A stretch of 64,000 nt of DNA from a virus, in the IMG/VR virus record IMGVR_UViG_3300008216_000011, positions 7,602 to 71,601 of that record; one strand, written 5' to 3'. How positions within the stretch are numbered: the first letter of the stretch is position 1; each line of letters begins with the position of its first letter. The notes under the pieces are model-generated. The model was not told the origin of the DNA. It did no database searches and was given only the letters and a program-made list of their open reading frames with translations. Position numbers and translations under genes: made by a program. Shown here piece after piece: positions 1 to 64,000 of this stretch.

Positions 1-20
1 GGGACTCCGCAGTTCGCAAA

Positions 21-980
21 ATGAGGGCATTCGTCTCCTCTTTCTATGAGGCAAAGATTAATTTAGACGAAACTTGCTTTTATGACTTAATGCCAGAGCA
101 GTTTTTACTTGAGTACTTTGATTTGAAAAATCAGATTACAGAACACGTTTACAGAACATACGATAAGCCAAAAAACTATGATTTTCTGTCCTCCTTGCAG
201 GGAGTACTTGCGAGTGTCAAGAAACAAAAAGTTAAAATCAACGGAAAAGCTTTGCGTCCACACCTGGGGACCCTACGAGCCCGGAATTTTATAAAAACAC
301 TCTCTAAGACAGAACCATGTTGCAAATACAATTTGTTTGGTACTGTCACTGGTCGCCTTTCGACGTTTCCTGGCAGCTTTCCGATATTGACCATGAATAA
401 GGAATATCGAGCAGTTTTAGAGCCAACAAATGGATGTTATCTGGAGCTTGATTACAACGCTGCAGAATTGAGGACGTTTTTGTCCTTAGCTGGCCATGAT
501 CAACCAGACAACGATATTCACGAATGGAACGTCCAGCAGCTGTATGATAATAAGGTCAGCCGTGAGGACGCAAAGCAGAAGATTTTTTCTTGGCTTTATT
601 CGAATCACCTTGACATTAAAGCCGAGAAGGTTTATAATAAAACATCTGTAAAGGATAAGTATTGGAATGGAGAAGAGATAACAACGGTATTCGGTAGAAC
701 AATAGAGACTGACGAGCATCGCGCGCTTAACTATATTATTCAAAGTACGACTAGTGATTTAGTATTACGGCAAATGATTAAGCTTCATGAGTTCTTGCAA
801 GATAAGAAGAGTTTTATCGCGTTTTGTATTCACGACTCGGTTGTTATTGATTTGGATTCTGATGAAAAAGAGCATATTGAAGAATTGATCGATATATTTT
901 CAGATACCCGACTTGGCAACTTCAAAGCGAAGGCCAGCGTTGGATTGAATTTTGGAGACATGAGGGAACTTAACGTATGA
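21..980 (+). CDS. Family A DNA polymerase, polymerase domain (probably 5'-truncated by the window edge)
   Basis: TGRLS, motif A ELDYNAAELR, motif B REDAKQKIFSWLY, NYIIQST, motif C IHDSVV; frame is open upstream to the window edge. Confidence 0.85.
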   Translation: MRAFVSSFYEAKINLDETCFYDLMPEQFLLEYFDLKNQITEHVYRTYDKPKNYDFLSSLQGVLASVKKQKVKINGKALRPHLGTLRARNFIKTLSKTEPCCKYNLFGTVTGRLSTFPGSFPILTMNKEYRAVLEPTNGCYLELDYNAAELRTFLSLAGHDQPDNDIHEWNVQQLYDNKVSREDAKQKIFSWLYSNHLDIKAEKVYNKTSVKDKYWNGEEITTVFGRTIETDEHRALNYIIQSTTSDLVLRQMIKLHEFLQDKKSFIAFCIHDSVVIDLDSDEKEHIEELIDIFSDTRLGNFKAKASVGLNFGDMRELNV

Positions 981-1288
981 AGAAAAAATTATACAGCAAA
1001 CTAGTGAGAGACCGAATACCAGAGATTATTGAAGAAGATGGTAAGATGGTAGGGTTTCACGTTGCTACTGAGGAAGAGTATCAACAAGCTCTGCTCGACA
1101 AGTTGGTTGAAGAGGTACAAGAGTTTATTGCAGATCCCTGTCTTTCTGAAATGGCAGATGTGTGTGAAGTTCTGGAGTTTATAAAGAAAGAATTCAAACT
1201 TCACAGTGCCGGCGCCGAACAGATTGCAAAACGAGTCTCCAGGGGATCATTCAAGAACGGATATATTTTGGATTGGGTTGAGGAATAA
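977..1288 (+). CDS. MazG-like / phosphoribosyl-ATP pyrophosphohydrolase-like NTP pyrophosphatase
   Basis: KLVRDRIPEIIE...KLVEEVQEF...EMADVCEVL pattern. Confidence 0.75.
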   Translation: MKKKLYSKLVRDRIPEIIEEDGKMVGFHVATEEEYQQALLDKLVEEVQEFIADPCLSEMADVCEVLEFIKKEFKLHSAGAEQIAKRVSRGSFKNGYILDWVEE

Positions 1289-2121
1289 TGAATATTGTTG
1301 GCCTAGGCGCTGCTGGGTGTAATATTGCGGACACGTTCGCAAAATATCCGCAGTACACCAGCTACAAAATTGATGTTGGCCTCAAGGGTTACAAAAAGAA
1401 TGGCATTTACGCCATACCCAGGAAGGCAACTCATGAAGAATATGAAGAAAATTGTCCAAATTTTAAAAATTTCTTCAAAAACATCACAGGTAGGGTTATT
1501 TTGGCCACCTGCGGCGCCGGTACGGTCACTGGATGCGTCCTAAGGCTCTTGGAGCAACTTCCTGACGTTCCGGTCTCTATCCTGTACGTCAAGCCGGACA
1601 TTAGCCTTCTAGGCGAAATAAAAGCCACTCAAGAGAAGATTGTGTATAATATTTTGCAAGAATACGCAAGATCCGGACTAGTTGACAGAATGTACGTTAT
1701 TTCCAACTTGGAAGTCGAAAAGGTTCTGGTTGATATACCGATTAGTGGATATTACGATACGCTGAATGAAGCAATCGTATCAACTTTTCATATGTTGAAC
1801 GTTTTTTCGAATTCAGAACCCGTTGTCGGAGCATTCACGGAACCGGTTGATTCTGCTAGGGTTTCTACTATTGGAATTGTTGATTTAGAAAAAGAAGAAG
1901 AAAAGTTGTTTTTTGACTTGACAACACCCCGTGATCGGGTGTATTATTATGGTATAAACAGTGAGTCATTAAAAACAGACGGTAAGCTCTTTAAGAAGAT
2001 AACGAATTTTGTTAAGAGCAGGAATGAAGAGAATGTGAAAGTCTCGTACGGTGTGTTTGAGACGAACTATGAACAAAACTTAGCTTATTGTGTAAATCAC
2101 AGTTCGCTAATACAAACTTAG
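1288..2121 (+). CDS. Tubulin/FtsZ-superfamily GTPase (phage TubZ/PhuZ-like)
   Basis: N-terminal IVGLGAAGCNIAD and degenerate signature GAGTVTG (cf. GGGTGSG). Confidence 0.7.
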   Translation: MNIVGLGAAGCNIADTFAKYPQYTSYKIDVGLKGYKKNGIYAIPRKATHEEYEENCPNFKNFFKNITGRVILATCGAGTVTGCVLRLLEQLPDVPVSILYVKPDISLLGEIKATQEKIVYNILQEYARSGLVDRMYVISNLEVEKVLVDIPISGYYDTLNEAIVSTFHMLNVFSNSEPVVGAFTEPVDSARVSTIGIVDLEKEEEKLFFDLTTPRDRVYYYGINSESLKTDGKLFKKITNFVKSRNEENVKVSYGVFETNYEQNLAYCVNHSSLIQT

Positions 2122-2172
2122 ATGTTCGGGATATTGGCCGAACATACTCTAACCCAATGAAAGGAAATCAAA

Positions 2173-2946
2173 ATGGGTATTAATGTAGAAAAGATGCGAG
2201 CACGACTCGCGCAACTTAAGGGTGAAGGTGGTGGAAAGGATACGTTCTGGCGTCCACAAGATGGTGAACAGACGATTCGTATTATTCCTACCGCAGATGG
2301 AGATCCCTTTAAGGATTATTGGTTCCACTACAATGTGGGCAAGAACGCAGGGTTTTTATGCCCTAAGCGAAATTACGGAGAAAGCTGCGCCGTTTGCGAA
2401 TTCGCCTCTCGTCTTTGGACTGAGGGCGTTAACAACAACGACGAAGACAGCAAGAAGATGGCCAAGAGCCTCTTTACGCGCCAGCGCTTCTTCTCTCCCG
2501 TCATGGTACGAGGAGAAGAGAGCCGCGGCGTCCGAGTTTGGGGATATGGTAAGATGGCCTATGAGAATCTGCTATCTTTGGTCCTCAACCCAGAATACGG
2601 TGATATCACCGATGCTGAAACAGGCACTGACCTAGTTTTGGGCTATGGGAAGCCCCCAGGCGCTTCCTTCCCCCAGACGAAGCTCACGCCTCGCCGACGT
2701 TCCTCCACTCTATGTGAGGACATGACTCCGGAGAGTTGCAAGGAAATCCTTGATTCGATTCCGGACATGACTGACCTTTTCGAGCGTAAGTCATCGACTG
2801 AAGTTGAGAGTCTTTTGGACACTTATCTTTCCGATGATGAATCGGCCGAAACTCGCTCCAGCGAGACTACGAAGTACGCCTCTACGTCTACGAGTGAGGC
2901 TCCCTCCTCAGTGGATGCTGCATTCGCAGAACTTGGCATCGGGTAA
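2173..2946 (+). CDS. T4 gp32-like single-stranded DNA-binding protein
   Basis: FWRP..G.QTIRIIP, H..CP...CAVCE zinc site, YGDITD.ETGTD, acidic C-terminal tail; upstream of recA. Confidence 0.8.
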   Translation: MGINVEKMRARLAQLKGEGGGKDTFWRPQDGEQTIRIIPTADGDPFKDYWFHYNVGKNAGFLCPKRNYGESCAVCEFASRLWTEGVNNNDEDSKKMAKSLFTRQRFFSPVMVRGEESRGVRVWGYGKMAYENLLSLVLNPEYGDITDAETGTDLVLGYGKPPGASFPQTKLTPRRRSSTLCEDMTPESCKEILDSIPDMTDLFERKSSTEVESLLDTYLSDDESAETRSSETTKYASTSTSEAPSSVDAAFAELGIG

Positions 2947-2955
2947 AATATCCCT

Positions 2956-2986
2956 CCGCAGGGGGGCCCGGGGTTACAGGGGTCCC
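2956..2986 (+). ncRNA. Candidate structured RNA motif copy 1 (CCGCAGG-stem-GGGG...ACAG-stem)
   Basis: GGGGCCC/GGGTCCC stem; same architecture as 44667-44757 with compensatory changes. Confidence 0.4.
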
Positions 2987-3018
2987 ACATTATCACAAGC
3001 AAGATAAGGAATTTTTAG

Positions 3019-3528
3019 ATGAATAACATTACAGACACTTTGAGAGAACTAAGCGTCGCTGATGATGCACTTATCACCCTTAGCTATACCGAGGGTGCCG
3101 ATGTTTGGCATATTGACGACAACCACGTGGAAGAGACAATTGGTTACACCAAGACTGTTTCTCTCCTTGCTGGGCTCCTTGCCTCTGACGTAACCGTTTC
3201 GCGCGCTTACGGCACTCCTGACGATATTCTTGAAGACATGCGGGACGAGGGACTTCTCGATAACTATGACAACGAAGGTTCTTTCAAGGACTACTTGACT
3301 GGGCAGCTCACCGATACGATCTATGAAGGCGAGTATCCTTTGGATTACTCAACTCAGCATTACGACCACAAACGCGGCTGGTGCAACATCTCGACCAGGG
3401 TCAAAATTAAGGCAGCCGATCTTTACCGAATCGATGAAAACGAGTCTTCACCTAACTCGGCCGATGCGGTTGTCGAAGGTTTTACTGTTGAGGTGCAGAC
3501 ACCGGCCGGTACGCTGACGCTTAGCTAG
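3019..3528 (+). CDS. Hypothetical acidic protein
   Basis: 169-aa ORF with AAGGA SD, in operon context. Confidence 0.7.
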   Translation: MNNITDTLRELSVADDALITLSYTEGADVWHIDDNHVEETIGYTKTVSLLAGLLASDVTVSRAYGTPDDILEDMRDEGLLDNYDNEGSFKDYLTGQLTDTIYEGEYPLDYSTQHYDHKRGWCNISTRVKIKAADLYRIDENESSPNSADAVVEGFTVEVQTPAGTLTLS

Positions 3529-3746
3529 TGAAAATTCTAGACTTACATGGAGAATATCACCGCTCTGTACAGGGCATTGTAGAGGAGTTTGTGTTTTCGA
3601 ACGAGACCCCGCTGAAGATCATAACGGGAAAATCTCAAAGAATGAGAGAACTTGTCACTCAGGTGACGAACAGGAGTGGCCTTTACTGCCATTTCGAAAA
3701 TCTTACAAATAGCGGTTGTTTGATTATAACAAAATATAAAATATAG
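3528..3746 (+). CDS. Stand-alone Smr-domain protein
   Basis: LDLHG...KIITGKS motifs. Confidence 0.7.
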   Translation: MKILDLHGEYHRSVQGIVEEFVFSNETPLKIITGKSQRMRELVTQVTNRSGLYCHFENLTNSGCLIITKYKI

Positions 3747-3756
3747 GGAGAATAAA

Positions 3757-4893
3757 ATGGCTCGACGCAAATCAACGATAGGAAAACTTCAAATTTCAGA
3801 AATGAGAAGCCTTATCAACAAGAAAGCTGGCATGAATGTCGCTTTCGATCTTAAGAATGAAAACCCAACCGAAGTGAAAGCCTGGATTCCAACTGGATCT
3901 CGTTGGCTAGACTCGATTATTTGCCGCGGCCAACTAGCCGGCATCCCGGTTGGAAAAATCACGGAAATCGCCGGCCTAGAGTCGACAGGGAAATCGTTCA
4001 TGGCGGCACAAGTCGCCGCGAATGCTCAGAAGATGGGAATTGATGTTATCTACTTTGATTCTGAATCTGCTATCGATCCGACTTTCTTGGAGCGCGCTGG
4101 CTGCGATTTAGAAACGCTCTTGTATGTGCAGGCAGCTTCGGTGGAATTTGTACTAGAGACAATCGAAGAGCTTTTGGGTTCAAACGCCAACAGAATGCTG
4201 TTTATTTGGGATTCTCTGGCACTCACCCCTTCTATCTCAGATATCGAGGGCGATTTTAACCCCAACTCCTCTATGGCAGTCAAGCCTCGCATTCTCTCTA
4301 AGGGTATGGCAAAACTAACAGTGCCCATTGCTAATAGTCAGTCGACGTTCTTGGTTTTAAACCAGCTAAAGACGAACATCCCGTCTGGGCCAAATGCGCA
4401 CATTGTTGCTATGACCACTCCATACATTACACCCGGAGGAAAGGCCATGCACTATGCTTATTCACTTCGCGTGTGGCTCACTGGACGAAAGGCCAAAGCT
4501 TCCTTTATCATGGATGACAAAGGGTTCAGAATCGGATCAGAGGTAAAAGCAAAACTTGAGAAATCTCGATTTGGCACTCAGGGTCGCAATTGCGCATTCA
4601 AGATTCTTTGGGGAGAGGGTATCGGCGTGCAGGATGAAGAAAGTTGGCTGGAGGCCATCAAAGGTTCCGAGAACCTTCTTCAGCGCGGCGCATGGTATGC
4701 ACTTCAATACGAAAATGGAGATCAGGAGAAGTTCATGAGTTCTCAGTGGGTCGAGAAGTTGGCTAATGAAAAGTTTAAGCAGCGTGTCTTTGAAATTATG
4801 GACGAAGAGATCGTTATGAAGTTTGATAAACGTCAGGGAACTGCCAGCGAATTTTATGATACTGAAGAAGAATCATCAGAACAACAAAAATAA
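3757..4893 (+). CDS. recA: RecA/UvsX recombinase
   Basis: Walker A GLESTGKS, DSESAID, WDSLA, NQLK, TPGGKAM. Confidence 0.93.
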   Translation: MARRKSTIGKLQISEMRSLINKKAGMNVAFDLKNENPTEVKAWIPTGSRWLDSIICRGQLAGIPVGKITEIAGLESTGKSFMAAQVAANAQKMGIDVIYFDSESAIDPTFLERAGCDLETLLYVQAASVEFVLETIEELLGSNANRMLFIWDSLALTPSISDIEGDFNPNSSMAVKPRILSKGMAKLTVPIANSQSTFLVLNQLKTNIPSGPNAHIVAMTTPYITPGGKAMHYAYSLRVWLTGRKAKASFIMDDKGFRIGSEVKAKLEKSRFGTQGRNCAFKILWGEGIGVQDEESWLEAIKGSENLLQRGAWYALQYENGDQEKFMSSQWVEKLANEKFKQRVFEIMDEEIVMKFDKRQGTASEFYDTEEESSEQQK

Positions 4894-4901
4894 AATAACT
4901 C

Positions 4902-4948
4902 TTGACTCTGGAGGCACTGTGGGATATACTATTCTCACAGTGCCTTTT
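4902..4948 (+). promoter_or_regulatory. sigma70-type promoter embedded in a terminator-like hairpin
   Basis: TTGACT-17-TATACT; the -10 box lies in the loop of a 14-bp stem (4911-4924 with 4933-4946) ending in a T-run. Confidence 0.65.
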
Positions 4949-4965
4949 AGCAGATAGGAATTATA

Positions 4966-5349
4966 GTGAAAAATAAGCGCTATATCGGACTAGCCAAGCG
5001 AGTCGCAGAAGAGTCAGATTATGGAAAGTTTCGTCACGGAGCAGTCTTGGTTAAGGGTAGCTCCATTCGTAACGTTTCCTGCAACAAGCAACGACACTGC
5101 AGCTTTGGTACACGTTTCCGCGCACCAGACTGTGGAGATGCGACTCTGCATGCAGAATTAGGCGCCATTTTGGGAGTCGACAGGGGAGTAACCCGCGGCT
5201 CAACAGTTTACGTAGCAAGAATTAACAAAGAGGGAGAAGCTAAGATTAGCAAACCGTGCCCTATGTGTCAAAACGCGATGAAGCATGTTGGCGTCCGCCG
5301 CGTTGTGTACACAGATAAAGACGGAGATATTGTGAGTATGAGACTATGA
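4966..5349 (+). CDS. Zn-dependent cytidine/dCMP deaminase-family protein
   Basis: HGAVLV, HAE and PCPMC motifs. Confidence 0.85.
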   Translation: MKNKRYIGLAKRVAEESDYGKFRHGAVLVKGSSIRNVSCNKQRHCSFGTRFRAPDCGDATLHAELGAILGVDRGVTRGSTVYVARINKEGEAKISKPCPMCQNAMKHVGVRRVVYTDKDGDIVSMRL

Positions 5350-5810
5350 ATATATTTGTTGTTGACGAAGACCCGGTAGTTGCTGCACAGCAATTGTGTG
5401 ACAAGCATGTGGTAAAGATGATTCTTGAGACTGCACAGATGTTGTGTACGGTAGCAGCCAATCACGGCCACAAAACACCTTATCGTAAGACACACGCAAA
5501 GCATCCCTGCACTTTATGGGCCGGCACTTCTGCTGGAAATTGGACGTGGCTTCTCCGCCACGGCTTAGCTATGTGTGCTGAATATACGCGCCGCTATGGC
5601 CGCGTACACAAAAGTGAGGAGGTCATCATGTGGTGTAGCAGACTTACGATGAAATTCCTGGGAGCCAATCTGACGCCGTTCGCCCAAGCAATGCCTCCCC
5701 AGTATCACAATGACTGTGCAGTCACTGCATACCGTGCCTATTACCACGGAGAAAAAGCAAAGTTTGCTACATGGAAAACAGAGGAGCCAAAATGGTGGAG
5801 AGTAAGATGA
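5346..5810 (+). CDS. Pyrimidine-dimer DNA glycosylase (DenV-like family)
   Basis: MNIF..D.DP..AAQ.LCDKHVVKMILETAQML, HPCTLW, AYRAYY. Confidence 0.8.
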   Translation: MNIFVVDEDPVVAAQQLCDKHVVKMILETAQMLCTVAANHGHKTPYRKTHAKHPCTLWAGTSAGNWTWLLRHGLAMCAEYTRRYGRVHKSEEVIMWCSRLTMKFLGANLTPFAQAMPPQYHNDCAVTAYRAYYHGEKAKFATWKTEEPKWWRVR

Positions 5811-6772
5811 AAAGAGTGATGATTGTCGATAGCCTAAATCAGTTTATTAGGTCCTACATTGTTGATCCAAGTTTATCGACAAACGGTCAACCAATAGGCG
5901 GAACAAAGGGCTTTTTAAAGATTTTACAGAAACTCTGCAGGGATATTAACCCAGATGCTGTTGTTATCTGTTGGGACGGCAGAGGTGGCTCTAGGAAGCG
6001 CCGAAGTCTAGTTAAGGAATATAAGTCCGGACGCAAGGCCATTCGTCTAAATCGCGAAACCGACATGACCGAAGACGAAGAACTTCAAAATAAGATTTGG
6101 CAGCAAAGCCGGCTGATTGAGTACTTGAATGAACTCCCGGTGATTCAGTTTATGTTCGATGAGGTTGAGGCCGATGATGTAATCGGATATGTCAGTAAGA
6201 TGCCGCAATTCGACGGATGGCAAAAGGTAATCGTTTCCAGCGACAAAGACTTCATTCAGTTATGTGATGGTGAAACTGTGCTTTTTAGGCCGGTACAGAA
6301 GGAAGTCCTGAATAAGAACAATATCATTGAGAAGTTTGGAATTCACCCAAACAATTTTGCTTTGGCCCGGGCCCTTGTCGGAGACAAATCCGATAATTTA
6401 GAAGGTGTACGCGGCGTCGGCCTTCCTACGGTAAAGAAAAGATTTCCCTTTCTTTCTGAAGAAAAATCATATACAATACAAGAGTTGATAGAATTTTGTG
6501 ATAATGTTGACTCAAAGCTTAAGACTTACAAATCAATTTTAGAAAATGAAGATTTGGTGGCATTGAATTATAAGCTTATGCAACTGTATTCTCCAATCTT
6601 GTCAGTTCAGTCAAAAAGCAAGGTCGACTTCACTATCGATAATTTTGAATTTGAGTTCAACAAGACAGAGATGATCAAAATGATGCATGAAGATGGTTTT
6701 GGGTCGTACAATTGGGACGAGTTGTTCGCTAAAATGAAGAAAATATCGATTGATGGGCTAAGAGGGGAATAA
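5807..6772 (+). CDS. 5'-3' exonuclease / T4 RNase H-like flap nuclease
   Basis: IVDSLN, WDGRGG, EADDVIG, SSDKDF, GDKSDNLEGVRGVG; ATG at 5807 overlaps the upstream stop (ATGA). Confidence 0.9.
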   Translation: MKRVMIVDSLNQFIRSYIVDPSLSTNGQPIGGTKGFLKILQKLCRDINPDAVVICWDGRGGSRKRRSLVKEYKSGRKAIRLNRETDMTEDEELQNKIWQQSRLIEYLNELPVIQFMFDEVEADDVIGYVSKMPQFDGWQKVIVSSDKDFIQLCDGETVLFRPVQKEVLNKNNIIEKFGIHPNNFALARALVGDKSDNLEGVRGVGLPTVKKRFPFLSEEKSYTIQELIEFCDNVDSKLKTYKSILENEDLVALNYKLMQLYSPILSVQSKSKVDFTIDNFEFEFNKTEMIKMMHEDGFGSYNWDELFAKMKKISIDGLRGE

Positions 6773-8155
6773 ATGGATTTTAACGAAAAATCAGATTTTT
6801 CAAAGTATGGCAAAAGCTTTCAAGAGCAGCTGTGTATGCTTGTCCTTGATGATCGACCTTTCGCCGATCAGGTTGAAGAAGTTCTAGACATTAATTTTCT
6901 AGAACTTCGTTATCTACGTGTATTCGTAGAGAAGGTTTTTTCGTATCGTAAGAAGTATGACGTACATCCTTCCCGTAGGATTATGACAACTATTCTGCGC
7001 ACAGATCTGGAAGAAGAGAACGAACTAACCCAGCAACAGACTCGTGAATTCTTCGCGCGCGGCCACACTTTTAGTACTGAGGATGCTGGGTACATCAAGG
7101 AGACTTCTTTAGATTTCTGCAAAAAGCAGTGTCTGAAATCCGCTATGGTGAAGTCTATCGGACTCCTCCAGAAATCATCTTTCGATGAGATTTCGAAAGT
7201 CATTAATGATTCACTAAAGTTGGGCGCGAGCCCGGACACCGGCCATGATTGGAAAAGGGACTTTGAAGCCAGATACAAGCCCAAATTCAGAAACCCAGTA
7301 ACGACCGGCTGGGACTTATTGGATGATCTTTGCCACGGCGGCTTGGGTCAAAAAGAGCTTGGAGTGGTTATTGCGCCTACCGGTGCCGGAAAATCCATGG
7401 CCCTTGTACATTTAGGAACAAAAGCCTTAAGAGCTGGCAAAACTGTGGTACACTATACTCTGGAGCTGCAGGACACGGTGATCGGAACGAGATACGATAG
7501 CTGCCTCACCGGGGTACCGCTATCAAACCTTCTCTCCTTCAAAGAGAAAATATATGAAGAGGTTAAAGACATTCCCGGCTCCTTGATTATTAAGGAATAT
7601 CCAACGAAATCTGCTAGCACGCAAACGTTGCGAGGGCATCTTGAAAAGTTAAGATTGCGCAACGTTGAGGTTGATATGATCATTGTTGATTATGCCGATC
7701 TTCTTCGCCCCGTTTCAGCGCAGAAAGAGCGCAGAAATGAGCTTGAATCTATCTACGAGGAACTTCGTGGATTGGCTCAGGAGTTCGTGTGTCCAATTTG
7801 GACCGCTAGCCAAACAAACCGCTCAGGCCTCAATGCGGAAGTGATTACTATGGAATCGATTTCCGAGGCATTCAATAAGTGCTTCGTCGCAGATTTCATT
7901 TTTTCTATCTCTAGGACGGTCGAAGATAAGCAGGCAAATACCGGCAGAATCTTTATCGCAAAGAATAGAAATGGTCCAGATGGGCTGGTCTTCCCCCTCT
8001 TCATGGATACGTCGAGTGTGGCGATCAAAGTTCTTGAGCCAACAGCTGAGATGCTGACAGAACCAGTCCAAAGAACGGACAAGGAACAAAGAGAACTTTT
8101 GGCTCAAAAGTATAAAAAATTAGTAAAGGGTAAAAAAAGTGAAGTACACACATAA
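6773..8155 (+). CDS. Replicative DNA helicase (DnaB / T4 gp41-like)
   Basis: Walker A APTGAGKS, IIVDYADLL, TASQTNR, AKNRNGP. Confidence 0.9.
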   Translation: MDFNEKSDFSKYGKSFQEQLCMLVLDDRPFADQVEEVLDINFLELRYLRVFVEKVFSYRKKYDVHPSRRIMTTILRTDLEEENELTQQQTREFFARGHTFSTEDAGYIKETSLDFCKKQCLKSAMVKSIGLLQKSSFDEISKVINDSLKLGASPDTGHDWKRDFEARYKPKFRNPVTTGWDLLDDLCHGGLGQKELGVVIAPTGAGKSMALVHLGTKALRAGKTVVHYTLELQDTVIGTRYDSCLTGVPLSNLLSFKEKIYEEVKDIPGSLIIKEYPTKSASTQTLRGHLEKLRLRNVEVDMIIVDYADLLRPVSAQKERRNELESIYEELRGLAQEFVCPIWTASQTNRSGLNAEVITMESISEAFNKCFVADFIFSISRTVEDKQANTGRIFIAKNRNGPDGLVFPLFMDTSSVAIKVLEPTAEMLTEPVQRTDKEQRELLAQKYKKLVKGKKSEVHT

Positions 8156-10571
8156 TGAAGCTTATGAAGCAACTTTAAAGTATTTTAGTGGCGATGAATT
8201 AGCAGCTAACGTTTTTATTACAAAATACTGCTTGAGAAACAAGGACGGTGAGTTTTTAGAAAAAACACCAGATGATATGCATGAGAGAATGGCCTCTGAG
8301 TTCGCGCGGATTGAGGAAAAATTTCATAAGGATGGCTCTTCTTCCTCGATGTCAAAAAAGAAGATTCTCTCTTACTTAAAAAACTTTAAATATATTGTCC
8401 CTCAAGGATCGCCTATGATGGGAATAGGAAACAATCATGTTAATGTATCTCTTTCTAACTGTGTCGTTATCGAGCCTCCTGCAGACAGTGTTTCGTCCAT
8501 TATGGACGCTGGTAAGCATCTTGCTAACTTGTTCAAGCGTCGCTGTGGCGTTGGTATTGATCTTTCTCATTTGCGTCCCGAGGGTGCTCCCGTTAACAAC
8601 TCTGCTCGCACTACTACTGGGGCTTGGAGTTTTGCTGATTTCTATTCATATGTTTGCCGTATGATCGGCCAAAATGGCCGACGCGGAGCATTGATGATCA
8701 CAATGGATATCCGTCATCCCGATATCGAGAGTTTTATCACCATGAAAAGGGATTTGACGAAAGTCACCGGCGCGAATGTCTCTGTTAAAATAAGTGATGA
8801 CTTCATGAGGGCCGTAGAGAACAAAGAAACATTTACACTGCAGTTCCCAATCGACAGTGAAGAACCAACGGCAACAAAGGAGGTTCTAGCGGAAGATGTA
8901 TGGAATATGATCATCGAGTCTGCAACAGCCACTGCGGAACCCGGGATCTTGATGTGGGACAATATTGTAAACAATTTACCGGCGCACTCTTATTCCGAGA
9001 GTGGCTTTAAAACAGTTTGCACCAATCCGTGCGGGGAAATACCCCTCTCTGCTTATGATAGTTGTCGGCTGATATCTATCAACTTAAAGAATATGGTAAA
9101 GAATCCGTTTAGTGACAAATCAAAGTTCGATTTTAAGAAGTTGAGGGAGGTAGTCACCGTTGGCATGCGCCTCTCTGACGATCTGGTGGAATTGGAGCTT
9201 GAGAAACTAGAGAGTATCCACCAGTGCACCGACACAGAGGATGAAAAGGAGATGTGGTCTAAGCTGCTTAAAGCCGCCCGCGACGGCCGCCGAACTGGTA
9301 TGGGAACCCATGGCTTAGCTGACGCCATTGCTCGTCTGGGCCTGAAATACGATTCCGCTGCAGCAATTGCCGTTATCGAGAAGATCTACGAAACACTACG
9401 CAACTCAGCGTACTCGGAAAGTATATCTCTGGCCCGTGATCGCGGCTCCTTCCCGGTGTTCGACTGGGAGCTAGAAAAAGAAAATAGATTTATCAGTCGA
9501 CTACCAGAAGAGCTGCAAAACTCTTTATCGACCCATGGGCGTCGAAACATATCAATTTTGACAAACGCCCCAACCGGCTCTGTGTCTATATTATCCCAGA
9601 CTAGTTCTGGGCTAGAACCCGTCTTCCGTAATTGGTATATTCGTCGTCGTAAACTTTCTCACGATGAGCAGGACGTTGTGCCAGATTTCGTAGATGAGAT
9701 GGACGATAAGTGGGCTGAATACAGAATATTCCATCATAACGTGCAGGAGTATCTAGAGCTTTTCGGAACAGATAAGATACCAGAGTTCTTTGTAGAATCA
9801 GACCAGATTGATGGTATGCAGAGGATCGCAATTCAAGAAGCAATTCAGAAGAGTATCGACCATAGTATTAGTTCTACAATCAACCTTCCAAAAGAAACAA
9901 ATCCAGAAACTGTAGGAGCGTTGTATTTAGAGGGTTGGCGCCGCGGCCTCAAAGGAATAACTGTATATGTAGAAGGATCCCGCACCGGAGTGCTGATATC
10001 AAACTCGGAAAATAAGAAAGAGGAGTTCCCACAGCATACAGCGCCAAAACGACCTTTTGAGCTTCCGTGTGATATTCACCATACTACGATTCAGGGAGAA
10101 AAGTGGGTTATAATGGTAGGCTTGATGGACGGGAGACCGTATGAGGTTATGGGAGGTCTCTCTAATCTTATCGAAATTCCAAGATCCAAAGCAGAGGGGG
10201 TTTTGATGAAACACCCCAGGAAAACCATGAATTCCGTATATGATTTGCAGATCGGCACTAATGGAGAGACTGTAATTATTAAAGACTTAGTGAAAGCATT
10301 TGATAACCCTAATCACTCGGCATTTACCAGAGTAATTTCTCTCGGCTTGCGTCATGGTGCCAATATTCAATATGTGGTTGAGCAGCTGCAGAAGGATCGA
10401 GACAGTGACATGTTTAGTTTTGCTAGGTGTGTTGCAAGGGTCCTAAAAAGTTATATCCCAGATGGCCAAGCCGCCACCGAAAAAACTTGTCCCGAGTGTA
10501 GTACAGAGGGGTTAGTATACGTGGAAGGTTGCGTGACTTGTAGGAACTGCGGATTCTCTAAGTGCGGATAA
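8139..10571 (+). CDS. nrdJ: Class II (adenosylcobalamin-dependent) ribonucleotide reductase
   Basis: SLSNC, NPCGEI, APTGSVS, C-terminal CPEC..CRNC Zn ribbon; no beta-subunit gene adjacent. Confidence 0.88.
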   Translation: MKYTHNEAYEATLKYFSGDELAANVFITKYCLRNKDGEFLEKTPDDMHERMASEFARIEEKFHKDGSSSSMSKKKILSYLKNFKYIVPQGSPMMGIGNNHVNVSLSNCVVIEPPADSVSSIMDAGKHLANLFKRRCGVGIDLSHLRPEGAPVNNSARTTTGAWSFADFYSYVCRMIGQNGRRGALMITMDIRHPDIESFITMKRDLTKVTGANVSVKISDDFMRAVENKETFTLQFPIDSEEPTATKEVLAEDVWNMIIESATATAEPGILMWDNIVNNLPAHSYSESGFKTVCTNPCGEIPLSAYDSCRLISINLKNMVKNPFSDKSKFDFKKLREVVTVGMRLSDDLVELELEKLESIHQCTDTEDEKEMWSKLLKAARDGRRTGMGTHGLADAIARLGLKYDSAAAIAVIEKIYETLRNSAYSESISLARDRGSFPVFDWELEKENRFISRLPEELQNSLSTHGRRNISILTNAPTGSVSILSQTSSGLEPVFRNWYIRRRKLSHDEQDVVPDFVDEMDDKWAEYRIFHHNVQEYLELFGTDKIPEFFVESDQIDGMQRIAIQEAIQKSIDHSISSTINLPKETNPETVGALYLEGWRRGLKGITVYVEGSRTGVLISNSENKKEEFPQHTAPKRPFELPCDIHHTTIQGEKWVIMVGLMDGRPYEVMGGLSNLIEIPRSKAEGVLMKHPRKTMNSVYDLQIGTNGETVIIKDLVKAFDNPNHSAFTRVISLGLRHGANIQYVVEQLQKDRDSDMFSFARCVARVLKSYIPDGQAATEKTCPECSTEGLVYVEGCVTCRNCGFSKCG

Positions 10572-10585
10572 TAGAAACAAACCAC

Positions 10586-10628
10586 TTGACTTCTTTGCCC
10601 TTACGAGTTATACTGTAGGGGCATTTTA
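10586..10628 (+). promoter_or_regulatory. sigma70-type promoter embedded in a terminator-like hairpin
   Basis: TTGACT-17-TATACT; the -10 box lies in the loop of TGCCCTTAC/GTAGGGGCA followed by TTTT. Confidence 0.6.
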
Positions 10629-10644
10629 GTTTGAGGAGAAAAAA

Positions 10645-10929
10645 ATGAACTTTGCACCAGTGAATAAGAACCTGTTACTTAAGGTTGAAGAAGAAGAGGA
10701 AACACTTGAAGCGCCAATTGGTGGCATTTTATTGCCAACTGATTATAGGCCGGCCCACAAGCCATATACTTTTGCAACTTTAGTTGCATGCGCAGATGAT
10801 TCTTCTTTTGCGATGGACGTTGGAAAGACTTTTGTTGTAGAGTCTCAAATGATCCGCGAGATTGAATACGATGGAGAGTTATTTCATACAATAACTGAAA
10901 GTCATGTCATCGGGTTCCTTCGGGAGTAA
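10645..10929 (+). CDS. GroES-like co-chaperonin
   Basis: 94 aa; FAPVNKNLLL, GGILLP mobile-loop-like segment, ITESHVIG C-terminus; groEL present in window. Confidence 0.65.
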   Translation: MNFAPVNKNLLLKVEEEEETLEAPIGGILLPTDYRPAHKPYTFATLVACADDSSFAMDVGKTFVVESQMIREIEYDGELFHTITESHVIGFLRE

Positions 10930-11759
10930 TGAGATCGCACACATACAAGCTTGAAGAACTAGTTATAGGCTATGGCCTAAATGCAATCTTGTATGCGTAT
11001 CTAAACAATTCAACAATCTTAATTAATGGCTCTCAGAAGCCGTTCAGATTCGATCTATGGGAGGGCAAGCAGAAGGCAGATATTTGGTCTGAAAAACTGT
11101 TTGCTCTCTCTTTGATTGGAAAATGCCCACTAGCCGATAAGGTCGATTCCATAAGAGTCGAAGATGGCCAAGTTAGCGTCATGACGAAAAATCTACGTCA
11201 AATAAAGATCGGATTTGAGAAACTTAGAATATTTGATGGGGATTCTGTTGAGGGTCTAGATTTCACCGAGAAGATAGAACAATACAGGGTTTTTGATTGG
11301 TTTAATGTACGTTCTGGCATGCGCCACGAGTTCGACAAAATAGAGACTATATCAAATTTTGTTAAATGCATACATTTCTACCCATCAGATCGGCTGGATG
11401 GCAATCACCTAGACAAGAAAGATCTTGTTACTGAATCCTTTATCGATATATCAAATATTGACGATTTTGACGTTTCATCCACGGTCGCTCGCCTTAAAAC
11501 GCTAGCGACAATGAAAGAGAATGGCATAAAAGGCACCAGAAACGGCAGGTCCATGGAAGATCCAACCAAGTACAAACATTACGCTCTCAAAATAGAGTAT
11601 GATCGACGCGAGAAATATAAGAATAAAAGATTATTTGTGACAGGAGACTTGCCAAAGGGAGTTAAATTTGATATAACTAATGAGAGCGTTTTGTTGTCCC
11701 AGTTAGCCGACAAGACACATACTTCAAAAGTTGAGAGGCAACTAATACTTGGAAAGTAA
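10929..11759 (+). CDS. Hypothetical protein, degenerate Rossmann-like N-terminus
   Basis: LVIGYGLNAILYA resembles a GxGxxA dinucleotide-binding start. Confidence 0.5.
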   Translation: MRSHTYKLEELVIGYGLNAILYAYLNNSTILINGSQKPFRFDLWEGKQKADIWSEKLFALSLIGKCPLADKVDSIRVEDGQVSVMTKNLRQIKIGFEKLRIFDGDSVEGLDFTEKIEQYRVFDWFNVRSGMRHEFDKIETISNFVKCIHFYPSDRLDGNHLDKKDLVTESFIDISNIDDFDVSSTVARLKTLATMKENGIKGTRNGRSMEDPTKYKHYALKIEYDRREKYKNKRLFVTGDLPKGVKFDITNESVLLSQLADKTHTSKVERQLILGK

Positions 11760-12651
11760 TACAGAAAATCTTAATACTTTTCATTTGTCAGGAATTATCC
11801 CTGTCAGTGGAATAGCCACCGACTTCGGCTTCGAATGGTCAGATTGTCTGATGCCAATTGGAGCCAACTACACGGCCGTCGAACGCGCCGTGGTTGAGTG
11901 TGCCTACGCCGGCTGTGAAAACATATGGATCGTCGCTGACGACGACGTTAGCCCTCTTCTGCGACACAGACTAGGAGACTACTTGCAGGATCCGCATTCC
12001 ATGAAGAAAGCGGCCTTCACTAAGTTTCCAGCTTCTAACTGGAGATCTATACCGATATATTACGTTCCAATTAACCCCAAAGACCGCGGCAAGATTGACT
12101 GCTATGGGTGGAGCATTCTGTATGGGGCTATGACCGCATATCACATTTGCCGCAGGTTTAGCCGGTGGACAATCCCAGACCGGTATTACGTCGCCTTCCC
12201 TCTTTCAGTGTATAGTCCGTGGATTCCGGAAAAACACCGAACTGCGATATCGAGCAAAAAGCCCTTCTACCTATCAAAAGGTGGAAAAACCATCAAAGAT
12301 GGAGAGATGCTTGGTTTTACATTTAATGGTGAAGATTTTAAGAGATTCCGAAAAGTTTTACGCGATAATTCTCGTGCCTATACCGCAAACAACCTAGTTG
12401 ACGGGAAATATCCACAAGAAAAGCTGCCGCCTGAAAAAACATACATTTCTCGCAACTTTACCCTTGACAGGGTTTTTGAATCAGCTATAATTAAGGAGTC
12501 TGAAGTTGTAGAGCTTCCATGGCAATACGATATAGTAGATTGGGAAGGTTATTGTAAGTTCTTAGGATCTCCCGAAAGAGCGAAAATAAAACGACCGTCT
12601 AAGAAGACTTTAAGCTTTCATAAATTGAACAAAATAGGAGAAGATGAATGA
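11749..12651 (+). CDS. Divergent sugar-nucleotidyltransferase-fold protein
   Basis: GIIPVSG...CLMPIG...AVERAVVECAYAGCENIWIV resembles an NTP_transferase N-terminus, without the canonical GxGTR. Confidence 0.5.
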   Translation: MESNTENLNTFHLSGIIPVSGIATDFGFEWSDCLMPIGANYTAVERAVVECAYAGCENIWIVADDDVSPLLRHRLGDYLQDPHSMKKAAFTKFPASNWRSIPIYYVPINPKDRGKIDCYGWSILYGAMTAYHICRRFSRWTIPDRYYVAFPLSVYSPWIPEKHRTAISSKKPFYLSKGGKTIKDGEMLGFTFNGEDFKRFRKVLRDNSRAYTANNLVDGKYPQEKLPPEKTYISRNFTLDRVFESAIIKESEVVELPWQYDIVDWEGYCKFLGSPERAKIKRPSKKTLSFHKLNKIGEDE

Positions 12652-15600
12652 GCGAAGAAAACAACAGGGTAAAGTCAAAGATTCCATTCGTTGGCCTGCA
12701 TGCACACAGTGTGGCGGGGTCAATATTTGATGCAATTGGTTTCCCGCCCGAACACATGGATTTTGCATATCAGAATGGCTCAGAGGCCCTAGCACTGACA
12801 GACCACGGCAATATGAACGGTTTCAGTCATCAGATTCTCCACGCCAAAAAGATGAAAGCGGAAGGGCGCGACTTTAAGCCAATCTTTGGATGTGAAGCCT
12901 ATTTTCTGCCGAGTGTGGCCGAGTGGCAAGAGGACTATGATCGCATTCGCGAAGAAACGAAAAAGAAGAGCCAGCTAAATAGCGAACTCAGCGGCGCCAC
13001 CGTTGAATCGGAAGGCGAAAGCAAAAAGGCAATAAAGAACATTCTAAACCGACGGCGCCACCTAGTTTTGTTGGCAATGAACCAGACCGGCCTAAATAAT
13101 CTCTTTAAGCTTATTTCAGAGAGTTACCGTTCCGAAAATTTCTATCGATATCCGCGAATCGACTATTCTCTTTTAGAGAAGTACAGCGAGGGGGTCATCG
13201 CCTCTTCTGCCTGTTTGGGTGGAGTTTACGCTGGAAACTATTGGGAGAATCGAGACGACGGAGAAGAGGCTGTCCTAGAGGCAATGAGGGAAACTACTCG
13301 CCGAATGGTTGACATCTTCGGGGACAGGTGGTTTGCCGAATTACAATGGAACTCAGTTCCGGAGCAACATGATCTGAACAAGTACATTATTAAGATGCAT
13401 GAGGAGTTCGGAGTCGAACTGATTTCGACTGCAGACAGTCATTATCCCGATCCGGATGCCTGGAAGGATCGTGAGCTTTATAAGCGCCTAGGTTGGTTGG
13501 GCCGCGGCACCCCTGACTGGATGGAGGATACTAGCCTGCCCCCGGGGGTCGAGGAGATCGGGTATGAATTATATCCGAAGAACGGCGATCAAATGTGGGC
13601 ATCCTTCAAACAGTATGCAGCTGCAGCCAACGAGACATACGACGAGGATATGGTTCTTAAGTCTATCACAAACACTCACGACATCGCAATGAATCGCATT
13701 GAGGATTTCGAACCGGACACAACAGTTCGACTACCAGATTTCGTTGTACCAGAAGGAGCTACCGCTACTCAGGCACTTACTCGCTTGGCAATCAATGGCC
13801 TCAGGGACTTGGGACTACAGGAAAAAGAAAACTACCTACGCCGACTAAAGATGGAGCTAGGTGTCATCGATGATCGCGGCTTCAGTAAATACTTCTTGAC
13901 GATGAAGGCCATCGCCGACCGCGCAAACACAATTCAATTGACCGGCCCGGGCCGCGGATCCGCAGCAGGTTCCTTGGTCGCATATGCGCTGGGAATAACA
14001 CAGGTTGATCCTATCCGGTGGAATTTGCTGTTCGAAAGATTCTTGCGCAAAGACGCAACTGACTATCCGGATATTGATTACGATGTCGCCGATCCAATGA
14101 AGTTAAAAGAGATTTTAATTGAAGAGTGGGGTGAAAACACCGTAGTACCGATTTCGAATTGGAACACGCTGCAGCTGCGCAGTTTAATTAAGGATATTTC
14201 AAAGTTTTACGGAGTTCCGTTTACAGAGGTCAATCCCGTAACTAGTAGAATGATCAGAGAGGCCACCCCGGCCGCTAAGAAGAAGCATAATATTAAGAGT
14301 GGAGTCTACAATCCAACATGGCAAGAGGTCATGGAATTTAGCTCATCGCTTAAGAGCTTCCTGGCGAAATACCCACACATCAAGACCCACGTTGAAATGT
14401 TGGTTGGACAGGTTCGCTCCTGTAGCCGCCACGCCGGCGGAGTTGTTATTGCGGAAAACCTAGACGAATGTATGCCGCTAATTAACTCCGGAGGTGTGAG
14501 ACAGACTCCGTGGTCTGAGGGCCAGAATGTCCGCCACTTGGAGCCGCTAGGTTTTATCAAATTTGATATTTTAGGACTGGCATCTCTTCGTATGATCCAG
14601 GGTGCGATTAAACATGTTCTCAAGCGCCATGAGGGGGTAGAAAATCCAACATTTGAAGACGTTAAGAAGTTTTACGAAACTAGGCTCCATCCGGACGCTA
14701 TCGACTTCGAAGACAAAAAGGTTTACCATAACGTCTTCCACAAAGGCAATTGGGCCGGAATCTTCCAGTTTACTGAGGGGGGCTCTCAGAGGTTCTGTAA
14801 GAACGCAAAGCCAACTAATCTGATTGACTTGGCTTCAATTACTTCAATCTATCGCCCGGGCCCATTGGGCGCGAAGGTGGACAAGGCCTTTGTTGAGGCA
14901 AAGAAAAACCCGGAGGATGTACACTACATCAACGACACCGTACGCGAGATTACAGAGGAGTCATACGGCTTTTTGATCTTTCAGGAACAGATCGCAATGT
15001 TGGCCCACAAGCTAGGCAAGAATCTGTCTCTAGATGAGGGGAACCTTTTGCGGAAGGTGCTAACAAAGAAGGGTACCGGGAAAGACAGCGTAAAGCAGAA
15101 CATCTATAAGAAGTTTATGGCCGGCTGCAGCGAAAAGGCAATGAGGACGACAACTGCTCAAAAGCTTTGGGATACGTTTGAATACTTCTCAGGATATGGT
15201 TTTAACAAATCACATGCGGTTTCTTATTCGATCTTGTCATTCCAGTGTGCTTGGCTGTTGACATACTACCCTGCTGAGTGGATGGCTGCATTCTTGGACA
15301 AAGAGCCAGAATCTCGCAAGGAACGCGCCATCAATATCGCCAAGAACTATGGCTTTAATATTCAGGAGGTTGATATTGGACATTCCGGCCGCGTTTGGGA
15401 AATTTCGGATGATGGAAACACCCTGATTCAGCCCTTGAGTTCGATTAAGGGACTAGGCGAGACTGCGATTGAACAGATTGTTAATAATCGACCGTTTAAT
15501 GATGTTGAAGAATTCTTGTTTAATGAGAATATTGTTTATAGTAAACTTAACAAGAAAGCTCTGAGTGTCTTGGTCAGATCGGGTGCGCTGTCCTCACTGA

Positions 15601-16091
15601 AGGATGAAAGGTTCACTGGTAATAAGCATTTCTGGTCTGCAATTGCGCTAGAGAGACCAAAGAACAAAAAGAAGCTGCGAGAGAACATAGACATGTATGC
15701 TCCGGAGGGAGAGTTCACAGAAGAGGAGACGATCCAGAATATTGTTTCCTTGACAGGAGTTTTCCCAATGAACCGGGTTATGGAATCTGGAATTCGCGAG
15801 AGGCTAGCCGAATTGTACGTCCCGCCAATCTCCCAGTTCGATCCGGATCTTCAGCTAGCTTGGTTCATTCCTCGCGAAATAATTCCAAAGAAAACAAAGA
15901 ATGGTAAAGATTATTGGATTCTCCGCGTTATTGACGACAAGGCGGCGGTTACAAGTATTAAATGTTGGGGTGTTCGTCCCGAGAAGGATGTGGTACACTT
16001 AAATCGGCCATACATGAGCCGACTAGATTACGATCCGGACTGGGGATTCTCAACAAGATCAATTCGTCATAATTTTAGACTACTAGGATAG
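12648..16091 (+). CDS. dnaE: DNA polymerase III alpha subunit (family C)
   Basis: PHP HAHS/LTDHG, GRGSAAGSL, PDIDYD, HAGGVVI, KFDILGL, YGFNKSHA. Confidence 0.95.
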   Translation: MSEENNRVKSKIPFVGLHAHSVAGSIFDAIGFPPEHMDFAYQNGSEALALTDHGNMNGFSHQILHAKKMKAEGRDFKPIFGCEAYFLPSVAEWQEDYDRIREETKKKSQLNSELSGATVESEGESKKAIKNILNRRRHLVLLAMNQTGLNNLFKLISESYRSENFYRYPRIDYSLLEKYSEGVIASSACLGGVYAGNYWENRDDGEEAVLEAMRETTRRMVDIFGDRWFAELQWNSVPEQHDLNKYIIKMHEEFGVELISTADSHYPDPDAWKDRELYKRLGWLGRGTPDWMEDTSLPPGVEEIGYELYPKNGDQMWASFKQYAAAANETYDEDMVLKSITNTHDIAMNRIEDFEPDTTVRLPDFVVPEGATATQALTRLAINGLRDLGLQEKENYLRRLKMELGVIDDRGFSKYFLTMKAIADRANTIQLTGPGRGSAAGSLVAYALGITQVDPIRWNLLFERFLRKDATDYPDIDYDVADPMKLKEILIEEWGENTVVPISNWNTLQLRSLIKDISKFYGVPFTEVNPVTSRMIREATPAAKKKHNIKSGVYNPTWQEVMEFSSSLKSFLAKYPHIKTHVEMLVGQVRSCSRHAGGVVIAENLDECMPLINSGGVRQTPWSEGQNVRHLEPLGFIKFDILGLASLRMIQGAIKHVLKRHEGVENPTFEDVKKFYETRLHPDAIDFEDKKVYHNVFHKGNWAGIFQFTEGGSQRFCKNAKPTNLIDLASITSIYRPGPLGAKVDKAFVEAKKNPEDVHYINDTVREITEESYGFLIFQEQIAMLAHKLGKNLSLDEGNLLRKVLTKKGTGKDSVKQNIYKKFMAGCSEKAMRTTTAQKLWDTFEYFSGYGFNKSHAVSYSILSFQCAWLLTYYPAEWMAAFLDKEPESRKERAINIAKNYGFNIQEVDIGHSGRVWEISDDGNTLIQPLSSIKGLGETAIEQIVNNRPFNDVEEFLFNENIVYSKLNKKALSVLVRSGALSSLKDERFTGNKHFWSAIALERPKNKKKLRENIDMYAPEGEFTEEETIQNIVSLTGVFPMNRVMESGIRERLAELYVPPISQFDPDLQLAWFIPREIIPKKTKNGKDYWILRVIDDKAAVTSIKCWGVRPEKDVVHLNRPYMSRLDYDPDWGFSTRSIRHNFRLLG

Positions 16092-16105
16092 AAAGGAAAA
16101 GTAAA

Positions 16106-16261
16106 ATGGCTAGAAGAATAAAGACAACGACAGGAAGAAGTGATAAGGCAAATAAGAAGAAAAGCGCGCAGGGTTGCGGCAAGTTCACTAAGTGGCGACG
16201 CCCCGGCCCCAACGGCGGAAACAAGAAATACCGCAAGAAGTATAGGGGACAAGGACGATGA
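16106..16261 (+). CDS. Small very basic protein ending KKYRGQGR (not in ORF track)
   Basis: 51 aa MARRIKTTTGRS...KKYRKKYRGQGR; AAGGA SD; stop overlaps the next ATG. Confidence 0.65.
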   Translation: MARRIKTTTGRSDKANKKKSAQGCGKFTKWRRPGPNGGNKKYRKKYRGQGR

Positions 16262-16452
16262 TCGCTGACATAATTGTCGACCTACAATATGGTGATTGCG
16301 GGAAGGGCAAGGTAACTCACCACCTTCTACGTACTTTGAAATATACTCACTGTATTCGCTATAACGGCGGGTGCAATGCTGGCCACACTATCTTCCATGA
16401 AGGCAAGAAGTTTGTGACACATCAAAAAACTATGGTTTATGCTGTGTTGTAA
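16258..16452 (+). pseudogene. purA: 5' fragment of adenylosuccinate synthetase (truncated purA copy)
   Basis: YGDCGKGKV...RYNGGCNAGHT aligns to the first ~56 aa of the downstream PurA, then diverges and stops. Confidence 0.8.
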
Positions 16453-16480
16453 TACTATATATTATAGGAGGTATTGAAAG

Positions 16481-17026
16481 ATGAACTATAAAATCTGCAA
16501 AACCTGTAATATTGAGAAACCTGCCAAGGACTACTATAAACAACAGGGCGGAATGTTGGGTGTCAAAGCCCACTGTAAAGAATGTTATACTCGCATCCGC
16601 GCTCGGAACAAGTCTGAGGCTACGCGAGAAAGAAATAGGATTCGACAGCGACAATATTATAGAGACAACACTGAGCTTTTAGTAGCGAAGCAGAAAGAGT
16701 ATTACGAGAATAACAAAGATAAGGTAAAGGAATACCGTAAGCGGCCGCTTGTTCGATATAAGAAATATATTCGGGGCGCCGAAGAGAGAGGGCTCGACTT
16801 CTCTCTTACCGAACAGGAGTTTCTGTCGTTTTGGCAAAAAGAGTGTTACTATTGTGGCGCCATACCAGAAACCATAGGGATTGATAGAATGAGAAATGAA
16901 GAAGGATATAGTTTGGACAATGTAGTTGCATGCTGCAAAGATTGTAATTTTTTGAAGCACAACTTGACACCAGAGGTCTTTCTTGATAGGATAAAGAAGA
17001 TATACAATTATCAAAATAGGAGTTAG
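16481..17026 (+). CDS. HNH-type (betabetaalpha-metal) homing endonuclease-like protein
   Basis: N-terminal CKTC..CKEC, basic helix, CYYCG...GIDR..NEEGYSLDNVVACCKDCNFLK; GGAGG SD. Confidence 0.8.
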   Translation: MNYKICKTCNIEKPAKDYYKQQGGMLGVKAHCKECYTRIRARNKSEATRERNRIRQRQYYRDNTELLVAKQKEYYENNKDKVKEYRKRPLVRYKKYIRGAEERGLDFSLTEQEFLSFWQKECYYCGAIPETIGIDRMRNEEGYSLDNVVACCKDCNFLKHNLTPEVFLDRIKKIYNYQNRS

Positions 17027-17028
17027 TA

Positions 17029-18027
17029 ATGATAGCAGATATAGTAGTGGGATTGTCTTTTGGAGACGAAGGAAAAGGAAAAGTAACGCATCAGCTTTTA
17101 AAGTCAGGCAAATATACACATTGTCTGCGGTACAACGGGTCTAATAATGCCGGACATACGATTTATCACAAGGGTGAAAAGTTTGTTCTGCATTCTATTC
17201 CTATGGGCGTCTTCTTTGGCGTCAAGTCAATCATCGGCGCAGGATGCGTCGTAAACCTTGAGCAGTTCTTCAGCGAAATCGAAATGCTGGAAGAAGGTGG
17301 CATCCCCACCGAAGGGTTGGTTTGTATTGCCAACAGTGCGCATGTTATAACGGATGAGCACCTAGAGGAAGATGGTAAAGAATTCTCGATTGGCACAACG
17401 AAGAAGGGGAATGGGCCAGCCTACCGCGATAAGTATGCGCGCACCGGAACCCGAGCCGAAGCCGTAGAAGCCTTAAATGATTATACTGTAGATCTGTATA
17501 AAGAACTACATTCTGCCTCTCCCACCGTTGTGCTGCTAGAGGGTGCTCAGGGTTTCGGCCTCGATATTGATTGGGGTGATTACCCATATGTTACATCCAG
17601 TCACTGTACTAGCGCCGGCGCCCTGTTGAATGGGATTCCACCATTCTCTGTAAGAAAGGTTTACGGTGTTGCGAAGGCGTATGAGACATATGTCGGTGCA
17701 AAGAAGTTCGAACCCGATTCTCCTATATTTCAAAAATTGAGAGATGTCGGCAACGAATACGGTGCAACAACCGGCCGGCCCCGGCAATGCAATTGGACAA
17801 ACTTGAGCCTTTTAGAAAAGGCCGCTAAGATCAATGGAATCACTGATCTCATCATAAACAAGGTTGATGTGATGAGGGAGGTGGGCGAGTGGAATCTCAG
17901 GTTTGATGATTCTATGATTACGAGACTTCAAGAGGAAGAAGCTTGGAAGAATTATATAAGATACTTCTTCAACAAAAAGATAAGAAACCTAACAATTTAT
18001 TTTTCAGAAACACCAGAAAGGATATAA
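17029..18027 (+). CDS. purA: Adenylosuccinate synthetase (short form)
   Basis: FGDEGKGK, NAGHT, IGTTKKGNGPAY, EGAQG, YPYVTSS, EYGATTGRPR. Confidence 0.93.
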   Translation: MIADIVVGLSFGDEGKGKVTHQLLKSGKYTHCLRYNGSNNAGHTIYHKGEKFVLHSIPMGVFFGVKSIIGAGCVVNLEQFFSEIEMLEEGGIPTEGLVCIANSAHVITDEHLEEDGKEFSIGTTKKGNGPAYRDKYARTGTRAEAVEALNDYTVDLYKELHSASPTVVLLEGAQGFGLDIDWGDYPYVTSSHCTSAGALLNGIPPFSVRKVYGVAKAYETYVGAKKFEPDSPIFQKLRDVGNEYGATTGRPRQCNWTNLSLLEKAAKINGITDLIINKVDVMREVGEWNLRFDDSMITRLQEEEAWKNYIRYFFNKKIRNLTIYFSETPERI

Positions 18028-18028
18028 A

Positions 18029-18631
18029 ATGAAAATTACAACAACATACTCTCCCTTACTAAAGGATCCCGAATTACAGAGAAACCCTGTTATTATCAGG
18101 GTTAACGAATTTAATAATCGAGCAGCGAAGGATTTTGAGACACAGATTACTCGGGCCCATAATACCGGACAGCCTGTTATTCCAATTGTCATTGATTCGT
18201 ATGGAGGGCAGGTGTATAGCCTTATGAGCATGATCTCCTCTATTAGACACTCAGAGTTACCAGTCGCGACGATTATCGAAGGAAAGGCGATGTCTTGCGG
18301 AGCAATTCTGTTTTCTTTCGGTGCCGATGGCATGAGATTTATGGATGCTGACGCAACGCTGATGATCCATGATGTTTCATCGGGAATGTGGGGGAAGATC
18401 GAAGAGATCAAAGCCTCTGCCGCAGAAGCTGAGAGATTGAACCAGAAGATCTATCGCATGATGGCGACCAACTGTGGGAACCCGGAAGAATATTTTTTGG
18501 AAATGATTCATGACCGCGGCCACACAGACTGGTTCCTTGATGCAGCAGAGGCTAAGAAGCATAATTTAGCAAACGAGATCCGAGTTCCAAAATTTAATAT
18601 TCTTGCGAACGTCGCGATCAATTTCGAATAG
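18029..18631 (+). CDS. ClpP-like protease
   Basis: IDSYGG, AMSCGA (Ser), MIHD (His), DWFLDA.EA. Confidence 0.85.
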   Translation: MKITTTYSPLLKDPELQRNPVIIRVNEFNNRAAKDFETQITRAHNTGQPVIPIVIDSYGGQVYSLMSMISSIRHSELPVATIIEGKAMSCGAILFSFGADGMRFMDADATLMIHDVSSGMWGKIEEIKASAAEAERLNQKIYRMMATNCGNPEEYFLEMIHDRGHTDWFLDAAEAKKHNLANEIRVPKFNILANVAINFE

Positions 18632-18639
18632 AGGTTATT

Positions 18640-19155
18640 ATGAGTGTTGGACCTAATTTATGGAAGAAGGAAGGTGGCGCCGTTGGGTTTAGTTCGAAAT
18701 CTGTTGAATGGGATACCCCGGCCGCATTCTTTCAACGTTTGGATTTAAGTTTTTCATTTACTTTGGATCCTTGCGCAACAGAGAGAAACGCAAAGTGTAG
18801 CAAATTCTACACCATTGAGCAGAATGGCCTAGAGCAAGATTGGGGTGGGGAGACTGTTTTTGTTAACCCGCCCTACGGCCGCGGCATCGGTGCCTGGGTT
18901 GAAAAGGCTTATAAGGAGAGTAAGAAACACAATACGACAGTTGTTATGTTGATTCCCTCTCGCACAGACACGAAGTGGTGGCACAATTATGTTATGAAGG
19001 CCAAAGAGGTTTATCTTCTTAAGGGAAGGTTGAAATTTGGTGATTCGAAGAATGCTGCGCCATTTCCTTCTGCAGTGGTGGTATTTGAGTCTGACAGTCT
19101 TCTAGCGCGCACCCCCTCAACCAATCCGCGCATGTTTTCATTAGAAAGGACATAG
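18640..19155 (+). CDS. Phage-type DNA N6-adenine methyltransferase (Dam-like)
   Basis: EWDTP, LDPCA, VFVNPPYGR, LIPSRTDT.WW, GRLKF, APFPS. Confidence 0.88.
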   Translation: MSVGPNLWKKEGGAVGFSSKSVEWDTPAAFFQRLDLSFSFTLDPCATERNAKCSKFYTIEQNGLEQDWGGETVFVNPPYGRGIGAWVEKAYKESKKHNTTVVMLIPSRTDTKWWHNYVMKAKEVYLLKGRLKFGDSKNAAPFPSAVVVFESDSLLARTPSTNPRMFSLERT

Positions 19156-19157
19156 GT

Positions 19158-19427
19158 ATGAAAAAAATTAGAAAAGTAGTAAAAAAGAATAAAAAGAAAG
19201 AGTCGAACGATGCACTTTCTGCTTTGGAGAAGAAGGCTAGCCTCTTCTTAGATATGCCGTCTGAGTGCTGTGTGTGCAGCGAAGAATTCGATAAGGAAGA
19301 TAAAGAGATGGTAGAGACTTGGCAGGTTTCAGTTTATGAAGAAAGAAAGCTGGTTAGATTAACCTGCCCAGTGTGTCACGGCAAGGTCAAAAATTTCATT
19401 GAAAGGATAAGAAATGAACAGGAATAA
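19158..19427 (+). CDS. Hypothetical Zn-finger protein
   Basis: CCVC...CPVC. Confidence 0.6.
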   Translation: MKKIRKVVKKNKKKESNDALSALEKKASLFLDMPSECCVCSEEFDKEDKEMVETWQVSVYEERKLVRLTCPVCHGKVKNFIERIRNEQE

Positions 19428-20502
19428 CAAAAGTTTTACGACCAACACATATGGCAAAGTAGAATACACGTATGAACAGGAACGCCAGTTTGCAGAATCT
19501 CTTTCGTACGATGATGTACTTTTAAAACCACAGTATTCTGAGATCTTGAGTCGTTCAGATATTGATATTGGCAGCGATTTAGGACTCAACCATCGCCTAG
19601 GCTTGCCTCTGATTGCCGCGCCGATGGACACAATTTCCGAAGCAGACATGGCCCTATCTATGGACCGCTCTGGCGGAATGGCAGTATTACATCGCTATAA
19701 TACACCGGAAGAGCAGGCAAGGGTGGCATCGACAGTTATAAAATTGCATGGCGCAACCGTCGCCGCGGCCATTGGGGTTTCGGACGATTTCCTAGTACGA
19801 GCTACAGCGCTCTATGAGGCTGGTGTGCGCACTTTCTGCTTAGATGTGGCCCATGGACACCACATTCTCGTACGGCGAGCTATAGCGTCTCTGAGGCTAA
19901 CTTATGGTAATAAAATTCATATCATGGCTGGAAATGTTGCAACGCTTGAGGGCTTGAATGACCTATCTGATTGGGGCGCTGATAGTGTTCGTGTCGGAAT
20001 CGGCGGCGGCTCGATTTGTAGTACTAGGATACAAACTGGCCATGGCATACCAACATTCCAATCTGTACTGGATTGTGCTAAAACTGACCGCGATGTAAAG
20101 ATCATCGCTGACGGAGGAATTAAAAATTCTGGCGACATTGTAAAGGTTTTGGCTGCCGGCGCAGATTTTGTTATGGCCGGTTCTATACTTGCCGGAACAG
20201 ACGAATGCCCGGGCGAACTAATAAAGACTCACGATGGAGAGTTCAAAACCTACAGAGGCATGGCCAGTAAAGACGCTCAGATGGACTGGCGCGGCCGCAC
20301 ATCATCTTTAGAAGGTGTCTCAGCAGTTGTTCCATATAGGGGCCCCGTCGCCAATGTTTTGCAGGATCTAGAAAGAGGTATCCGTAGTGGCTTTTCGTAT
20401 TCCGGCGCAAGCTGCTTAGTTGAATTACAGGCAAAGTCTAAGTTCATTAGGCAAACTGGCGCCGGCCAATTGGAAAGTACAACTCACATTAGTGGGCGAT
20501 AA
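19414..20502 (+). CDS. guaB: IMP dehydrogenase / GMP reductase family (no CBS domains)
   Basis: APMDT, DVAHGH, GNVAT, GIGGGSICSTR (catalytic Cys), IADGGI, YRGMAS. Confidence 0.85.
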   Translation: MNRNNKSFTTNTYGKVEYTYEQERQFAESLSYDDVLLKPQYSEILSRSDIDIGSDLGLNHRLGLPLIAAPMDTISEADMALSMDRSGGMAVLHRYNTPEEQARVASTVIKLHGATVAAAIGVSDDFLVRATALYEAGVRTFCLDVAHGHHILVRRAIASLRLTYGNKIHIMAGNVATLEGLNDLSDWGADSVRVGIGGGSICSTRIQTGHGIPTFQSVLDCAKTDRDVKIIADGGIKNSGDIVKVLAAGADFVMAGSILAGTDECPGELIKTHDGEFKTYRGMASKDAQMDWRGRTSSLEGVSAVVPYRGPVANVLQDLERGIRSGFSYSGASCLVELQAKSKFIRQTGAGQLESTTHISGR

Positions 20503-20503
20503 G

Positions 20504-20830
20504 ATGGAAGATGTCAAACTATCCAAATTGAGCTTTTTTGTTGATCCAAAAACACATGAGGATTTTCGAATAAGATTACATTACGATGGCTTTGGTAGTC
20601 AAAGTTATTTTTTTAAAGCTTGTCTGTTTGGCTACCTGACACAGAATGATAAGTTTATGGCTTATATCGATTCTTTCAAGGAAGACAATCAAGTTCAAAG
20701 TTATATGAAAAGATATAAGTCAACTAAACTAAGAAAGTCCGGCCAAGAGATTAAACAAAAGCTGGGCTTATCTGAAGAGGACATAGAAAACATATTCGAT
20801 ATACTAGAACAGGAGATGGTAGAATTATGA
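20504..20830 (+). CDS. Hypothetical protein
   Basis: ORF coupled to neighbours; ATG 20504 preferred. Confidence 0.65.
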   Translation: MEDVKLSKLSFFVDPKTHEDFRIRLHYDGFGSQSYFFKACLFGYLTQNDKFMAYIDSFKEDNQVQSYMKRYKSTKLRKSGQEIKQKLGLSEEDIENIFDILEQEMVEL

Positions 20831-21060
20831 AAAAATGCGCACAGAAGTGTTTAATATCAAGTAAAACGTGTGATCGGGACGATTGCAGGATGTGGATAGA
20901 CTACGAGGACGATCTTAATTGTACTCTGGTTTGTGCTTACAAGAATGGCCCATTGACTCTAAGAGAGGTAGCAAAAAGGGAAAAGCTTAGTTTCGTTAGA
21001 GTAAAACAAATTCAAGACGAAGCCATAGAAAAGATATCCAAAGTTGACTCTCTGGAATGA
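20827..21060 (+). CDS. Small Cys-rich protein with sigma70 region-4-like HTH
   Basis: LTLREVAKREKLSFVRVKQIQDEAIEKI resembles sigma region 4.2; N-terminal Cys cluster. Confidence 0.7.
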   Translation: MKKCAQKCLISSKTCDRDDCRMWIDYEDDLNCTLVCAYKNGPLTLREVAKREKLSFVRVKQIQDEAIEKISKVDSLE

Positions 21061-21149
21061 CGTAAAAAAATAGCTTTTAGCAGAATTAACATCTATTTAT
21101 ATTGAATAAGGAAACTTTAAAAAGTTCCAACCCAGGAGAATTCTTAAGA

Positions 21150-21737
21150 ATGTCACAGAAAACTACACTACTTAACGAAGCCCAGATTCGTAAGTTCATG
21201 AAATTGGCCGCTATCGGCCCCTTGGTCGAAACATTTATTGCGGAGACCGAAGAAGAGGAAATCGAAGAATCAGCTTCCACAGAAGAAGATTCTGAATTAA
21301 CCAGCGAAATGGCAGATGTCTATCGCGAAGAAGACGAAGAGGAAGCCATGCCGGCCGACCTCGACGCTGACCTAGAGGAACCTGCTCTAGAAGAGCCTGC
21401 CCTAGAAGAGCCAGAGCTTGATGCCCCTGCCGCTGACGGCGAAGTAAGCCTGTCTGACGAAGAGGTACAGAGCCTTGTTGATCTCCTCCGCGCTGCAGAG
21501 GGAGTTGTAAGCAAGCTTGAAGCTGCTCTGGCCCCTGCTGAAGAGGAAGCGGGAATGGAAATGGACCTAGAGGAACCTGCTCTAGAGCCAGAACTTGATG
21601 TCCCTGCCGCTGACGGTGAAGAAGACGAACTAGAAGAGCCAATGATGCAGGAGATCGATGATGATCTCTTGGAAACTGTGCTCAAGAAGGTCGCAAGCCG
21701 CTTGGCAACAAAAAACACCACTGAGGCAACAGAGTAA
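21150..21737 (+). CDS. Highly acidic protein with internal repeats (possible scaffold/internal head protein)
   Basis: Glu-rich; DLEEPAL...PELD.PAADGE occurs twice; CTATTTA upstream at 21093. Confidence 0.6.
   Translation: MSQKTTLLNEAQIRKFMKLAAIGPLVETFIAETEEEEIEESASTEEDSELTSEMADVYREEDEEEAMPADLDADLEEPALEEPALEEPELDAPAADGEVSLSDEEVQSLVDLLRAAEGVVSKLEAALAPAEEEAGMEMDLEEPALEPELDVPAADGEEDELEEPMMQEIDDDLLETVLKKVASRLATKNTTEATE
21369..21621 (+). repeat. Internal direct repeat (two ~55-75 bp units)
   Basis: gacctagaggaacctgctctaga...cttgatg(c/t)ccctgccgctgacgg at ~21369 and ~21564. Confidence 0.8.
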
Positions 21738-21746
21738 AAAAAAGTA

Positions 21747-21810
21747 TTGACATCTTAAGAGAAATTCTCTATAATAACAGCTGTGAGTAAAATCACGGCT
21801 GTTTTTTTTT
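21747..21810 (+). terminator. Rho-independent terminator directly preceded by a consensus sigma70 promoter
   Basis: TTGACA-17-TATAAT, then AACAGCTGTGA-gtaaaa-TCACGGCTGTT and a long T-tract. Confidence 0.75.
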
Positions 21811-21822
21811 GGAGTTATACAT

Positions 21823-22209
21823 ATGGAAGAATTAGCTAATCTGAATTCTGTTTTATGGTTTTTTATTGGAGTGTTGGCATGCCGATTTGTTTCGCGACTT
21901 ATCGATATATCTCACGCTGCTATGCTTGTAACAGAGGCCGTTAACGCCACTTTACTTATGTTAGCGAAGTTGCACGAAGACATGGCCTTCGTCATGGAAC
22001 TCAAGCGCAAACACATGCATGCTTCCGACATATCTCCAGAGAGAATCAGAGATTTTGAAAAAATGGATGAGAGGGCTATCGAAGATTGGAAAAGTATGGT
22101 AATATCAAATATGATCTCCCGAGCCCCATCTTCGTTTGGAACGTTTCTTAGGTTTTCAAACTGGAGAGAGGCCATGGCGCACATTAACGAAATTCAAAAA
22201 AGAAAGTAG
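21823..22209 (+). CDS. Hypothetical protein with N-terminal TM segment
   Basis: VLWFFIGVLAC; GGAG SD. Confidence 0.7.
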   Translation: MEELANLNSVLWFFIGVLACRFVSRLIDISHAAMLVTEAVNATLLMLAKLHEDMAFVMELKRKHMHASDISPERIRDFEKMDERAIEDWKSMVISNMISRAPSSFGTFLRFSNWREAMAHINEIQKRK

Positions 22210-22223
22210 AAGAGGACACTATT

Positions 22224-22592
22224 ATGCCACTAAAGAATATAGAAGATAGTTTAGAATCTATTGCATGGAAGACGAGCGGTACCGACCCTTCCGGTCCAGT
22301 GAAGATGAAACTACAAGTAGATAAAATCCCAGGCCTCAGAAACTTTAAACGAATAGTCCGAGAAATGGAAAGCGAAGGTTGGTCTGTCGTCGGCGAGGGT
22401 CTAAACGCTAAGAATCAAAACTTTATGATTTTATGTGCGAGAAGTTTCCCTTCATATTCTGGCTGGGTGTCCTGGGCAAAGGGATATCCATACAGGCTGC
22501 AGGAGATCAGCCCCACTACAGATCGCCCAAAGAGGATTAAATTAGGAAAGGGATCACAACTGCGCCCCGGCCGACCCCGAAAGGAAAAGTAG
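22224..22592 (+). CDS. Hypothetical protein
   Basis: ORF with GAGG SD. Confidence 0.65.
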   Translation: MPLKNIEDSLESIAWKTSGTDPSGPVKMKLQVDKIPGLRNFKRIVREMESEGWSVVGEGLNAKNQNFMILCARSFPSYSGWVSWAKGYPYRLQEISPTTDRPKRIKLGKGSQLRPGRPRKEK

Positions 22593-22594
22593 AA

Positions 22595-23173
22595 ATGCCC
22601 GAAGAAGCAGGCCCCCGAATTATTGGATTGTATGGGGATATTGACGACGAACGCGCCGCAGATACATTGAATGGGCTGATTGCACTTCATCACGACAGAT
22701 TTCGGTTCGAACCAGTGGACCCCGACGACCCGGACTGCGAAGAGTTTCGGGAGATCGTACTTCCTATAGAATTGTTAATCTCCACCGGCGGTGGAACACT
22801 GGGTGACATGTTCGCAATCTATGACACACTTCGTGTATTTAGGGAAGAATGTGAAATCCGGACTCACGGATTGGGTAGAGTGATGTCCGCGGGCGTCCTC
22901 CTCCTTGCTGCCGGAGAAAAGGGAAAAAGAAAAATTAGCAAAAACACCAGATTGATGATTCACAGTGTTTTGGGGGGAGACTATATGCCATATCCCTCTC
23001 TTAAGGTTGCGATAGAAGAAGCTAAAACACTTCAGGACATGATGTTCGATGCGCTCGCAGAAGAAACAAACTTGACAGTAGAGCAGCTTAACAATATGGC
23101 CAACAACAATATTGACAAGTTTTTTTCAGCAGAAGATGCCGTAGAGATGGGAATTGCTGACATTATTGTATGA
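22595..23173 (+). CDS. Second ClpP-like protease
   Basis: ISTGGG, VMSAG (Ser), MIHS (His), FSAEDAVEMGIAD. Confidence 0.85.
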   Translation: MPEEAGPRIIGLYGDIDDERAADTLNGLIALHHDRFRFEPVDPDDPDCEEFREIVLPIELLISTGGGTLGDMFAIYDTLRVFREECEIRTHGLGRVMSAGVLLLAAGEKGKRKISKNTRLMIHSVLGGDYMPYPSLKVAIEEAKTLQDMMFDALAEETNLTVEQLNNMANNNIDKFFSAEDAVEMGIADIIV

Positions 23174-23206
23174 TAATAACTACTTAGTATTAAGGGAACA
23201 AAATGT

Positions 23207-24826
23207 ATGTCAAACTTAGATAATTTAATAAAAGAACATTATTCCGAAACCCCAGCCTTCGGACTAGAGCAGATGGTGGGCCTCATTGAAGAGGTCATGG
23301 ACGAGAATAAGGAGCTTCTTGAGTCATTGTCGGCTGACGACGCCGCGAAAATCATGCCCATCGATGAAGCCGCCGATGGCCGCTTCAGTTTTGACATTCC
23401 CATTCCAAGCACGGTACCGACCGAGGCATGGGGGGACCCTAGCAGCCAGTCACGAAAAGATATTGCTAGGATCTTTGATTCTATCACCAGAGAGCCCAGC
23501 ATAAGAGCTAGAATTACGCACGTTAACTCTTTTCTCGATCCAGCGCAGGCGGCGAGGAAAGCCCCGGGCGGCAAAGTTAACACCGTCTTGAATATGATGC
23601 AAGTCATTGAGTCCCTACAGGCCTGCCTTAACGACTATAATGAGTCCTCTGCCGGCTTCGTGTTTGAGGGTTTTATGGCCGCTCTTACAGGCGGCAAGCA
23701 GATCGCCGGCCGAGTAGGCGGTACACTGCCAATTGAAGACTTTGTTGCATTCTCGGAAACGGGAGACAAAGAAGTCCCCACCAGCCTAAAGTTGCTCAGT
23801 CCCAATACCACGATCCACGGAAGTTTCACAAACTTAGTGGATTATCTCTTTATCAGAGGAGGCGCAGGCCTGCCGGAGATTAAATATCTGATTGCCCTCA
23901 AAGACGTTGAGGGCGAGACCGTAACAAAGTTGGCCCTATTTGATTTTATTATCGGTAGAGAAAACTTTGTGGATGTAATGTTACAATCAAACAACGGTGC
24001 TCTCATTGGCGAAAACGCCGCAGCCATGGCGGAACACATTAAAAACTGGCAGAATTCTCCAGAGTGGAGAGTTAAAATGGCAAAAATTCTAGAAACGTCG
24101 CCGGGCTATACTAAGGGTAGGGGCATGTTCTATGCCAATCTGAGCCCCACCGGCGAGTTTGACGACACGGCCGGCCCAGCCGCAGATCCTGAGAAGAAAC
24201 GTCACCAGTATGGGCTAGCCACCGCACAGGGAGAGATGACGGCCCTTTTGAACGCCACAAAGAGAGCCGGCTCCGAATCTGCCCACGGCACCGGACCGAC
24301 TTTTGAAGATTGGGTCAAGAACCTAGATTTGGACATGTCAGGTTATAGTGACAATAAAGTAAAGAAAATCCTTGATCAGATTCGTACTGCATGGGATAAC
24401 GGCGCCAAATCTGTTGACTCGTCTACCGATCTCGCCGAATCCTTTTACGGTTTTGGCTCGTTTCATGAAAGAGAGAAGCTTCTAATGAAAGAGGAACTAC
24501 TGTCGGAGGCCAGCAAAGATGCCGGCAGTCAGTGGGGTCTTAGTCGCGGAAACATGAACAACTTAAGGACTCTGCTGAGAACTGAATACTATGGAGAGCT
24601 TAATTTATCACAAGCCAATATCTCTCAACTCTCAAAAATCTACGCAGAGAAGCTTGGAGAGGATCTAATGTTGTTGCTGCAAACAACAAAGACTTTCACT
24701 GAGAATATCGGTAAATACTTCAGTGTTGAAGATCGTTCAGAGGCCGCCAAGGCTAACAAAGATGCTATTTCTCAAGGTGGTCAAATTATTACCAGCCTTG
24801 CGCAAGACCCGGCCGATAAAAAATAA
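23207..24826 (+). CDS. Hypothetical 539-aa protein
   Basis: Long ORF; CTACTTA upstream; AGFVFEGFMAAL...IEDF...SLKLL weakly recalls a PD-(D/E)xK layout. Confidence 0.7.
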   Translation: MSNLDNLIKEHYSETPAFGLEQMVGLIEEVMDENKELLESLSADDAAKIMPIDEAADGRFSFDIPIPSTVPTEAWGDPSSQSRKDIARIFDSITREPSIRARITHVNSFLDPAQAARKAPGGKVNTVLNMMQVIESLQACLNDYNESSAGFVFEGFMAALTGGKQIAGRVGGTLPIEDFVAFSETGDKEVPTSLKLLSPNTTIHGSFTNLVDYLFIRGGAGLPEIKYLIALKDVEGETVTKLALFDFIIGRENFVDVMLQSNNGALIGENAAAMAEHIKNWQNSPEWRVKMAKILETSPGYTKGRGMFYANLSPTGEFDDTAGPAADPEKKRHQYGLATAQGEMTALLNATKRAGSESAHGTGPTFEDWVKNLDLDMSGYSDNKVKKILDQIRTAWDNGAKSVDSSTDLAESFYGFGSFHEREKLLMKEELLSEASKDAGSQWGLSRGNMNNLRTLLRTEYYGELNLSQANISQLSKIYAEKLGEDLMLLLQTTKTFTENIGKYFSVEDRSEAAKANKDAISQGGQIITSLAQDPADKK

Positions 24827-24893
24827 ACTTATTAATTAACAATTGTGCAAAATTGTATAGAATAATACAGTATACATACAACATGGAGGATAT

Positions 24894-26465
24894 GTGCCTA
24901 ATTGCAAATTTAATTCCCGCAGAGATCTAAATGAAAAGGTTCTGAGCGGAGTAAACACTTTAGCAGACAACGTTGCTGCTACTCTTGGGCCCAAAGGCCG
25001 AAACGTAATATTACAAGAAAAGGGCAAGGAACCTTTTATTACAAAAGATGGCGTCACTGTTGCCACTTTCGTTCATCTAGATGATGAGTTTGAAAACGCA
25101 GCTGCGCAAATTATTAAACAAGCATCTTCACAAACAAACACTGCAGCGGGAGATGGCACAACTACGGCAACAGTATTGGCCCGGGCCATACTAGTGCAAG
25201 CGCAGAAGTTTCTGTCTGCCGGCGCTTCCCCCGTAGAATTGAAGAGGGGCATAGACCGAGCAGTCGAAGCGATTGTTGTCAGGTTAGACGAACTCTCAAC
25301 TCCGATCACGAGCCTAGATGATATTAGGAATATCGCTACAATTTCCGCCAACAATGATCCTCAGATTGGAAAGTTGATTGCAACGGCTGTCGACAGCGCT
25401 GGTAAGGACGGTGCGATCACTGTCGAAGAGGCTCGTTCGGTGGAAACAACTTTAGACCTGATCGAAGGTTTTAGGTTCCAATCGGGATACGCAGCATCTG
25501 CTTTTGTTACAGATGAAAGAAGAGCTGCCGTCAAGTATGACAGCCCTCTATTGCTAATCACCGATAACAAGATCGAGGCCGTTGAGCAGATTCTCCCGAC
25601 TCTGGAGACGATCTCTCGTGACGGCCGGCCCCTGGTTATAGTTGCAGAAGATATCGATGGCCAAGCTCTAGCAGCGCTGATCATGAATTCTATTCGCGGC
25701 ACGCTGAAGGTTGCAGCTATTAAAGCGCCGCGCTACGGAGAAGAGCGAAGGAACATTCTCAGCGATCTGGCCCTCGCTACTGGGGCCACCTTTATAGCCC
25801 GAGATTCCGGAATTGATTTAAGAAATGTTAAATTAAACCACCTGGGTCAGTGCAAGAGTATCGACATAACGAAAACTACAACCACCATTATTGGCGGCAA
25901 AGGTGATTATGAAAACATCGACAAGGCTGTTGAGCTTCTGAAGGCAGAAATGGTGCAAACAGACTCTATGCGTGAGAGCGAGAAGGTTCAAGAAAGAATC
26001 ACTAGACTCTCTAGTGGCATCGCCGTCGTCCGCGTAGGCGGGGCAACCGAAGTTGAGATGACAGAGAAGAAGCATAGGATAGAAGACGCTCTAGAGGCCG
26101 TAAAGTCGGCCCAGGAGGCCGGAGTCCTCCCCGGCGGCGGCATTGCCCTCATTCGCGCCACAGCGGCTCTAGAGGTCGATGTAGAGAATGAAGATCAACA
26201 ATTGGGTGTGGAGATAGTGAAGAATGCTGTGTTTGAGCCATTGAGGCAGATGGCAAAGAATTCCGGAGAATCCCCAGATTTGATCGTCGCGGCTATACAA
26301 GAAGAGTCGGCCCATCGCGGCTATAATTTTAGAACATGTGAGATTGTTGATATGCTTGAATTGGGTATCATAGACCCAACCAAGGTTACACGCTGCGCCC
26401 TGCAGAATGCAGCTTCGGCCGCTGGAACTCTAATCACAACTTCACATGCTATTGTTGAAGTATAG
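24894..26465 (+). CDS. groL: Chaperonin GroEL
   Basis: TLGPKGRNV, ITKDGVTVA, AGDGTTTATVLA, RIEDAL; no GGM tail. Confidence 0.95.
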   Translation: MPNCKFNSRRDLNEKVLSGVNTLADNVAATLGPKGRNVILQEKGKEPFITKDGVTVATFVHLDDEFENAAAQIIKQASSQTNTAAGDGTTTATVLARAILVQAQKFLSAGASPVELKRGIDRAVEAIVVRLDELSTPITSLDDIRNIATISANNDPQIGKLIATAVDSAGKDGAITVEEARSVETTLDLIEGFRFQSGYAASAFVTDERRAAVKYDSPLLLITDNKIEAVEQILPTLETISRDGRPLVIVAEDIDGQALAALIMNSIRGTLKVAAIKAPRYGEERRNILSDLALATGATFIARDSGIDLRNVKLNHLGQCKSIDITKTTTTIIGGKGDYENIDKAVELLKAEMVQTDSMRESEKVQERITRLSSGIAVVRVGGATEVEMTEKKHRIEDALEAVKSAQEAGVLPGGGIALIRATAALEVDVENEDQQLGVEIVKNAVFEPLRQMAKNSGESPDLIVAAIQEESAHRGYNFRTCEIVDMLELGIIDPTKVTRCALQNAASAAGTLITTSHAIVEV

Positions 26466-26493
26466 CACTATTTAAGGTGATACTACACTAGGA

Positions 26494-26787
26494 GTGCATG
26501 TACACATGTCTATGGACGAAACACAATTAATACAGTCTCTAACTGAGCTATCGGGCAAGATCGAAATCTTACTTGAGAAACAAGATGAGCTAGCAGAGAA
26601 TGTTAATAAAATAAAAGAAGCAGTATATAACCCAGATTCGGGATTGTATGCTAGACTTACTGCCTTAGATGGTAGAATTAAGGCCATTGAGTCATGGCAA
26701 GCAACCTCAAACAAAATTACATGGTTGGTTGTTTCAACTGTTTTTGCCCTCACAGTTACTACTATCTGGAAAGTAGTTTTTCCTTGA
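26494..26787 (+). CDS. Coiled-coil protein with C-terminal TM helix
   Basis: Heptad-rich body plus ITWLVVSTVFALTVTTIW; CTATTTA upstream. Confidence 0.6.
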   Translation: MHVHMSMDETQLIQSLTELSGKIEILLEKQDELAENVNKIKEAVYNPDSGLYARLTALDGRIKAIESWQATSNKITWLVVSTVFALTVTTIWKVVFP

Positions 26788-26833
26788 CATATAAATGTCA
26801 GGTGATATAATAAAAATAGAAAAGGAATTACAC

Positions 26834-27160
26834 ATGCGAGTAAAAGTATCATACACCACAGATGTTGAGACAGTGCCAGAGGAGGTCGGAAACATCATTA
26901 ACACAGTTGCCAACTGTTTATCACGAACTGGATTCGATTTAAACGGGGTAACTTCCAACCTTGTGCAAAACCCAGACGAAAGTCTTTTATCTGCTGGTCA
27001 GACCCTAGACGTTGTACGCCGTCGCTTGGCAACGTTAGATTTGAAGCTGGCAGATTGCCAGAACATCTTGACCGCTTTTGTTGAATACAAGAATAACCCG
27101 CCAACTGATGAAGGCGAACTTTCTTTGAACGAGGAAACCCCAGTTGTTGAATCCGACTAA
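26834..27160 (+). CDS. Hypothetical protein
   Basis: sigma70-like promoter (TTGACA...TATAAT) at ~26785 and AAGGA SD. Confidence 0.65.
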   Translation: MRVKVSYTTDVETVPEEVGNIINTVANCLSRTGFDLNGVTSNLVQNPDESLLSAGQTLDVVRRRLATLDLKLADCQNILTAFVEYKNNPPTDEGELSLNEETPVVESD

Positions 27161-27356
27161 AGGAGACTTGGTACATGTACCGGCCTCTGTAGTGCTCTGT
27201 AAGTTTGTTGAGGCATCTGATGATGTTCGAATGTTTACAGAGACGGAAAAACCAATGACGGCAGTTTTTCTAGAAAGACAAGATAACAATCGATGTAAAA
27301 TATATTACAATGGCGACTATTGGTGTATACCGATAGGCGACTTGTACACACAGTGA
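27144..27356 (+). CDS. Small KOW/SH3-like protein
   Basis: KGDLVHV start. Confidence 0.55.
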   Translation: MLNPTKGDLVHVPASVVLCKFVEASDDVRMFTETEKPMTAVFLERQDNNRCKIYYNGDYWCIPIGDLYTQ

Positions 27357-27364
27357 GGTAATAG

Positions 27365-27682
27365 ATGTTTGTTAAGTTAATTGAAGTTAAGAGAGTTGCC
27401 GGGGACAATCACGGTTTCCTGGGAGCGAACGATAAATTCACTCTAGGAGAAATATTTCTAAATCCAGAACAGATTTCTCACATGAAAGAAGATTTTCAAA
27501 TGGAAAGGTGGCTCGCCGAGGGCCTTCTCCCCGAAGGTTTGAATAGCGCCCAGAAGTTTACAAAGGTTTTCATTAATAGGTCTGGTCGTACAGCCGCAGT
27601 AACAGTTATCGGTGAAACTCCGTCCGTTATGGAAAAGATCCAAACTGTTTCTATAACACACAAACAACTCTTGAGAGGCTAA
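27365..27682 (+). CDS. Hypothetical protein
   Basis: ORF with GAGG SD. Confidence 0.65.
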   Translation: MFVKLIEVKRVAGDNHGFLGANDKFTLGEIFLNPEQISHMKEDFQMERWLAEGLLPEGLNSAQKFTKVFINRSGRTAAVTVIGETPSVMEKIQTVSITHKQLLRG

Positions 27683-27683
27683 T

Positions 27684-28073
27684 ATGTTGAAGACAGATGA
27701 AGATATACAATTTGTAGACAAGCCATGGGGCTATGAGAGGATTTGGGCAGACACAGAACACTATGTCGGCAAGTATCTCTTTATAAAAGCCGGCCATTCT
27801 TTGTCTAGGCAATTTCACAAGGTAAAGGACGAGACGGTATATGTGCTAGCTGGCCCCCTTGTGGTGGAAACTGGCCCAGAGCACCCTGAAGATGAAGTGA
27901 GACAAATTGGTGTTATCGAGGGTGAATCGCTTAGGATCCATCCGGGGATGGTTCACCGCTTCTGTGCCACTGCTGGCGCTGACGTTGAACTGATAGAAGT
28001 TAGTACAAACCATTTAGACGATGTTGTGCGCATCGAGGATGACTACGGAAGAGTTCCTAATTTTTCTGCTTGA
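27684..28073 (+). CDS. Cupin (mannose-6-phosphate isomerase-like)
   Basis: KPWGYE, SRQFH.VKDET, PGMVHRF, IEVST. Confidence 0.8.
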   Translation: MLKTDEDIQFVDKPWGYERIWADTEHYVGKYLFIKAGHSLSRQFHKVKDETVYVLAGPLVVETGPEHPEDEVRQIGVIEGESLRIHPGMVHRFCATAGADVELIEVSTNHLDDVVRIEDDYGRVPNFSA

Positions 28074-28130
28074 CATACCATTTTCTGTGCTTATATTATA
28101 TATACGAACTTGAGCACAGGAGGATATAGT

Positions 28131-28562
28131 ATGAGTTTGTTTCCAGTATTACGACACGATAATTTTTTTCCAACAAAGAGTCTTTTTGATTCTATTTTAG
28201 ATGATTGGGCCTTCGCGCCATTGATTACTAAGAGCCAAATTGGAGATCTCAATTTAACAACAAAGGTTCAGACCAAAGTTACTGAATTGGAGACAGAGTA
28301 TCGTATTGATGTTGTTGTTCCCGGTCTAAGTCGCGATGATCTTATCGTTGATATTGATGACAAGAACGTTGTCGTTTCACATGAAGTGGAGCAACAAACA
28401 GAGGGTGCCGTCTCTTACGGCTCTTTCAAGAAGCAGTGGAAACTTCCACAAAACACAAACATTGAGGAAATAGTAGCAAAGTATAGCCAGGGTATACTTT
28501 CTATTTGCGTACCTAAGCACGCTAAAGTCGTCGCTCCGTCAAGGCGCCTTGAGATTGGTTAG
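28131..28562 (+). CDS. Small heat-shock protein (Hsp20)
   Basis: VPGLSRDDL, YGSFKKQWKLP, AKYSQGILSI.VPK; AGGAGG SD. Confidence 0.88.
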   Translation: MSLFPVLRHDNFFPTKSLFDSILDDWAFAPLITKSQIGDLNLTTKVQTKVTELETEYRIDVVVPGLSRDDLIVDIDDKNVVVSHEVEQQTEGAVSYGSFKKQWKLPQNTNIEEIVAKYSQGILSICVPKHAKVVAPSRRLEIG

Positions 28563-28586
28563 TTAAAATCCTTTTTTCTCTGAAAT

Positions 28587-28608
28587 GGGCAACTTCGGTT
28601 GCCTTTTT
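28587..28608 (+). terminator. Rho-independent terminator
   Basis: GGGCAAC-TTCG-GTTGCCT followed by TTTT. Confidence 0.85.
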
Positions 28609-28655
28609 CATTTAAGAACAACTAATTATAATAACCACTTGTGTGAGTACAACTA

Positions 28656-31600
28656 ATGAAAACCCTGCTTGAAGACTGGCGCCGCTTTCAACAGGCCGCC
28701 CCAGAGAAAAAACAAAAAGTTTCTTTGCGAGAAAGCAAAGAGATATTAAATGAGATTTCTCGCCAAGCCGCAGATAAAATCTACGACTGGATGGCCGACG
28801 CCGGCGCCGAAGATTATTCTTTTAACGATCTTTTTGATGGCCGCATGCGTTTGGCCTTTCCGCTCCGCTCCCAGGATGAAGAAAATTTAAAAACAATTGT
28901 TTTCTCCCTTCGTCAAGATGGGTGGTCACTCCAGGGCTTTCCGTTTAGTGTATCCACGGTGAAACAAAAAAAGAAGCGCCTAGGTACCGGAGAAACTTAC
29001 GAGGTTGAGGAGCAAGTTGCTAAATTAAACATATACAGGTCCCTGGAGCGTATAATACCTAAGGGCCCCCGCGCCGGCGAAAAGACTGTTAAAAAAGAAG
29101 AGACAACAATGTCTCGCGCAATTAATAAATCAAAGGATATCCCACCAGACTTGAAAAAGTGGTGGCAGAACAAACAAACATTCTATACTAAAGAGGGCAA
29201 CCACAAAAAGATAGAAATATACTTCCGCGCCGATCTTACCCCGTCTGACTTCGCTAGCGATATGACTGTTATTATGTCCAGGCATCCTATCGATGTGTTA
29301 AGGATGAGCGATATCGGCTCCATCTCCTCTTGTCATGCGGAAGGAAATAGCCACTTCAAGTGTGCAGTAGCTGAAGCCAAAGGTCACGGCCCAATTGCCT
29401 ACTTGGTGCCAACTAAAGAACTCAAAAGCCTCCTAAGTGGCACAAAAGATGCCGGCGGTCAGGCATATCTAGGCGACTATCAGCGACCAGAACTAGAGAG
29501 TCTGGAGCCAGAAGCTAAGAAATACATTGAAGATTACATTAACGCAAACATCAACTACAAAGAAGATAGCGTTTTACATCAACTCTTCGTGAATAACAAT
29601 AAAGAACAAATAGAGCAAATGACAGCCCAGCTAGCCCCGAACATGCGCCGCACCGACGCCTGGAGAAGCGCCAGAGACAGAGGGGAAACTTGGGCTGATG
29701 ACATTACTGTTGCAGCCCTGGAAGACGCCTTGGCCACTAAGGTCAAGGGCGAAGAGTGGGAGCCAAACATTGTTGTACCTGACGACACAGACTTGAGCAA
29801 GTTGGCTGAGTTTGATGACAAAGAAATCTTCAGAGATCGGCAGCGATCTGTCTCCGGTATTTCTGCTAGTACCAGACTGAGACTGAGAAAGTTTATGAAT
29901 GACGATGGAGAGGACAACTTTTTCTTTGCTGTGCCGGAGCAAAGAATGTATGGTGTTAAGACTCCAGGCTTCGTTAATGCGATAATCAAGTGGGCTTTCG
30001 ACAATCAAGAACAATTGTTTGAAAAGGATGGTGAGAGATTGGTCCTCCCGGCATTTGAAGACTTGCATCGATTCGGAGCTTCTTACGAGGACAACAAAGA
30101 CGGCTCTATCTTAAATTCTTTCTTTAAGGTCGGCGCCGGCGCTGAGCCACAATACGACGCATATAGGAATACCCACAGCGAGTATGATGAAGAAGATGAG
30201 CACGCCAATCTGGCCGACCAGTACGAGAATCAGGTCGAGGAGATACTAAATTTTGCCGGCAACACCCTCTCACATGCTAGCGTATACGCAGAGGTGCATT
30301 ATGACGATCCCGATGCGCCGCCCTATGTTTACGGGTCAGCTAGTTTTTCTCTGGAGTTTGACGAGAACCTGTTTGGATCCGACGCCGGCGCCGAGTTTGA
30401 GATACCAGATCAATCCTGGCAAGCCAAGAGCCGCTTTTTTGACGAGTTCGAATCTCACGCGCGCGATAAGCACAACTTGTATCTTTATTGGGAAGACGGA
30501 GAAATTAACAGCTACGGGACAACAGTTTCTTTTGAATTTAGAATACCATGGGAAGATTATGAATCCACCCCTGAGGGTTTAAGTGGCTTTGTTGATCACA
30601 TAAGTTCTGAATTCGATAATGAGTATGAGTCAATCAAATCCGTTATGCGCTCTTTCTTGGTAGAAGAGGGTTATATGCTCCCGTTCCCCTTTGATATTTT
30701 TAAGAAAGAACTAGAACCTGAGGACAACGACGACGCTCCGGAATACACACACTGGGATTATGATGTTGAGCCCGGCGAGATTGAATTTAAACTGAAGTCT
30801 CCCGATCAGAGGTTTAGAACAAGCAAGTTCAAAGGCATCCAACTAGGAACTCTAGTGAACATCGGATCTACTTCTGGCCAGCAAAATCTGCAAGGGCTTC
30901 TGCCTGATATAAGAAGCTTACAATATTCTGAAAAGTTTAACTTAAGCCTGTTTAAGAAATTGAGAACCCTAGAGTCCGCTGCCCGAGAGCATGCCCAGCG
31001 ACAGTTGACACTCCCGGGCATTGAGCCAGAAATTGTTAAAGAACTTAATTTTCCGAACTTGATGAAGCTCAGAATTGATCAACGTGCCACCGACGCTGCT
31101 TCAAGGAAACTTAACATATTCCTCAACCCAGTTATAACAATTGAATCGGACATCGACGACGACGATCTGAAAGCCGTGAAGGGGTTTGTTGACTTTTTAG
31201 ATAAAGACGAGAACATGAAAGCCTTTATCCACGCCGCCCGTCAAGTTTACGATGAATTCTTTCAAACCTACCAAGCAAAACTGAACGTTCAGCTTGATGT
31301 TGAGGCCTCCATAGGCGCCCTTAAAGATGGGTTACACGAGGTGGCTATAGACGAAATAGTTGTATTCGGAAATCAATTCCTGCGCCCCGATACTACGCAG
31401 GAAGCCGATCTCCTTCGCGATCTTGCGCGACAGTATATCGGCATGATAGACGGGGTTAGTGCATATGCTACGGCATATACAAAAACGTTTGAGCGCATAA
31501 AGAAAGTACAAACCGAGTATCCGAAACTTAAATTACTAGATTTAAGCCTCAATGAGCTTCAAAGTATAGTAGTGCCATGGGAAGATTCCGGACGACCCTC

Positions 31601-31928
31601 TGACGAGATCCTTGCGCGATTGGGGAAACTCTCTTCGTGGGCAGACCCGCCTCCGAGCGAGTGGCGAGCCTTCGAAGGGCGCCCCGTAACAGAGTCCGAA
31701 AAGCTCTTTATGGAACTCAATGATGTTTTAACGTTTTTGAGAGTTCTGGAAAAACATCTTTCTGTCTATCTAGCCGCGGCCCTTCACGATCCGCGCGCGT
31801 ACTATAATATAAATCTGATGGATGATGTTCCGCAAAGTATCTCCGATCAACTTAAAAAGATTATCTCTGTTATATCTGAATCTAACATAAAAAAGAAATC
31901 AAGAATTGCTGTACGCATCAAAAGATAA
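28656..31928 (+). CDS. Large hypothetical protein (paralogue of 37958-40258)
   Basis: SRHPIDVLRMSD..ISSCH...CAVAEAKGHGPIAY; N-terminal MKTLLEDWRRF; CTAATTA upstream. Confidence 0.8.
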   Translation: MKTLLEDWRRFQQAAPEKKQKVSLRESKEILNEISRQAADKIYDWMADAGAEDYSFNDLFDGRMRLAFPLRSQDEENLKTIVFSLRQDGWSLQGFPFSVSTVKQKKKRLGTGETYEVEEQVAKLNIYRSLERIIPKGPRAGEKTVKKEETTMSRAINKSKDIPPDLKKWWQNKQTFYTKEGNHKKIEIYFRADLTPSDFASDMTVIMSRHPIDVLRMSDIGSISSCHAEGNSHFKCAVAEAKGHGPIAYLVPTKELKSLLSGTKDAGGQAYLGDYQRPELESLEPEAKKYIEDYINANINYKEDSVLHQLFVNNNKEQIEQMTAQLAPNMRRTDAWRSARDRGETWADDITVAALEDALATKVKGEEWEPNIVVPDDTDLSKLAEFDDKEIFRDRQRSVSGISASTRLRLRKFMNDDGEDNFFFAVPEQRMYGVKTPGFVNAIIKWAFDNQEQLFEKDGERLVLPAFEDLHRFGASYEDNKDGSILNSFFKVGAGAEPQYDAYRNTHSEYDEEDEHANLADQYENQVEEILNFAGNTLSHASVYAEVHYDDPDAPPYVYGSASFSLEFDENLFGSDAGAEFEIPDQSWQAKSRFFDEFESHARDKHNLYLYWEDGEINSYGTTVSFEFRIPWEDYESTPEGLSGFVDHISSEFDNEYESIKSVMRSFLVEEGYMLPFPFDIFKKELEPEDNDDAPEYTHWDYDVEPGEIEFKLKSPDQRFRTSKFKGIQLGTLVNIGSTSGQQNLQGLLPDIRSLQYSEKFNLSLFKKLRTLESAAREHAQRQLTLPGIEPEIVKELNFPNLMKLRIDQRATDAASRKLNIFLNPVITIESDIDDDDLKAVKGFVDFLDKDENMKAFIHAARQVYDEFFQTYQAKLNVQLDVEASIGALKDGLHEVAIDEIVVFGNQFLRPDTTQEADLLRDLARQYIGMIDGVSAYATAYTKTFERIKKVQTEYPKLKLLDLSLNELQSIVVPWEDSGRPSDEILARLGKLSSWADPPPSEWRAFEGRPVTESEKLFMELNDVLTFLRVLEKHLSVYLAAALHDPRAYYNINLMDDVPQSISDQLKKIISVISESNIKKKSRIAVRIKR

Positions 31929-32119
31929 CAGACCCTCCAAATAAATTAAAAAAATATTCAAAAAATGCCGATAAAGGGATTTTAGACCATAGTTACTATG
32001 GGTGCGAAAAAGGCACCCCGACCGCGAAAGGTCAGAAAGGTCATAAACATGACAGCAGGTAAGTACATTTTGTAGCTTTATTGACTCAACGCGTCGAAAA
32101 GAATCTGGAGGTTCTAATC

Positions 32120-33046
32120 GTGCATAAAAATCTTATAAGTTTTGCATCAACTTTGATGGGTGCATTTGTTTTACTTATGGGGTTATCGTGCACATCGCAA
32201 GCCCCAACAGACACGCAGGCCAATTCAGGCCAATACTTTGATCCCAGTTCCGTTGCCGAAGAGGCCGTTACTCAGGCCGATCAAATGTCAGAAATACTGG
32301 AGCGCGCAAGCTTAAGTCCCATAGAGAGGGCCGTAAGAAGCGCCGCAGTTAAGGTTGTCCGCCCGGGCGGTCAAGGTCATGGCTCTGGCTCATATTTAAA
32401 ATACAAAGGCCGTCATATCGTTGTGACGGCTGCTCACGTTGTGGAAGGCTTTAGGCACATGGTTGTCTCCGGCCGCAACGGAGAGAATGTTATAGGCAGA
32501 GTAATCTATGAAGACGAAAGAACCGATCTTGCCGTACTGTCGGTACCGAAGATCAACAGCCGAGTTCCCATGCCATATCGTGTACGCGGATCCCTAGCTA
32601 ATAAGAACTTAGTTGGCGCCGGCGTAACTTATACGGGCTTCCCGGGCCGCCATGACCTTCTAACGATCATGGGCCGAGTCGCCTCTTTGGAAAAGGGCTA
32701 TATTGTTGTTAACATGTACGGGTGGTTTGGCTCCTCTGGTTCGGGAGTTTACGATAACCAGGGCCGACTCTTGGGTATTGTGTCTGCCATTGACATAGGT
32801 AGCTGGTCTATTCCAATACCTCTAGATAGTTTAGTTTGGGTTGCCCCAATCTGGTCTTTGGATCAGGAAATATTAGACATAAGAATGCAGCTGCAGATCA
32901 AAGAAGAAGAAGCTCAGAAAGAGCACAAGCTTCCAGACAGCCCATTGACAAAAGACCCAGCCCCCGACCAGGGCGCTGGAGACCAAACGGAGGAAGATAA
33001 TGGCGATCTTCCACCACCGATAAGGGCTTTCCCTGGCGGAGAATAA
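32120..33046 (+). CDS. Trypsin-like serine protease, probable lipoprotein
   Basis: VTAAHV, DLAVL, GSSGSGV triad motifs; LLMGLSC lipobox-like; GGAGG SD before GTG. Confidence 0.85.
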   Translation: MHKNLISFASTLMGAFVLLMGLSCTSQAPTDTQANSGQYFDPSSVAEEAVTQADQMSEILERASLSPIERAVRSAAVKVVRPGGQGHGSGSYLKYKGRHIVVTAAHVVEGFRHMVVSGRNGENVIGRVIYEDERTDLAVLSVPKINSRVPMPYRVRGSLANKNLVGAGVTYTGFPGRHDLLTIMGRVASLEKGYIVVNMYGWFGSSGSGVYDNQGRLLGIVSAIDIGSWSIPIPLDSLVWVAPIWSLDQEILDIRMQLQIKEEEAQKEHKLPDSPLTKDPAPDQGAGDQTEEDNGDLPPPIRAFPGGE

Positions 33047-33047
33047 A

Positions 33048-34052
33048 ATGAAACGTATATTCTCCCTAGTATTAATATTATTAACCATAGGCTGCGAGGG
33101 AGATTATACAATCCATGGCGGCTACCAAGATCCGGTCTACATCGAGGTTGAAGTGCCAGTCGAAGTACCAATCGAAGTTCCCGGCGACGGCGGCGATGTC
33201 TGGATCGACAGCTTTGATCAACCCTACACGATGGACGGGATTGATATTGTCTGGCTGATTGACAAGTCAGGCTCCATGCACCAGCACTCTCAGTCGGTAG
33301 TCGACGGCATTGAACAAATGATGCTTTCCCTTCCGCCGTCCGGTTGGAGATTGGGAATCACAACTACAGCATGGCAGGACTCCGGTACTACAGCACAATT
33401 CCCGTTGGTCCCGGGAGATAGTGTTCAGGATGCTTGGGATGCTTATAACAACACAGGCACCTATGGTTTAGAAGCAGGCTTCGACGCCCTCTATGCCTAC
33501 TTGGTGGAGAATTCATATAATCAATCGTGGTTACGGCCAAACGCAGGACTCCTTGTTGTTTTTGTAAGCGATGAGGAGGAACAGAGCAGCCGCGATTTTA
33601 CTTTTTCACCCGGCGGCCTACAAGATTTTATAAACTGGTACGGTAGCCAGCGACCTTCTGTATTCTTGGCTAGCATTGTAAACCTACCAGCCGCAGACTC
33701 GCTTTGTAACACGGGACATCACTCCACATACATCAGCCAGCGTTACATCGATGCAACTAATGCATTCGGAGGCGTCGTTGTGGATATTTGTTCGACAGAT
33801 TGGGCCCCCGGAGTTCAGGCCGCGACATCTCAGGTTGAGCCCCATGAAGAATGGGAGTTAACTTTTACCCCCATCGAAGACACTTTGATAGTTTTTGTAA
33901 ACTCTTCAGAATCCAGCAATCTTGATTGGGTTTATAACCCTCTCACCAACAGCGTAGAGTTCCTTCTTGTCCCCCCTGAAGGTTCGCACGTGGAGATTGG
34001 TTACGTTATAGATTATTCACTAGGCGACGATGACGATTCTGCAGTTAATTAA
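33048..34052 (+). CDS. vWA-domain lipoprotein
   Basis: LLTIGC lipobox-like, MIDAS DKSGS, VVFVSDEEEQS; C-terminal GDDDDSA. Confidence 0.75.
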   Translation: MKRIFSLVLILLTIGCEGDYTIHGGYQDPVYIEVEVPVEVPIEVPGDGGDVWIDSFDQPYTMDGIDIVWLIDKSGSMHQHSQSVVDGIEQMMLSLPPSGWRLGITTTAWQDSGTTAQFPLVPGDSVQDAWDAYNNTGTYGLEAGFDALYAYLVENSYNQSWLRPNAGLLVVFVSDEEEQSSRDFTFSPGGLQDFINWYGSQRPSVFLASIVNLPAADSLCNTGHHSTYISQRYIDATNAFGGVVVDICSTDWAPGVQAATSQVEPHEEWELTFTPIEDTLIVFVNSSESSNLDWVYNPLTNSVEFLLVPPEGSHVEIGYVIDYSLGDDDDSAVN

Positions 34053-34087
34053 CTATTTAATACAGTTAAACTAAAGAAAGGTTACAG

Positions 34088-34273
34088 ATGAAGAAAAAGA
34101 ATATTTCTACAGTGGCCTGCAATACAGATGAGCATGAGAATATATTACCCATTTCTCTGGAAAAACAAAAGGCTTTGCTCGATTTAATAAATCGAAGAAA
34201 GTCTGGTATTATCTCTAGAGAAGAACTTAAGGACTTATTGTTCCCTGATCAGCAGTCGACACTGTTCCACTAA
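34088..34273 (+). CDS. Hypothetical small protein
   Basis: ORF after CTATTTA motif. Confidence 0.5.
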   Translation: MKKKNISTVACNTDEHENILPISLEKQKALLDLINRRKSGIISREELKDLLFPDQQSTLFH

Positions 34274-34293
34274 AACATTAGGAAGAAGAAAAA

Positions 34294-34530
34294 ATGAAAA
34301 AATTACTCCTGCGCGCCTTGGGCCTCGACAAGTTAGAGCAGAAAATTATTAGACTAGAATCTGAGGTAGAGAGATTGTGGGCCATTAATAGAGAGAACGA
34401 AGAATTATTAGATTACATTGATCAGGTTCGCAGCCTTGAGAGTCTAATGATGGGTGATCTTCCGGAAGGATCGTTTGATGAGCTAGCAGCTTTGATTGCC
34501 CAGACTTCGGAGCCGATTGGCAATGCCTGA
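34294..34530 (+). CDS. Hypothetical coiled-coil protein
   Basis: ORF coupled to downstream gene. Confidence 0.6.
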   Translation: MKKLLLRALGLDKLEQKIIRLESEVERLWAINRENEELLDYIDQVRSLESLMMGDLPEGSFDELAALIAQTSEPIGNA

Positions 34531-35258
34531 TGGAGAAAATATATCTTTTCGACGTTGATGGGACTTTAACCGAGCCTCGTCAAAAAATCGACGAGGCCTT
34601 CGCCGAGATTTTTCTTAAGTGGGCCTCCGACAAGATTGTTTATCTTGTTACCGGAAGCGATCTGGGAAAGATAAAACAACAGGTCTTTGACGAACTTTTG
34701 AATGCATGCACTGGTGTATTTTGTTGTCTGGGGAACACTTTCTACAAAAACGACAAGTTGGTTTTCAAGAAAGGTTTTCGGCCGAAGCTTGAACTGACGG
34801 AGGACTTGGAAGCATATGTAGAGGCCTCCTCATATCCTGTTAAGACCGGTAAACATATTGAAAAAAGAACAGGGATGATAAACTTTAGCGTCGTCGGCCG
34901 AAACGCGACGAAAGAGCAGAGAGAGGATTATTACGCCTGGGATCAGAAAAACCACGAAAGAGCAGACATTGTTGATTATATTACAAAAGCTTGGCCCAAG
35001 TTAGATGTGGCTGTAGGTGGGATGATAAGTGTAGATATTTTTGCCAAAGGGAGGGATAAGTCTCAAGTCTTAAAGCATCTGAAAAAGGAACACGGCTCAG
35101 ACTTGAGTATTGTTTTCACTGGTGATAGAATATACCCATCGGGTAATGATTATGGTTTGGCTATGGCTCTGGAGAAAATGCCAAACTGCCAACACCTTTC
35201 TGTTTTAGGATATGAAGAAACCCGGGCACTAATTGAGTATTCCGAACTATTTAGATAG
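34530..35258 (+). CDS. HAD-IIB phosphomannomutase-like protein
   Basis: LFDVDGTLT.PR, VTGSD, E.RTGMINFS.VGRN, GG.ISVD, GDR...GND. Confidence 0.85.
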   Translation: MEKIYLFDVDGTLTEPRQKIDEAFAEIFLKWASDKIVYLVTGSDLGKIKQQVFDELLNACTGVFCCLGNTFYKNDKLVFKKGFRPKLELTEDLEAYVEASSYPVKTGKHIEKRTGMINFSVVGRNATKEQREDYYAWDQKNHERADIVDYITKAWPKLDVAVGGMISVDIFAKGRDKSQVLKHLKKEHGSDLSIVFTGDRIYPSGNDYGLAMALEKMPNCQHLSVLGYEETRALIEYSELFR

Positions 35259-35277
35259 ATACTAGAGGGACTTACCG

Positions 35278-35670
35278 ATGAAACATCTTATGGAAAATTG
35301 GAAGAAATACGCCTTATCGGAAAGAGATGGGGAATACTTCCAAAAGATTTTTAAAATAATTGTTAGAGTACACATAAGGAAATCCTCCGCGTCGGATGAA
35401 GAGACTATCCGAGGATTTGCAGACAAAGGACAGACTCAGCAAGACATTCGCGCGATTGCAGACGTACTAACCGTTGCATCCCGCCCCGGCGGGCAGAGGG
35501 AAACAGACGAAAAATATATATCAGATATGGAGATAAGGTACAGAGTTTCCAAGAAAGCTATAGATCCTAGAGTGGCCGCCATCCACTTAAAGGAAAAGAT
35601 TAAGAACCTGCCCAGTGTTCTAGCAGTGGAGGGTGGCGAAACTCCGGTAGACGTTTCAAGGAAAGCATGA
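35278..35670 (+). CDS. Hypothetical protein with N-terminal MKHLMENWKKY motif
   Basis: CTATTTA upstream at 35247. Confidence 0.7.
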   Translation: MKHLMENWKKYALSERDGEYFQKIFKIIVRVHIRKSSASDEETIRGFADKGQTQQDIRAIADVLTVASRPGGQRETDEKYISDMEIRYRVSKKAIDPRVAAIHLKEKIKNLPSVLAVEGGETPVDVSRKA

Positions 35671-35885
35671 TGAAAATTTCAATTGATAATCTGAGGGAAA
35701 TTGTTCGCGAAGAGCTAGAGCTTCTAGAAATAGAGAAGATCCAGAAGGCTTGGCGCAGGAAGCATCCGAGAATGAAGGATCGCATACTTAACCGCGGCCC
35801 AAACAAAGAAGATGGCGGTGGCGAAGGTATTAAGACCCACGCTAGTACGAAGAGGGGCAATGCCCCGCCGGGAGCAGGAAGATGA
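35667..35885 (+). CDS. Hypothetical basic protein
   Basis: MKISIDNLREIVREELE; ATGA-coupled. Confidence 0.6.
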   Translation: MMKISIDNLREIVREELELLEIEKIQKAWRRKHPRMKDRILNRGPNKEDGGGEGIKTHASTKRGNAPPGAGR

Positions 35886-36646
35886 TAAGTATAAAGATCG
35901 TCGGAGACGATAGCGGTATTCTCTCTTCTTTTGAAACGAGAGCGGAACTGAATCAAGATGTTTGGGAGGGGAAAGCCCTTCGCCCTGAGGTATCCGAGAG
36001 GTTGGTTGAAATTGCTGAAGACTTTCTAGAAAGCCTAGGCATGGGTGTTTCCAATTGGACCTTGACTATTACTGGTTCTTTGGCAAATTATAATTGGTCT
36101 AAGTACTCCGACATTGACTTACACATCATTCTCCCCTTCGAAGATATTGACGAGAATGAAGAATTATTGAGAGAATTTTTTAATGCAAAGCAGGCCGTGT
36201 GGAATTCAAAGCACGACATTCTCGTAAAGGAACATCAAGTTGAGATATACGTGCAGAATGAATCGGAGCCTCACATTTCCACAGGCGTATATTCTATATC
36301 CGACAACAGCTGGTTGCTAGAGCCGGTAAGGGAATCATCTGACATAGACCGGCCCAGCGTAAGAATAAAGTCCGACACCCTGACCAAGCGAATAAGCCAG
36401 ATAGAAAAAATGTTCAATGAGGGCAAAGATGAAGAAGTTTATTCTGAGGCTATGATTCTCAAGGACAAGATAAAGAAGATGAGAAAATGTGGCTTAGACA
36501 AGGAGGGCATTTTCTCAGTCGAGAACATATCATTTAAGGTCTTAAGAAGAAACGGTTCGATGGGTAGGCTTATTGGCTTAATCAATAGTTCGTATGATAA
36601 TCTGATGAGCTTAGCGGAATCAGATGATCAAGATAAAGATAACTAA
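35882..36646 (+). CDS. Pol-beta-superfamily nucleotidyltransferase
   Basis: ITGSLANYNWSKYSDIDLHII (GS..DxD), VEIYVQ third acidic residue. Confidence 0.75.
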   Translation: MISIKIVGDDSGILSSFETRAELNQDVWEGKALRPEVSERLVEIAEDFLESLGMGVSNWTLTITGSLANYNWSKYSDIDLHIILPFEDIDENEELLREFFNAKQAVWNSKHDILVKEHQVEIYVQNESEPHISTGVYSISDNSWLLEPVRESSDIDRPSVRIKSDTLTKRISQIEKMFNEGKDEEVYSEAMILKDKIKKMRKCGLDKEGIFSVENISFKVLRRNGSMGRLIGLINSSYDNLMSLAESDDQDKDN

Positions 36647-37025
36647 CATGAAGATCAATGGCACAGCCGTCATAATTATTGACGCTGACGACCGCGTACT
36701 GCTGCTTCGCAGGGAGCCGACAAGCACATGGATGCCCGACAAGTGGGCCTTCCCGGGCGGGAAGATAGAGCCCGGCGAATCACCACCTGCCGCGGCCACT
36801 AGAGAGACAAAAGAAGAGACAGATCTAGATATAAGAACTTTGCAGGAATTGCAACCAAGCTATCAAGTACCAGTGTTTCTTTCCGAGGACTGGTCTGGTA
36901 AGGTGAAAATAAATGGAGAACATACTGATTTCTCCTGGGTTCACTTAAAGGATGTTGCGAAATATGATACAGTACCACATATAGAAGCCCTTATTAGGAG
37001 AGCCTTAGATGTCAGAAAAAAGTGA
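36624..37025 (+). CDS. NUDIX hydrolase
   Basis: Nudix box GGKIEPGESPPAAATRETKEETDL. Confidence 0.9.
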   Translation: MIKIKITNMKINGTAVIIIDADDRVLLLRREPTSTWMPDKWAFPGGKIEPGESPPAAATRETKEETDLDIRTLQELQPSYQVPVFLSEDWSGKVKINGEHTDFSWVHLKDVAKYDTVPHIEALIRRALDVRKK

Positions 37026-37383
37026 AATTGAAGAACTGAGTGAGGAGAGCCTTGCGAGCGAGTCTGCAGACTCTATCGAAGAGGTTGAAAAGCTCAAACC
37101 GAAGCCGCCACCGAGACTCGCCCCGGAGGGTATAAGAACATTTACTGTTTGTCGGCAGTTTGATGAGACTGGCGTCTCCGGCGAAGGAGTCGTAATTGAA
37201 GGTGTAACTCTGGCCACAGGGCAGTGTGTTGTACATTGGCTCTTTCCTCCCCCGCGCGGCGGCATTGCTATATTTGACTCAATGAACGACTTTACTACAG
37301 TTCATATCAAACCACACCCCAGCAATAGGACCATCATCACATACGACGACGGGGAGCAACTGGTCTTTGGCACCGATGAATAG
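37009..37383 (+). CDS. Conserved-looking hypothetical protein
   Basis: DETGVSGEGVVIEGV motif; AGGAG SD. Confidence 0.65.
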   Translation: MSEKSEIEELSEESLASESADSIEEVEKLKPKPPPRLAPEGIRTFTVCRQFDETGVSGEGVVIEGVTLATGQCVVHWLFPPPRGGIAIFDSMNDFTTVHIKPHPSNRTIITYDDGEQLVFGTDE

Positions 37384-37555
37384 GGCATCTACCGCGATAT
37401 TCTTGTTACTGGCTGTCTTATGGATAACCTTATCGTATGCTTCATATCACGTTAACGGAGAGCTAGATCTTAAGTCGGCGCAGCTTCTAATGACTGGAAT
37501 TCTCTGCCTAGGTATTGGAATCATTGTTGCGCTCCACAAGGACGAAGAAAGTTAA
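37376..37555 (+). CDS. Small two-TM membrane protein
   Basis: Two hydrophobic segments. Confidence 0.55.
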   Translation: MNRASTAIFLLLAVLWITLSYASYHVNGELDLKSAQLLMTGILCLGIGIIVALHKDEES

Positions 37556-37559
37556 AAGT

Positions 37560-37961
37560 ATGGAACTAATATCGACACATTTTGTAAAGACTCAGGATGT
37601 AGGCTACCACGGCAATTTATTTGGTGGCGTTATGCTAGCATGGTTGGACGAGGCAGCAGCAGGATTTGCAGCCCAGGTCTGTGACACTCCGCAAGTGGTC
37701 ACTAGGCACATCGCTGGATTAACTTTTGAGAAGCCAGTTCGTCCCGGCCAACTAATTAAGATATATGGAGAAGTTGAGAGGATTGGTAAAACTTCAATAA
37801 CTTTAAATATTGAAGCTCGCCGTCACAGTGTTTACAACGGAACACAGAAAACAGTGGTGGCAACAGAGATGATCTTTGTTCGCATCGACGGCGATGGAGA
37901 GTCAATACCAATAAGCGAGCGAGTTCGACAAAAATATAGATGTGATGGAGATTTTTCATGA
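37560..37961 (+). CDS. Acyl-CoA thioesterase (HotDog fold)
   Basis: HGNLFGGVMLAWLDEAA, FEKPV.PG, IGKTSI. Confidence 0.88.
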   Translation: MELISTHFVKTQDVGYHGNLFGGVMLAWLDEAAAGFAAQVCDTPQVVTRHIAGLTFEKPVRPGQLIKIYGEVERIGKTSITLNIEARRHSVYNGTQKTVVATEMIFVRIDGDGESIPISERVRQKYRCDGDFS

Positions 37962-40258
37962 GCTTTCATAATAAATGGAGAGAATTTAAAAAGCAGGGTC
38001 CCCTGCTTTTAGAGATAGACGAGACGGAAGTTGACCACATTGCAGACTTCTTGTCCGGTATGAAATCAGACGATCTTCCATTCAAACATTTGTTTGGTGA
38101 TCGCATGCGCCTCCGCCTTCCATTTAGGAGATCGCCAAAGGATGCGAAGCTATCTGAGTGGGAAGGCTCTTTGCGGAACACATCGTGGGTGGTTGACTGG
38201 AAGTCTGGAACAATCTCTAGAGATGTGAAGAGTGCAAGAAATCAGCAAACAAGAACTGAAAAGATGAAAATTGGCAAGTGGCTAATGAAGTACATAAGGC
38301 TTCGGGGAAAATATCAGTTTTCCAGAAGAGATCAGGAATTCGGCATCGCTAACGATATATTAGCTATTATAGAACCGGAGGGTGAATTCGGTGATCGTGG
38401 CGCCCCCTCCGCGGACGCAGAAGAGGCTAAGAAAAAGCTAGCTAGCTTTGTTTCTTTCGATTGGGCCAGAGACCACACAGAGGAATACGCAAAGAAGATT
38501 TTAAGTGTTTATCAAAAGACTCGCGGCGAGATGCTTAACATGTCTATCGTTGTGACTCGTCATCCCATCGACGTTTTACGAATGGCCGACTTTGAACACA
38601 TTCAGTCTTGCCATTCACCCCCCTCTCGCGGCGGCGGCGGTTTCTCCTCATACTATCAGTGCGCAGTCGCGGAAGCTCATGGTCATGGCGCTGTTGCCTA
38701 TATTGTCAATGACGACCAGTTACAAGAGCTTGTAGGTCCGGACGAGGACGTAAGTGCCCTGGACGATCAAGAATTATTTAGCGACGATGCGCGCGATGTT
38801 GAGGGTATTGTGCCGCTCGCGCGCGTCCGAGTGAGAAGGATTGTTTTCAAGACATCTCAGGATGGTCCCCAGGTCGATTTGGCTGTACCGGAAGAGAGAA
38901 TCTACGGCCCCGATCTCGACGGTTTTCATTCAACTGTGGTCAAGTGGCTGCACACCGCTCAGGAGGGTAGAGAGAAACTATTTCCGAGAAATTCTGAAGG
39001 TCAAATTAATCTAGGTCAGTTTAGCATAGTGGGCGGCACCCAGCAGGACACTAGTGCGAATGATATGTTTCAAACCTTGTATCCAGAGGCCGGACACAGC
39101 CACAGAGCCGGATCGAAATACTATGGAGCCATTGGAACCAACTATAAACTAGAAGATGAAATCCTAGCAGGCTTGGGCATCGGAACTGCAGCCTTCGAAG
39201 CTGAGTTGAAAGATATTGCAATTGTGTGGGACGAGCAAAATTACAATGTACTTCCGTCCAACTACGAAGATCTAGATCTTAACGATATTTTGCGCAAAAT
39301 AATCCCTACGATAGAAGTCGAAGTGGGTGTCAACGCCGAGGATGGAACGACCTGGGCTTCTCTGGCCGCCAGTCAAAAGTTCAGCATTCCCGTGTCTGAA
39401 TTCAAAGGCCGCGCGACCGCCGGTAGATTATACAATGATCTGGATCATATAAAAGATGAATTCAACGATATGGGAGTGGATTGGATTGACAGCATTACGG
39501 TTGGCCCCCAACGCCGGCACGACGGAGAAGATATGAATAACATTTATATAAACTTTAAGATGGGGTCTGAGAGGGTTTCCTACTACCCCTACATCCACGA
39601 CCCCACGGAACTAGAGAGGGTTTTAGACAACTTGGCAAAATTCCACTCAGATCGCGAAGGCTGGAAGTCAGAGCTTGAAATGATGCTCAAGCGGTACGAT
39701 CTGCTAGAGGGCGCCGAACTTTATCAACTAGCCCAGGAGGTTGATAATGCAACCTTTGATGAAAACGGGTGGGACACCGAGGTGGACGATCCGTATAATC
39801 CCACAGAGTTGACAGCTGATATATGGGGCATAGAAGTTCGCAAAGACGCTGCCGGCCCCCAGACAGATCGGATACTTTCCTCGCGCGATTTTAAAATTGC
39901 TTTAAAGAAAGCTATAGTCTTATCCGCTACACAGAAAGCTTCAGTTGGCGACATTCAATATCCGCCTTACAGCTTCAGCGCAACACACATAAAAGAAAAG
40001 ACGTACCAATACAGACTTCATTTTGGAGTCACGGACGATTCTTCGGATGCGCAGGTGGCTGTCCTAACCGCCGTGCTAAAACATTTAGATGCAGATGATA
40101 TACAATTAATTGTCGACAGGACTTTATCAGACATAGTTAATACCGATTCCGACACTGCTCAGAAAAGGTTGAAGGCCATGACCCAAGACTCTGCAAAAGA
40201 GCCAGCTTCGGAAACATCAAAATTGTTCGAAGGCTGGAGAAGGTATGTTAAAAAATAG
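37958..40258 (+). CDS. Large hypothetical protein (paralogue of 28656-31928)
   Basis: TRHPIDVLRMAD..IQSCH...CAVAEAHGHGAVAY; W++F/Y motifs at both ends. Confidence 0.8.
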   Translation: MSFHNKWREFKKQGPLLLEIDETEVDHIADFLSGMKSDDLPFKHLFGDRMRLRLPFRRSPKDAKLSEWEGSLRNTSWVVDWKSGTISRDVKSARNQQTRTEKMKIGKWLMKYIRLRGKYQFSRRDQEFGIANDILAIIEPEGEFGDRGAPSADAEEAKKKLASFVSFDWARDHTEEYAKKILSVYQKTRGEMLNMSIVVTRHPIDVLRMADFEHIQSCHSPPSRGGGGFSSYYQCAVAEAHGHGAVAYIVNDDQLQELVGPDEDVSALDDQELFSDDARDVEGIVPLARVRVRRIVFKTSQDGPQVDLAVPEERIYGPDLDGFHSTVVKWLHTAQEGREKLFPRNSEGQINLGQFSIVGGTQQDTSANDMFQTLYPEAGHSHRAGSKYYGAIGTNYKLEDEILAGLGIGTAAFEAELKDIAIVWDEQNYNVLPSNYEDLDLNDILRKIIPTIEVEVGVNAEDGTTWASLAASQKFSIPVSEFKGRATAGRLYNDLDHIKDEFNDMGVDWIDSITVGPQRRHDGEDMNNIYINFKMGSERVSYYPYIHDPTELERVLDNLAKFHSDREGWKSELEMMLKRYDLLEGAELYQLAQEVDNATFDENGWDTEVDDPYNPTELTADIWGIEVRKDAAGPQTDRILSSRDFKIALKKAIVLSATQKASVGDIQYPPYSFSATHIKEKTYQYRLHFGVTDDSSDAQVAVLTAVLKHLDADDIQLIVDRTLSDIVNTDSDTAQKRLKAMTQDSAKEPASETSKLFEGWRRYVKK

Positions 40259-40338
40259 TCAGGTTGTATGCCCAAATTGTAAGATGCCTTTACAGGACAC
40301 TGAAGACTGTATATACTGTGATTACAAGGAGAAAAAGG

Positions 40339-41139
40339 GTGATAAATAAGATCTTAGATTGGTTTAGGGGTACTCCCCACCCGGCTACCGCTATTTTATC
40401 TGACGATCCGTCTGCGAATTATATCGTATTTTTAGATATGGACGGGGTTTTAGTTGATATGACTAAATTGACGGTAAAAATTATAAACGAAAATCTAGCC
40501 ATGCTTAGAGATGGCACACCAGTCGAGGAAATACACCCCAGACCCTCAGAGCCAACATACAAGAGAACGTCTAGCCTTTATTTGAATGCTAGAAAGCAAT
40601 TAGAGAAGCTAGCCGCACTCATGGAGGAAGCCGGCGAAGAAACCATCACATACGCGAGGTTTGAACACTTAACGTTCCTGAAAGACACCGACGCACTTCG
40701 AAGCGGTTTGGAGCTTCAAGTGGGTGAATATTTCTTGTCCATGGCCACTGGCAACAGGGACTTTTGGATGAACATGGAGGCTCTACCCAATGCTCAAAAA
40801 TTAGTAGACATGGGGAATCTAGTCTCCGACGCCTCCGGTGGAGTTAGAATTCTATCCGCGCCGCTGGACAATATAGTTGTTAAAGCGAAGAGAGACTGGG
40901 TAAAGGAAAACCTGAAAAACGTACAACCAGAGAATGTTTTCATCGAGAGAGACAAAGGTAAGTTCTTATCAGACTACGAGATGCCTGCGGGAACAGTTCC
41001 AATACTTATCGATGATCGGGAAAAGTACAGGAGTGCTTTTGAGTCATCCGGCGGAAAAACGATTCCGTACAATCCGCAAAAAGTTCGCAAATCATTTAAA
41101 CTAGCCAAGTCCATTCTAAAGAAAATTATCAGCCGCTAG
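40339..41139 (+). CDS. HAD-family 5'(3')-nucleotidase-like protein
   Basis: FLDMDGVLVD, ILSAP, ILIDDR; AGGAG SD before GTG. Confidence 0.75.
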   Translation: MINKILDWFRGTPHPATAILSDDPSANYIVFLDMDGVLVDMTKLTVKIINENLAMLRDGTPVEEIHPRPSEPTYKRTSSLYLNARKQLEKLAALMEEAGEETITYARFEHLTFLKDTDALRSGLELQVGEYFLSMATGNRDFWMNMEALPNAQKLVDMGNLVSDASGGVRILSAPLDNIVVKAKRDWVKENLKNVQPENVFIERDKGKFLSDYEMPAGTVPILIDDREKYRSAFESSGGKTIPYNPQKVRKSFKLAKSILKKIISR

Positions 41140-41168
41140 ACATTAAATATATCTAATTGAGGGGGCAT

Positions 41169-41414
41169 ATGCTACAAAAACAAATGAAGTTTTGTGTTGG
41201 CGATTTGGTGAGGTTCGCCGGATGGTCCGATCCTGTCAACGTACTGGACGATCATAAGATGGATCCGGGTACCCTTGGCATAGTCATACAAGTTACGCCA
41301 CCCGTTGAGGGGGAGGGGTATCTTATGGTGGAAGAATATCTCGTTTGTTGGCCCCGCGACAGCGCGTTCTGGATGTATGAAAACGAAATGGAATTAGTTA
41401 ACGGTGTCAGATAG
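41169..41414 (+). CDS. KOW/SH3-like small protein
   Basis: VGDLVRF...GIVI...VCW...MELVN. Confidence 0.65.
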   Translation: MLQKQMKFCVGDLVRFAGWSDPVNVLDDHKMDPGTLGIVIQVTPPVEGEGYLMVEEYLVCWPRDSAFWMYENEMELVNGVR

Positions 41415-41607
41415 AAACATTGAGGTGGGCGATCTAGTGTGCCTGTCGCAACTTGAGCTTTCATTTTCTGAACAACCGACCGACCGTGGTCTAGTCATTG
41501 ACATCGACAATGGTTTCTATTTGGTACATTGGTCGATTGGCCCCCCTACTCGGTCTTGGCAAACCATCGAGGAAATAATCAAATTAAATCAATATTGTCT
41601 TGATTAA
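41404..41607 (+). CDS. KOW/SH3-like small protein
   Basis: IEVGDLV...GLVI...VHW. Confidence 0.65.
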   Translation: MSDRNIEVGDLVCLSQLELSFSEQPTDRGLVIDIDNGFYLVHWSIGPPTRSWQTIEEIIKLNQYCLD

Positions 41608-41629
41608 TTCTGCGTTTCTAGTTATAATA

Positions 41630-41869
41630 ATGGTAAAGAAGAGTAGTAAAAGTAGATATAACATAGGAGATCTGATAACAATATCAGAGGAATTAAGATC
41701 AATAACATCAGATTCCGAACCCCCCTTACTTGGGATAGTTTTTGGTGTTAGAGAATCCGGCAATTTTGATATGCATGAGTATCAAATTCTTTGGCAGGAC
41801 CCCGGGGAGAATATGTCGAGCGAGGAACAGTGGTATCCAGAAATGTTTTTACAAGGTGTTAAGAAATGA
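41630..41869 (+). CDS. KOW/SH3-like small protein
   Basis: IGDLI...GIVF...ILW. Confidence 0.65.
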   Translation: MVKKSSKSRYNIGDLITISEELRSITSDSEPPLLGIVFGVRESGNFDMHEYQILWQDPGENMSSEEQWYPEMFLQGVKK

Positions 41870-42066
41870 AGAATAGAGAATTTAATTTAGGTGATCTGGT
41901 TAAACACGAGCTGAGTGGTTTGGGGATTATCATGGATAGGGCATATGTCGAGACAACTGGCGGCGCGCGCTATGCCTATGGCTGGAGAGTATCTTTTCTA
42001 AATGGAGAAAACTTTAACGCGTCCAACGACTCGCTGATTCTCATGAACGAGAAAAAGAAAAAGTGA
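41866..42066 (+). CDS. KOW/SH3-like small protein
   Basis: LGDLVK...GII. Confidence 0.65.
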   Translation: MKNREFNLGDLVKHELSGLGIIMDRAYVETTGGARYAYGWRVSFLNGENFNASNDSLILMNEKKKK

Positions 42067-42281
42067 TAGAAATTGGCGATCTTATCGCCTGGACTACCAA
42101 CGCTAGCGACTCCGAACAGGTGGGTATCGTTATATCCGATATCACCCTCGACCGCAACGCCGTCCGAGTGCGCTGGCTTAGGCCCTATGAGTGCAATGGT
42201 GATATCATCTGGGAAGACGAAGTGTGGACCTACAGATGTCGTATGCTCTCTAGATCTAGGCCGGCCAAAGCTTCAAGCTAA
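42063..42281 (+). CDS. KOW/SH3-like small protein
   Basis: IGDLI...GIVI...VRW. Confidence 0.65.
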   Translation: MIEIGDLIAWTTNASDSEQVGIVISDITLDRNAVRVRWLRPYECNGDIIWEDEVWTYRCRMLSRSRPAKASS

Positions 42282-42293
42282 ACAGTATATGGT

Positions 42294-42527
42294 ATGCCGT
42301 CCCTTCCGAAACTAAAAGCAGGAGATCTTGTAACGCACGTAAGTCAAACGTGGGTCCTGGGCACGGTCATTATGACAGCCATTACAATTGCCGGCCACTC
42401 TGTTTGCGAGGTCGTCGTCATAAGAGACAGACTAGATCCAGAAAATGTAGGAAAGGTTAAGTACCTTAATCGATGTTACTGGACCCTTGTTGAAGACTCA
42501 AAAAAAAATAAAACAAACCTTGACTAA
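42294..42527 (+). CDS. KOW/SH3-like small protein
   Basis: KAGDLV...GTVI. Confidence 0.6.
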   Translation: MPSLPKLKAGDLVTHVSQTWVLGTVIMTAITIAGHSVCEVVVIRDRLDPENVGKVKYLNRCYWTLVEDSKKNKTNLD

Positions 42528-42598
42528 TATAGATACACGTGCTAATGTAGAGGAGTGGTGAGTGACTTAAATACTCATCGGCCGAAAGGAGATAAATT

Positions 42599-42778
42599 AT
42601 GGAAGAGCTTGTATCTTATATTCGCGATGCACTGGAAGGCAAATGTTCCGCTCGTAGTCTCGATGACGAAGATGATTTTGAGGCAGTAATGGAAGAAATA
42701 ACTCAGGCAATATTTGCTTGGGTTGATGATCATGGGGAAGCTGCGTTTGCTTATGGTTCGCCTCGCGACGAATGGTGA
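42599..42778 (+). CDS. Small acidic protein (not in ORF track)
   Basis: 59 aa MEELVSYIRDALEG...GSPRDEW; AAGGAG SD. Confidence 0.6.
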   Translation: MEELVSYIRDALEGKCSARSLDDEDDFEAVMEEITQAIFAWVDDHGEAAFAYGSPRDEW

Positions 42779-42785
42779 ACGAGAT

Positions 42786-42998
42786 ATGATCCGATGCAAA
42801 GTGGGCGACTTGGTAGAGTATCAAGGGCAGATAGGACTGGTCGTTGCGCACAAGCTATATGATGCGAAGCGTGACGGCTACTTAGTTAGATTTAGCAACG
42901 ATTCCCATATGGGCACAGAGTTGCTTCTGCCGTCTGAAGTAAGAATTATCTATATTGCAAAAAACATTGAAAACCCAGTTGACATGCTGAGTTTTTAA
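42786..42998 (+). CDS. KOW/SH3-like small protein
   Basis: KVGDLV...GLVV...VRF. Confidence 0.6.
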   Translation: MIRCKVGDLVEYQGQIGLVVAHKLYDAKRDGYLVRFSNDSHMGTELLLPSEVRIIYIAKNIENPVDMLSF

Positions 42999-43032
42999 TG
43001 ATAATATTAAGGCATGAGGTTTTGGTTTATGG

Positions 43033-43109
43033 GGGCTGCTGGCCTAACGGGTAAGGCAAATGGCTTTTAACCATTCGATTTCTGAGTTCGAATCTCAGGC
43101 AGCTCACCA
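43033..43109 (+). tRNA. tRNA-Lys (anticodon UUU)
   Basis: Acceptor GGGCTGC/GCAGCTC-ACCA, anticodon loop CTTTTAA, TTCGAAT T-loop; TTGACA..GATAAT promoter at ~42979. Confidence 0.9.
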
Positions 43110-43189
43110 ACCAACATTCTTGTCGTTTTCCTGCGAAGTTAAAAAGGATACGATGAGTCAGTTTATTTAGTCAAGGAAAGGAAATTATT

Positions 43190-44377
43190 ATGACTATTGA
43201 AATTACATTTAATAAAGTTAGAAACGTGCTCTTTGATCCAGAGGAGGAATATTATGAATTCCTGGCCTTGATCGATGAAACGTTTCCAGAATTCCCAAAG
43301 GGGAGAAACCCGCGAAGTGTTAACAAGAACACTACGCTTTATAGGGCAATCACGCACAGTCTTGAAGTTAACGAGAACTTCCACCACTATAGCCGCGGCA
43401 TCCAGGGTACAGTCTCTGACGTAATGCAGTGCAGCCGTACCGGACGTTTACGCGTCTTTCTCGACCCCTCCCGTAAAGATGGCCACTTTGACGGTGGACA
43501 CAATCTAGCGGCGATTGCTGACCGTAATCCGTTAATTAATGGAACTCGTTGGGTCAAGTTCAAGATCTTCACTGGAGATTTGACTGACGAGGAAATCCGC
43601 CGTCTCGCACATGCAAACAACCACTGCAAGAAGCAGCAGGCGCGCAATGAGGCCAACATCGATGGTTGTTTTGATATGTTTCATACTGCGCTAGCTGATT
43701 ATGAAGATAACATTTCATACTTCGACGGTGACGAGGGCTCTTATCGCATCGAGACTATTATCTCTATGCTCATTTCGGCGACCGGCCCGTTTGCATACAA
43801 GTTCTTCACTGAATCAGATGCGCGCAAGAATTCTCACACAAAGTCTGCGCGAAGCATGTACCGTCGAGGCGTTACTTCGAAGGTTAACTATTTTGTCAAG
43901 AGATCTCAGGACTTCGCAAAACTCTGCGAGGGGAAAGATCCGATTCTTAATGAGTTTGTACAGTTGTGGGATTATATTCTCACTGACACAGAGAGACTGT
44001 ACGGCGCTAGTCAGCTGCGCACAGGGTCATATCGTCGCCTCAAGATCTTTGATTCCGAGAACAACCCACTAACTAAGACTTGCAAGGAAACTTCTTTTAC
44101 TATTTCTGGTATTGAGAACTCCACCCCAATACCGTCACAGTTTGTAATGATGATCATCAGCGCCCTGTTCCGACACGAACTCCGCGTCAGTCGATCCGGT
44201 CAGCTGACTTGGCGAGATGATCTTCAAGAGGCAAAGGAGCGCTGGGCCGACAACGCGCTAATAACTATGAAATCTCTTTCAGATCGGTGGGCAAGCCATC
44301 TAGGTACCGGCGGAGATGTTCGAACGTTTATGGAAGATTCTGATGTCTGGGATATGGTTTCTCAGAACCTAGCTTAA
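43190..44377 (+). CDS. AIPR-like / ParB-superfamily-like protein
   Basis: NPR, NFHHYSRGI, DGGH, AHANN pattern reminiscent of AIPR proteins. Confidence 0.5.
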   Translation: MTIEITFNKVRNVLFDPEEEYYEFLALIDETFPEFPKGRNPRSVNKNTTLYRAITHSLEVNENFHHYSRGIQGTVSDVMQCSRTGRLRVFLDPSRKDGHFDGGHNLAAIADRNPLINGTRWVKFKIFTGDLTDEEIRRLAHANNHCKKQQARNEANIDGCFDMFHTALADYEDNISYFDGDEGSYRIETIISMLISATGPFAYKFFTESDARKNSHTKSARSMYRRGVTSKVNYFVKRSQDFAKLCEGKDPILNEFVQLWDYILTDTERLYGASQLRTGSYRRLKIFDSENNPLTKTCKETSFTISGIENSTPIPSQFVMMIISALFRHELRVSRSGQLTWRDDLQEAKERWADNALITMKSLSDRWASHLGTGGDVRTFMEDSDVWDMVSQNLA

Positions 44378-44404
44378 CAACTTATATAAAGAAAGGATGT
44401 ATTA

Positions 44405-44656
44405 ATGACTTATCGAGCACATCAAACAAGTGCTGTACTGCTTATCACTTTTATTGTGTTGCTAGTCGCGGCCACTACCAGTAGCGGATGCCAGTCCGAA
44501 GCCGACTGTGTTGAACCCGAATTCATTCGTATCGATGGCGAACGCCTAGGTGATTGTGACGACGACGACTCAGCCGACGACGACGACAGCGCAGATGGCT
44601 TGTCGTACGACGAACCGATCATCGTGTCTGACGACGACGATTCTGTAGACTTTTAA
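44405..44656 (+). CDS. Small secreted/lipoprotein with DDDDS repeats
   Basis: Hydrophobic N-terminus plus SSGC; DDDDS three times. Confidence 0.65.
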   Translation: MTYRAHQTSAVLLITFIVLLVAATTSSGCQSEADCVEPEFIRIDGERLGDCDDDDSADDDDSADGLSYDEPIIVSDDDDSVDF

Positions 44657-44666
44657 CAAACCCAAC

Positions 44667-44757
44667 CCGCAGGGAGGCATGGGGAGATCAGCACAATATT
44701 AAAAAATCACTATTTTCTCCTTATTTATGGTGACCGTGCTAGTCTGATAGATGCCTC
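44667..44757 (+). ncRNA. Candidate structured RNA motif copy 2, with inserted hairpin
   Basis: CCGCAGG-GAGGCAT-GGGG-[AGATCAGCAC...GTGCTAGTCT]-GATAG-ATGCCTC. Confidence 0.4.
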
Positions 44758-44778
44758 TATATTTTAGAGAAGCAAATT

Positions 44779-45171
44779 ATGAAAAACTTAATCTTTTGTT
44801 TATACTGCGTTTTGAACGCATGCTTTTATGTAACTCCAGCCTCTCATAGCCACAGCTATCATAGCGGTTACGAGAGCAGTGACCTACGGGTAGAATCTGC
44901 GGAGGCTACTTGTGAGTGGAACTCTTTTGTCGGAGAGGCCTACTGGAAATTCGATGCAGAAGTATACAGTCCTTATTGGATACATACGGTTGATGCTCTT
45001 ATGACAAACAGTCCAGAATATTCTGATATAACTATACGACTTCACGATATGGGTGCCGGCCACTGGGGAGACAATGCCTGGATCGCTATCCCTTGCGCCG
45101 CAGCATACGATGTTGAATTCATAGCTTACGACGAGAACGGAAACATCGCGACAAGATGGGATTTGTGGTAG
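44779..45171 (+). CDS. Hypothetical lipoprotein
   Basis: LNAC lipobox-like; beta-rich body. Confidence 0.6.
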   Translation: MKNLIFCLYCVLNACFYVTPASHSHSYHSGYESSDLRVESAEATCEWNSFVGEAYWKFDAEVYSPYWIHTVDALMTNSPEYSDITIRLHDMGAGHWGDNAWIAIPCAAAYDVEFIAYDENGNIATRWDLW

Positions 45172-45233
45172 GCTACTCCGAAAACCAGTACATCCTTTTG
45201 CGCGCCACCAAACTATTTAGTTAGGACAACATC

Positions 45234-46691
45234 GTGCAAATAAAAATTACAAAACAATTAATATCAGAAGAGCTTATCAGTGAAATAACCTTCGCGTCGG
45301 CCGTGAACAACCTAGGCGGCAAAAAGATGCAGAAAGCTGTTATAGGGTGGAGTAATCGAGAACACCACGACGACTACGACGGAAGCCGTCTTGCCCACGA
45401 TCCCAAGCTAATCGCTCGCCGAGTAAAAAAAGTGAAAATTTGGCTTCTTGATATTATTCCCGACGACTTAACCGACAATCAAAAGGGGCTAATTGTAACT
45501 TGGCTAGCTAGGCTCACAAGGGATTTATCTACGGGTTACATGACAAGTTTTCTTGGGGAGCATTACCCGGGCAACGACGCATGGAGCGACTTTGAAATGT
45601 TTTTCCACTATCAGCAGTTTATGTCCGAGAAGGATTTAAATAAAGTTGCAGATCTAGAACACCTTGAAGAGATCGTCAACGCCGCCCGCCCGCAGATTGA
45701 AGCATATCAAGAGAAGCAATCTTATATGGATGCAGAAGAGGGCACTGAGGTATTCCGCGACGACGAAGAGTGGTATATTGCAGCCCTCCACAACAAAGGA
45801 GCGGCTTGTGAGTTTGGCAAGGGGACAGATTGGTGTACGGCAGCACCCGGCCTAAATTATTTCGAAGAATACTATGAGGAAGATGATCCACTATTCTTCT
45901 TTCAAAAGAGGACCAACGACGAGCGTTGGCAATTCCACTATGGTTCAGATCAGTTTATGGATGAGGATGATCATCCAATCTCTAAAGATGAAACTGGACT
46001 TTTACACGACCTATTGATGCAAACAGATGCACCGACAAAGTATCCTATTTTAAGGAGTGTCGATGCGCGTTTTAAAGTTATGAATAGGTCGACTTCAGCG
46101 GCAGATTTGCATGCACTACTTGATTCTGAAGGAATGGATTACGGCCGCGCCATTGCCATCGCAGCACATCCCGGCGCCGGGGACGAAACTCTTAAGGTTT
46201 TGATGGATATGGATCCAGTTAAGGAAGGCTGGATAGCTGTTTACCTTCCTGGCCACTCGCCGGCTGCGCATGGTACTAAATTGAAACAATCCATCGCTGA
46301 GAATCCCCACGCTAGCCCAGAAATTCTAGAACGATTGATGCGCCTGATGCGCATCGCCGAAGAAGAGTTTGTGAAAAACAAACAAGACGCTGACCGGACC
46401 CGCCCGCTTCGCGGCTCGACCCGTGAATATTACAGGGCAATATATAAGGCTATCGTATATAACCTTAATGTATCGACAGAGACGCTGAGAGATCTATATG
46501 CGTATTACAAGGAGACGAGCGGTGTACGCGGGACATTCATGCTGCTAGTGATAGGGGAAAAGATCAGAGCCCGCGAAGAGGAGGGGAGAAATCTCACTCA
46601 AGTGGCTCTAGAGGACTATGCGTTTTCTCAAACAAAACTCCCGCCTAGTAATGAAAACCTCCTCGCAAGATGGAAAAATATTATAAATTAG
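45234..46691 (+). CDS. Hypothetical protein with GTDWCTAA motif and LRV-like helical repeats
   Basis: AACEFGKGTDWCTAAPG; IAAHPGA/IAENPHAS; C-terminal LLARWKNIIN; CTATTTA upstream. Confidence 0.7.
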   Translation: MQIKITKQLISEELISEITFASAVNNLGGKKMQKAVIGWSNREHHDDYDGSRLAHDPKLIARRVKKVKIWLLDIIPDDLTDNQKGLIVTWLARLTRDLSTGYMTSFLGEHYPGNDAWSDFEMFFHYQQFMSEKDLNKVADLEHLEEIVNAARPQIEAYQEKQSYMDAEEGTEVFRDDEEWYIAALHNKGAACEFGKGTDWCTAAPGLNYFEEYYEEDDPLFFFQKRTNDERWQFHYGSDQFMDEDDHPISKDETGLLHDLLMQTDAPTKYPILRSVDARFKVMNRSTSAADLHALLDSEGMDYGRAIAIAAHPGAGDETLKVLMDMDPVKEGWIAVYLPGHSPAAHGTKLKQSIAENPHASPEILERLMRLMRIAEEEFVKNKQDADRTRPLRGSTREYYRAIYKAIVYNLNVSTETLRDLYAYYKETSGVRGTFMLLVIGEKIRAREEEGRNLTQVALEDYAFSQTKLPPSNENLLARWKNIIN

Positions 46692-46728
46692 AGTTGCTAT
46701 TCTGAGTATCCTGTGCTATTATATACTC

Positions 46729-46926
46729 ATGGATGACGATTGCACTAAATTTCGCCTAGGCGCTCTAGTAGAACTTAAGTATTATCAAGGAAGCGTGTTG
46801 GCAGTTATACTGCAAAACCCCCCTTTTCTGTGGGACAGAATGAAAGTTCAAATGATTGGCGAGCCCCGTCCCGAAATAGTAAAATGTAGCGATTGGGTAC
46901 TGGCATGTACCCATCCCAAGAATTGA
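46729..46926 (+). CDS. KOW/SH3-like small protein
   Basis: FRLGALVEL. Confidence 0.5.
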   Translation: MDDDCTKFRLGALVELKYYQGSVLAVILQNPPFLWDRMKVQMIGEPRPEIVKCSDWVLACTHPKN

Positions 46927-46947
46927 ATTAAAAAACGATAGTTTTAT

Positions 46948-47024
46948 GGGGGTGTATCCCAACCGGCAGAGGAAATCGACTTAAAATCGATCAAGTGTGG
47001 GTTCGAATCCCACCACCCCTACCA
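46948..47024 (+). tRNA. tRNA-Leu (anticodon UAA), short variable arm
   Basis: Acceptor GGGGGTG/CACCCCT-ACCA, anticodon loop CTTAAAA, GTGGG-TTCGAAT-CCCAC T-arm. Confidence 0.88.
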
Positions 47025-47031
47025 AAATATT

Positions 47032-47217
47032 ATGAAAGACTATAAACCACATATTACAATGCTGAAGGTTGAACTAAAGAACAAAGACGAAAATGTTCTG
47101 ACGGTAGATCTTAGCGATGACTTCGTTGAGTGGTTCAAGGTAACACACAATTTGAAACGATGGGCACCAAAGCAGTTTAAGAGTTGGCTCATCAAAGTAT
47201 TAGAAGGCGACAAATGA
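47032..47217 (+). CDS. Hypothetical small protein
   Basis: ORF coupled to next gene. Confidence 0.55.
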   Translation: MKDYKPHITMLKVELKNKDENVLTVDLSDDFVEWFKVTHNLKRWAPKQFKSWLIKVLEGDK

Positions 47218-47432
47218 AACAACATCACGGAATTAAAGTTGGCGATCTAGTGAAGTTTAAACATCATATATTGAAAGGCGATCATGGTCGTCTAGTCACG
47301 GAACTGTGGACTGACGAGGGCCACCTAGCCCAGTTCAAGCAAACAGTAGAGCACATTCGCCTTTTAGGTGACTCCTCTGGTCGCTGGTATCTTGCGTCAG
47401 ATTTCGATGTACTTTCAAGGGGAAGAGAATGA
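47214..47432 (+). CDS. KOW/SH3-like small protein
   Basis: IKVGDLVKF. Confidence 0.65.
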   Translation: MKQHHGIKVGDLVKFKHHILKGDHGRLVTELWTDEGHLAQFKQTVEHIRLLGDSSGRWYLASDFDVLSRGRE

Positions 47433-47581
47433 GAACGTACGTGAACATGGAAAAAGAACAAATTGAAACAATCTTAGATATTTTTGTTGAGATTCAAGTA
47501 CGCCGCGATCTCAAACCCAGCGAACAATACGTGAAAACTATTTTGCTTGAAGCACTTGACAGGGCGATCAATAGCTGGTAA
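47429..47581 (+). CDS. Hypothetical small protein (not in ORF track)
   Basis: 50 aa MRTYVNMEKEQIETILD...; ATGA-coupled. Confidence 0.4.
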   Translation: MRTYVNMEKEQIETILDIFVEIQVRRDLKPSEQYVKTILLEALDRAINSW

Positions 47582-47657
47582 TATAAAGGAAGTTAGCTGA
47601 GTTAGCCGATGACGATCCTAAGAGCGAGCAAAGAACAAATTTACTGTTATAACCTAT

Positions 47658-47734
47658 GCGCGTGTCAGCATAACAGTAAATGCTCCGATCTTATATATCG
47701 GCTGATGGGGGTGCAATTCCCTCCACGCGTACCA
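47658..47734 (+). tRNA. Non-canonical tRNA-Ile (anticodon UAU)
   Basis: Acceptor GCGCGTG/CACGCGT-ACCA; CCGAT-CTTATAT-ATCGG; D-loop lacks GG and T-loop reads TGCAATT. Confidence 0.7.
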
Positions 47735-47761
47735 TTTTATGGCCAATTGGGTTAACTCAAG

Positions 47762-47983
47762 ATGGTTACAAGAGAGTATATAGAATACGGAGCATCTTTC
47801 GAATCTGCTCTGTCCGAGATAAAGAAGGGGAATAATAAGTTAGAGAACCTACAGTTTTTGCGCGTAACGTTTCACCCGATCAAAACTAGGTCGACTGAGC
47901 TTACGGATGAACAACTAGAACATGTGGTCGGAGGCCGAGCAGTTTGGCTCAAGCCTCTGCCCATTAGAGGGAGAGAAAGATGA
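47762..47983 (+). CDS. Small protein with double-glycine leader-like motif
   Basis: ELTDEQLEHVVGG. Confidence 0.5.
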   Translation: MVTREYIEYGASFESALSEIKKGNNKLENLQFLRVTFHPIKTRSTELTDEQLEHVVGGRAVWLKPLPIRGRER

Positions 47984-48282
47984 GAGATCGATTGAACGAA
48001 CCAATTGTGTGTGCTGACGGGTTTCGAATGTCCGTCCAAGGAAACGAGGCCGCTTACTGCGAGCCACGCCGAGACAATCAAGAAAAGTACATTCGGGTGG
48101 AGATTGGCTTTCCGTCTGAAGAAGAACCCCTCATTATGTCATATGCAGAAAATCCTAGGGACCCAATCAACACTGTATATGGTTGGGTCCCTGTCCAAGT
48201 CGTTACAGACGTTATTGCGAAGCATGGGGGTATTGTAACGGGCGAAGTGCCCCCCGGCGTCGCGCGCCTTGAAGCCTCATGA
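47980..48282 (+). CDS. Conserved-looking phage hypothetical protein
   Basis: CADGFRMSVQ..AYCEPR...VEIGFPS...VYGWVP...KHGGI. Confidence 0.75.
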   Translation: MRDRLNEPIVCADGFRMSVQGNEAAYCEPRRDNQEKYIRVEIGFPSEEEPLIMSYAENPRDPINTVYGWVPVQVVTDVIAKHGGIVTGEVPPGVARLEAS

Positions 48283-48482
48283 AAGATATTAAAGTTGGAG
48301 ACTTAGTTAAGATTCTTCCTGGCACGGAAGACGCTCGCCTTCCTAAGAACAGAATGGGGGTGGTTATAAATAACGACCCCGGGAAGCAACCCGGCCAAAC
48401 TACGACTTGGAATGTACATTTTATAAACAATGGGGTTTCAATGAGGTTTCATGAAATGTTTATAGAAGTTATAAAGGAATGA
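48279..48482 (+). CDS. KOW/SH3-like small protein
   Basis: IKVGDLVKI...GVVI...IEVI. Confidence 0.7.
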   Translation: MKDIKVGDLVKILPGTEDARLPKNRMGVVINNDPGKQPGQTTTWNVHFINNGVSMRFHEMFIEVIKE

Positions 48483-48683
48483 ATGTTTGAAGTTGGAGAT
48501 TTGGTTCGATTAGTTACTAGTCCAAGATATCCGGACAATAGAAATTTAGCATTAATAGTTAAAGTTGTATGGGAGAGCCCCATCCCGCACGCGCGCCCCC
48601 GACGAGTGGCCTCGTATCGAGCGGCGCTAGTTGGGCACGAGGGTATACATGTAATATATTCGTGGGAAGTCGAGAGAATATAA
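48483..48683 (+). CDS. KOW/SH3-like small protein
   Basis: FEVGDLVRL. Confidence 0.65.
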   Translation: MFEVGDLVRLVTSPRYPDNRNLALIVKVVWESPIPHARPRRVASYRAALVGHEGIHVIYSWEVERI

Positions 48684-48824
48684 ATCTCAGGTTCCCGTAC
48701 TACGGAATTCGCTATCGAAAATTTTTTCCCCTTTCCCTAGTTCGCAATAGGGCACATATCGATTTTTTCACAACATATATCGAGAATAGATCTAATTAGT
48801 ATACACCTGCAAGAGAAGGCTACA

Positions 48825-49193
48825 ATGTCACATATGAAACTTATACTAGAAAACTGGAAGAAGTTTATTAACGAAGGCACACCGTCTGATAGTTGGTCCC
48901 CCGAGGAACAGCGCGCCCACGACATAGCCCAACGGGTATACCGCTCCATAAAACAAGAGGGATATATTGCAGTGCTCCCCGACGACTTCCCAGGTCAGTT
49001 CGATGTGTACTCCAACAAAACCCCAGAGCAGGTCGTCTTAGCTAAGCTTATGGAACACGCCTTGTTCGACATAAAGTTAGCCCGCCGCCGAGCCGGCGCG
49101 CGCCAGCAGCGCGGCCATTGGAGGCATTGGGCACAGGACTTGTATGATGAAGGGTTCCTCGCGACGTCGCCCCCGGCCCAAGCAAAAAAGTAG
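48825..49193 (+). CDS. Hypothetical protein with MKLILENWKKFINE motif
   Basis: CTAATTA upstream at 48792. Confidence 0.7.
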   Translation: MSHMKLILENWKKFINEGTPSDSWSPEEQRAHDIAQRVYRSIKQEGYIAVLPDDFPGQFDVYSNKTPEQVVLAKLMEHALFDIKLARRRAGARQQRGHWRHWAQDLYDEGFLATSPPAQAKK

Positions 49194-49252
49194 AAAACAG
49201 CCCTTGACATCCTGTTCCCCGTCACCTATAATATAACTAAATGGAGACACTA

Positions 49253-49480
49253 ATGAATACAGCATACCCACCCCATACCCTAGACGACATCGAGCAGGCA
49301 GCCCTTGACCGGCTAACTGACGACCGTCGTACGAACGGCCCCCTTCCACCCGAGGCCGAGGAGTCCCTGCACCTAGCCGGTGTTTTTTGGGATGAAGAGG
49401 CAGACGAATATATTTCTATTACGCGCCTCGTCTCTGATCACAACATGAATATCCTACAGCAACTACTACCAGAAAACTAA
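49253..49480 (+). CDS. Small acidic protein
   Basis: TTGACA-17-TATAAT at 49204; GGAG SD. Confidence 0.6.
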   Translation: MNTAYPPHTLDDIEQAALDRLTDDRRTNGPLPPEAEESLHLAGVFWDEEADEYISITRLVSDHNMNILQQLLPEN

Positions 49481-49552
49481 AAAAATTCGTAACTGCTACT
49501 TGCTTTTCTAACCCAGCTACGCTATAATTAGAGCATGGAGAGAGACAAAAAA

Positions 49553-50356
49553 ATGACTCAACTTGCGCAGAAGCTTCAGAGCGTTGTACAGAACCCCTTG
49601 CTATCTCAGCGAGATAGGGAGTTTGCTAGGTCCCTGGAAAAGTATTACGAGAAGAACAGGAAGCTATCTACTGGTCGGCGTCGCTGCTTGGCGCAACTAG
49701 AAGCCCGGGCAGAATCACTTAAGTCTGTTAACGTTGATCGGAAGACTCTAGATCGTCTCAATCGGCTAGCAGCTAAAGTTGAAAGCAACGCATGGGCCAC
49801 AGATTTTGTTACGTCCCTTACTGACAGAATTGGTTATGGACGGGAACTCACTCCTGCGCAGATTAATCGACTAGGACAGATCGAGGAAGAGTATTCCGAT
49901 GCAGCTGTTGAAAAGAAGGCAAAGTTTGCTCGCGAGTTTTCCCCCGAGATGCGCGCTAGAATGAATGTCGCCGCAGAATACTACGTTAACAATCCCCCCT
50001 ACTATGGTGATCTAATTAAGCAGATTGGTGATGACGAGGATTTCATTCCTTCCGAGAAGCAGTGGAGATCAATGGTGGAGAACAAGTATGCCAGCAAAGT
50101 CTGGGAAAATTACACTTCTCCCCCCAAGTATCCAGTAGGTACATGCGTACAATTGCGTAAAAGTTCGCGCGTCCTGTTCTGCCATCAGAGCAAGATGGGT
50201 TTTGTTGTCGAGGCCGGCCAAAAGGTGCCGGTTACATCGGCCAAGGGGGGGAAGATCTATCTCATCCTCCCGGTAGGAGAGATTACTCCCATTTATTGCG
50301 AGGAGCGCGATCTTAAACTATATAGAAAGAAGAAGAAAGAAGAAGATATCTTTTAG
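49553..50356 (+). CDS. Hypothetical protein with C-terminal SH3/KOW-like domain
   Basis: Helical N-terminus; KYPVGTCVQL...GFVV...ERDLK. Confidence 0.7.
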   Translation: MTQLAQKLQSVVQNPLLSQRDREFARSLEKYYEKNRKLSTGRRRCLAQLEARAESLKSVNVDRKTLDRLNRLAAKVESNAWATDFVTSLTDRIGYGRELTPAQINRLGQIEEEYSDAAVEKKAKFAREFSPEMRARMNVAAEYYVNNPPYYGDLIKQIGDDEDFIPSEKQWRSMVENKYASKVWENYTSPPKYPVGTCVQLRKSSRVLFCHQSKMGFVVEAGQKVPVTSAKGGKIYLILPVGEITPIYCEERDLKLYRKKKKEEDIF

Positions 50357-50366
50357 TACACAAGCT

Positions 50367-50532
50367 ACCGGAGGTACTATACATAAAATAAGGGTTCCTG
50401 TCTCAACGAACCCGTTCGCCCAAATTTGGTAAAAAGGAAATATATTTTTAAAGTAATGGGCAACCCGATAGAGGAGTTAACGAGAGGCTGGCAAGTCGGC
50501 AGCGAGGACACCCGACACCTCCGGTTTTTTTA
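50367..50532 (+). ncRNA. Candidate multibranch structured RNA
   Basis: Closing stem ACCGGAGGT/ACCTCCGGT plus T-tract; internal GGGTTC/GAACCC, GCCCA/TGGGC and GTCGG/CCGAC stems. Confidence 0.45.
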
Positions 50533-50583
50533 TTTGACAATAAAGTTTTAGTCATTGACACAGACCCGAATCTCAGGCATAAT
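50529..50583 (+). promoter_or_regulatory. Palindrome + sigma70 promoter module copy 1
   Basis: TTTATT-TGAC-AATAAAGTTTT; TTGACA-17-CATAAT. Confidence 0.8.
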
Positions 50584-50589
50584 ATACGT

Positions 50590-50772
50590 ATGATGAAACT
50601 TGGCGATTTGGTAAGATGTATATATGCTAGCGGGCAGATCGGCTTAATTGTCGGTGTCGCGACAGACCATGCCCGACCCCTGTATAGTGTCCTCATCGAA
50701 GAGGAAGGTGGCAGGTCGCGCGCATACCGCTTCGTTGCAGAGCATCTGGAGTTATTAAGTGAAGCCGGGTGA
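50590..50772 (+). CDS. KOW/SH3-like cassette gene
   Basis: MKLGDLV...LELLSEAG. Confidence 0.7.
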   Translation: MMKLGDLVRCIYASGQIGLIVGVATDHARPLYSVLIEEEGGRSRAYRFVAEHLELLSEAG

Positions 50773-50977
50773 TCTAGTAAAATTGTGTGGCGCTCTAGAC
50801 CCCACCGGCAAGGCACTGGGCATTGTAGTATGCCGGCATGCCTCCGAAACTACGCGCAGCGGCACTACCCTCGACACGGTTATCGATGTATATTGGCCAG
50901 AGGACGGACATCCCGCCGGCGGCTATAGGCGCACAGAACTATCAGAATTTTTGGAGGTTGTAAATGAAAGTCGGTGA
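50759..50977 (+). CDS. KOW/SH3-like cassette gene
   Basis: MKPGDLV...LEVVNESR. Confidence 0.75.
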   Translation: MKPGDLVKLCGALDPTGKALGIVVCRHASETTRSGTTLDTVIDVYWPEDGHPAGGYRRTELSEFLEVVNESR

Positions 50978-51161
50978 CTTGGTGAAAGCAGCAGACAAAA
51001 CGTTTTATCAGACCATATGGGAAGGTGCAGGTATCCTGCTTCGTCCCGACGAGGGGCGCACATATGTTGAGTGGTCGAATTCCTGGGAAATTCTCTGTGA
51101 TGACGGTAAACGTCGAGTTATTGACGGCGAAGATATTGAGGTAATCGGTGCAACGCGATGA
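50964..51161 (+). CDS. KOW/SH3-like cassette gene
   Basis: MKVGDLV...IEVIGATR. Confidence 0.75.
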   Translation: MKVGDLVKAADKTFYQTIWEGAGILLRPDEGRTYVEWSNSWEILCDDGKRRVIDGEDIEVIGATR

Positions 51162-51357
51162 TTCAGAATATCCCAACCTAGGCGATCTATTGTTTATGGA
51201 ATGTTTGCCCGGGGGACCGTGCCTTTACCTGGGAAAGTATCGAGGTATAGGAAACCAATTATACTTCACAGTATATCACGGTTCTTCACAAACAATTATG
51301 AAGCTTCCAGATTATCACTTTATCGATATTGAGTTGGCCAAAGATTGTGGCTACTAG
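51148..51357 (+). CDS. KOW/SH3-like small protein
   Basis: PNLGDLL; 14-nt overlap with upstream gene. Confidence 0.55.
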   Translation: MQRDDSEYPNLGDLLFMECLPGGPCLYLGKYRGIGNQLYFTVYHGSSQTIMKLPDYHFIDIELAKDCGY

Positions 51358-51380
51358 AGAGAGTGTTAAGATCGGTGATT

Positions 51381-51441
51381 AAAACTTTTATTTGACAATA
51401 AAGTTTTCGGAATTGACTTCTTCTAAAATCTCAGGCATAAT
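51381..51441 (+). promoter_or_regulatory. Palindrome + sigma70 promoter module copy 2
   Basis: AAAACTTTTATTTGACAATAAAGTTTT; TTGACT-17-CATAAT. Confidence 0.85.
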
Positions 51442-51447
51442 ATATAC

Positions 51448-51672
51448 ATGATGAAGATTGGCGATTTAGTTCAGGAAGTCGACCCCGAGCGACCGGAGGA
51501 GAAGTTTCCCATGGGAATCGTCATTCCTTTCCCGGCCGGCTTTCCCGAATCCGTCGGCCGCAGCGCCGCCGATTACGAAAACGGCGACATAGTGTGGGTT
51601 TCTTGGCCCCAGCTTGGCCAAGAAAACTGGTGCTATATAGATGAATTGAGGTTGCTGAATGAAAATCGGTGA
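51448..51672 (+). CDS. KOW/SH3-like cassette gene
   Basis: MKIGDLV...LRLLNENR. Confidence 0.75.
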   Translation: MMKIGDLVQEVDPERPEEKFPMGIVIPFPAGFPESVGRSAADYENGDIVWVSWPQLGQENWCYIDELRLLNENR

Positions 51673-51865
51673 CTTGGTAAAATACACCCCCGAAATGACA
51701 GGGCTGCAAAATTGTTTTGGAATCGTTATTGGTTTCAACGGAGGAGCGGTGGAAGTCCAGTGGACTGACCTTCACTCCGCCCCAGCTTTGACGACGCGCA
51801 CGCGCGGCAAGGAAATCGGAGTCGAACTACCTGATTTCTTGGAGGTTGTAAATGAAAATCGGTGA
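51659..51865 (+). CDS. KOW/SH3-like cassette gene
   Basis: MKIGDLV...LEVVNENR. Confidence 0.8.
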   Translation: MKIGDLVKYTPEMTGLQNCFGIVIGFNGGAVEVQWTDLHSAPALTTRTRGKEIGVELPDFLEVVNENR

Positions 51866-52073
51866 CATTGTAACGGAAACGGGCACGTGGAGACTACGTA
51901 CTCCGTACGTCGGTGAACTCGGCATTATAGTGCCACTCCCGGGCAGGTTAACTGGAACACAGTTCGAACGGGAAGCTAATGACGGAAACATTGTTTGGGT
52001 TCACTGGACTGAATCTGGTGAGGATATCTGGTCCTTCGTTTCAGAGTTGGAGGTTGTAAGTGAAAATCGGTGA
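51852..52073 (+). CDS. KOW/SH3-like cassette gene
   Basis: MKIGDIV...LEVVSENR. Confidence 0.8.
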   Translation: MKIGDIVTETGTWRLRTPYVGELGIIVPLPGRLTGTQFEREANDGNIVWVHWTESGEDIWSFVSELEVVSENR

Positions 52074-52260
52074 CTTGGTAAGATTTCGTTCCTCGTACCC
52101 GGATTGGCCTGTAGGAATAGTTGTAGAGGAATTTCATCTGAACTCTGTCGCTGTGGCACAACCATATACCGAACTGCGTGTTCAATGGCTAGACGATGAC
52201 AACAAGAATGTTAGCTGGGTAAGGCGGAAAGACTTGGAGGTTGTAAGTGAAAGTCGGTGA
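52060..52260 (+). CDS. KOW/SH3-like cassette gene
   Basis: MKIGDLV...LEVVSESR. Confidence 0.8.
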   Translation: MKIGDLVRFRSSYPDWPVGIVVEEFHLNSVAVAQPYTELRVQWLDDDNKNVSWVRRKDLEVVSESR

Positions 52261-52450
52261 CTTGGTAATGAAGGCCAAAACCAGCGGTGTCCGCGATGCG
52301 GCGGGTTTTGGAATTGTGATAGATACTGTGTATAAATCGGGCGGTCAGTACCGACCCAACGGCCGAGGATGTAAGGTCCGGTGGTCAAATGATTACGGCA
52401 CATTCTGGGCAGCCGAAGATAAGTTGGAGTTGATAAATGAAAACCGGTGA
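52247..52450 (+). CDS. KOW/SH3-like cassette gene
   Basis: MKVGDLV...LELINENR. Confidence 0.8.
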   Translation: MKVGDLVMKAKTSGVRDAAGFGIVIDTVYKSGGQYRPNGRGCKVRWSNDYGTFWAAEDKLELINENR

Positions 52451-52661
52451 TCTCGTCACTGTCAAACACCAAAGGGATGTTTTTTTTAATGCGTCTGTTA
52501 CAACTATGGGAATCATTATAGAGACTAAATCAGTTGAATCGATAGAATCAGAGACTCCTTGCGTCATGATTCCGCTGTATCGAGTGCATTGGTTCCTATC
52601 CGATGGCTCTTTTCCCGGGAAAGCTTGGTACGACAAAGAACAGCTTAGGATTGCCAAATGA
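52437..52661 (+). CDS. KOW/SH3-like cassette gene
   Basis: MKTGDLV...GIII...VHW. Confidence 0.75.
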   Translation: MKTGDLVTVKHQRDVFFNASVTTMGIIIETKSVESIESETPCVMIPLYRVHWFLSDGSFPGKAWYDKEQLRIAK

Positions 52662-52882
52662 AGAACAGCGCGCCATGTGAAAACTGTAACAAAAAAGCTA
52701 CACGGCGATTTAAAATTAACGAACCTGGGGTTGTCTACAAGCTAAACAATACCGACGTAGAATCAGACCGGTCAGGCACCTTTTGTACCGTCGCCTGCGC
52801 CAAGAGTCACGCTGCCTGGATGCACGCATGCGGGCGCTCCAAGATGCCGAAAGGTTGGAAAGTCGAGGAAATTAAAAAGTGA
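52658..52882 (+). CDS. Small Zn-finger protein
   Basis: CENC...FCTVAC. Confidence 0.6.
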   Translation: MKNSAPCENCNKKATRRFKINEPGVVYKLNNTDVESDRSGTFCTVACAKSHAAWMHACGRSKMPKGWKVEEIKK

Positions 52883-53085
52883 AACCCGGCGATCTTCTCA
52901 GAGATAAGGAGTATGGCGACATTGGGATACTTATTAAGATTGGCCACCCTGACAACGATACGATCTTCGACGATCATGAAAAAAGAACGTATAATTATTT
53001 AGTTTTAGATACTAGGGGGAAGTGCACATGGCTCCCACTAGACTATCTAGAAAAAGACTGTGAGATTATATATGAAAGTACGTGA
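52879..53085 (+). CDS. KOW/SH3-like cassette gene
   Basis: MKPGDLL...CEIIYEST. Confidence 0.7.
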   Translation: MKPGDLLRDKEYGDIGILIKIGHPDNDTIFDDHEKRTYNYLVLDTRGKCTWLPLDYLEKDCEIIYEST

Positions 53086-53176
53086 TTTGGCCTTGACAGC
53101 ACTGGGGGTTATTGCTATAGTAATAATGAGCTATGAAGATTTCTTAAGATATAGAGATCGGCGCTGGAGACGATGA
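53072..53176 (+). CDS. Short/degenerate cassette ORF (not in ORF track)
   Basis: 34 aa MKVRDLALTALGVIAIVIM...; 14-nt overlap geometry preserved. Confidence 0.4.
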   Translation: MKVRDLALTALGVIAIVIMSYEDFLRYRDRRWRR

Positions 53177-53177
53177 T

Positions 53178-53396
53178 ATGAAAGCTGGCGATCTCATACG
53201 ATTTACATGGAAGGATCAAGAAAGTAGAATCCACTGGAATGCAATGGAGCATGTCGGCATTTTTGTTGAATTTGTTGAAGGCGACTACAAAGATGGCACA
53301 TACGTTGCGGTCGTACCCGAGTCTAAACATTTGTCTGCCGGCCCTGCCCGTTTTTCAGAAATACACTGGAACTGTGAAATAATCAGTGAACACTAA
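53178..53396 (+). CDS. KOW/SH3-like cassette gene
   Basis: MKAGDLI...CEIISEH. Confidence 0.7.
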   Translation: MKAGDLIRFTWKDQESRIHWNAMEHVGIFVEFVEGDYKDGTYVAVVPESKHLSAGPARFSEIHWNCEIISEH

Positions 53397-53607
53397 TAGA
53401 CTATGCCCGAGACTGGGCGATCTAGTGAGGCACACTCACTCTGATGGAGGTTCCACGATAGGACTGGTAGTGGAAACTTACGGCATTAAACTTTATATCA
53501 GGGAGATCGGCAACGATGTCCCGGGCCAAGATCTCTTTGTTGCGCGCAACAAAGTTGAGGTAATCTCCGCTGCCCCTCGCAAAAAAGTATTTCAAAAAAA
53601 GTATTGA
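53386..53607 (+). CDS. KOW/SH3-like small protein
   Basis: RLGDLV...GLVV...VEVIS. Confidence 0.65.
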   Translation: MNTNRLCPRLGDLVRHTHSDGGSTIGLVVETYGIKLYIREIGNDVPGQDLFVARNKVEVISAAPRKKVFQKKY

Positions 53608-53641
53608 CTTCCTTCAAAGCTTCAGGCATACTGTAGGTACG

Positions 53642-53791
53642 ATGAAACGTGAGGGACGAAACCTGATTGCACTCGCTGCCTGGAACCACCGGGGAGCAGG
53701 GGAGCATAAGAACAAGGCCCGCAAGGGTTCCGGCAAGGGCAGCGGCAAAGTTGCTCGACACCCGAAGCACAAGGGGCGACGTTATGTCTGA
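53642..53791 (+). CDS. Small basic ArfA-like peptide (not in ORF track)
   Basis: 49 aa ...HKNKARKGSGKGSGKVARHPKHKGR; promoter TTGACT-17-CATACT at 53604. Confidence 0.45.
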   Translation: MKREGRNLIALAAWNHRGAGEHKNKARKGSGKGSGKVARHPKHKGRRYV

Positions 53792-54008
53792 CAGAATTGA
53801 AGTCGGAGATTTGGTAAAAAGAATTCCTCCTCACCTGGGACCAGACAACAAAGTTTATCTGGTGGCAGAAATAGAAAAACGCGAACATACCGATGGAAGG
53901 CCGATTCTCGGCCCCCACGGTCGACCAAGTTGGTGTGTGCTACACGACGACGCGGGCCGCCTGACTGCCGTCCGCCAGCTGACACTCGTTCAAAAGGGAA
54001 AACAATAA
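53784..54008 (+). CDS. KOW/SH3-like small protein
   Basis: MSDRIEVGDLVK. Confidence 0.7.
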   Translation: MSDRIEVGDLVKRIPPHLGPDNKVYLVAEIEKREHTDGRPILGPHGRPSWCVLHDDAGRLTAVRQLTLVQKGKQ

Positions 54009-54009
54009 T

Positions 54010-54579
54010 ATGTGTATCGCACAACATGTACCAGAAATGTCAAACTCCGAACTTAACGGACTAGCCCAGAATCGCTTCATTGACGAAGAGACTGCGCTAG
54101 CAATTGTTAAAACGGGCTATAACCGCGCACTGCACAAGTTGGCCACTAATTCTAACATTTCAAATAAAGTTGTTGATATTCTTTTTCAACGACGAGGGTT
54201 TGTGATTAAGTGCATACTAATACGGTCTGGTCATGTTTCTTCTGATAGGTATGAGGAGGTTTTAGCTATGTTGAATCCTCGCCTACGCGCGCACCGAATT
54301 ATGGACACGTTTGTCGGCGGCTGGTACCATGACGGCGTTGGTACTCCCGCGAACTTGTTGGGCCAAATATTTGACGGTCTTGTTGATACTGGCGAGATGC
54401 GTCATTACTGGCTTTCGTACTTCGCAAGAAATACTGGGTGCGATCTAGCTTTGCTAGCAAAGTTACAGCGATTCCAAGCCGACAAGCCGCCGGCGTACGG
54501 AGTTTCGCAGGCTCCCGCCGACGCGATTCGAAAAAAGCTAGTCGAGCTATCTCGACAAGAAGCTGCGAAAGACAAGTAA
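54010..54579 (+). CDS. Hypothetical helical-repeat (LRV-like) protein
   Basis: LAQNRFI / LATNSNIS / FARNTGC repeats. Confidence 0.65.
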   Translation: MCIAQHVPEMSNSELNGLAQNRFIDEETALAIVKTGYNRALHKLATNSNISNKVVDILFQRRGFVIKCILIRSGHVSSDRYEEVLAMLNPRLRAHRIMDTFVGGWYHDGVGTPANLLGQIFDGLVDTGEMRHYWLSYFARNTGCDLALLAKLQRFQADKPPAYGVSQAPADAIRKKLVELSRQEAAKDK

Positions 54580-54603
54580 TATCAACAGCTTAGGGAAAAC
54601 AAA

Positions 54604-54888
54604 ATGAAAACTGTTATTGTTTTTGACACTGAAGATCAAGAGGGAATGAAGAATTCTTACAAGATTATCAACATGTTGGCGACTGAATATAACATCAGAG
54701 CGACCCCAGGTGACGTTGGCCCTGCTTTCGGCAAGATCGAATTTATCAAAATGATTCGGGCATGCGTACGTGAGGCAGAGGAAGCTGCAAAGCAGGATCC
54801 GCTCATGCCTGGAACTCTGTCCTGGGCCAAGCGTTTCACAGAGAAAGTATTTTCCGCCAAGAATGCCGGAGGCCGCTACCAGGGCTAA
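54604..54888 (+). CDS. Hypothetical protein; C-terminal part faintly L7/L12-CTD-like
   Basis: GKIEFIKMIR...LSWAKRFTE. Confidence 0.55.
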   Translation: MKTVIVFDTEDQEGMKNSYKIINMLATEYNIRATPGDVGPAFGKIEFIKMIRACVREAEEAAKQDPLMPGTLSWAKRFTEKVFSAKNAGGRYQG

Positions 54889-54946
54889 ACTTTTATTTGA
54901 CAATAAAGTTTTCCTGCTTGCAATTAGTAAAAATCTCAGGCATAAT
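54887..54946 (+). promoter_or_regulatory. Palindrome + sigma70 promoter module copy 3
   Basis: AAACTTTTATTTGACAATAAAGTTTT; TTGCAA-17-CATAAT. Confidence 0.85.
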
Positions 54947-54952
54947 ATACCT

Positions 54953-55141
54953 ATGATAAAGATTGGCTCATTGGTTAAACTCGTACGTGACGGTCGCCTC
55001 GCTGTCGTCCATCGCGTTGCTGTAAACGGCAACATTGGTCTACGACCCCTTGATGGTCTTGGAATTCGCGGTGAACGGGCACTCCCCGGGGACTGTCTTA
55101 TTTGGACCTACAGCGAACGCATCGAACTCCTATCATCATGA
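54953..55141 (+). CDS. KOW/SH3-like cassette gene
   Basis: MIKIGSLVKL...IELLSS. Confidence 0.65.
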   Translation: MIKIGSLVKLVRDGRLAVVHRVAVNGNIGLRPLDGLGIRGERALPGDCLIWTYSERIELLSS

Positions 55142-55308
55142 AGATCGGCGACTTGGTAAGAAATCTAAACTCCGAGTACGGAGAACTTGGTGTTATTATT
55201 AATTTCGCCTCTTCCAACTTCAAGGAATCGCATCCGATTGTTGCATGGGGTAATAGAACAGCACTTATCCTGCGAGATTATGTGGAGGTTATAAATGAAA
55301 GTCGGTGA
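55138..55308 (+). CDS. KOW/SH3-like cassette gene
   Basis: MKIGDLV...VEVINESR. Confidence 0.75.
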   Translation: MKIGDLVRNLNSEYGELGVIINFASSNFKESHPIVAWGNRTALILRDYVEVINESR

Positions 55309-55507
55309 CTTGGTAAAAGCAATCCCACTCGCAAAGTGGGATGTAAACCCTGACGATTACACCCAAATTGGTGTTGTAGCTAAGCTGGGCATTGATAGTG
55401 AACTGCTGCCCGATCCTGATAAGATTGTACTCCTTAACTTTGGGCATGATGATGGATTCTTTCGCATATGCGACTGGAAGTTTGAGGTAATCAATGAAAA
55501 TCGGTGA
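55295..55507 (+). CDS. KOW/SH3-like cassette gene
   Basis: MKVGDLV...FEVINENR. Confidence 0.8.
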   Translation: MKVGDLVKAIPLAKWDVNPDDYTQIGVVAKLGIDSELLPDPDKIVLLNFGHDDGFFRICDWKFEVINENR

Positions 55508-55694
55508 CTTGGTAAAGTATGATGTATCCCTGAGCGGATTAGAAGAGTGCGTCGGTATTATTGTGGCGCAGAATGGAATGGAAGCCTTTGATGTTAGGTG
55601 GAATGACCGACATTCCAAGTTACAAGACATAGCTGCTAACGAAATTAGCACAGAGTTAAAAGAGTTTTTGGAGGTTGTAAGTGAAAATCGGTGA
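55494..55694 (+). CDS. KOW/SH3-like cassette gene
   Basis: MKIGDLV...LEVVSENR; close relative of 51659. Confidence 0.8.
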   Translation: MKIGDLVKYDVSLSGLEECVGIIVAQNGMEAFDVRWNDRHSKLQDIAANEISTELKEFLEVVSENR

Positions 55695-55881
55695 CTTGGT
55701 AAAGTTTTCTGGGACTAGCGGAAACTTGGCCGGCTGGGATTACACGGGCATTCTCGTGAAGGTTTCGAAACCCACGGGCCTAGGGAAGCCGATTGCAACG
55801 GTTTTTTGGAATGCGGCCCACGGTCAGGTTCAGCACCATCCCCTAGTAGAGCAGTTGGAGGTTGTAAGTGAAAATCGGTGA
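55681..55881 (+). CDS. KOW/SH3-like cassette gene
   Basis: MKIGDLV...LEVVSENR. Confidence 0.8.
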   Translation: MKIGDLVKFSGTSGNLAGWDYTGILVKVSKPTGLGKPIATVFWNAAHGQVQHHPLVEQLEVVSENR

Positions 55882-56041
55882 TTTAGTAAAAACATCCTGC
55901 TTCGGCCCACGTTACAGTCGCGGCGAGGTCGGCGTACTTGTTAAGCCATATGGGAGAGTGCCGCGCTGTTGGGTGGTGCTCTTCGGGAACGTCGAGGAAG
56001 TAGTTGCAGTAGACGGACTGGATCTAATTAATACAGCCTAG
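55868..56041 (+). CDS. KOW/SH3-like cassette gene (not in ORF track)
   Basis: 57 aa MKIGDLVKTSCFG...LDLINTA. Confidence 0.7.
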   Translation: MKIGDLVKTSCFGPRYSRGEVGVLVKPYGRVPRCWVVLFGNVEEVVAVDGLDLINTA

Positions 56042-56045
56042 CGAT

Positions 56046-56132
56046 AAAACTTTTATTTGACAATAAAGTTTTAGCTATTGACTTCTGCCTTGCACTCAGG
56101 CATAATAAGAGAGTGAAAGGGCAATCAAGCCC
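56046..56132 (+). promoter_or_regulatory. Palindrome + promoter + leader hairpin module copy 4
   Basis: Palindrome; TTGACT-17-CATAAT; AGAGAGTG; GGGC-AATCAA-GCCC. Confidence 0.85.
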
Positions 56133-56146
56133 AGAGGATACATAAT

Positions 56147-56365
56147 ATGAAGCTTACTGATACTGAAATTGAAATCCTTCTTGACGTTACTTCGACGCAT
56201 ATTGTGCGCGCAGAGGACGGGCAACCAGTGGCGCAAGACTGGATGGTTGGAGATGTTGAATCTGTTATGCAGTCTCTCTGCCGAGAGGTCGAAGACCGCC
56301 GCGACCCTGGCTGCGCTAGCGCATTCGCCAACCAAATTGATCTTTTTGACATCAACAACCTTTAA
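56147..56365 (+). CDS. Small acidic hypothetical protein
   Basis: GAGG SD after the promoter module. Confidence 0.6.
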   Translation: MKLTDTEIEILLDVTSTHIVRAEDGQPVAQDWMVGDVESVMQSLCREVEDRRDPGCASAFANQIDLFDINNL

Positions 56366-56378
56366 TTGGAATTTTAAA

Positions 56379-56504
56379 ATGGAACTTTGGAATACGTGTA
56401 ATTCTCTTCGATACGGATTTGACGAAAACTATGACAGACCATCATACGAGGATGAAGAAGCAATTGATGAAACTCAAGATGAAGATCGCGAAGAACAAGT
56501 CTAA
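56379..56504 (+). CDS. Very acidic 41-aa peptide
   Basis: MELWNTCNSLRYGFDENYDRPSYEDEEAIDETQDEDREEQV. Confidence 0.4.
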   Translation: MELWNTCNSLRYGFDENYDRPSYEDEEAIDETQDEDREEQV

Positions 56505-56593
56505 CTTTTATTGTCGATTTTGTGGCTGGAGTAGTCATAAGCAGCGGAATAGTTGCCCGTCTTGTTATAGCAGTGTACCACTAAAAGAACGAT

Positions 56594-56680
56594 AAAACTT
56601 TTATTTGACAATAAAGTTTTAGCTATTGACTTTGCTAGCGCGATCAGGCATAATAAGAGAGTGAAAGGGCAATCAAGCCC
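56594..56680 (+). promoter_or_regulatory. Palindrome + promoter + leader hairpin module copy 5
   Basis: Palindrome; TTGACT-17-CATAAT; GGGC-AATCAA-GCCC. Confidence 0.85.
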
Positions 56681-56694
56681 ATGGGGACAGGTCA

Positions 56695-56910
56695 ATGATA
56701 ACGGATCCAATGATTCAAGTGGGCACGCTATTGCAGTTTTATGGCGGAACTCCCGACGGAGACTGCACCGGGCTGGTGCTTAAGATTGGTTGGGACGGAG
56801 CGCCAACGATCTTGTGGTCAGACACGACTACTCCCCAACTTCACGAGCCCGATGGTTGCAAGCAGGCACTGTTTGACGGCACGTGGGAAATTCTTAACCA
56901 GTGTGATTAA
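56695..56910 (+). CDS. KOW/SH3-like small protein
   Basis: IQVGTLL...GLVL...ILW...WEILN. Confidence 0.6.
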   Translation: MITDPMIQVGTLLQFYGGTPDGDCTGLVLKIGWDGAPTILWSDTTTPQLHEPDGCKQALFDGTWEILNQCD

Positions 56911-56995
56911 AACTTTTATTTGACAATAAAGTTTTAGCTATTGACTTCTGCCTTGCACTCAGGCATAATAAGAGAGTGGAAGGGCGCTCAAGCCC
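56909..56995 (+). promoter_or_regulatory. Palindrome + promoter + leader hairpin module copy 6
   Basis: Near-identical to 56046 over ~70 bp; GGGC-GCTCAA-GCCC. Confidence 0.85.
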
Positions 56996-57011
56996 AAACG
57001 GAGATTAGAAA

Positions 57012-57794
57012 ATGTCTTATAAGCGAACTGTACACTGCTCTTACTGCTACAACACCGGCCACAATCGGCGCGGCTGCCCCGATCTCAAAAAGTTTATCAA
57101 GGAGAACCCTGATAGCTATGTCGCCAAGCGCGCCGAATCCCGTAAGGCTAGCCAGCGGCCGCGCAAGTGCTCTTACTGCGCTACCCCGGGCCACACCCGC
57201 CGTACCTGCGAGAAGTTTAAGACGAATCGTCAGATCTTCATCGACGATGCGCTGCTTTACCGGCGAGCCTTCAAGGCATGGGCAGATAAGGTTGGCCTAG
57301 GCATTGGCGCACTAGTGGAATACGAAGGAGTGCAGCACATAGACCGCGACGGGAACTGGACATATGATAATGATGCTAAGGTGCTGATGATGGTCACTCA
57401 CTTAGATGCTGACGACCATGATATCAGCACTCATCGCAGTATCGTTAGCCGGCATGCGCTTTCTCCGTTGATTGGCCGGCCGATCTGGATGGATGCAACA
57501 TCGAGCAAGGGTAGAATGCGGCTGCGGCTCCCAGAGATCCCGGGAGTCTCGCCGGCTACCTTCGCCGATCACTGGGACAGCCAACGTCAGCGCGGAGTTG
57601 AACGAAGCTTCAAGATTGTTTCCCCTGCACCGGGCGAGATCCCTGAGTCGTACTTATCTCTGGACAATATTGTTGCAATGGCAGACGAGGTATTTAAACC
57701 AAAGGCTGCCCATGGCCAAATGCACTACGATACCAAGATTTGCGACGAGCAGCGCGCTGCACTAGTACAGGCAGCAGATCTCGACGCGGGATAA
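57012..57794 (+). CDS. Protein with two CCHC zinc knuckles
   Basis: CSYCYNTGHNRRGC and CSYCATPGHTRRTC. Confidence 0.8.
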   Translation: MSYKRTVHCSYCYNTGHNRRGCPDLKKFIKENPDSYVAKRAESRKASQRPRKCSYCATPGHTRRTCEKFKTNRQIFIDDALLYRRAFKAWADKVGLGIGALVEYEGVQHIDRDGNWTYDNDAKVLMMVTHLDADDHDISTHRSIVSRHALSPLIGRPIWMDATSSKGRMRLRLPEIPGVSPATFADHWDSQRQRGVERSFKIVSPAPGEIPESYLSLDNIVAMADEVFKPKAAHGQMHYDTKICDEQRAALVQAADLDAG

Positions 57795-57868
57795 ACTAGA
57801 CACCCTAAAACTAATAATATCAACAAGTTAAGTACACTAAAAAAGTTTTCACTAAAAAGTAAAAATAC

Positions 57869-57924
57869 TTGCAATTCACCCCCCACTGGGGTATACTTAG
57901 AGAGTGGAAGGGCACTTAAGCCCA
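57869..57924 (+). promoter_or_regulatory. sigma70 promoter + leader hairpin (no palindrome)
   Basis: TTGCAA-17-TATACT; AGAGAGTG; GGGC-ACTTAA-GCCC. Confidence 0.75.
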
Positions 57925-57940
57925 CTAGGAGACGACAAAC

Positions 57941-59029
57941 ATGGCTATTGACTTCAAAACTTTCGGCAACATCACTTCTCACATTACAGACCAGCGTCTC
58001 CCCGTCCTTTTGCGCGGCCGACACGGCATTGGTAAGTCGCAGGTGGTGTACCAGTTCGCGGCAACCCTTGGCCTCCCGGTCGTAGAGCGCCGCGCGTCTC
58101 AAATGACTGAGGGTGACCTTCTTGGCCTCCCTAACGTTGCCGACGACGACGCGACCGGACTCCCGGTCACTACGTTCAACGCGCCTGACTGGCTGCACAC
58201 TGCTAGCACTCAGGCTGTCGTCCTCTTCCTCGATGAAGTCGACCGGGCAACCCCAGAGGTTCGCCAGGGTATCTTCGAACTCACTGACTCGCGTAAGATT
58301 GCTGGTCGCACTCTGCACCCCGATACTCTGATCTTCGCTGCCGTCAATGGTGGCGAGCACGGGTCGCAGTATCAGGTCGGCGAGATGGACCCTGCCGAAC
58401 TTGACCGCTGGGTCTGCTTCGATGTCGAGCCCACGGTAGAAGATTGGCTCACGTGGGGTAAGGAAAACGTTGATAGCGTTGTCTGGGACTTCATTAACCA
58501 GAACCGCGATCACCTTGAGCATGGTGGAGAGTTTGAGCCCAACAAGGTTTATCCTTCCCGCCGATCCTGGCAGCGTCTCAACGATGTTTTGACCACTGCT
58601 GGTCTGCTGACTGCCAACGAAACGACCGCAGCGTTGTTCCCGATTGCTGCTAGCATCGTCGGCTTCGAAGCTGCTGTTTCGTTCAACGACTTTGTTGCAA
58701 ACTACGACCGTCAGCTGACCGTCGAGAATATTCTGGTCGACGGCATGATTGAAAAGACTGCCGAGTGGGGAATCAACGACCACTGCGCGATGATTGAAAA
58801 GTTCACTGGTGCAGACATCTTCACTAACAGCTTGGACGAGAACCGTATCAACAATCTTGCGCGATACTTCGTTAGCCTGCCCTCTGAGGCAGCAATGAAG
58901 CTTTGGAGCGCACTGGGCCAAGGGGCGACGGAGAACACGATTGCTCTGCACAAGGCCCGCGTTGGCGACCAGTCAGTGTCTCAGTACATCGTTGACATCC
59001 TCACTGGAGGCGACGAAGCTTCCAGCTAA
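57941..59029 (+). CDS. MoxR-like AAA+ ATPase
   Basis: Walker A GRHGIGKS, GDLLGLP, Walker B LFLDEVDR, AAVN, MDPAELDR, PSRRSW. Confidence 0.88.
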   Translation: MAIDFKTFGNITSHITDQRLPVLLRGRHGIGKSQVVYQFAATLGLPVVERRASQMTEGDLLGLPNVADDDATGLPVTTFNAPDWLHTASTQAVVLFLDEVDRATPEVRQGIFELTDSRKIAGRTLHPDTLIFAAVNGGEHGSQYQVGEMDPAELDRWVCFDVEPTVEDWLTWGKENVDSVVWDFINQNRDHLEHGGEFEPNKVYPSRRSWQRLNDVLTTAGLLTANETTAALFPIAASIVGFEAAVSFNDFVANYDRQLTVENILVDGMIEKTAEWGINDHCAMIEKFTGADIFTNSLDENRINNLARYFVSLPSEAAMKLWSALGQGATENTIALHKARVGDQSVSQYIVDILTGGDEASS

Positions 59030-59041
59030 TCACAGTGCAGG

Positions 59042-59065
59042 GGTCCCCGGCTTCGGCCGGGGGCC
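59042..59065 (+). other. Strong UUCG hairpin without T-tract
   Basis: GGTCCCCGGC-TTCG-GCCGGGGGCC. Confidence 0.6.
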
Positions 59066-59076
59066 GAGAGGTAAAT

Positions 59077-59286
59077 ATGAAAGAAAAGAACATAGAAGAA
59101 GTAATCATCGATCTGGACCGGGCAATCGAGTCCTCCGATTGGGGCGAAGTACGTACGCTGTGGGAGTCCTACAGCACTAGTGAGTTTGGCCTGTCGGAGT
59201 GGATCCACCTACACCAAATCGTCGGTGGAATTCGGTTGGCCAATGCGCTAGCGCAGTCAATCACCCCGCCGCCAGAAGATGAATAA
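59077..59286 (+). CDS. Hypothetical small protein
   Basis: GAGG SD. Confidence 0.6.
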   Translation: MKEKNIEEVIIDLDRAIESSDWGEVRTLWESYSTSEFGLSEWIHLHQIVGGIRLANALAQSITPPPEDE

Positions 59287-59427
59287 AAACAACTAGTTAC
59301 ACGTTACTTCAGAACAAAACATAGCAATTACAACAACTTAGAGTCCTATATCTTATTTGAATAACTAGTTATTATGCTTGCAATTCGGCTGAAACTCAGG
59401 CATAATAAGAGAGTAGGGAGTTACTTA

Positions 59428-60708
59428 ATGACTGACGAATCCAAAACTTTTGACCTTAACATGCACGTTGCGCGACTACTGCGCGATGAGCCCTTTTTTG
59501 CTGCACTCAGCCGACGCGTCGACAAGGTAGCCTCCGATGCCGTGCCGACGGCTGGTGTCCGAGTGACCGAAGAAGGTAAGCTGGAAATGGCTTACAACAC
59601 TCAGTTTTTCGCCGGCCTTACTGATGTTCAGCGAGCCGGAGTACTCAAGCATGAGTTCTACCACCTTGTTTTCGAACATGTTACGGGTCGACTTCCAGAA
59701 AAGAAGATGACGAAAATCTGGAACATCGCGACAGACTTGGCTATCAACTCCCACTTGCAGGGACAGCTGCCCGAAGCATGCTGCATGCCCGGCGAAGGAC
59801 CCTTCAAGAATCTTCCGGCGGGCCAGTCTGCCGAGTGGTACCTTAAAGCCCTGAAGGATATGCAGAAAGAGCAGGAAGAGAACGAAGGCGAAGGCCAGCA
59901 GGGCAACAACCCCGGCGACGACTGCGAAGGCGAAGGCGGAGGCCAAGGTCAGGGCGAAGGCGAAGGTCAGGGCGAAGGCCAAGGCCAAGGTAACGGATCC
60001 TGGGAGGACCAGCAGTTTGATGATCACGGCGGCTGGGCCGAGGGTAGCGACGAAGCAAAGCAGATTGCTAAGGAACGAATTAAAGAATACATCAAGGATG
60101 CTGCCGAGGAGGCTAGCGCATCGCGCGGCTGGGGTACCGTCTCTAGCAGCGTACGCAAGCAGATCCTAGATTCCATCCGCTCAACGGTCGACTGGAAGAA
60201 GGTCCTCCGCTACTTCATCAAGACCTCTCAGCGCGCCAACAAGCGTTCTACTGTGCGCCGGCTGAACAAGCGCTACCCCTACCAGCACCCGGGTTCTAAG
60301 GTGCTTCGACAGGCCAACATCGCTATCAGCGTCGATCAGTCTGGGTCGGTAAGTGACAAGATGCTAGCAGCGTTCTTCTCGGAACTGAACAAGCTGGCCA
60401 ATGTCGCGACCTTCACGGTCGTACCGTTCGATACTCGCGTTGACGAGTCGAAGGTCTACGTCTGGAAGAAGGGCGAAACCCGCAAGCGAGAACGAGTGCT
60501 TTACGGTGGCACCGACTTCAACGCGCCGACAAAGTTTGTCAACGCTGGCAAGTTCGACGGACACATTGTTTTGACCGACATGGAGGCTCCTAAGCCTATC
60601 GCTAGCAATTGCCAGCGTATGTGGATGACCAGCGAACGACATGCCCAGCGACCCTACTTCAAGACGACTGAACGCGTGATTGGAATCAAGATCCCAGAGG
60701 GCCGATAA
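59428..60708 (+). CDS. Metallopeptidase-like + vWA domain protein (MoxR partner, DUF2201-like)
   Basis: HEFYH (HExxH), NIATDLAIN, G/E/Q-rich linker, MIDAS DQSGS, GGTDF, LTD; promoter TTGCAA-17-CATAAT at 59378. Confidence 0.85.
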   Translation: MTDESKTFDLNMHVARLLRDEPFFAALSRRVDKVASDAVPTAGVRVTEEGKLEMAYNTQFFAGLTDVQRAGVLKHEFYHLVFEHVTGRLPEKKMTKIWNIATDLAINSHLQGQLPEACCMPGEGPFKNLPAGQSAEWYLKALKDMQKEQEENEGEGQQGNNPGDDCEGEGGGQGQGEGEGQGEGQGQGNGSWEDQQFDDHGGWAEGSDEAKQIAKERIKEYIKDAAEEASASRGWGTVSSSVRKQILDSIRSTVDWKKVLRYFIKTSQRANKRSTVRRLNKRYPYQHPGSKVLRQANIAISVDQSGSVSDKMLAAFFSELNKLANVATFTVVPFDTRVDESKVYVWKKGETRKRERVLYGGTDFNAPTKFVNAGKFDGHIVLTDMEAPKPIASNCQRMWMTSERHAQRPYFKTTERVIGIKIPEGR

Positions 60709-60791
60709 CTTTTATTTGAGAATAAAGTTATAGCCATTGACTTTGCCTCGTTTCGCAGGTATAATTAAAGAGTAAGTGGGCAATGAAGCCC
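60706..60791 (+). promoter_or_regulatory. Palindrome + promoter + leader hairpin module (variant)
   Basis: TAACTTTTATT-TGAG-AATAAAGTTA; TTGACT-17-TATAAT; GGGC-AATGAA-GCCC. Confidence 0.8.
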
Positions 60792-60805
60792 GGGAGATCT
60801 GCACC

Positions 60806-61573
60806 ATGACACTAGCGATTCGCAAAGCACTCACCGCAAACGGCTTCAAAGTACACAACAACAAGGCGGATGAGCTTGTGGCTAGCAAGTTTCACTCGTC
60901 CATTCGGAACGTCCGCATCGTCTTCAATGCCGGGATTGACAAGAGCACCGGGAAGGCGATTGCTGGCAAGCACGCGCAGTTTAAGGCAGTGTTCATCAAC
61001 AACCAGAGTCAGTGGCGCACGATTGCGACCGGGAGCACCTTTAAGGGCTCCACTCGCTTTGCCTCTGCGTTGATTGCCATCGAGGTCGGAGCCGAGGGTG
61101 CATCGGCCTGCAAGTGCGGAGCAAAGAAGTTCAAGGCAAAGTCTGGAAAAGTTGTTTGCGCGAATGCGTGCTGGGCCAACAACGGCTGGAGCCGCAAGAA
61201 GAAGGCTAGCAACAAGCCAGCAGCTGCTAAGGCACCGAAGGGAGCTAGCGCTAGCCTGAGGACACCGCGCAAGAAGACGAAAGCTACACGTGCCCCAGCG
61301 CGCCCTACCAAGCGCCCACGCATCCGCGAGGGTGAGAACGTGGCTGTTGAGCAGTTTCACGTTGGCCAGCTGGTCAAGATAATGGGACCCGCAGCTGGTG
61401 GCATGGGAGTTGTTGTAGGGGTCGAGGAGCACGGGGAAGTGACGCGGAACACCCGCTTGATTCGCGAGTCTCAGTTTATCACTGTACGTCTTATGTCCGG
61501 CGAGACTAAATCAGCATGGAATTACCGTATCACAACTGACGAGTACCTAGTCTACTTCACGGCAGCGTCATAA
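60806..61573 (+). CDS. Basic protein with Zn ribbon, K/A-rich linker and C-terminal KOW-like domain
   Basis: CKCG...CANAC; FHVGQLVKI...GVVV. Confidence 0.7.
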   Translation: MTLAIRKALTANGFKVHNNKADELVASKFHSSIRNVRIVFNAGIDKSTGKAIAGKHAQFKAVFINNQSQWRTIATGSTFKGSTRFASALIAIEVGAEGASACKCGAKKFKAKSGKVVCANACWANNGWSRKKKASNKPAAAKAPKGASASLRTPRKKTKATRAPARPTKRPRIREGENVAVEQFHVGQLVKIMGPAAGGMGVVVGVEEHGEVTRNTRLIRESQFITVRLMSGETKSAWNYRITTDEYLVYFTAAS

Positions 61574-61575
61574 AC

Positions 61576-61866
61576 ATGGCCGATAGCTCTAAACAAAAGA
61601 CTCCTAATGCAGCTGCGCTTGAGGCTCCTAGCTTCGAACGCGTGAGGTTTAACGTTGGAGATCTTGTAGAGGTCAACGACAGGGGAAGAGAATTAAACAG
61701 TCCAGAGGAATTCTTTGCGAATCTCCCCGGGATTGTCATCGCAGTTGTCCCGCACCATGGTACTTGGCGCAACGCCCCGCGAGTGGTGACTGTACATCAT
61801 GGCGGAATTGAGCGCATGGCATGGGACGAAGAATATTTAATTAAACTAGGAGAAGGAGAGAGTTAA
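61576..61866 (+). CDS. KOW/SH3-like small protein
   Basis: FNVGDLVEV...GIVI. Confidence 0.7.
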   Translation: MADSSKQKTPNAAALEAPSFERVRFNVGDLVEVNDRGRELNSPEEFFANLPGIVIAVVPHHGTWRNAPRVVTVHHGGIERMAWDEEYLIKLGEGES

Positions 61867-61902
61867 GTTAGTTTGGAAAGTAGTTAGAGAAGGAGAGTTA
61901 AC

Positions 61903-62145
61903 ATGTATTTTTTCGAAATAGGAGACGAGGTAGTACACCTAGACTATATTAGCTGGGGTACCTGCACTGTCCACGATATCAACCCCGTTGAGGAAGACGA
62001 GGCAGCTGGCCCATACGCCATACGACTAGGCGACGTTGAGAGCGAGAACCTAACGTTCCTTTATGGAGTGAGAGAAGAAAAACTCATCCACGTTAAATTC
62101 CTTCATGAGACTATGAACAAAACTAACGAGAGCGAAGAAGAATAA
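61903..62145 (+). CDS. KOW/SH3-like small protein
   Basis: FEIGDEVVH..WGT; AAGGAG SD. Confidence 0.65.
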   Translation: MYFFEIGDEVVHLDYISWGTCTVHDINPVEEDEAAGPYAIRLGDVESENLTFLYGVREEKLIHVKFLHETMNKTNESEEE

Positions 62146-62158
62146 AAAGATAAAACCA

Positions 62159-62449
62159 ATGACAACAAGAGACTTAAAACCGGGAGACTTAATAAAAGCT
62201 AGATTCTCAGGATCTGTAGGTAAGTTTGCAAGGTACGAAAATAAAATAGGTGTAGTAACAAAGTGCTATAAGGTGAGACGCTACGTAATACAATGGCAAG
62301 ACAAAGAAGAACCAGAATACGGTTGGTCTGAGTTTGATTTAAAAACCATTGAGCCTAACCCTCATCCAGAAACCTGCCCCTGCGAACCTTGCATAGACAC
62401 TAGCAACCAGCAATTGCCAGATATAGAGAATGATATAAGTGGTGTATAG
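62159..62449 (+). CDS. KOW/SH3-like small protein with CPCEPC tail
   Basis: LKPGDLI...GVV...IQW. Confidence 0.65.
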   Translation: MTTRDLKPGDLIKARFSGSVGKFARYENKIGVVTKCYKVRRYVIQWQDKEEPEYGWSEFDLKTIEPNPHPETCPCEPCIDTSNQQLPDIENDISGV

Positions 62450-62566
62450 TTGCTAGCTTACGGCATTATATGTTAGTTATTTATTAATATATGCTTTATA
62501 GCGTCTGCGCTGATGGCCTGCTGAATGACAGCGACTTAGTACACCCCCACAACACCAATGTCAAGC

Positions 62567-62635
62567 TGTGAGTTTGTGAGCAGGTATTGTGAGTATATAT
62601 CATGAGTTTGTGAGTATTCTAAGCAGCGATGTGAG
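62567..62635. repeat. TGTGAG hexamer cluster 1
   Basis: TGTGAG at 62567, 62575, 62588, 62609, 62630; CATGAG at 62601. Confidence 0.7.
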
Positions 62636-62732
62636 TAATTAGCCCCAATATTGGCCAATAATCACGCAGAGAGCGGAAATAGCATTAAAAAAAAGTATAA
62701 TGAATTCAACCACTTAATAAAGGTTCTACTTA

Positions 62733-62984
62733 ATGGAGATAAAAACTCACAGTCAAATCTCAGCGAAATCAGGCAGTATCGCGCAGGAAACCGCGCCCTT
62801 TGCCGTCGGTCAGCTTGTGAGTCTCAGCGATAGCTTCTACTTCTCCAACGAGGATATTGGCGACGAGTGCGGTATCATTGTGTCAGTACACAAAGAGATG
62901 TATGAGTGGGCAGCGTACGTACACATACAACGCCTAGGCCGAACATTATACTTTGCGCAGAGTGAATTGATATTAATAAACTAG
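62733..62984 (+). CDS. KOW/SH3-like small protein
   Basis: FAVGQLV...GIIV...SELILIN. Confidence 0.55.
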   Translation: MEIKTHSQISAKSGSIAQETAPFAVGQLVSLSDSFYFSNEDIGDECGIIVSVHKEMYEWAAYVHIQRLGRTLYFAQSELILIN

Positions 62985-63289
62985 TTACATGGCTAGGTGT
63001 AGCAACCAACACGACGCTAACCGGGTTTTCTAGTTGCCCGTCAGTCTGAGGTTGTTGGGAAAGTTGTTATAAAGATGTTACAGGGTGGGCAAAATAACAT
63101 TTATAAACTATATACGTTATCATGCAATTGCTTCCACGATTTATACGAGAGTCAGAGCGTACCTTCTGGGTTAGCTGCTTAATTACTCAGCAATGCATAT
63201 GGACTATTCTACAAGCACTATAACAATGTATGAATTCATAGCTATCTGCGCAGCTGCATGCGTACTCTCCACTATATTACCTCCGGCCT

Positions 63290-63367
63290 TGTGAGTTGTG
63301 AGCCGTGATCTTGTGAGCTATGCAATCCGTGAGTTCATGAGCTTTGTGATCTTCAGATTAACTCACA
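63290..63367. repeat. TGTGAG hexamer cluster 2
   Basis: TGTGAG at 63290, 63297, 63312; variants at 63304, 63328, 63336, 63345; inverted CTCACA at 63362. Confidence 0.7.
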
Positions 63368-63751
63368 GCAGAGACTAGAACATCGCCGAGAGCATTAATA
63401 AAAAGAATGTATAATACATATAACATGACAGGTACCCCCCCTCCCCCTATCCCGGGATCTTATCCCCAATGCATGTAGGGTGCATGTGGGTTGCGCCATG
63501 GACGTTAACGATATCGCGACAAAAATCTGAGATATTAAGTACCACCTCATAATGTAGGCCGGCTAATTCAGCTAATCATATCGAGGATGAAGTATATAAT
63601 AAAAGCATGCATGTACCTAGCGCTAACCAACACAGCAAAAGAGGTTAAAGATAATACTCAGCGCTAAAAAATCCGCCAATAAAAAATAGAGAGTATACTA
63701 ATTAAATTGTAGAGGATACAATAACTTATAAGCCGCATAACGGAGAGTCTA

Positions 63752-64000
63752 ATGCCAACTAGCTTCGGCCAAGCAATGATATTAACACTGGCAATCATAA
63801 TCCCGGGGGGTCTACTAGTATATTTTGCATGGAAGGGCCATAAAAGACTCCAGGCGCGCAAGGAACACGACAGCGATGGGGTAGAGAAACGCTTGAGACG
63901 CTTAGAACTTAGATATAAAGCCAGAGTAGAGTCTAATAAAAGAATCCGCGCAGCCAGGAGCATGCGTAAATCCCTTACCCCCAAAAAAGGCCTCCCCAAA
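63752..64000 (+). CDS. Partial membrane protein running off the window
   Basis: MPTSFGQAMILTLAIIIPGGLLVYFAWK...; GGAG SD; CTAATTA upstream at 63698; open to the end. Confidence 0.55.
   Translation, partial: MPTSFGQAMILTLAIIIPGGLLVYFAWKGHKRLQARKEHDSDGVEKRLRRLELRYKARVESNKRIRAARSMRKSLTPKKGLPK

Follow-up and report, generated by a model that had tools for sequence, protein, structure and literature searches.

A tandem family of predicted KOW/Tudor-like mini-genes in a marine phage and the coding junction at which its cassettes are probably exchanged

Introduction

Why should some twenty small phage genes with highly divergent interiors be joined to one another by one and the same short sequence? 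The question is raised by a window of 64,000 nucleotides (positions 7602 to 71,601 of the viral record IMGVR_UViG_3300008216_000011, which is 39% complete; window coordinates are contig coordinates minus 7601), where an uncultured marine phage of ~190 kb carries a gene array in what is presumably its early region. On balance, the array is probably best explained as an unnamed KOW/Tudor-like family in translationally coupled early operons, the junction between whose genes doubles as a crossover site for the shuffling of cassettes. Such arrays are a concrete case of how phages diversify their small early genes.

The gene array and its promoters

Between positions 50590 and 56041, ~20 paralogous mini-genes encoding 56–74 amino acids are ordered in four promoter-led operons (Table 1), and family copies also occur beyond these limits at 47232, 48288–48479 and 48489–48674, together with further motif matches. 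The interiors are as divergent as a preliminary description of the locus had claimed, with 22–31% identity to the first sequence and a mean column identity of 24% in an alignment of 19 paralogs. The window holds seven copies of an A/T palindrome followed by a sigma-70-type promoter, which resemble the promoter-early stem-loop (PeSL) elements discussed below and form weak hairpins (−3.1 to −6.8 kcal/mol, z −1.0 to −2.2). These repeated promoters would drive the operons, with expression presumably early.

Table 1. Features of the array and associated elements in window coordinates; "overlap" refers to the gene upstream.
Feature	Position	Strand	Basis
RecA/UvsX-like recombinase	3757..4893	+	PF00154, E 1.7e-37
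Promoter repeat 1: A/T palindrome, then TTGACA-17-CATAAT; −10 hexamer ends 6 nt before ATG at 50590	50526..50589	+	
Mini-gene, 60 aa, first of operon 1	50590..50772	+	ORF listing, family alignment
Mini-gene, 72 aa, 14-nt overlap	50759..50977	+	ORF listing, alignment
Mini-gene, 65 aa, 14-nt overlap	50964..51161	+	ORF listing, alignment
ORF, 69 aa, internal LGDLL motif, divergent, family membership uncertain	51148..51357	+	ORF listing; left out of alignment
Promoter repeat 2: TTGACT-17-CATAAT, 6 nt before ATG at 51448	51384..51447	+	
Mini-gene, 74 aa, first of operon 2	51448..51672	+	ORF listing, alignment
Mini-gene, 68 aa, 14-nt overlap	51659..51865	+	ORF listing, alignment
Mini-gene, 73 aa, 14-nt overlap	51852..52073	+	ORF listing, alignment
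Junction repeat, 35 nt, exact consensus example: GGAGG within LEVV codons, GTG start, TGA stop inside GGTGA	52047..52081	+	
Other junction repeats (starts)	50746, 50951, 51646, 51839, 52234, 52424, 55282, 55481, 55668, 55855	+	
Mini-gene, 66 aa, modelled member: 5-strand SH3-like barrel	52060..52260	+	ORF listing, model
Mini-gene, 67 aa, 14-nt overlap	52247..52450	+	ORF listing, alignment
Mini-gene, 74 aa, 14-nt overlap; no [NS]E[NS]R tail, no family gene downstream	52437..52661	+	ORF listing, alignment
Non-family Cys-rich ORF, 74 aa, 4-nt ATGA overlap; weak zf-FCS match below Pfam cut-off	52658..52882	+	
Mini-gene, 68 aa	52879..53085	+	ORF listing, alignment
Mini-gene, 72 aa	53178..53396	+	ORF listing, alignment
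Mini-gene, start uncertain (aligned from 53404)	53386..53607	+	ORF listing, alignment
Variant promoter: TTGACT-17-CATACT	53604..53632	+	
Mini-gene, 74 aa, N-terminal extension MSDRIEVGDLV	53784..54008	+	ORF listing, alignment
Promoter repeat: TTGCAA-17-CATAAT, 6 nt before ATG at 54953	54889..54952	+	
Mini-gene, 62 aa, first of operon 4	54953..55141	+	ORF listing, alignment
Mini-gene, 56 aa, 4-nt ATGA overlap	55138..55308	+	ORF listing, alignment
Mini-gene, 70 aa, 14-nt overlap	55295..55507	+	ORF listing, alignment
Mini-gene, 66 aa, 14-nt overlap	55494..55694	+	ORF listing, alignment
Mini-gene, 66 aa, 14-nt overlap	55681..55881	+	ORF listing, alignment
Mini-gene, 57 aa, operon end, no [NS]E[NS]R tail	55868..56041	+	ORF listing, alignment

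Predicted fold and distribution of the family

The suggestion that these proteins are KOW/SH3-like β-barrels is supported by structure prediction. The AF2 model of the 52060..52260 product (pLDDT 90.7) contains five strands, with GDLV forming strand 1 and LEVV strand 5. The structure that it most resembles is the Spt5 KOW domain (Z 8.6, rmsd 2.1 Å, 58 residues aligned), followed by R67 DHFR, Tudor and NusG KOW domains (Z 6.8–7.5; NusG KOW 6.8–6.9) and CarD (Z 6.3), although these values lie in the range of common folds and, therefore, no function can be derived from them. Foldseek returned the PcrA Tudor domain, CarD and Mfd at E 0.03–0.08. At the sequence level, none of 23 proteins matched KOW (PF00467) at E ≤ 1 or reached a Pfam threshold, the top match of any kind being PWWP at 21.2 bits against a cut-off of 25.6, and the mini-proteins matched no named PHROG family. 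They do carry a G-D-x-V ... G-x-V pattern, which we take to resemble the KOW motif. The mini-proteins are accordingly predicted to be KOW/Tudor-like SH3 barrels that share a five-strand architecture with the KOW domains of NusG and Spt5 and with the Tudor-like, RNA polymerase-interacting domains of CarD, Mfd and the PcrA C-terminus, but stand alone rather than forming parts of larger factors. As stand-alone barrels behind putative strong promoters, they would be promising candidates for novel binders that serve host takeover or counter-defence.

The family is among the larger unnamed ones in marine phage data, and belongs to a lineage with no cultured member and 10–30 copies per genome. A total of 1364 representative proteins (clusters at 50% identity) score E ≤ 1e-3 against the family profile, which finds matches in all 10 phage records searched (7–22 per record). 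Exact copies of the 25-nt junction were located on 23 other viral contigs, in 24 stretches that each contain 2–13 tandem family ORFs. Natural relatives with two to four fused domains also occur (P0006, P0011, P0013, P0056, P0077).

The junction between consecutive genes

Eleven gene junctions in the window carry the same out-of-frame overlap of 14 nt, in which the end of the upstream gene (...LEVV-[NS]E[NS]R-stop), the ribosome-binding site GGAGG and the downstream start (MK[IV]GDLV) are superimposed. The last barrel strand of the upstream protein, LEV[VI], is encoded by the codons that hold the GGAGG, 6 nt ahead of the downstream start, and the TGA stop of the upstream gene falls inside the Gly-Asp codons (GGT GAY) of the downstream one. 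The preliminary description had read this anatomy correctly, placing stop, Shine-Dalgarno (SD) and start within a single overlapping repeat at a spacing of 187–208 bp, and the ORF listing bears out its two frames in the 14-nt overlaps (e.g. 51659–51865 with 51852–52073), the tails and the starts. Seven of its ten repeat positions match the 35-nt pattern at ≤3 mismatches (50951, 51839, 52047, 52234, 55282, 55668 and 55855), a level that no match reached in any of 100 shuffles; 51646, 52424 and 55481 are visibly degenerate copies, and an eleventh such junction is found at ~50746–50780. The [NS]E[NS]R tail is a mere out-of-frame reading of MK[IV]G and a by-product of the overlap, because genes with no family gene downstream end differently (...RIAK in 52437–52661; ...INTA in 55868–56041); it closes 94 of the best 150 of the 1364 representatives. 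Family-wide, the 14-nt overlap is present at 126 of 173 unique starts, leaving 47 without it.

With the upstream stop overlapping the downstream start and the SD inside the upstream ORF, this is the layout of translationally coupled overlapping genes, and the best reading of the sequence is that the single conserved junction would tightly couple the translation of consecutive genes within an operon. The same geometry could instead mark a programmed +1 frameshift or readthrough site producing poly-barrel fusion proteins, as a +1 shift at the stop leads from frame A into frame B, the stop is mostly followed by C within the window, and the natural fusions noted above are known. Such a role is very improbable, however: the site has no slippery P-site codon, and by base-pairing rules CGG should be unable to re-pair on GGU; the SD lies ~17 nt upstream of the stop rather than adjoining it; T follows the stop in 92 of 126 junctions family-wide; and every downstream gene is equipped with an SD and a start of its own.

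Constraint on synonymous sites

Codon choice within the junction is strongly biased. Glu is encoded by GAG in 95 of 101 cases at the junction versus 42% in family-gene interiors, Val codon 3 is GTC in 69 of 80 (21% in interiors) and codon 7 is GTA in 65 of 109 (18%), while GGT is found at 126/126 junction starts versus 26/47 non-junction starts. The supposition that conservation exceeds the demands of dual-frame coding holds in part. Dual-frame coding does not fully explain it, but much of the synonymous excess is not junction-specific, because it is also present at the 47 family starts without overlap, where the bias at codons 6–7 is equally strong (TTR 35/46, GTA 22/40); this bias indicates a constraint at the translation start and not one peculiar to the junction. 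Within genomes, the junctions show only a slight excess similarity (0.556 versus 0.515). A good part of the synonymous excess is explained by the demands of SD, stop and translation initiation.

Much of this would be expected of an ordinary tandem multigene family, in which the junction is conserved for its terminal strands, SD, stop and initiation and has no special role in recombination. This explanation is possible, though somewhat doubtful. GDLV and LEVV are indeed the first and last strands of the modelled barrel, GGAGG accounts for the GAG/xTG codon choice and the TGA stop for GGT, and the TTR and GTA biases are equal at non-overlapping starts. Conversely, neither A/T-richness nor either frame explains the use of GTA over the otherwise commoner GTT, or of GTC at codon 3.

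The conserved start region might also serve as a cis-acting RNA signal, a common operator or cleavage site recognised on early mRNAs by a translational repressor or an endoribonuclease of the phage, with shuffling incidental; RegA and RegB of T4 are models for such a regulator. The synonymous-site uniformity extends ~20 nt into the coding region and is common to starts with and without overlaps, and GGAGG stands at every junction. Nevertheless, no candidate regulator was identified, the region contains no conserved RNA structure or Rfam family (the sole matches in the window being three tRNAs elsewhere), and the mosaicism at the level of cassettes would be left unexplained. We regard a regulatory signal as improbable.

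Exchange of cassettes between related phages

Because the nearest relatives of the window phage (G005 and G006) are only ~58% identical in flanking proteins, the clean evidence on breakpoints comes from other members of the lineage. The arrays of G010 and G011 comprise 26 collinear reciprocal-best pairs (48–96.6% amino acid identity), with nine unshared array ORFs in G010 and eight in G011. The comparative check set out in the preliminary description thus favours its view: content is not fixed, and the differences involve whole cassettes: o13-o14 versus o13-X-o14, o1-o22-o23 versus o1-Y-o23, and o23-o24 versus o23-Z-o24. Cassette o22 (93.6% nucleotide identity) is flanked in G003 by other neighbours on both sides. 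At the compared junctions, including both sides of o22, identity switches inside the RTGAAAGTCGGTGAY core, and the insertions, deletions and replacements seen in G010, G011 and G003 are bounded by junctions. Internal blastn HSP ends lie within −15 to +22 nt of a junction start in 43 of 77 cases, versus ≤7% expected by position. Counts and p-values throughout are inflated, because loci L008–L031 were chosen for containing the junction and related junctions are non-independent. No recombinant, deletion or circle was detected directly in the population data covered, assembled contigs of public runs, in which all apparent joints had sides of 21–34 nt and were cross-matches of the repeat.

An ordinary multigene family would owe these differences to generic recombination, whether illegitimate or through flanking homology, filtered by selection. 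As the genes overlap, surviving whole-gene indels must be in register, and selection alone would thus place breakpoints at junctions under any mechanism. Illegitimate events, however, would seldom leave the 14-nt overlap intact, whereas it is preserved in all of the examined cassettes that were gained, lost or replaced; moreover, the neighbours of o22 differ between arrays, and on both of its sides the switch in identity lies inside the shared core. 

These observations favour the junction as a crossover site. Because it is the only stretch common to otherwise unrelated cassettes, crossovers or template switches would occur there, leading to the in-register gain, loss, replacement or relocation of whole genes. 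Behind these events we infer a recombination mechanism with its enzyme and, possibly, circular intermediates, while the proteins themselves may constitute a diversifying set of host-factor binders. The RecA-family gene noted in the preliminary description is present (Table 1), together with a 5′–3′ exonuclease and SSB, and its RecA/UvsX-like product would be the candidate driver, although the core common to the documented switch points (~15–20 nt) is short for RecA-type exchange. A stronger version holds that the junction is kept by second-order selection as a recombination linker, so that the arrays form an integrase-free, self-shuffling library of KOW-like binders exchanged by co-infecting marine phages with excised circles as intermediates; this we think unlikely. 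The proteins of such a library might, for example, bind host RNA polymerase, Rho or ribosomal partners by imitating the KOW surface of NusG/Spt5, or might block defence proteins.

Direct repeats of ~35 nt at regular spacing also recall the known repeat-array systems, namely integron cassette arrays, CRISPR and diversity-generating retroelements. Membership in any of these is scarcely credible. No integrase (such as the IntI tyrosine recombinase of integrons) or reverse transcriptase was found among the 41 larger ORFs scanned (28 + 13) in the 39% complete record; the repeats are direct, non-palindromic, inside ORFs and on one strand, without the imperfect inverted symmetry of attC; and the "spacers" are coding barrels of ~155 nt.

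Comparison with known systems

If the junction is a crossover site, the clean gain and loss of overlapping genes would be explained, and repeat-mediated modular shuffling, known from intergenic PeSLs, would extend to coding sequence. Short boundary sequences in lambdoid phages have reportedly been proposed, in the primary studies, to target homologous recombination and so to create mosaics. Conserved "linker" or boundary sequences at gene borders form part of the modular theory of these phages (PMC3974807), and the junction resembles them as a short conserved gene-boundary sequence and proposed recombination target. As described there, lambdoid linkers are sporadic and lie between unrelated modules, whereas each member of the present family has the linker within its own termini, so that it recurs 10–30 times per genome. 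The host-takeover module of Bacillus phage SPO1, with 26 small early genes (bioRxiv 10.1101/569657), offers a similar density of small genes behind strong promoters, early expression being presumed in the present case; in that account, unlike here, the genes have no common junction and are not one paralogous family. The early T4 proteins GoF, MotB.1 and Frd.2, described as having an LSm-like fold (PMC12152347), are likewise small, uncharacterised early phage proteins with SH3-like/LSm-type barrels despite dissimilar sequences, a likeness by fold description; they are encoded by three dispersed genes as opposed to 10–30 tandem, junction-linked paralogs.

The closest parallel is provided by the PeSL cassettes of T4-type phages (Arbiol et al. 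2010, PMC2839356; Comeau et al. 2014, PMC4122927). The preliminary description had not recognised the array as a described system, which is too strong a view, as excision, mini-circle formation and re-insertion between flanking repeats have been published for PeSLs. In that model, homologous exchange between flanking repeats produces a deletion and a mini-circle able to re-insert, and mini-circles were demonstrated by PCR (PMC2839356). According to these accounts, both systems have short repeats flanking small early genes in plastic regions (PeSL-flanked genes being non-essential), related phages differ by insertion, deletion and replacement of the flanked genes, and working expression signals are regenerated at each exchange. 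They differ in that a PeSL is an intergenic, transcriptional element of ~100 nt, with a sigma-70-like promoter and stem-loop, while the junction repeat is ~15–35 nt, carries no promoter and is a coding, dual-frame stop/SD/start overlap of one protein family. Additionally, PeSL cassettes are unrelated ORFans with circles seen by PCR, whereas the junction-linked cassettes are paralogs of one fold. By analogy, junction shuffling is best read as a probable coding-sequence counterpart of PeSL-mediated modular shuffling.

Architecture of the array

The array at window positions 50590-56041 lies in a viral record of 71.6 kb that is estimated to be 39% complete (the window being its bases 7602-71601), and gene orientation in the window is + strand throughout. 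The span holds 19 clear paralogs of 56-74 amino acids, together with one doubtful ORF at 51148, and further copies of the family lie beyond it. Paralog identity is only 22-31%, and the alignment conserves just Gly, Asp and Leu on the N-terminal side and LEV on the C-terminal side. According to the ORF list, the upstream gene of each joined pair ends in L-E-V-V-(N/S)-E-(N/S)-R-TGA, with GGAGG inside the L-E-V codons. The downstream start (ATG or GTG) follows 6 nt past this GGAGG and reads M-K-(I/V)-G-D-L-V; the upstream TGA sits within its GGT GAY codons, giving a 14-nt overlap. Stop, GGAGG and next start thus share one overlapping repeat, as the preliminary description had claimed, and its observation was confirmed as a whole. 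Among the ten repeat positions that it listed, seven are copies of the 35-nt repeat at ≤3 mismatches, where 100 shuffles gave no match, and the remaining three are degenerate; one more junction of this type, the eleventh, is found near 50746.

The (N/S)E(N/S)R tail is absent from genes that directly precede a non-family gene or a promoter. Since the last genes in a row lack it, the tail is a by-product of the out-of-frame MK(I/V)G and not a selected protein feature. A 34-amino acid ORF within the span has a family-like MKVRDLA start followed by a hydrophobic helix, and is possibly what remains of a family start, joined to a membrane segment. Readings of the array as a +1 frameshift, an integron, a CRISPR or a DGR were considered and rejected.

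Features of the window and of related loci (window coordinates unless a locus is named)
Feature	Coordinates	Strand
DnaE-like polymerase	12648-16091	
ClpP-like protease	16481-17026	
Adenylosuccinate-synthetase homologue	17029-18027	
Dam-type methylase	18029-19155	
IMPDH/GMP-reductase	19414-20502	
GroEL-type chaperonin	24894-26465	
tRNA-Lys(UUU)	43033-43109	
tRNA-Leu(UAA)	46948-47024	
tRNA-Ile(UAU)	47658-47734	
-10 hexamer to first ATG, family-type promoter	50578-50592	
-10 hexamer to first ATG, family-type promoter	51436-51450	
Non-family ORF, Cys-rich	52658-52882	+
MKVRDLA ORF	53073-53176	
Non-family ORF, basic	53642-53791	+
Non-family ORF	54010-54579	+
Non-family ORF	54604-54888	+
-10 hexamer to first ATG, family-type promoter	54941-54955	
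Second-subtype promoter	56049-56146	
Second-subtype promoter	56597-56694	
Second-subtype promoter	56912-57011	
Cys/His-knuckle protein	57012-57794	
Second-subtype promoter (TATAAT)	60708-60775	
Cys/His-knuckle protein, locus L036	8884-9633	
Cys/His-knuckle protein, locus L037	10124-10870	reverse
Cys/His-knuckle protein, locus L038	2121-2876	reverse

Cassette turnover among related phages

The nearest relatives of the window phage (records G005 and G006, with flanking ATPase and HNH-like proteins ~58% identical) carry arrays that differ greatly from that of the window in content and order, and are too distant for breakpoint mapping. Breakpoints were compared in a closer trio of the same lineage (records G010, G011 and G003), with array ORFs called by a simple custom script. 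Between G010 and G011 there are 26 collinear reciprocal-best array pairs, ranging from 48% to 96.6% identity, and 9 ORFs in the former and 8 in the latter have no counterpart. These differences are whole cassettes, each cassette being one mini-gene. A single cassette is inserted between ORFs o13 and o14 and another between o23 and o24; between o1 and o23, o22 is swapped for an unrelated cassette; and between o20 and o21, four cassettes stand opposite two unrelated ones. G003 also has cassette o22 (93.6% nucleotide identity), but neither of its neighbours there is the same.

Internal blastn HSP ends fall within -15 to +22 nt of a junction start in 43 of 77 cases, compared with ≤7% expected by position. 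Homology blocks begin 0-13 nt ahead of a start codon and run to 14-20 nt beyond the next, and at the junctions printed in the comparison identity switches within the shared RTGAAAGTCGGTGAY core. Fixed order with breakpoints elsewhere, the outcome contrary to the preliminary description, was not observed. Assembled contigs from four marine runs break at junction repeats, and the joints listed for them, all 21-34-nt-sided, are cross-matches between repeats; no recombinant molecule was seen among them.

Because of the 14-nt overlap, a whole gene can be gained or lost without damage to its neighbours only in exact register. Events of this kind would arise directly if exchange or template switching took place in the shared junction, but rarely through random illegitimate joining, which favours the junction-mediated route. 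Selection alone, however, would likewise leave none but in-register events among the survivors. At the documented switches, the core in common is short (~15-20 nt). Judged from these comparisons, recombination at the junction is somewhat the better candidate for the main route of cassette turnover. The phage encodes a RecA-family protein, a 5'-3' exonuclease and an SSB, which could take part. The interpretation offered in the preliminary description is supported in part, comparative evidence favouring cassette shuffling at a coding junction.

Nucleotide constraint at the junction

Family starts were pooled from the window and from loci L008-L035 of other viral contigs, giving 173 unique starts. 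The 14-nt overlap occurs at 126 of these, although this share (73%) is biased upward by the selection of L008-L031 for containing one such junction; another five overlap a long upstream frame in some other way, and 42 have no overlap. For codons at and around the junction, usage was set against that for the same amino acids in the interiors of these genes.

Codon use at junctions, in gene interiors and at non-overlapping starts
Codon	Junction	Interior	Non-overlapping starts
GAG for Glu	95/101	42%	
GGT for Gly	126/126		26/47
GTC at codon 3 (of Val)	69/80	21%	12/21
TTR at codon 6 (of Leu)	91/119	37%	35/46
GTA at codon 7 (of Val)	65/109	18%	22/40

The GAG bias is attributable to the ribosome-binding site and the GGT bias to the stop codon. 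At starts without overlap, codons 6 and 7 show biases of the same strength, so that much of the nucleotide-level constraint is a property of all family starts and not of the overlap. Accordingly, of the idea that junction conservation goes beyond dual-frame coding, it holds that constraint exceeds protein coding, but much of the excess is common to all family starts. At nine free sites, junctions are slightly more alike within genomes (0.556) than between them (0.515), a difference reached by ≤1 in 2000 permutations; both the codon and the likeness tests count related junctions as independent, so that their p-values are optimistic.

An Rfam search of the window returned nothing but three tRNAs. 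These read AAA, TTR and ATA, which are over-represented at codon 2, codon 6 and the last upstream junction codon, respectively; coincidence or a general compensation for A/T codons may account for the match.

Sequence and predicted fold of the proteins

None of 23 proteins scored above the Pfam cut-off, and one of 23 matched PHROGs (E 0.0022), in a family of unknown function. Among 120 homologues listed from a second database there were no Pfam domains or informative names, only "hypothetical protein" and one gene-caller string, and Atlas neighbours were unnamed viral clusters throughout. With the 19 paralogs as alignment, AlphaFold2 gave a confident model (pLDDT 90.7, pTM 0.75) of a five-strand barrel, in which GDLV forms strand 1, GIVV strand 2, V-x-W strand 3 and LEVV strand 5. 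In a structure search independent of Foldseek, the Spt5 KOW domain ranked top (Z 8.6, rmsd 2.1 Å over 58 residues), followed at Z 6.8-7.5 by R67 DHFR, PsaE, Tudor and NusG KOW domains. Foldseek itself returned merely weak Tudor, PWWP, CarD and PcrA-Tudor matches, with nothing in the PDB at E≤1e-3, and the best matches in BFVD were unnamed viral proteins at E 1e-3. The label "KOW/SH3-like" is thus apt for the fold but not for a sequence family. As the fold is so common, no function can be assigned from it. In database proteins P0006, P0011, P0013, P0056 and P0077, two to four family barrels are fused in frame, which shows that the junction can be turned into an in-frame linker.

Distribution of the family

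A DNA pattern scan for the junction located loci elsewhere: the exact 25-nt junction occurs in 24 stretches from 23 other viral contigs, each with 2-13 tandem family ORFs. When 10 phage records were searched with a profile of the window paralogs, every one of them gave 7-22 matches; one of these records, of 185.5 kb, is rated 100% complete. From 1.84 billion representative proteins, the profile retrieved 1364 with E≤1e-3; of the 150 best-scoring, 106 have MK(V/I)GDLV starts and 94 have (S/N)E(S/N)R ends, and the latter imply the same gene overlap. Contigs that carry proteins of the window reach 189,632 bp. Of marine or seawater metagenomes, 17 runs belonging to 16 studies contain part of the stretch, with no RNA dataset among those listed.

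No isolate with the junction or a detectable member was found in the phage collection (region megablast; one-member tblastn; 44-nt junction blastn, E≤1), and flanking proteins share ≤46% identity with isolates. A GroEL-type chaperonin (≤46% to isolate records) and a DnaE-like polymerase (~30% to isolates) are also encoded; no close cultured relative was found.

Promoters and neighbouring genes

A second repeat, consisting of an A/T palindrome and then TTGAC(A/T)-17-CATAAT, is present in seven copies, six of them exact, against 0.01 expected by chance. It splits the array into operons that begin at 50590, 51448 and 54953, and a variant promoter precedes a further operon start at 53642. In all three family-type copies, CATAAT ends exactly 6 nt before the first mini-gene ATG, and no SD lies between them; the first gene of each operon is therefore probably translated from leaderless or nearly leaderless mRNA. 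A second subtype has the same palindrome with TTGACT-17-CATAAT (TATAAT in the copy at 60708); downstream of it, and ahead of genes that are divergent or outside the family, is a conserved GTGAAAGGGCAATCAAGCCC-like leader in which a GGGC/GCCC hairpin may form.

In the window, G010, G011 and G003, the array is always followed by a ~250-260-amino acid protein with Cys-x2-Cys...His-x4-Cys knuckles, behind which come a MoxR/AAA-type ATPase and an HNH-like protein. The knuckle protein, located in the related loci at L036, L037 and L038, is a conserved right-hand anchor of the array. A neighbouring gene of 189 amino acids matched a single distant locus, at 35% identity.

Elsewhere in the window, a short adenylosuccinate-synthetase homologue (332 amino acids; PF00709, E 8e-83; PHROG 1211, annotated PurZ-type) adjoins a ClpP-like protease, a Dam-type methylase and an IMPDH/GMP-reductase. 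The DNA of this phage may contain 2-aminoadenine (Z), made by the phage itself.

Comparison with known systems

The preliminary description did not recognize the array as a described system. The same model of exchange and circles, however, has been outlined for the promoter-early stem-loop (PeSL) cassettes of T4-type phages, in which exchange between flanking repeats yields a deletion and a re-insertable circle while regenerating expression signals (PMC2839356, PMC4122927); PeSL mini-circles have been detected by outward-facing PCR and sequencing. Conserved boundary sequences as recombination targets are likewise an old idea for lambdoid phages, as presented in PMC3974807. The promoter repeats of the window are themselves PeSL-like, whereas its junction repeat is coding, dual-frame, ~15-35 nt long and the conserved terminus of one protein family. 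The nearest functional analogy to the family is with the T4 early LSm-like proteins, as portrayed in PMC12152347. No occurrence of the N-terminal motif string was found in the literature, nor any description of the family in that on tandem small-gene families and Tudor-like phage proteins. The concept of repeat exchange and the fold are already known; the unnamed family and its coding junction are new. Together, these results present a widespread, uncharacterised and architecturally distinctive family of presumed early genes, with comparative evidence for cassettes shuffled at a coding junction and a clear published precedent for the concept.
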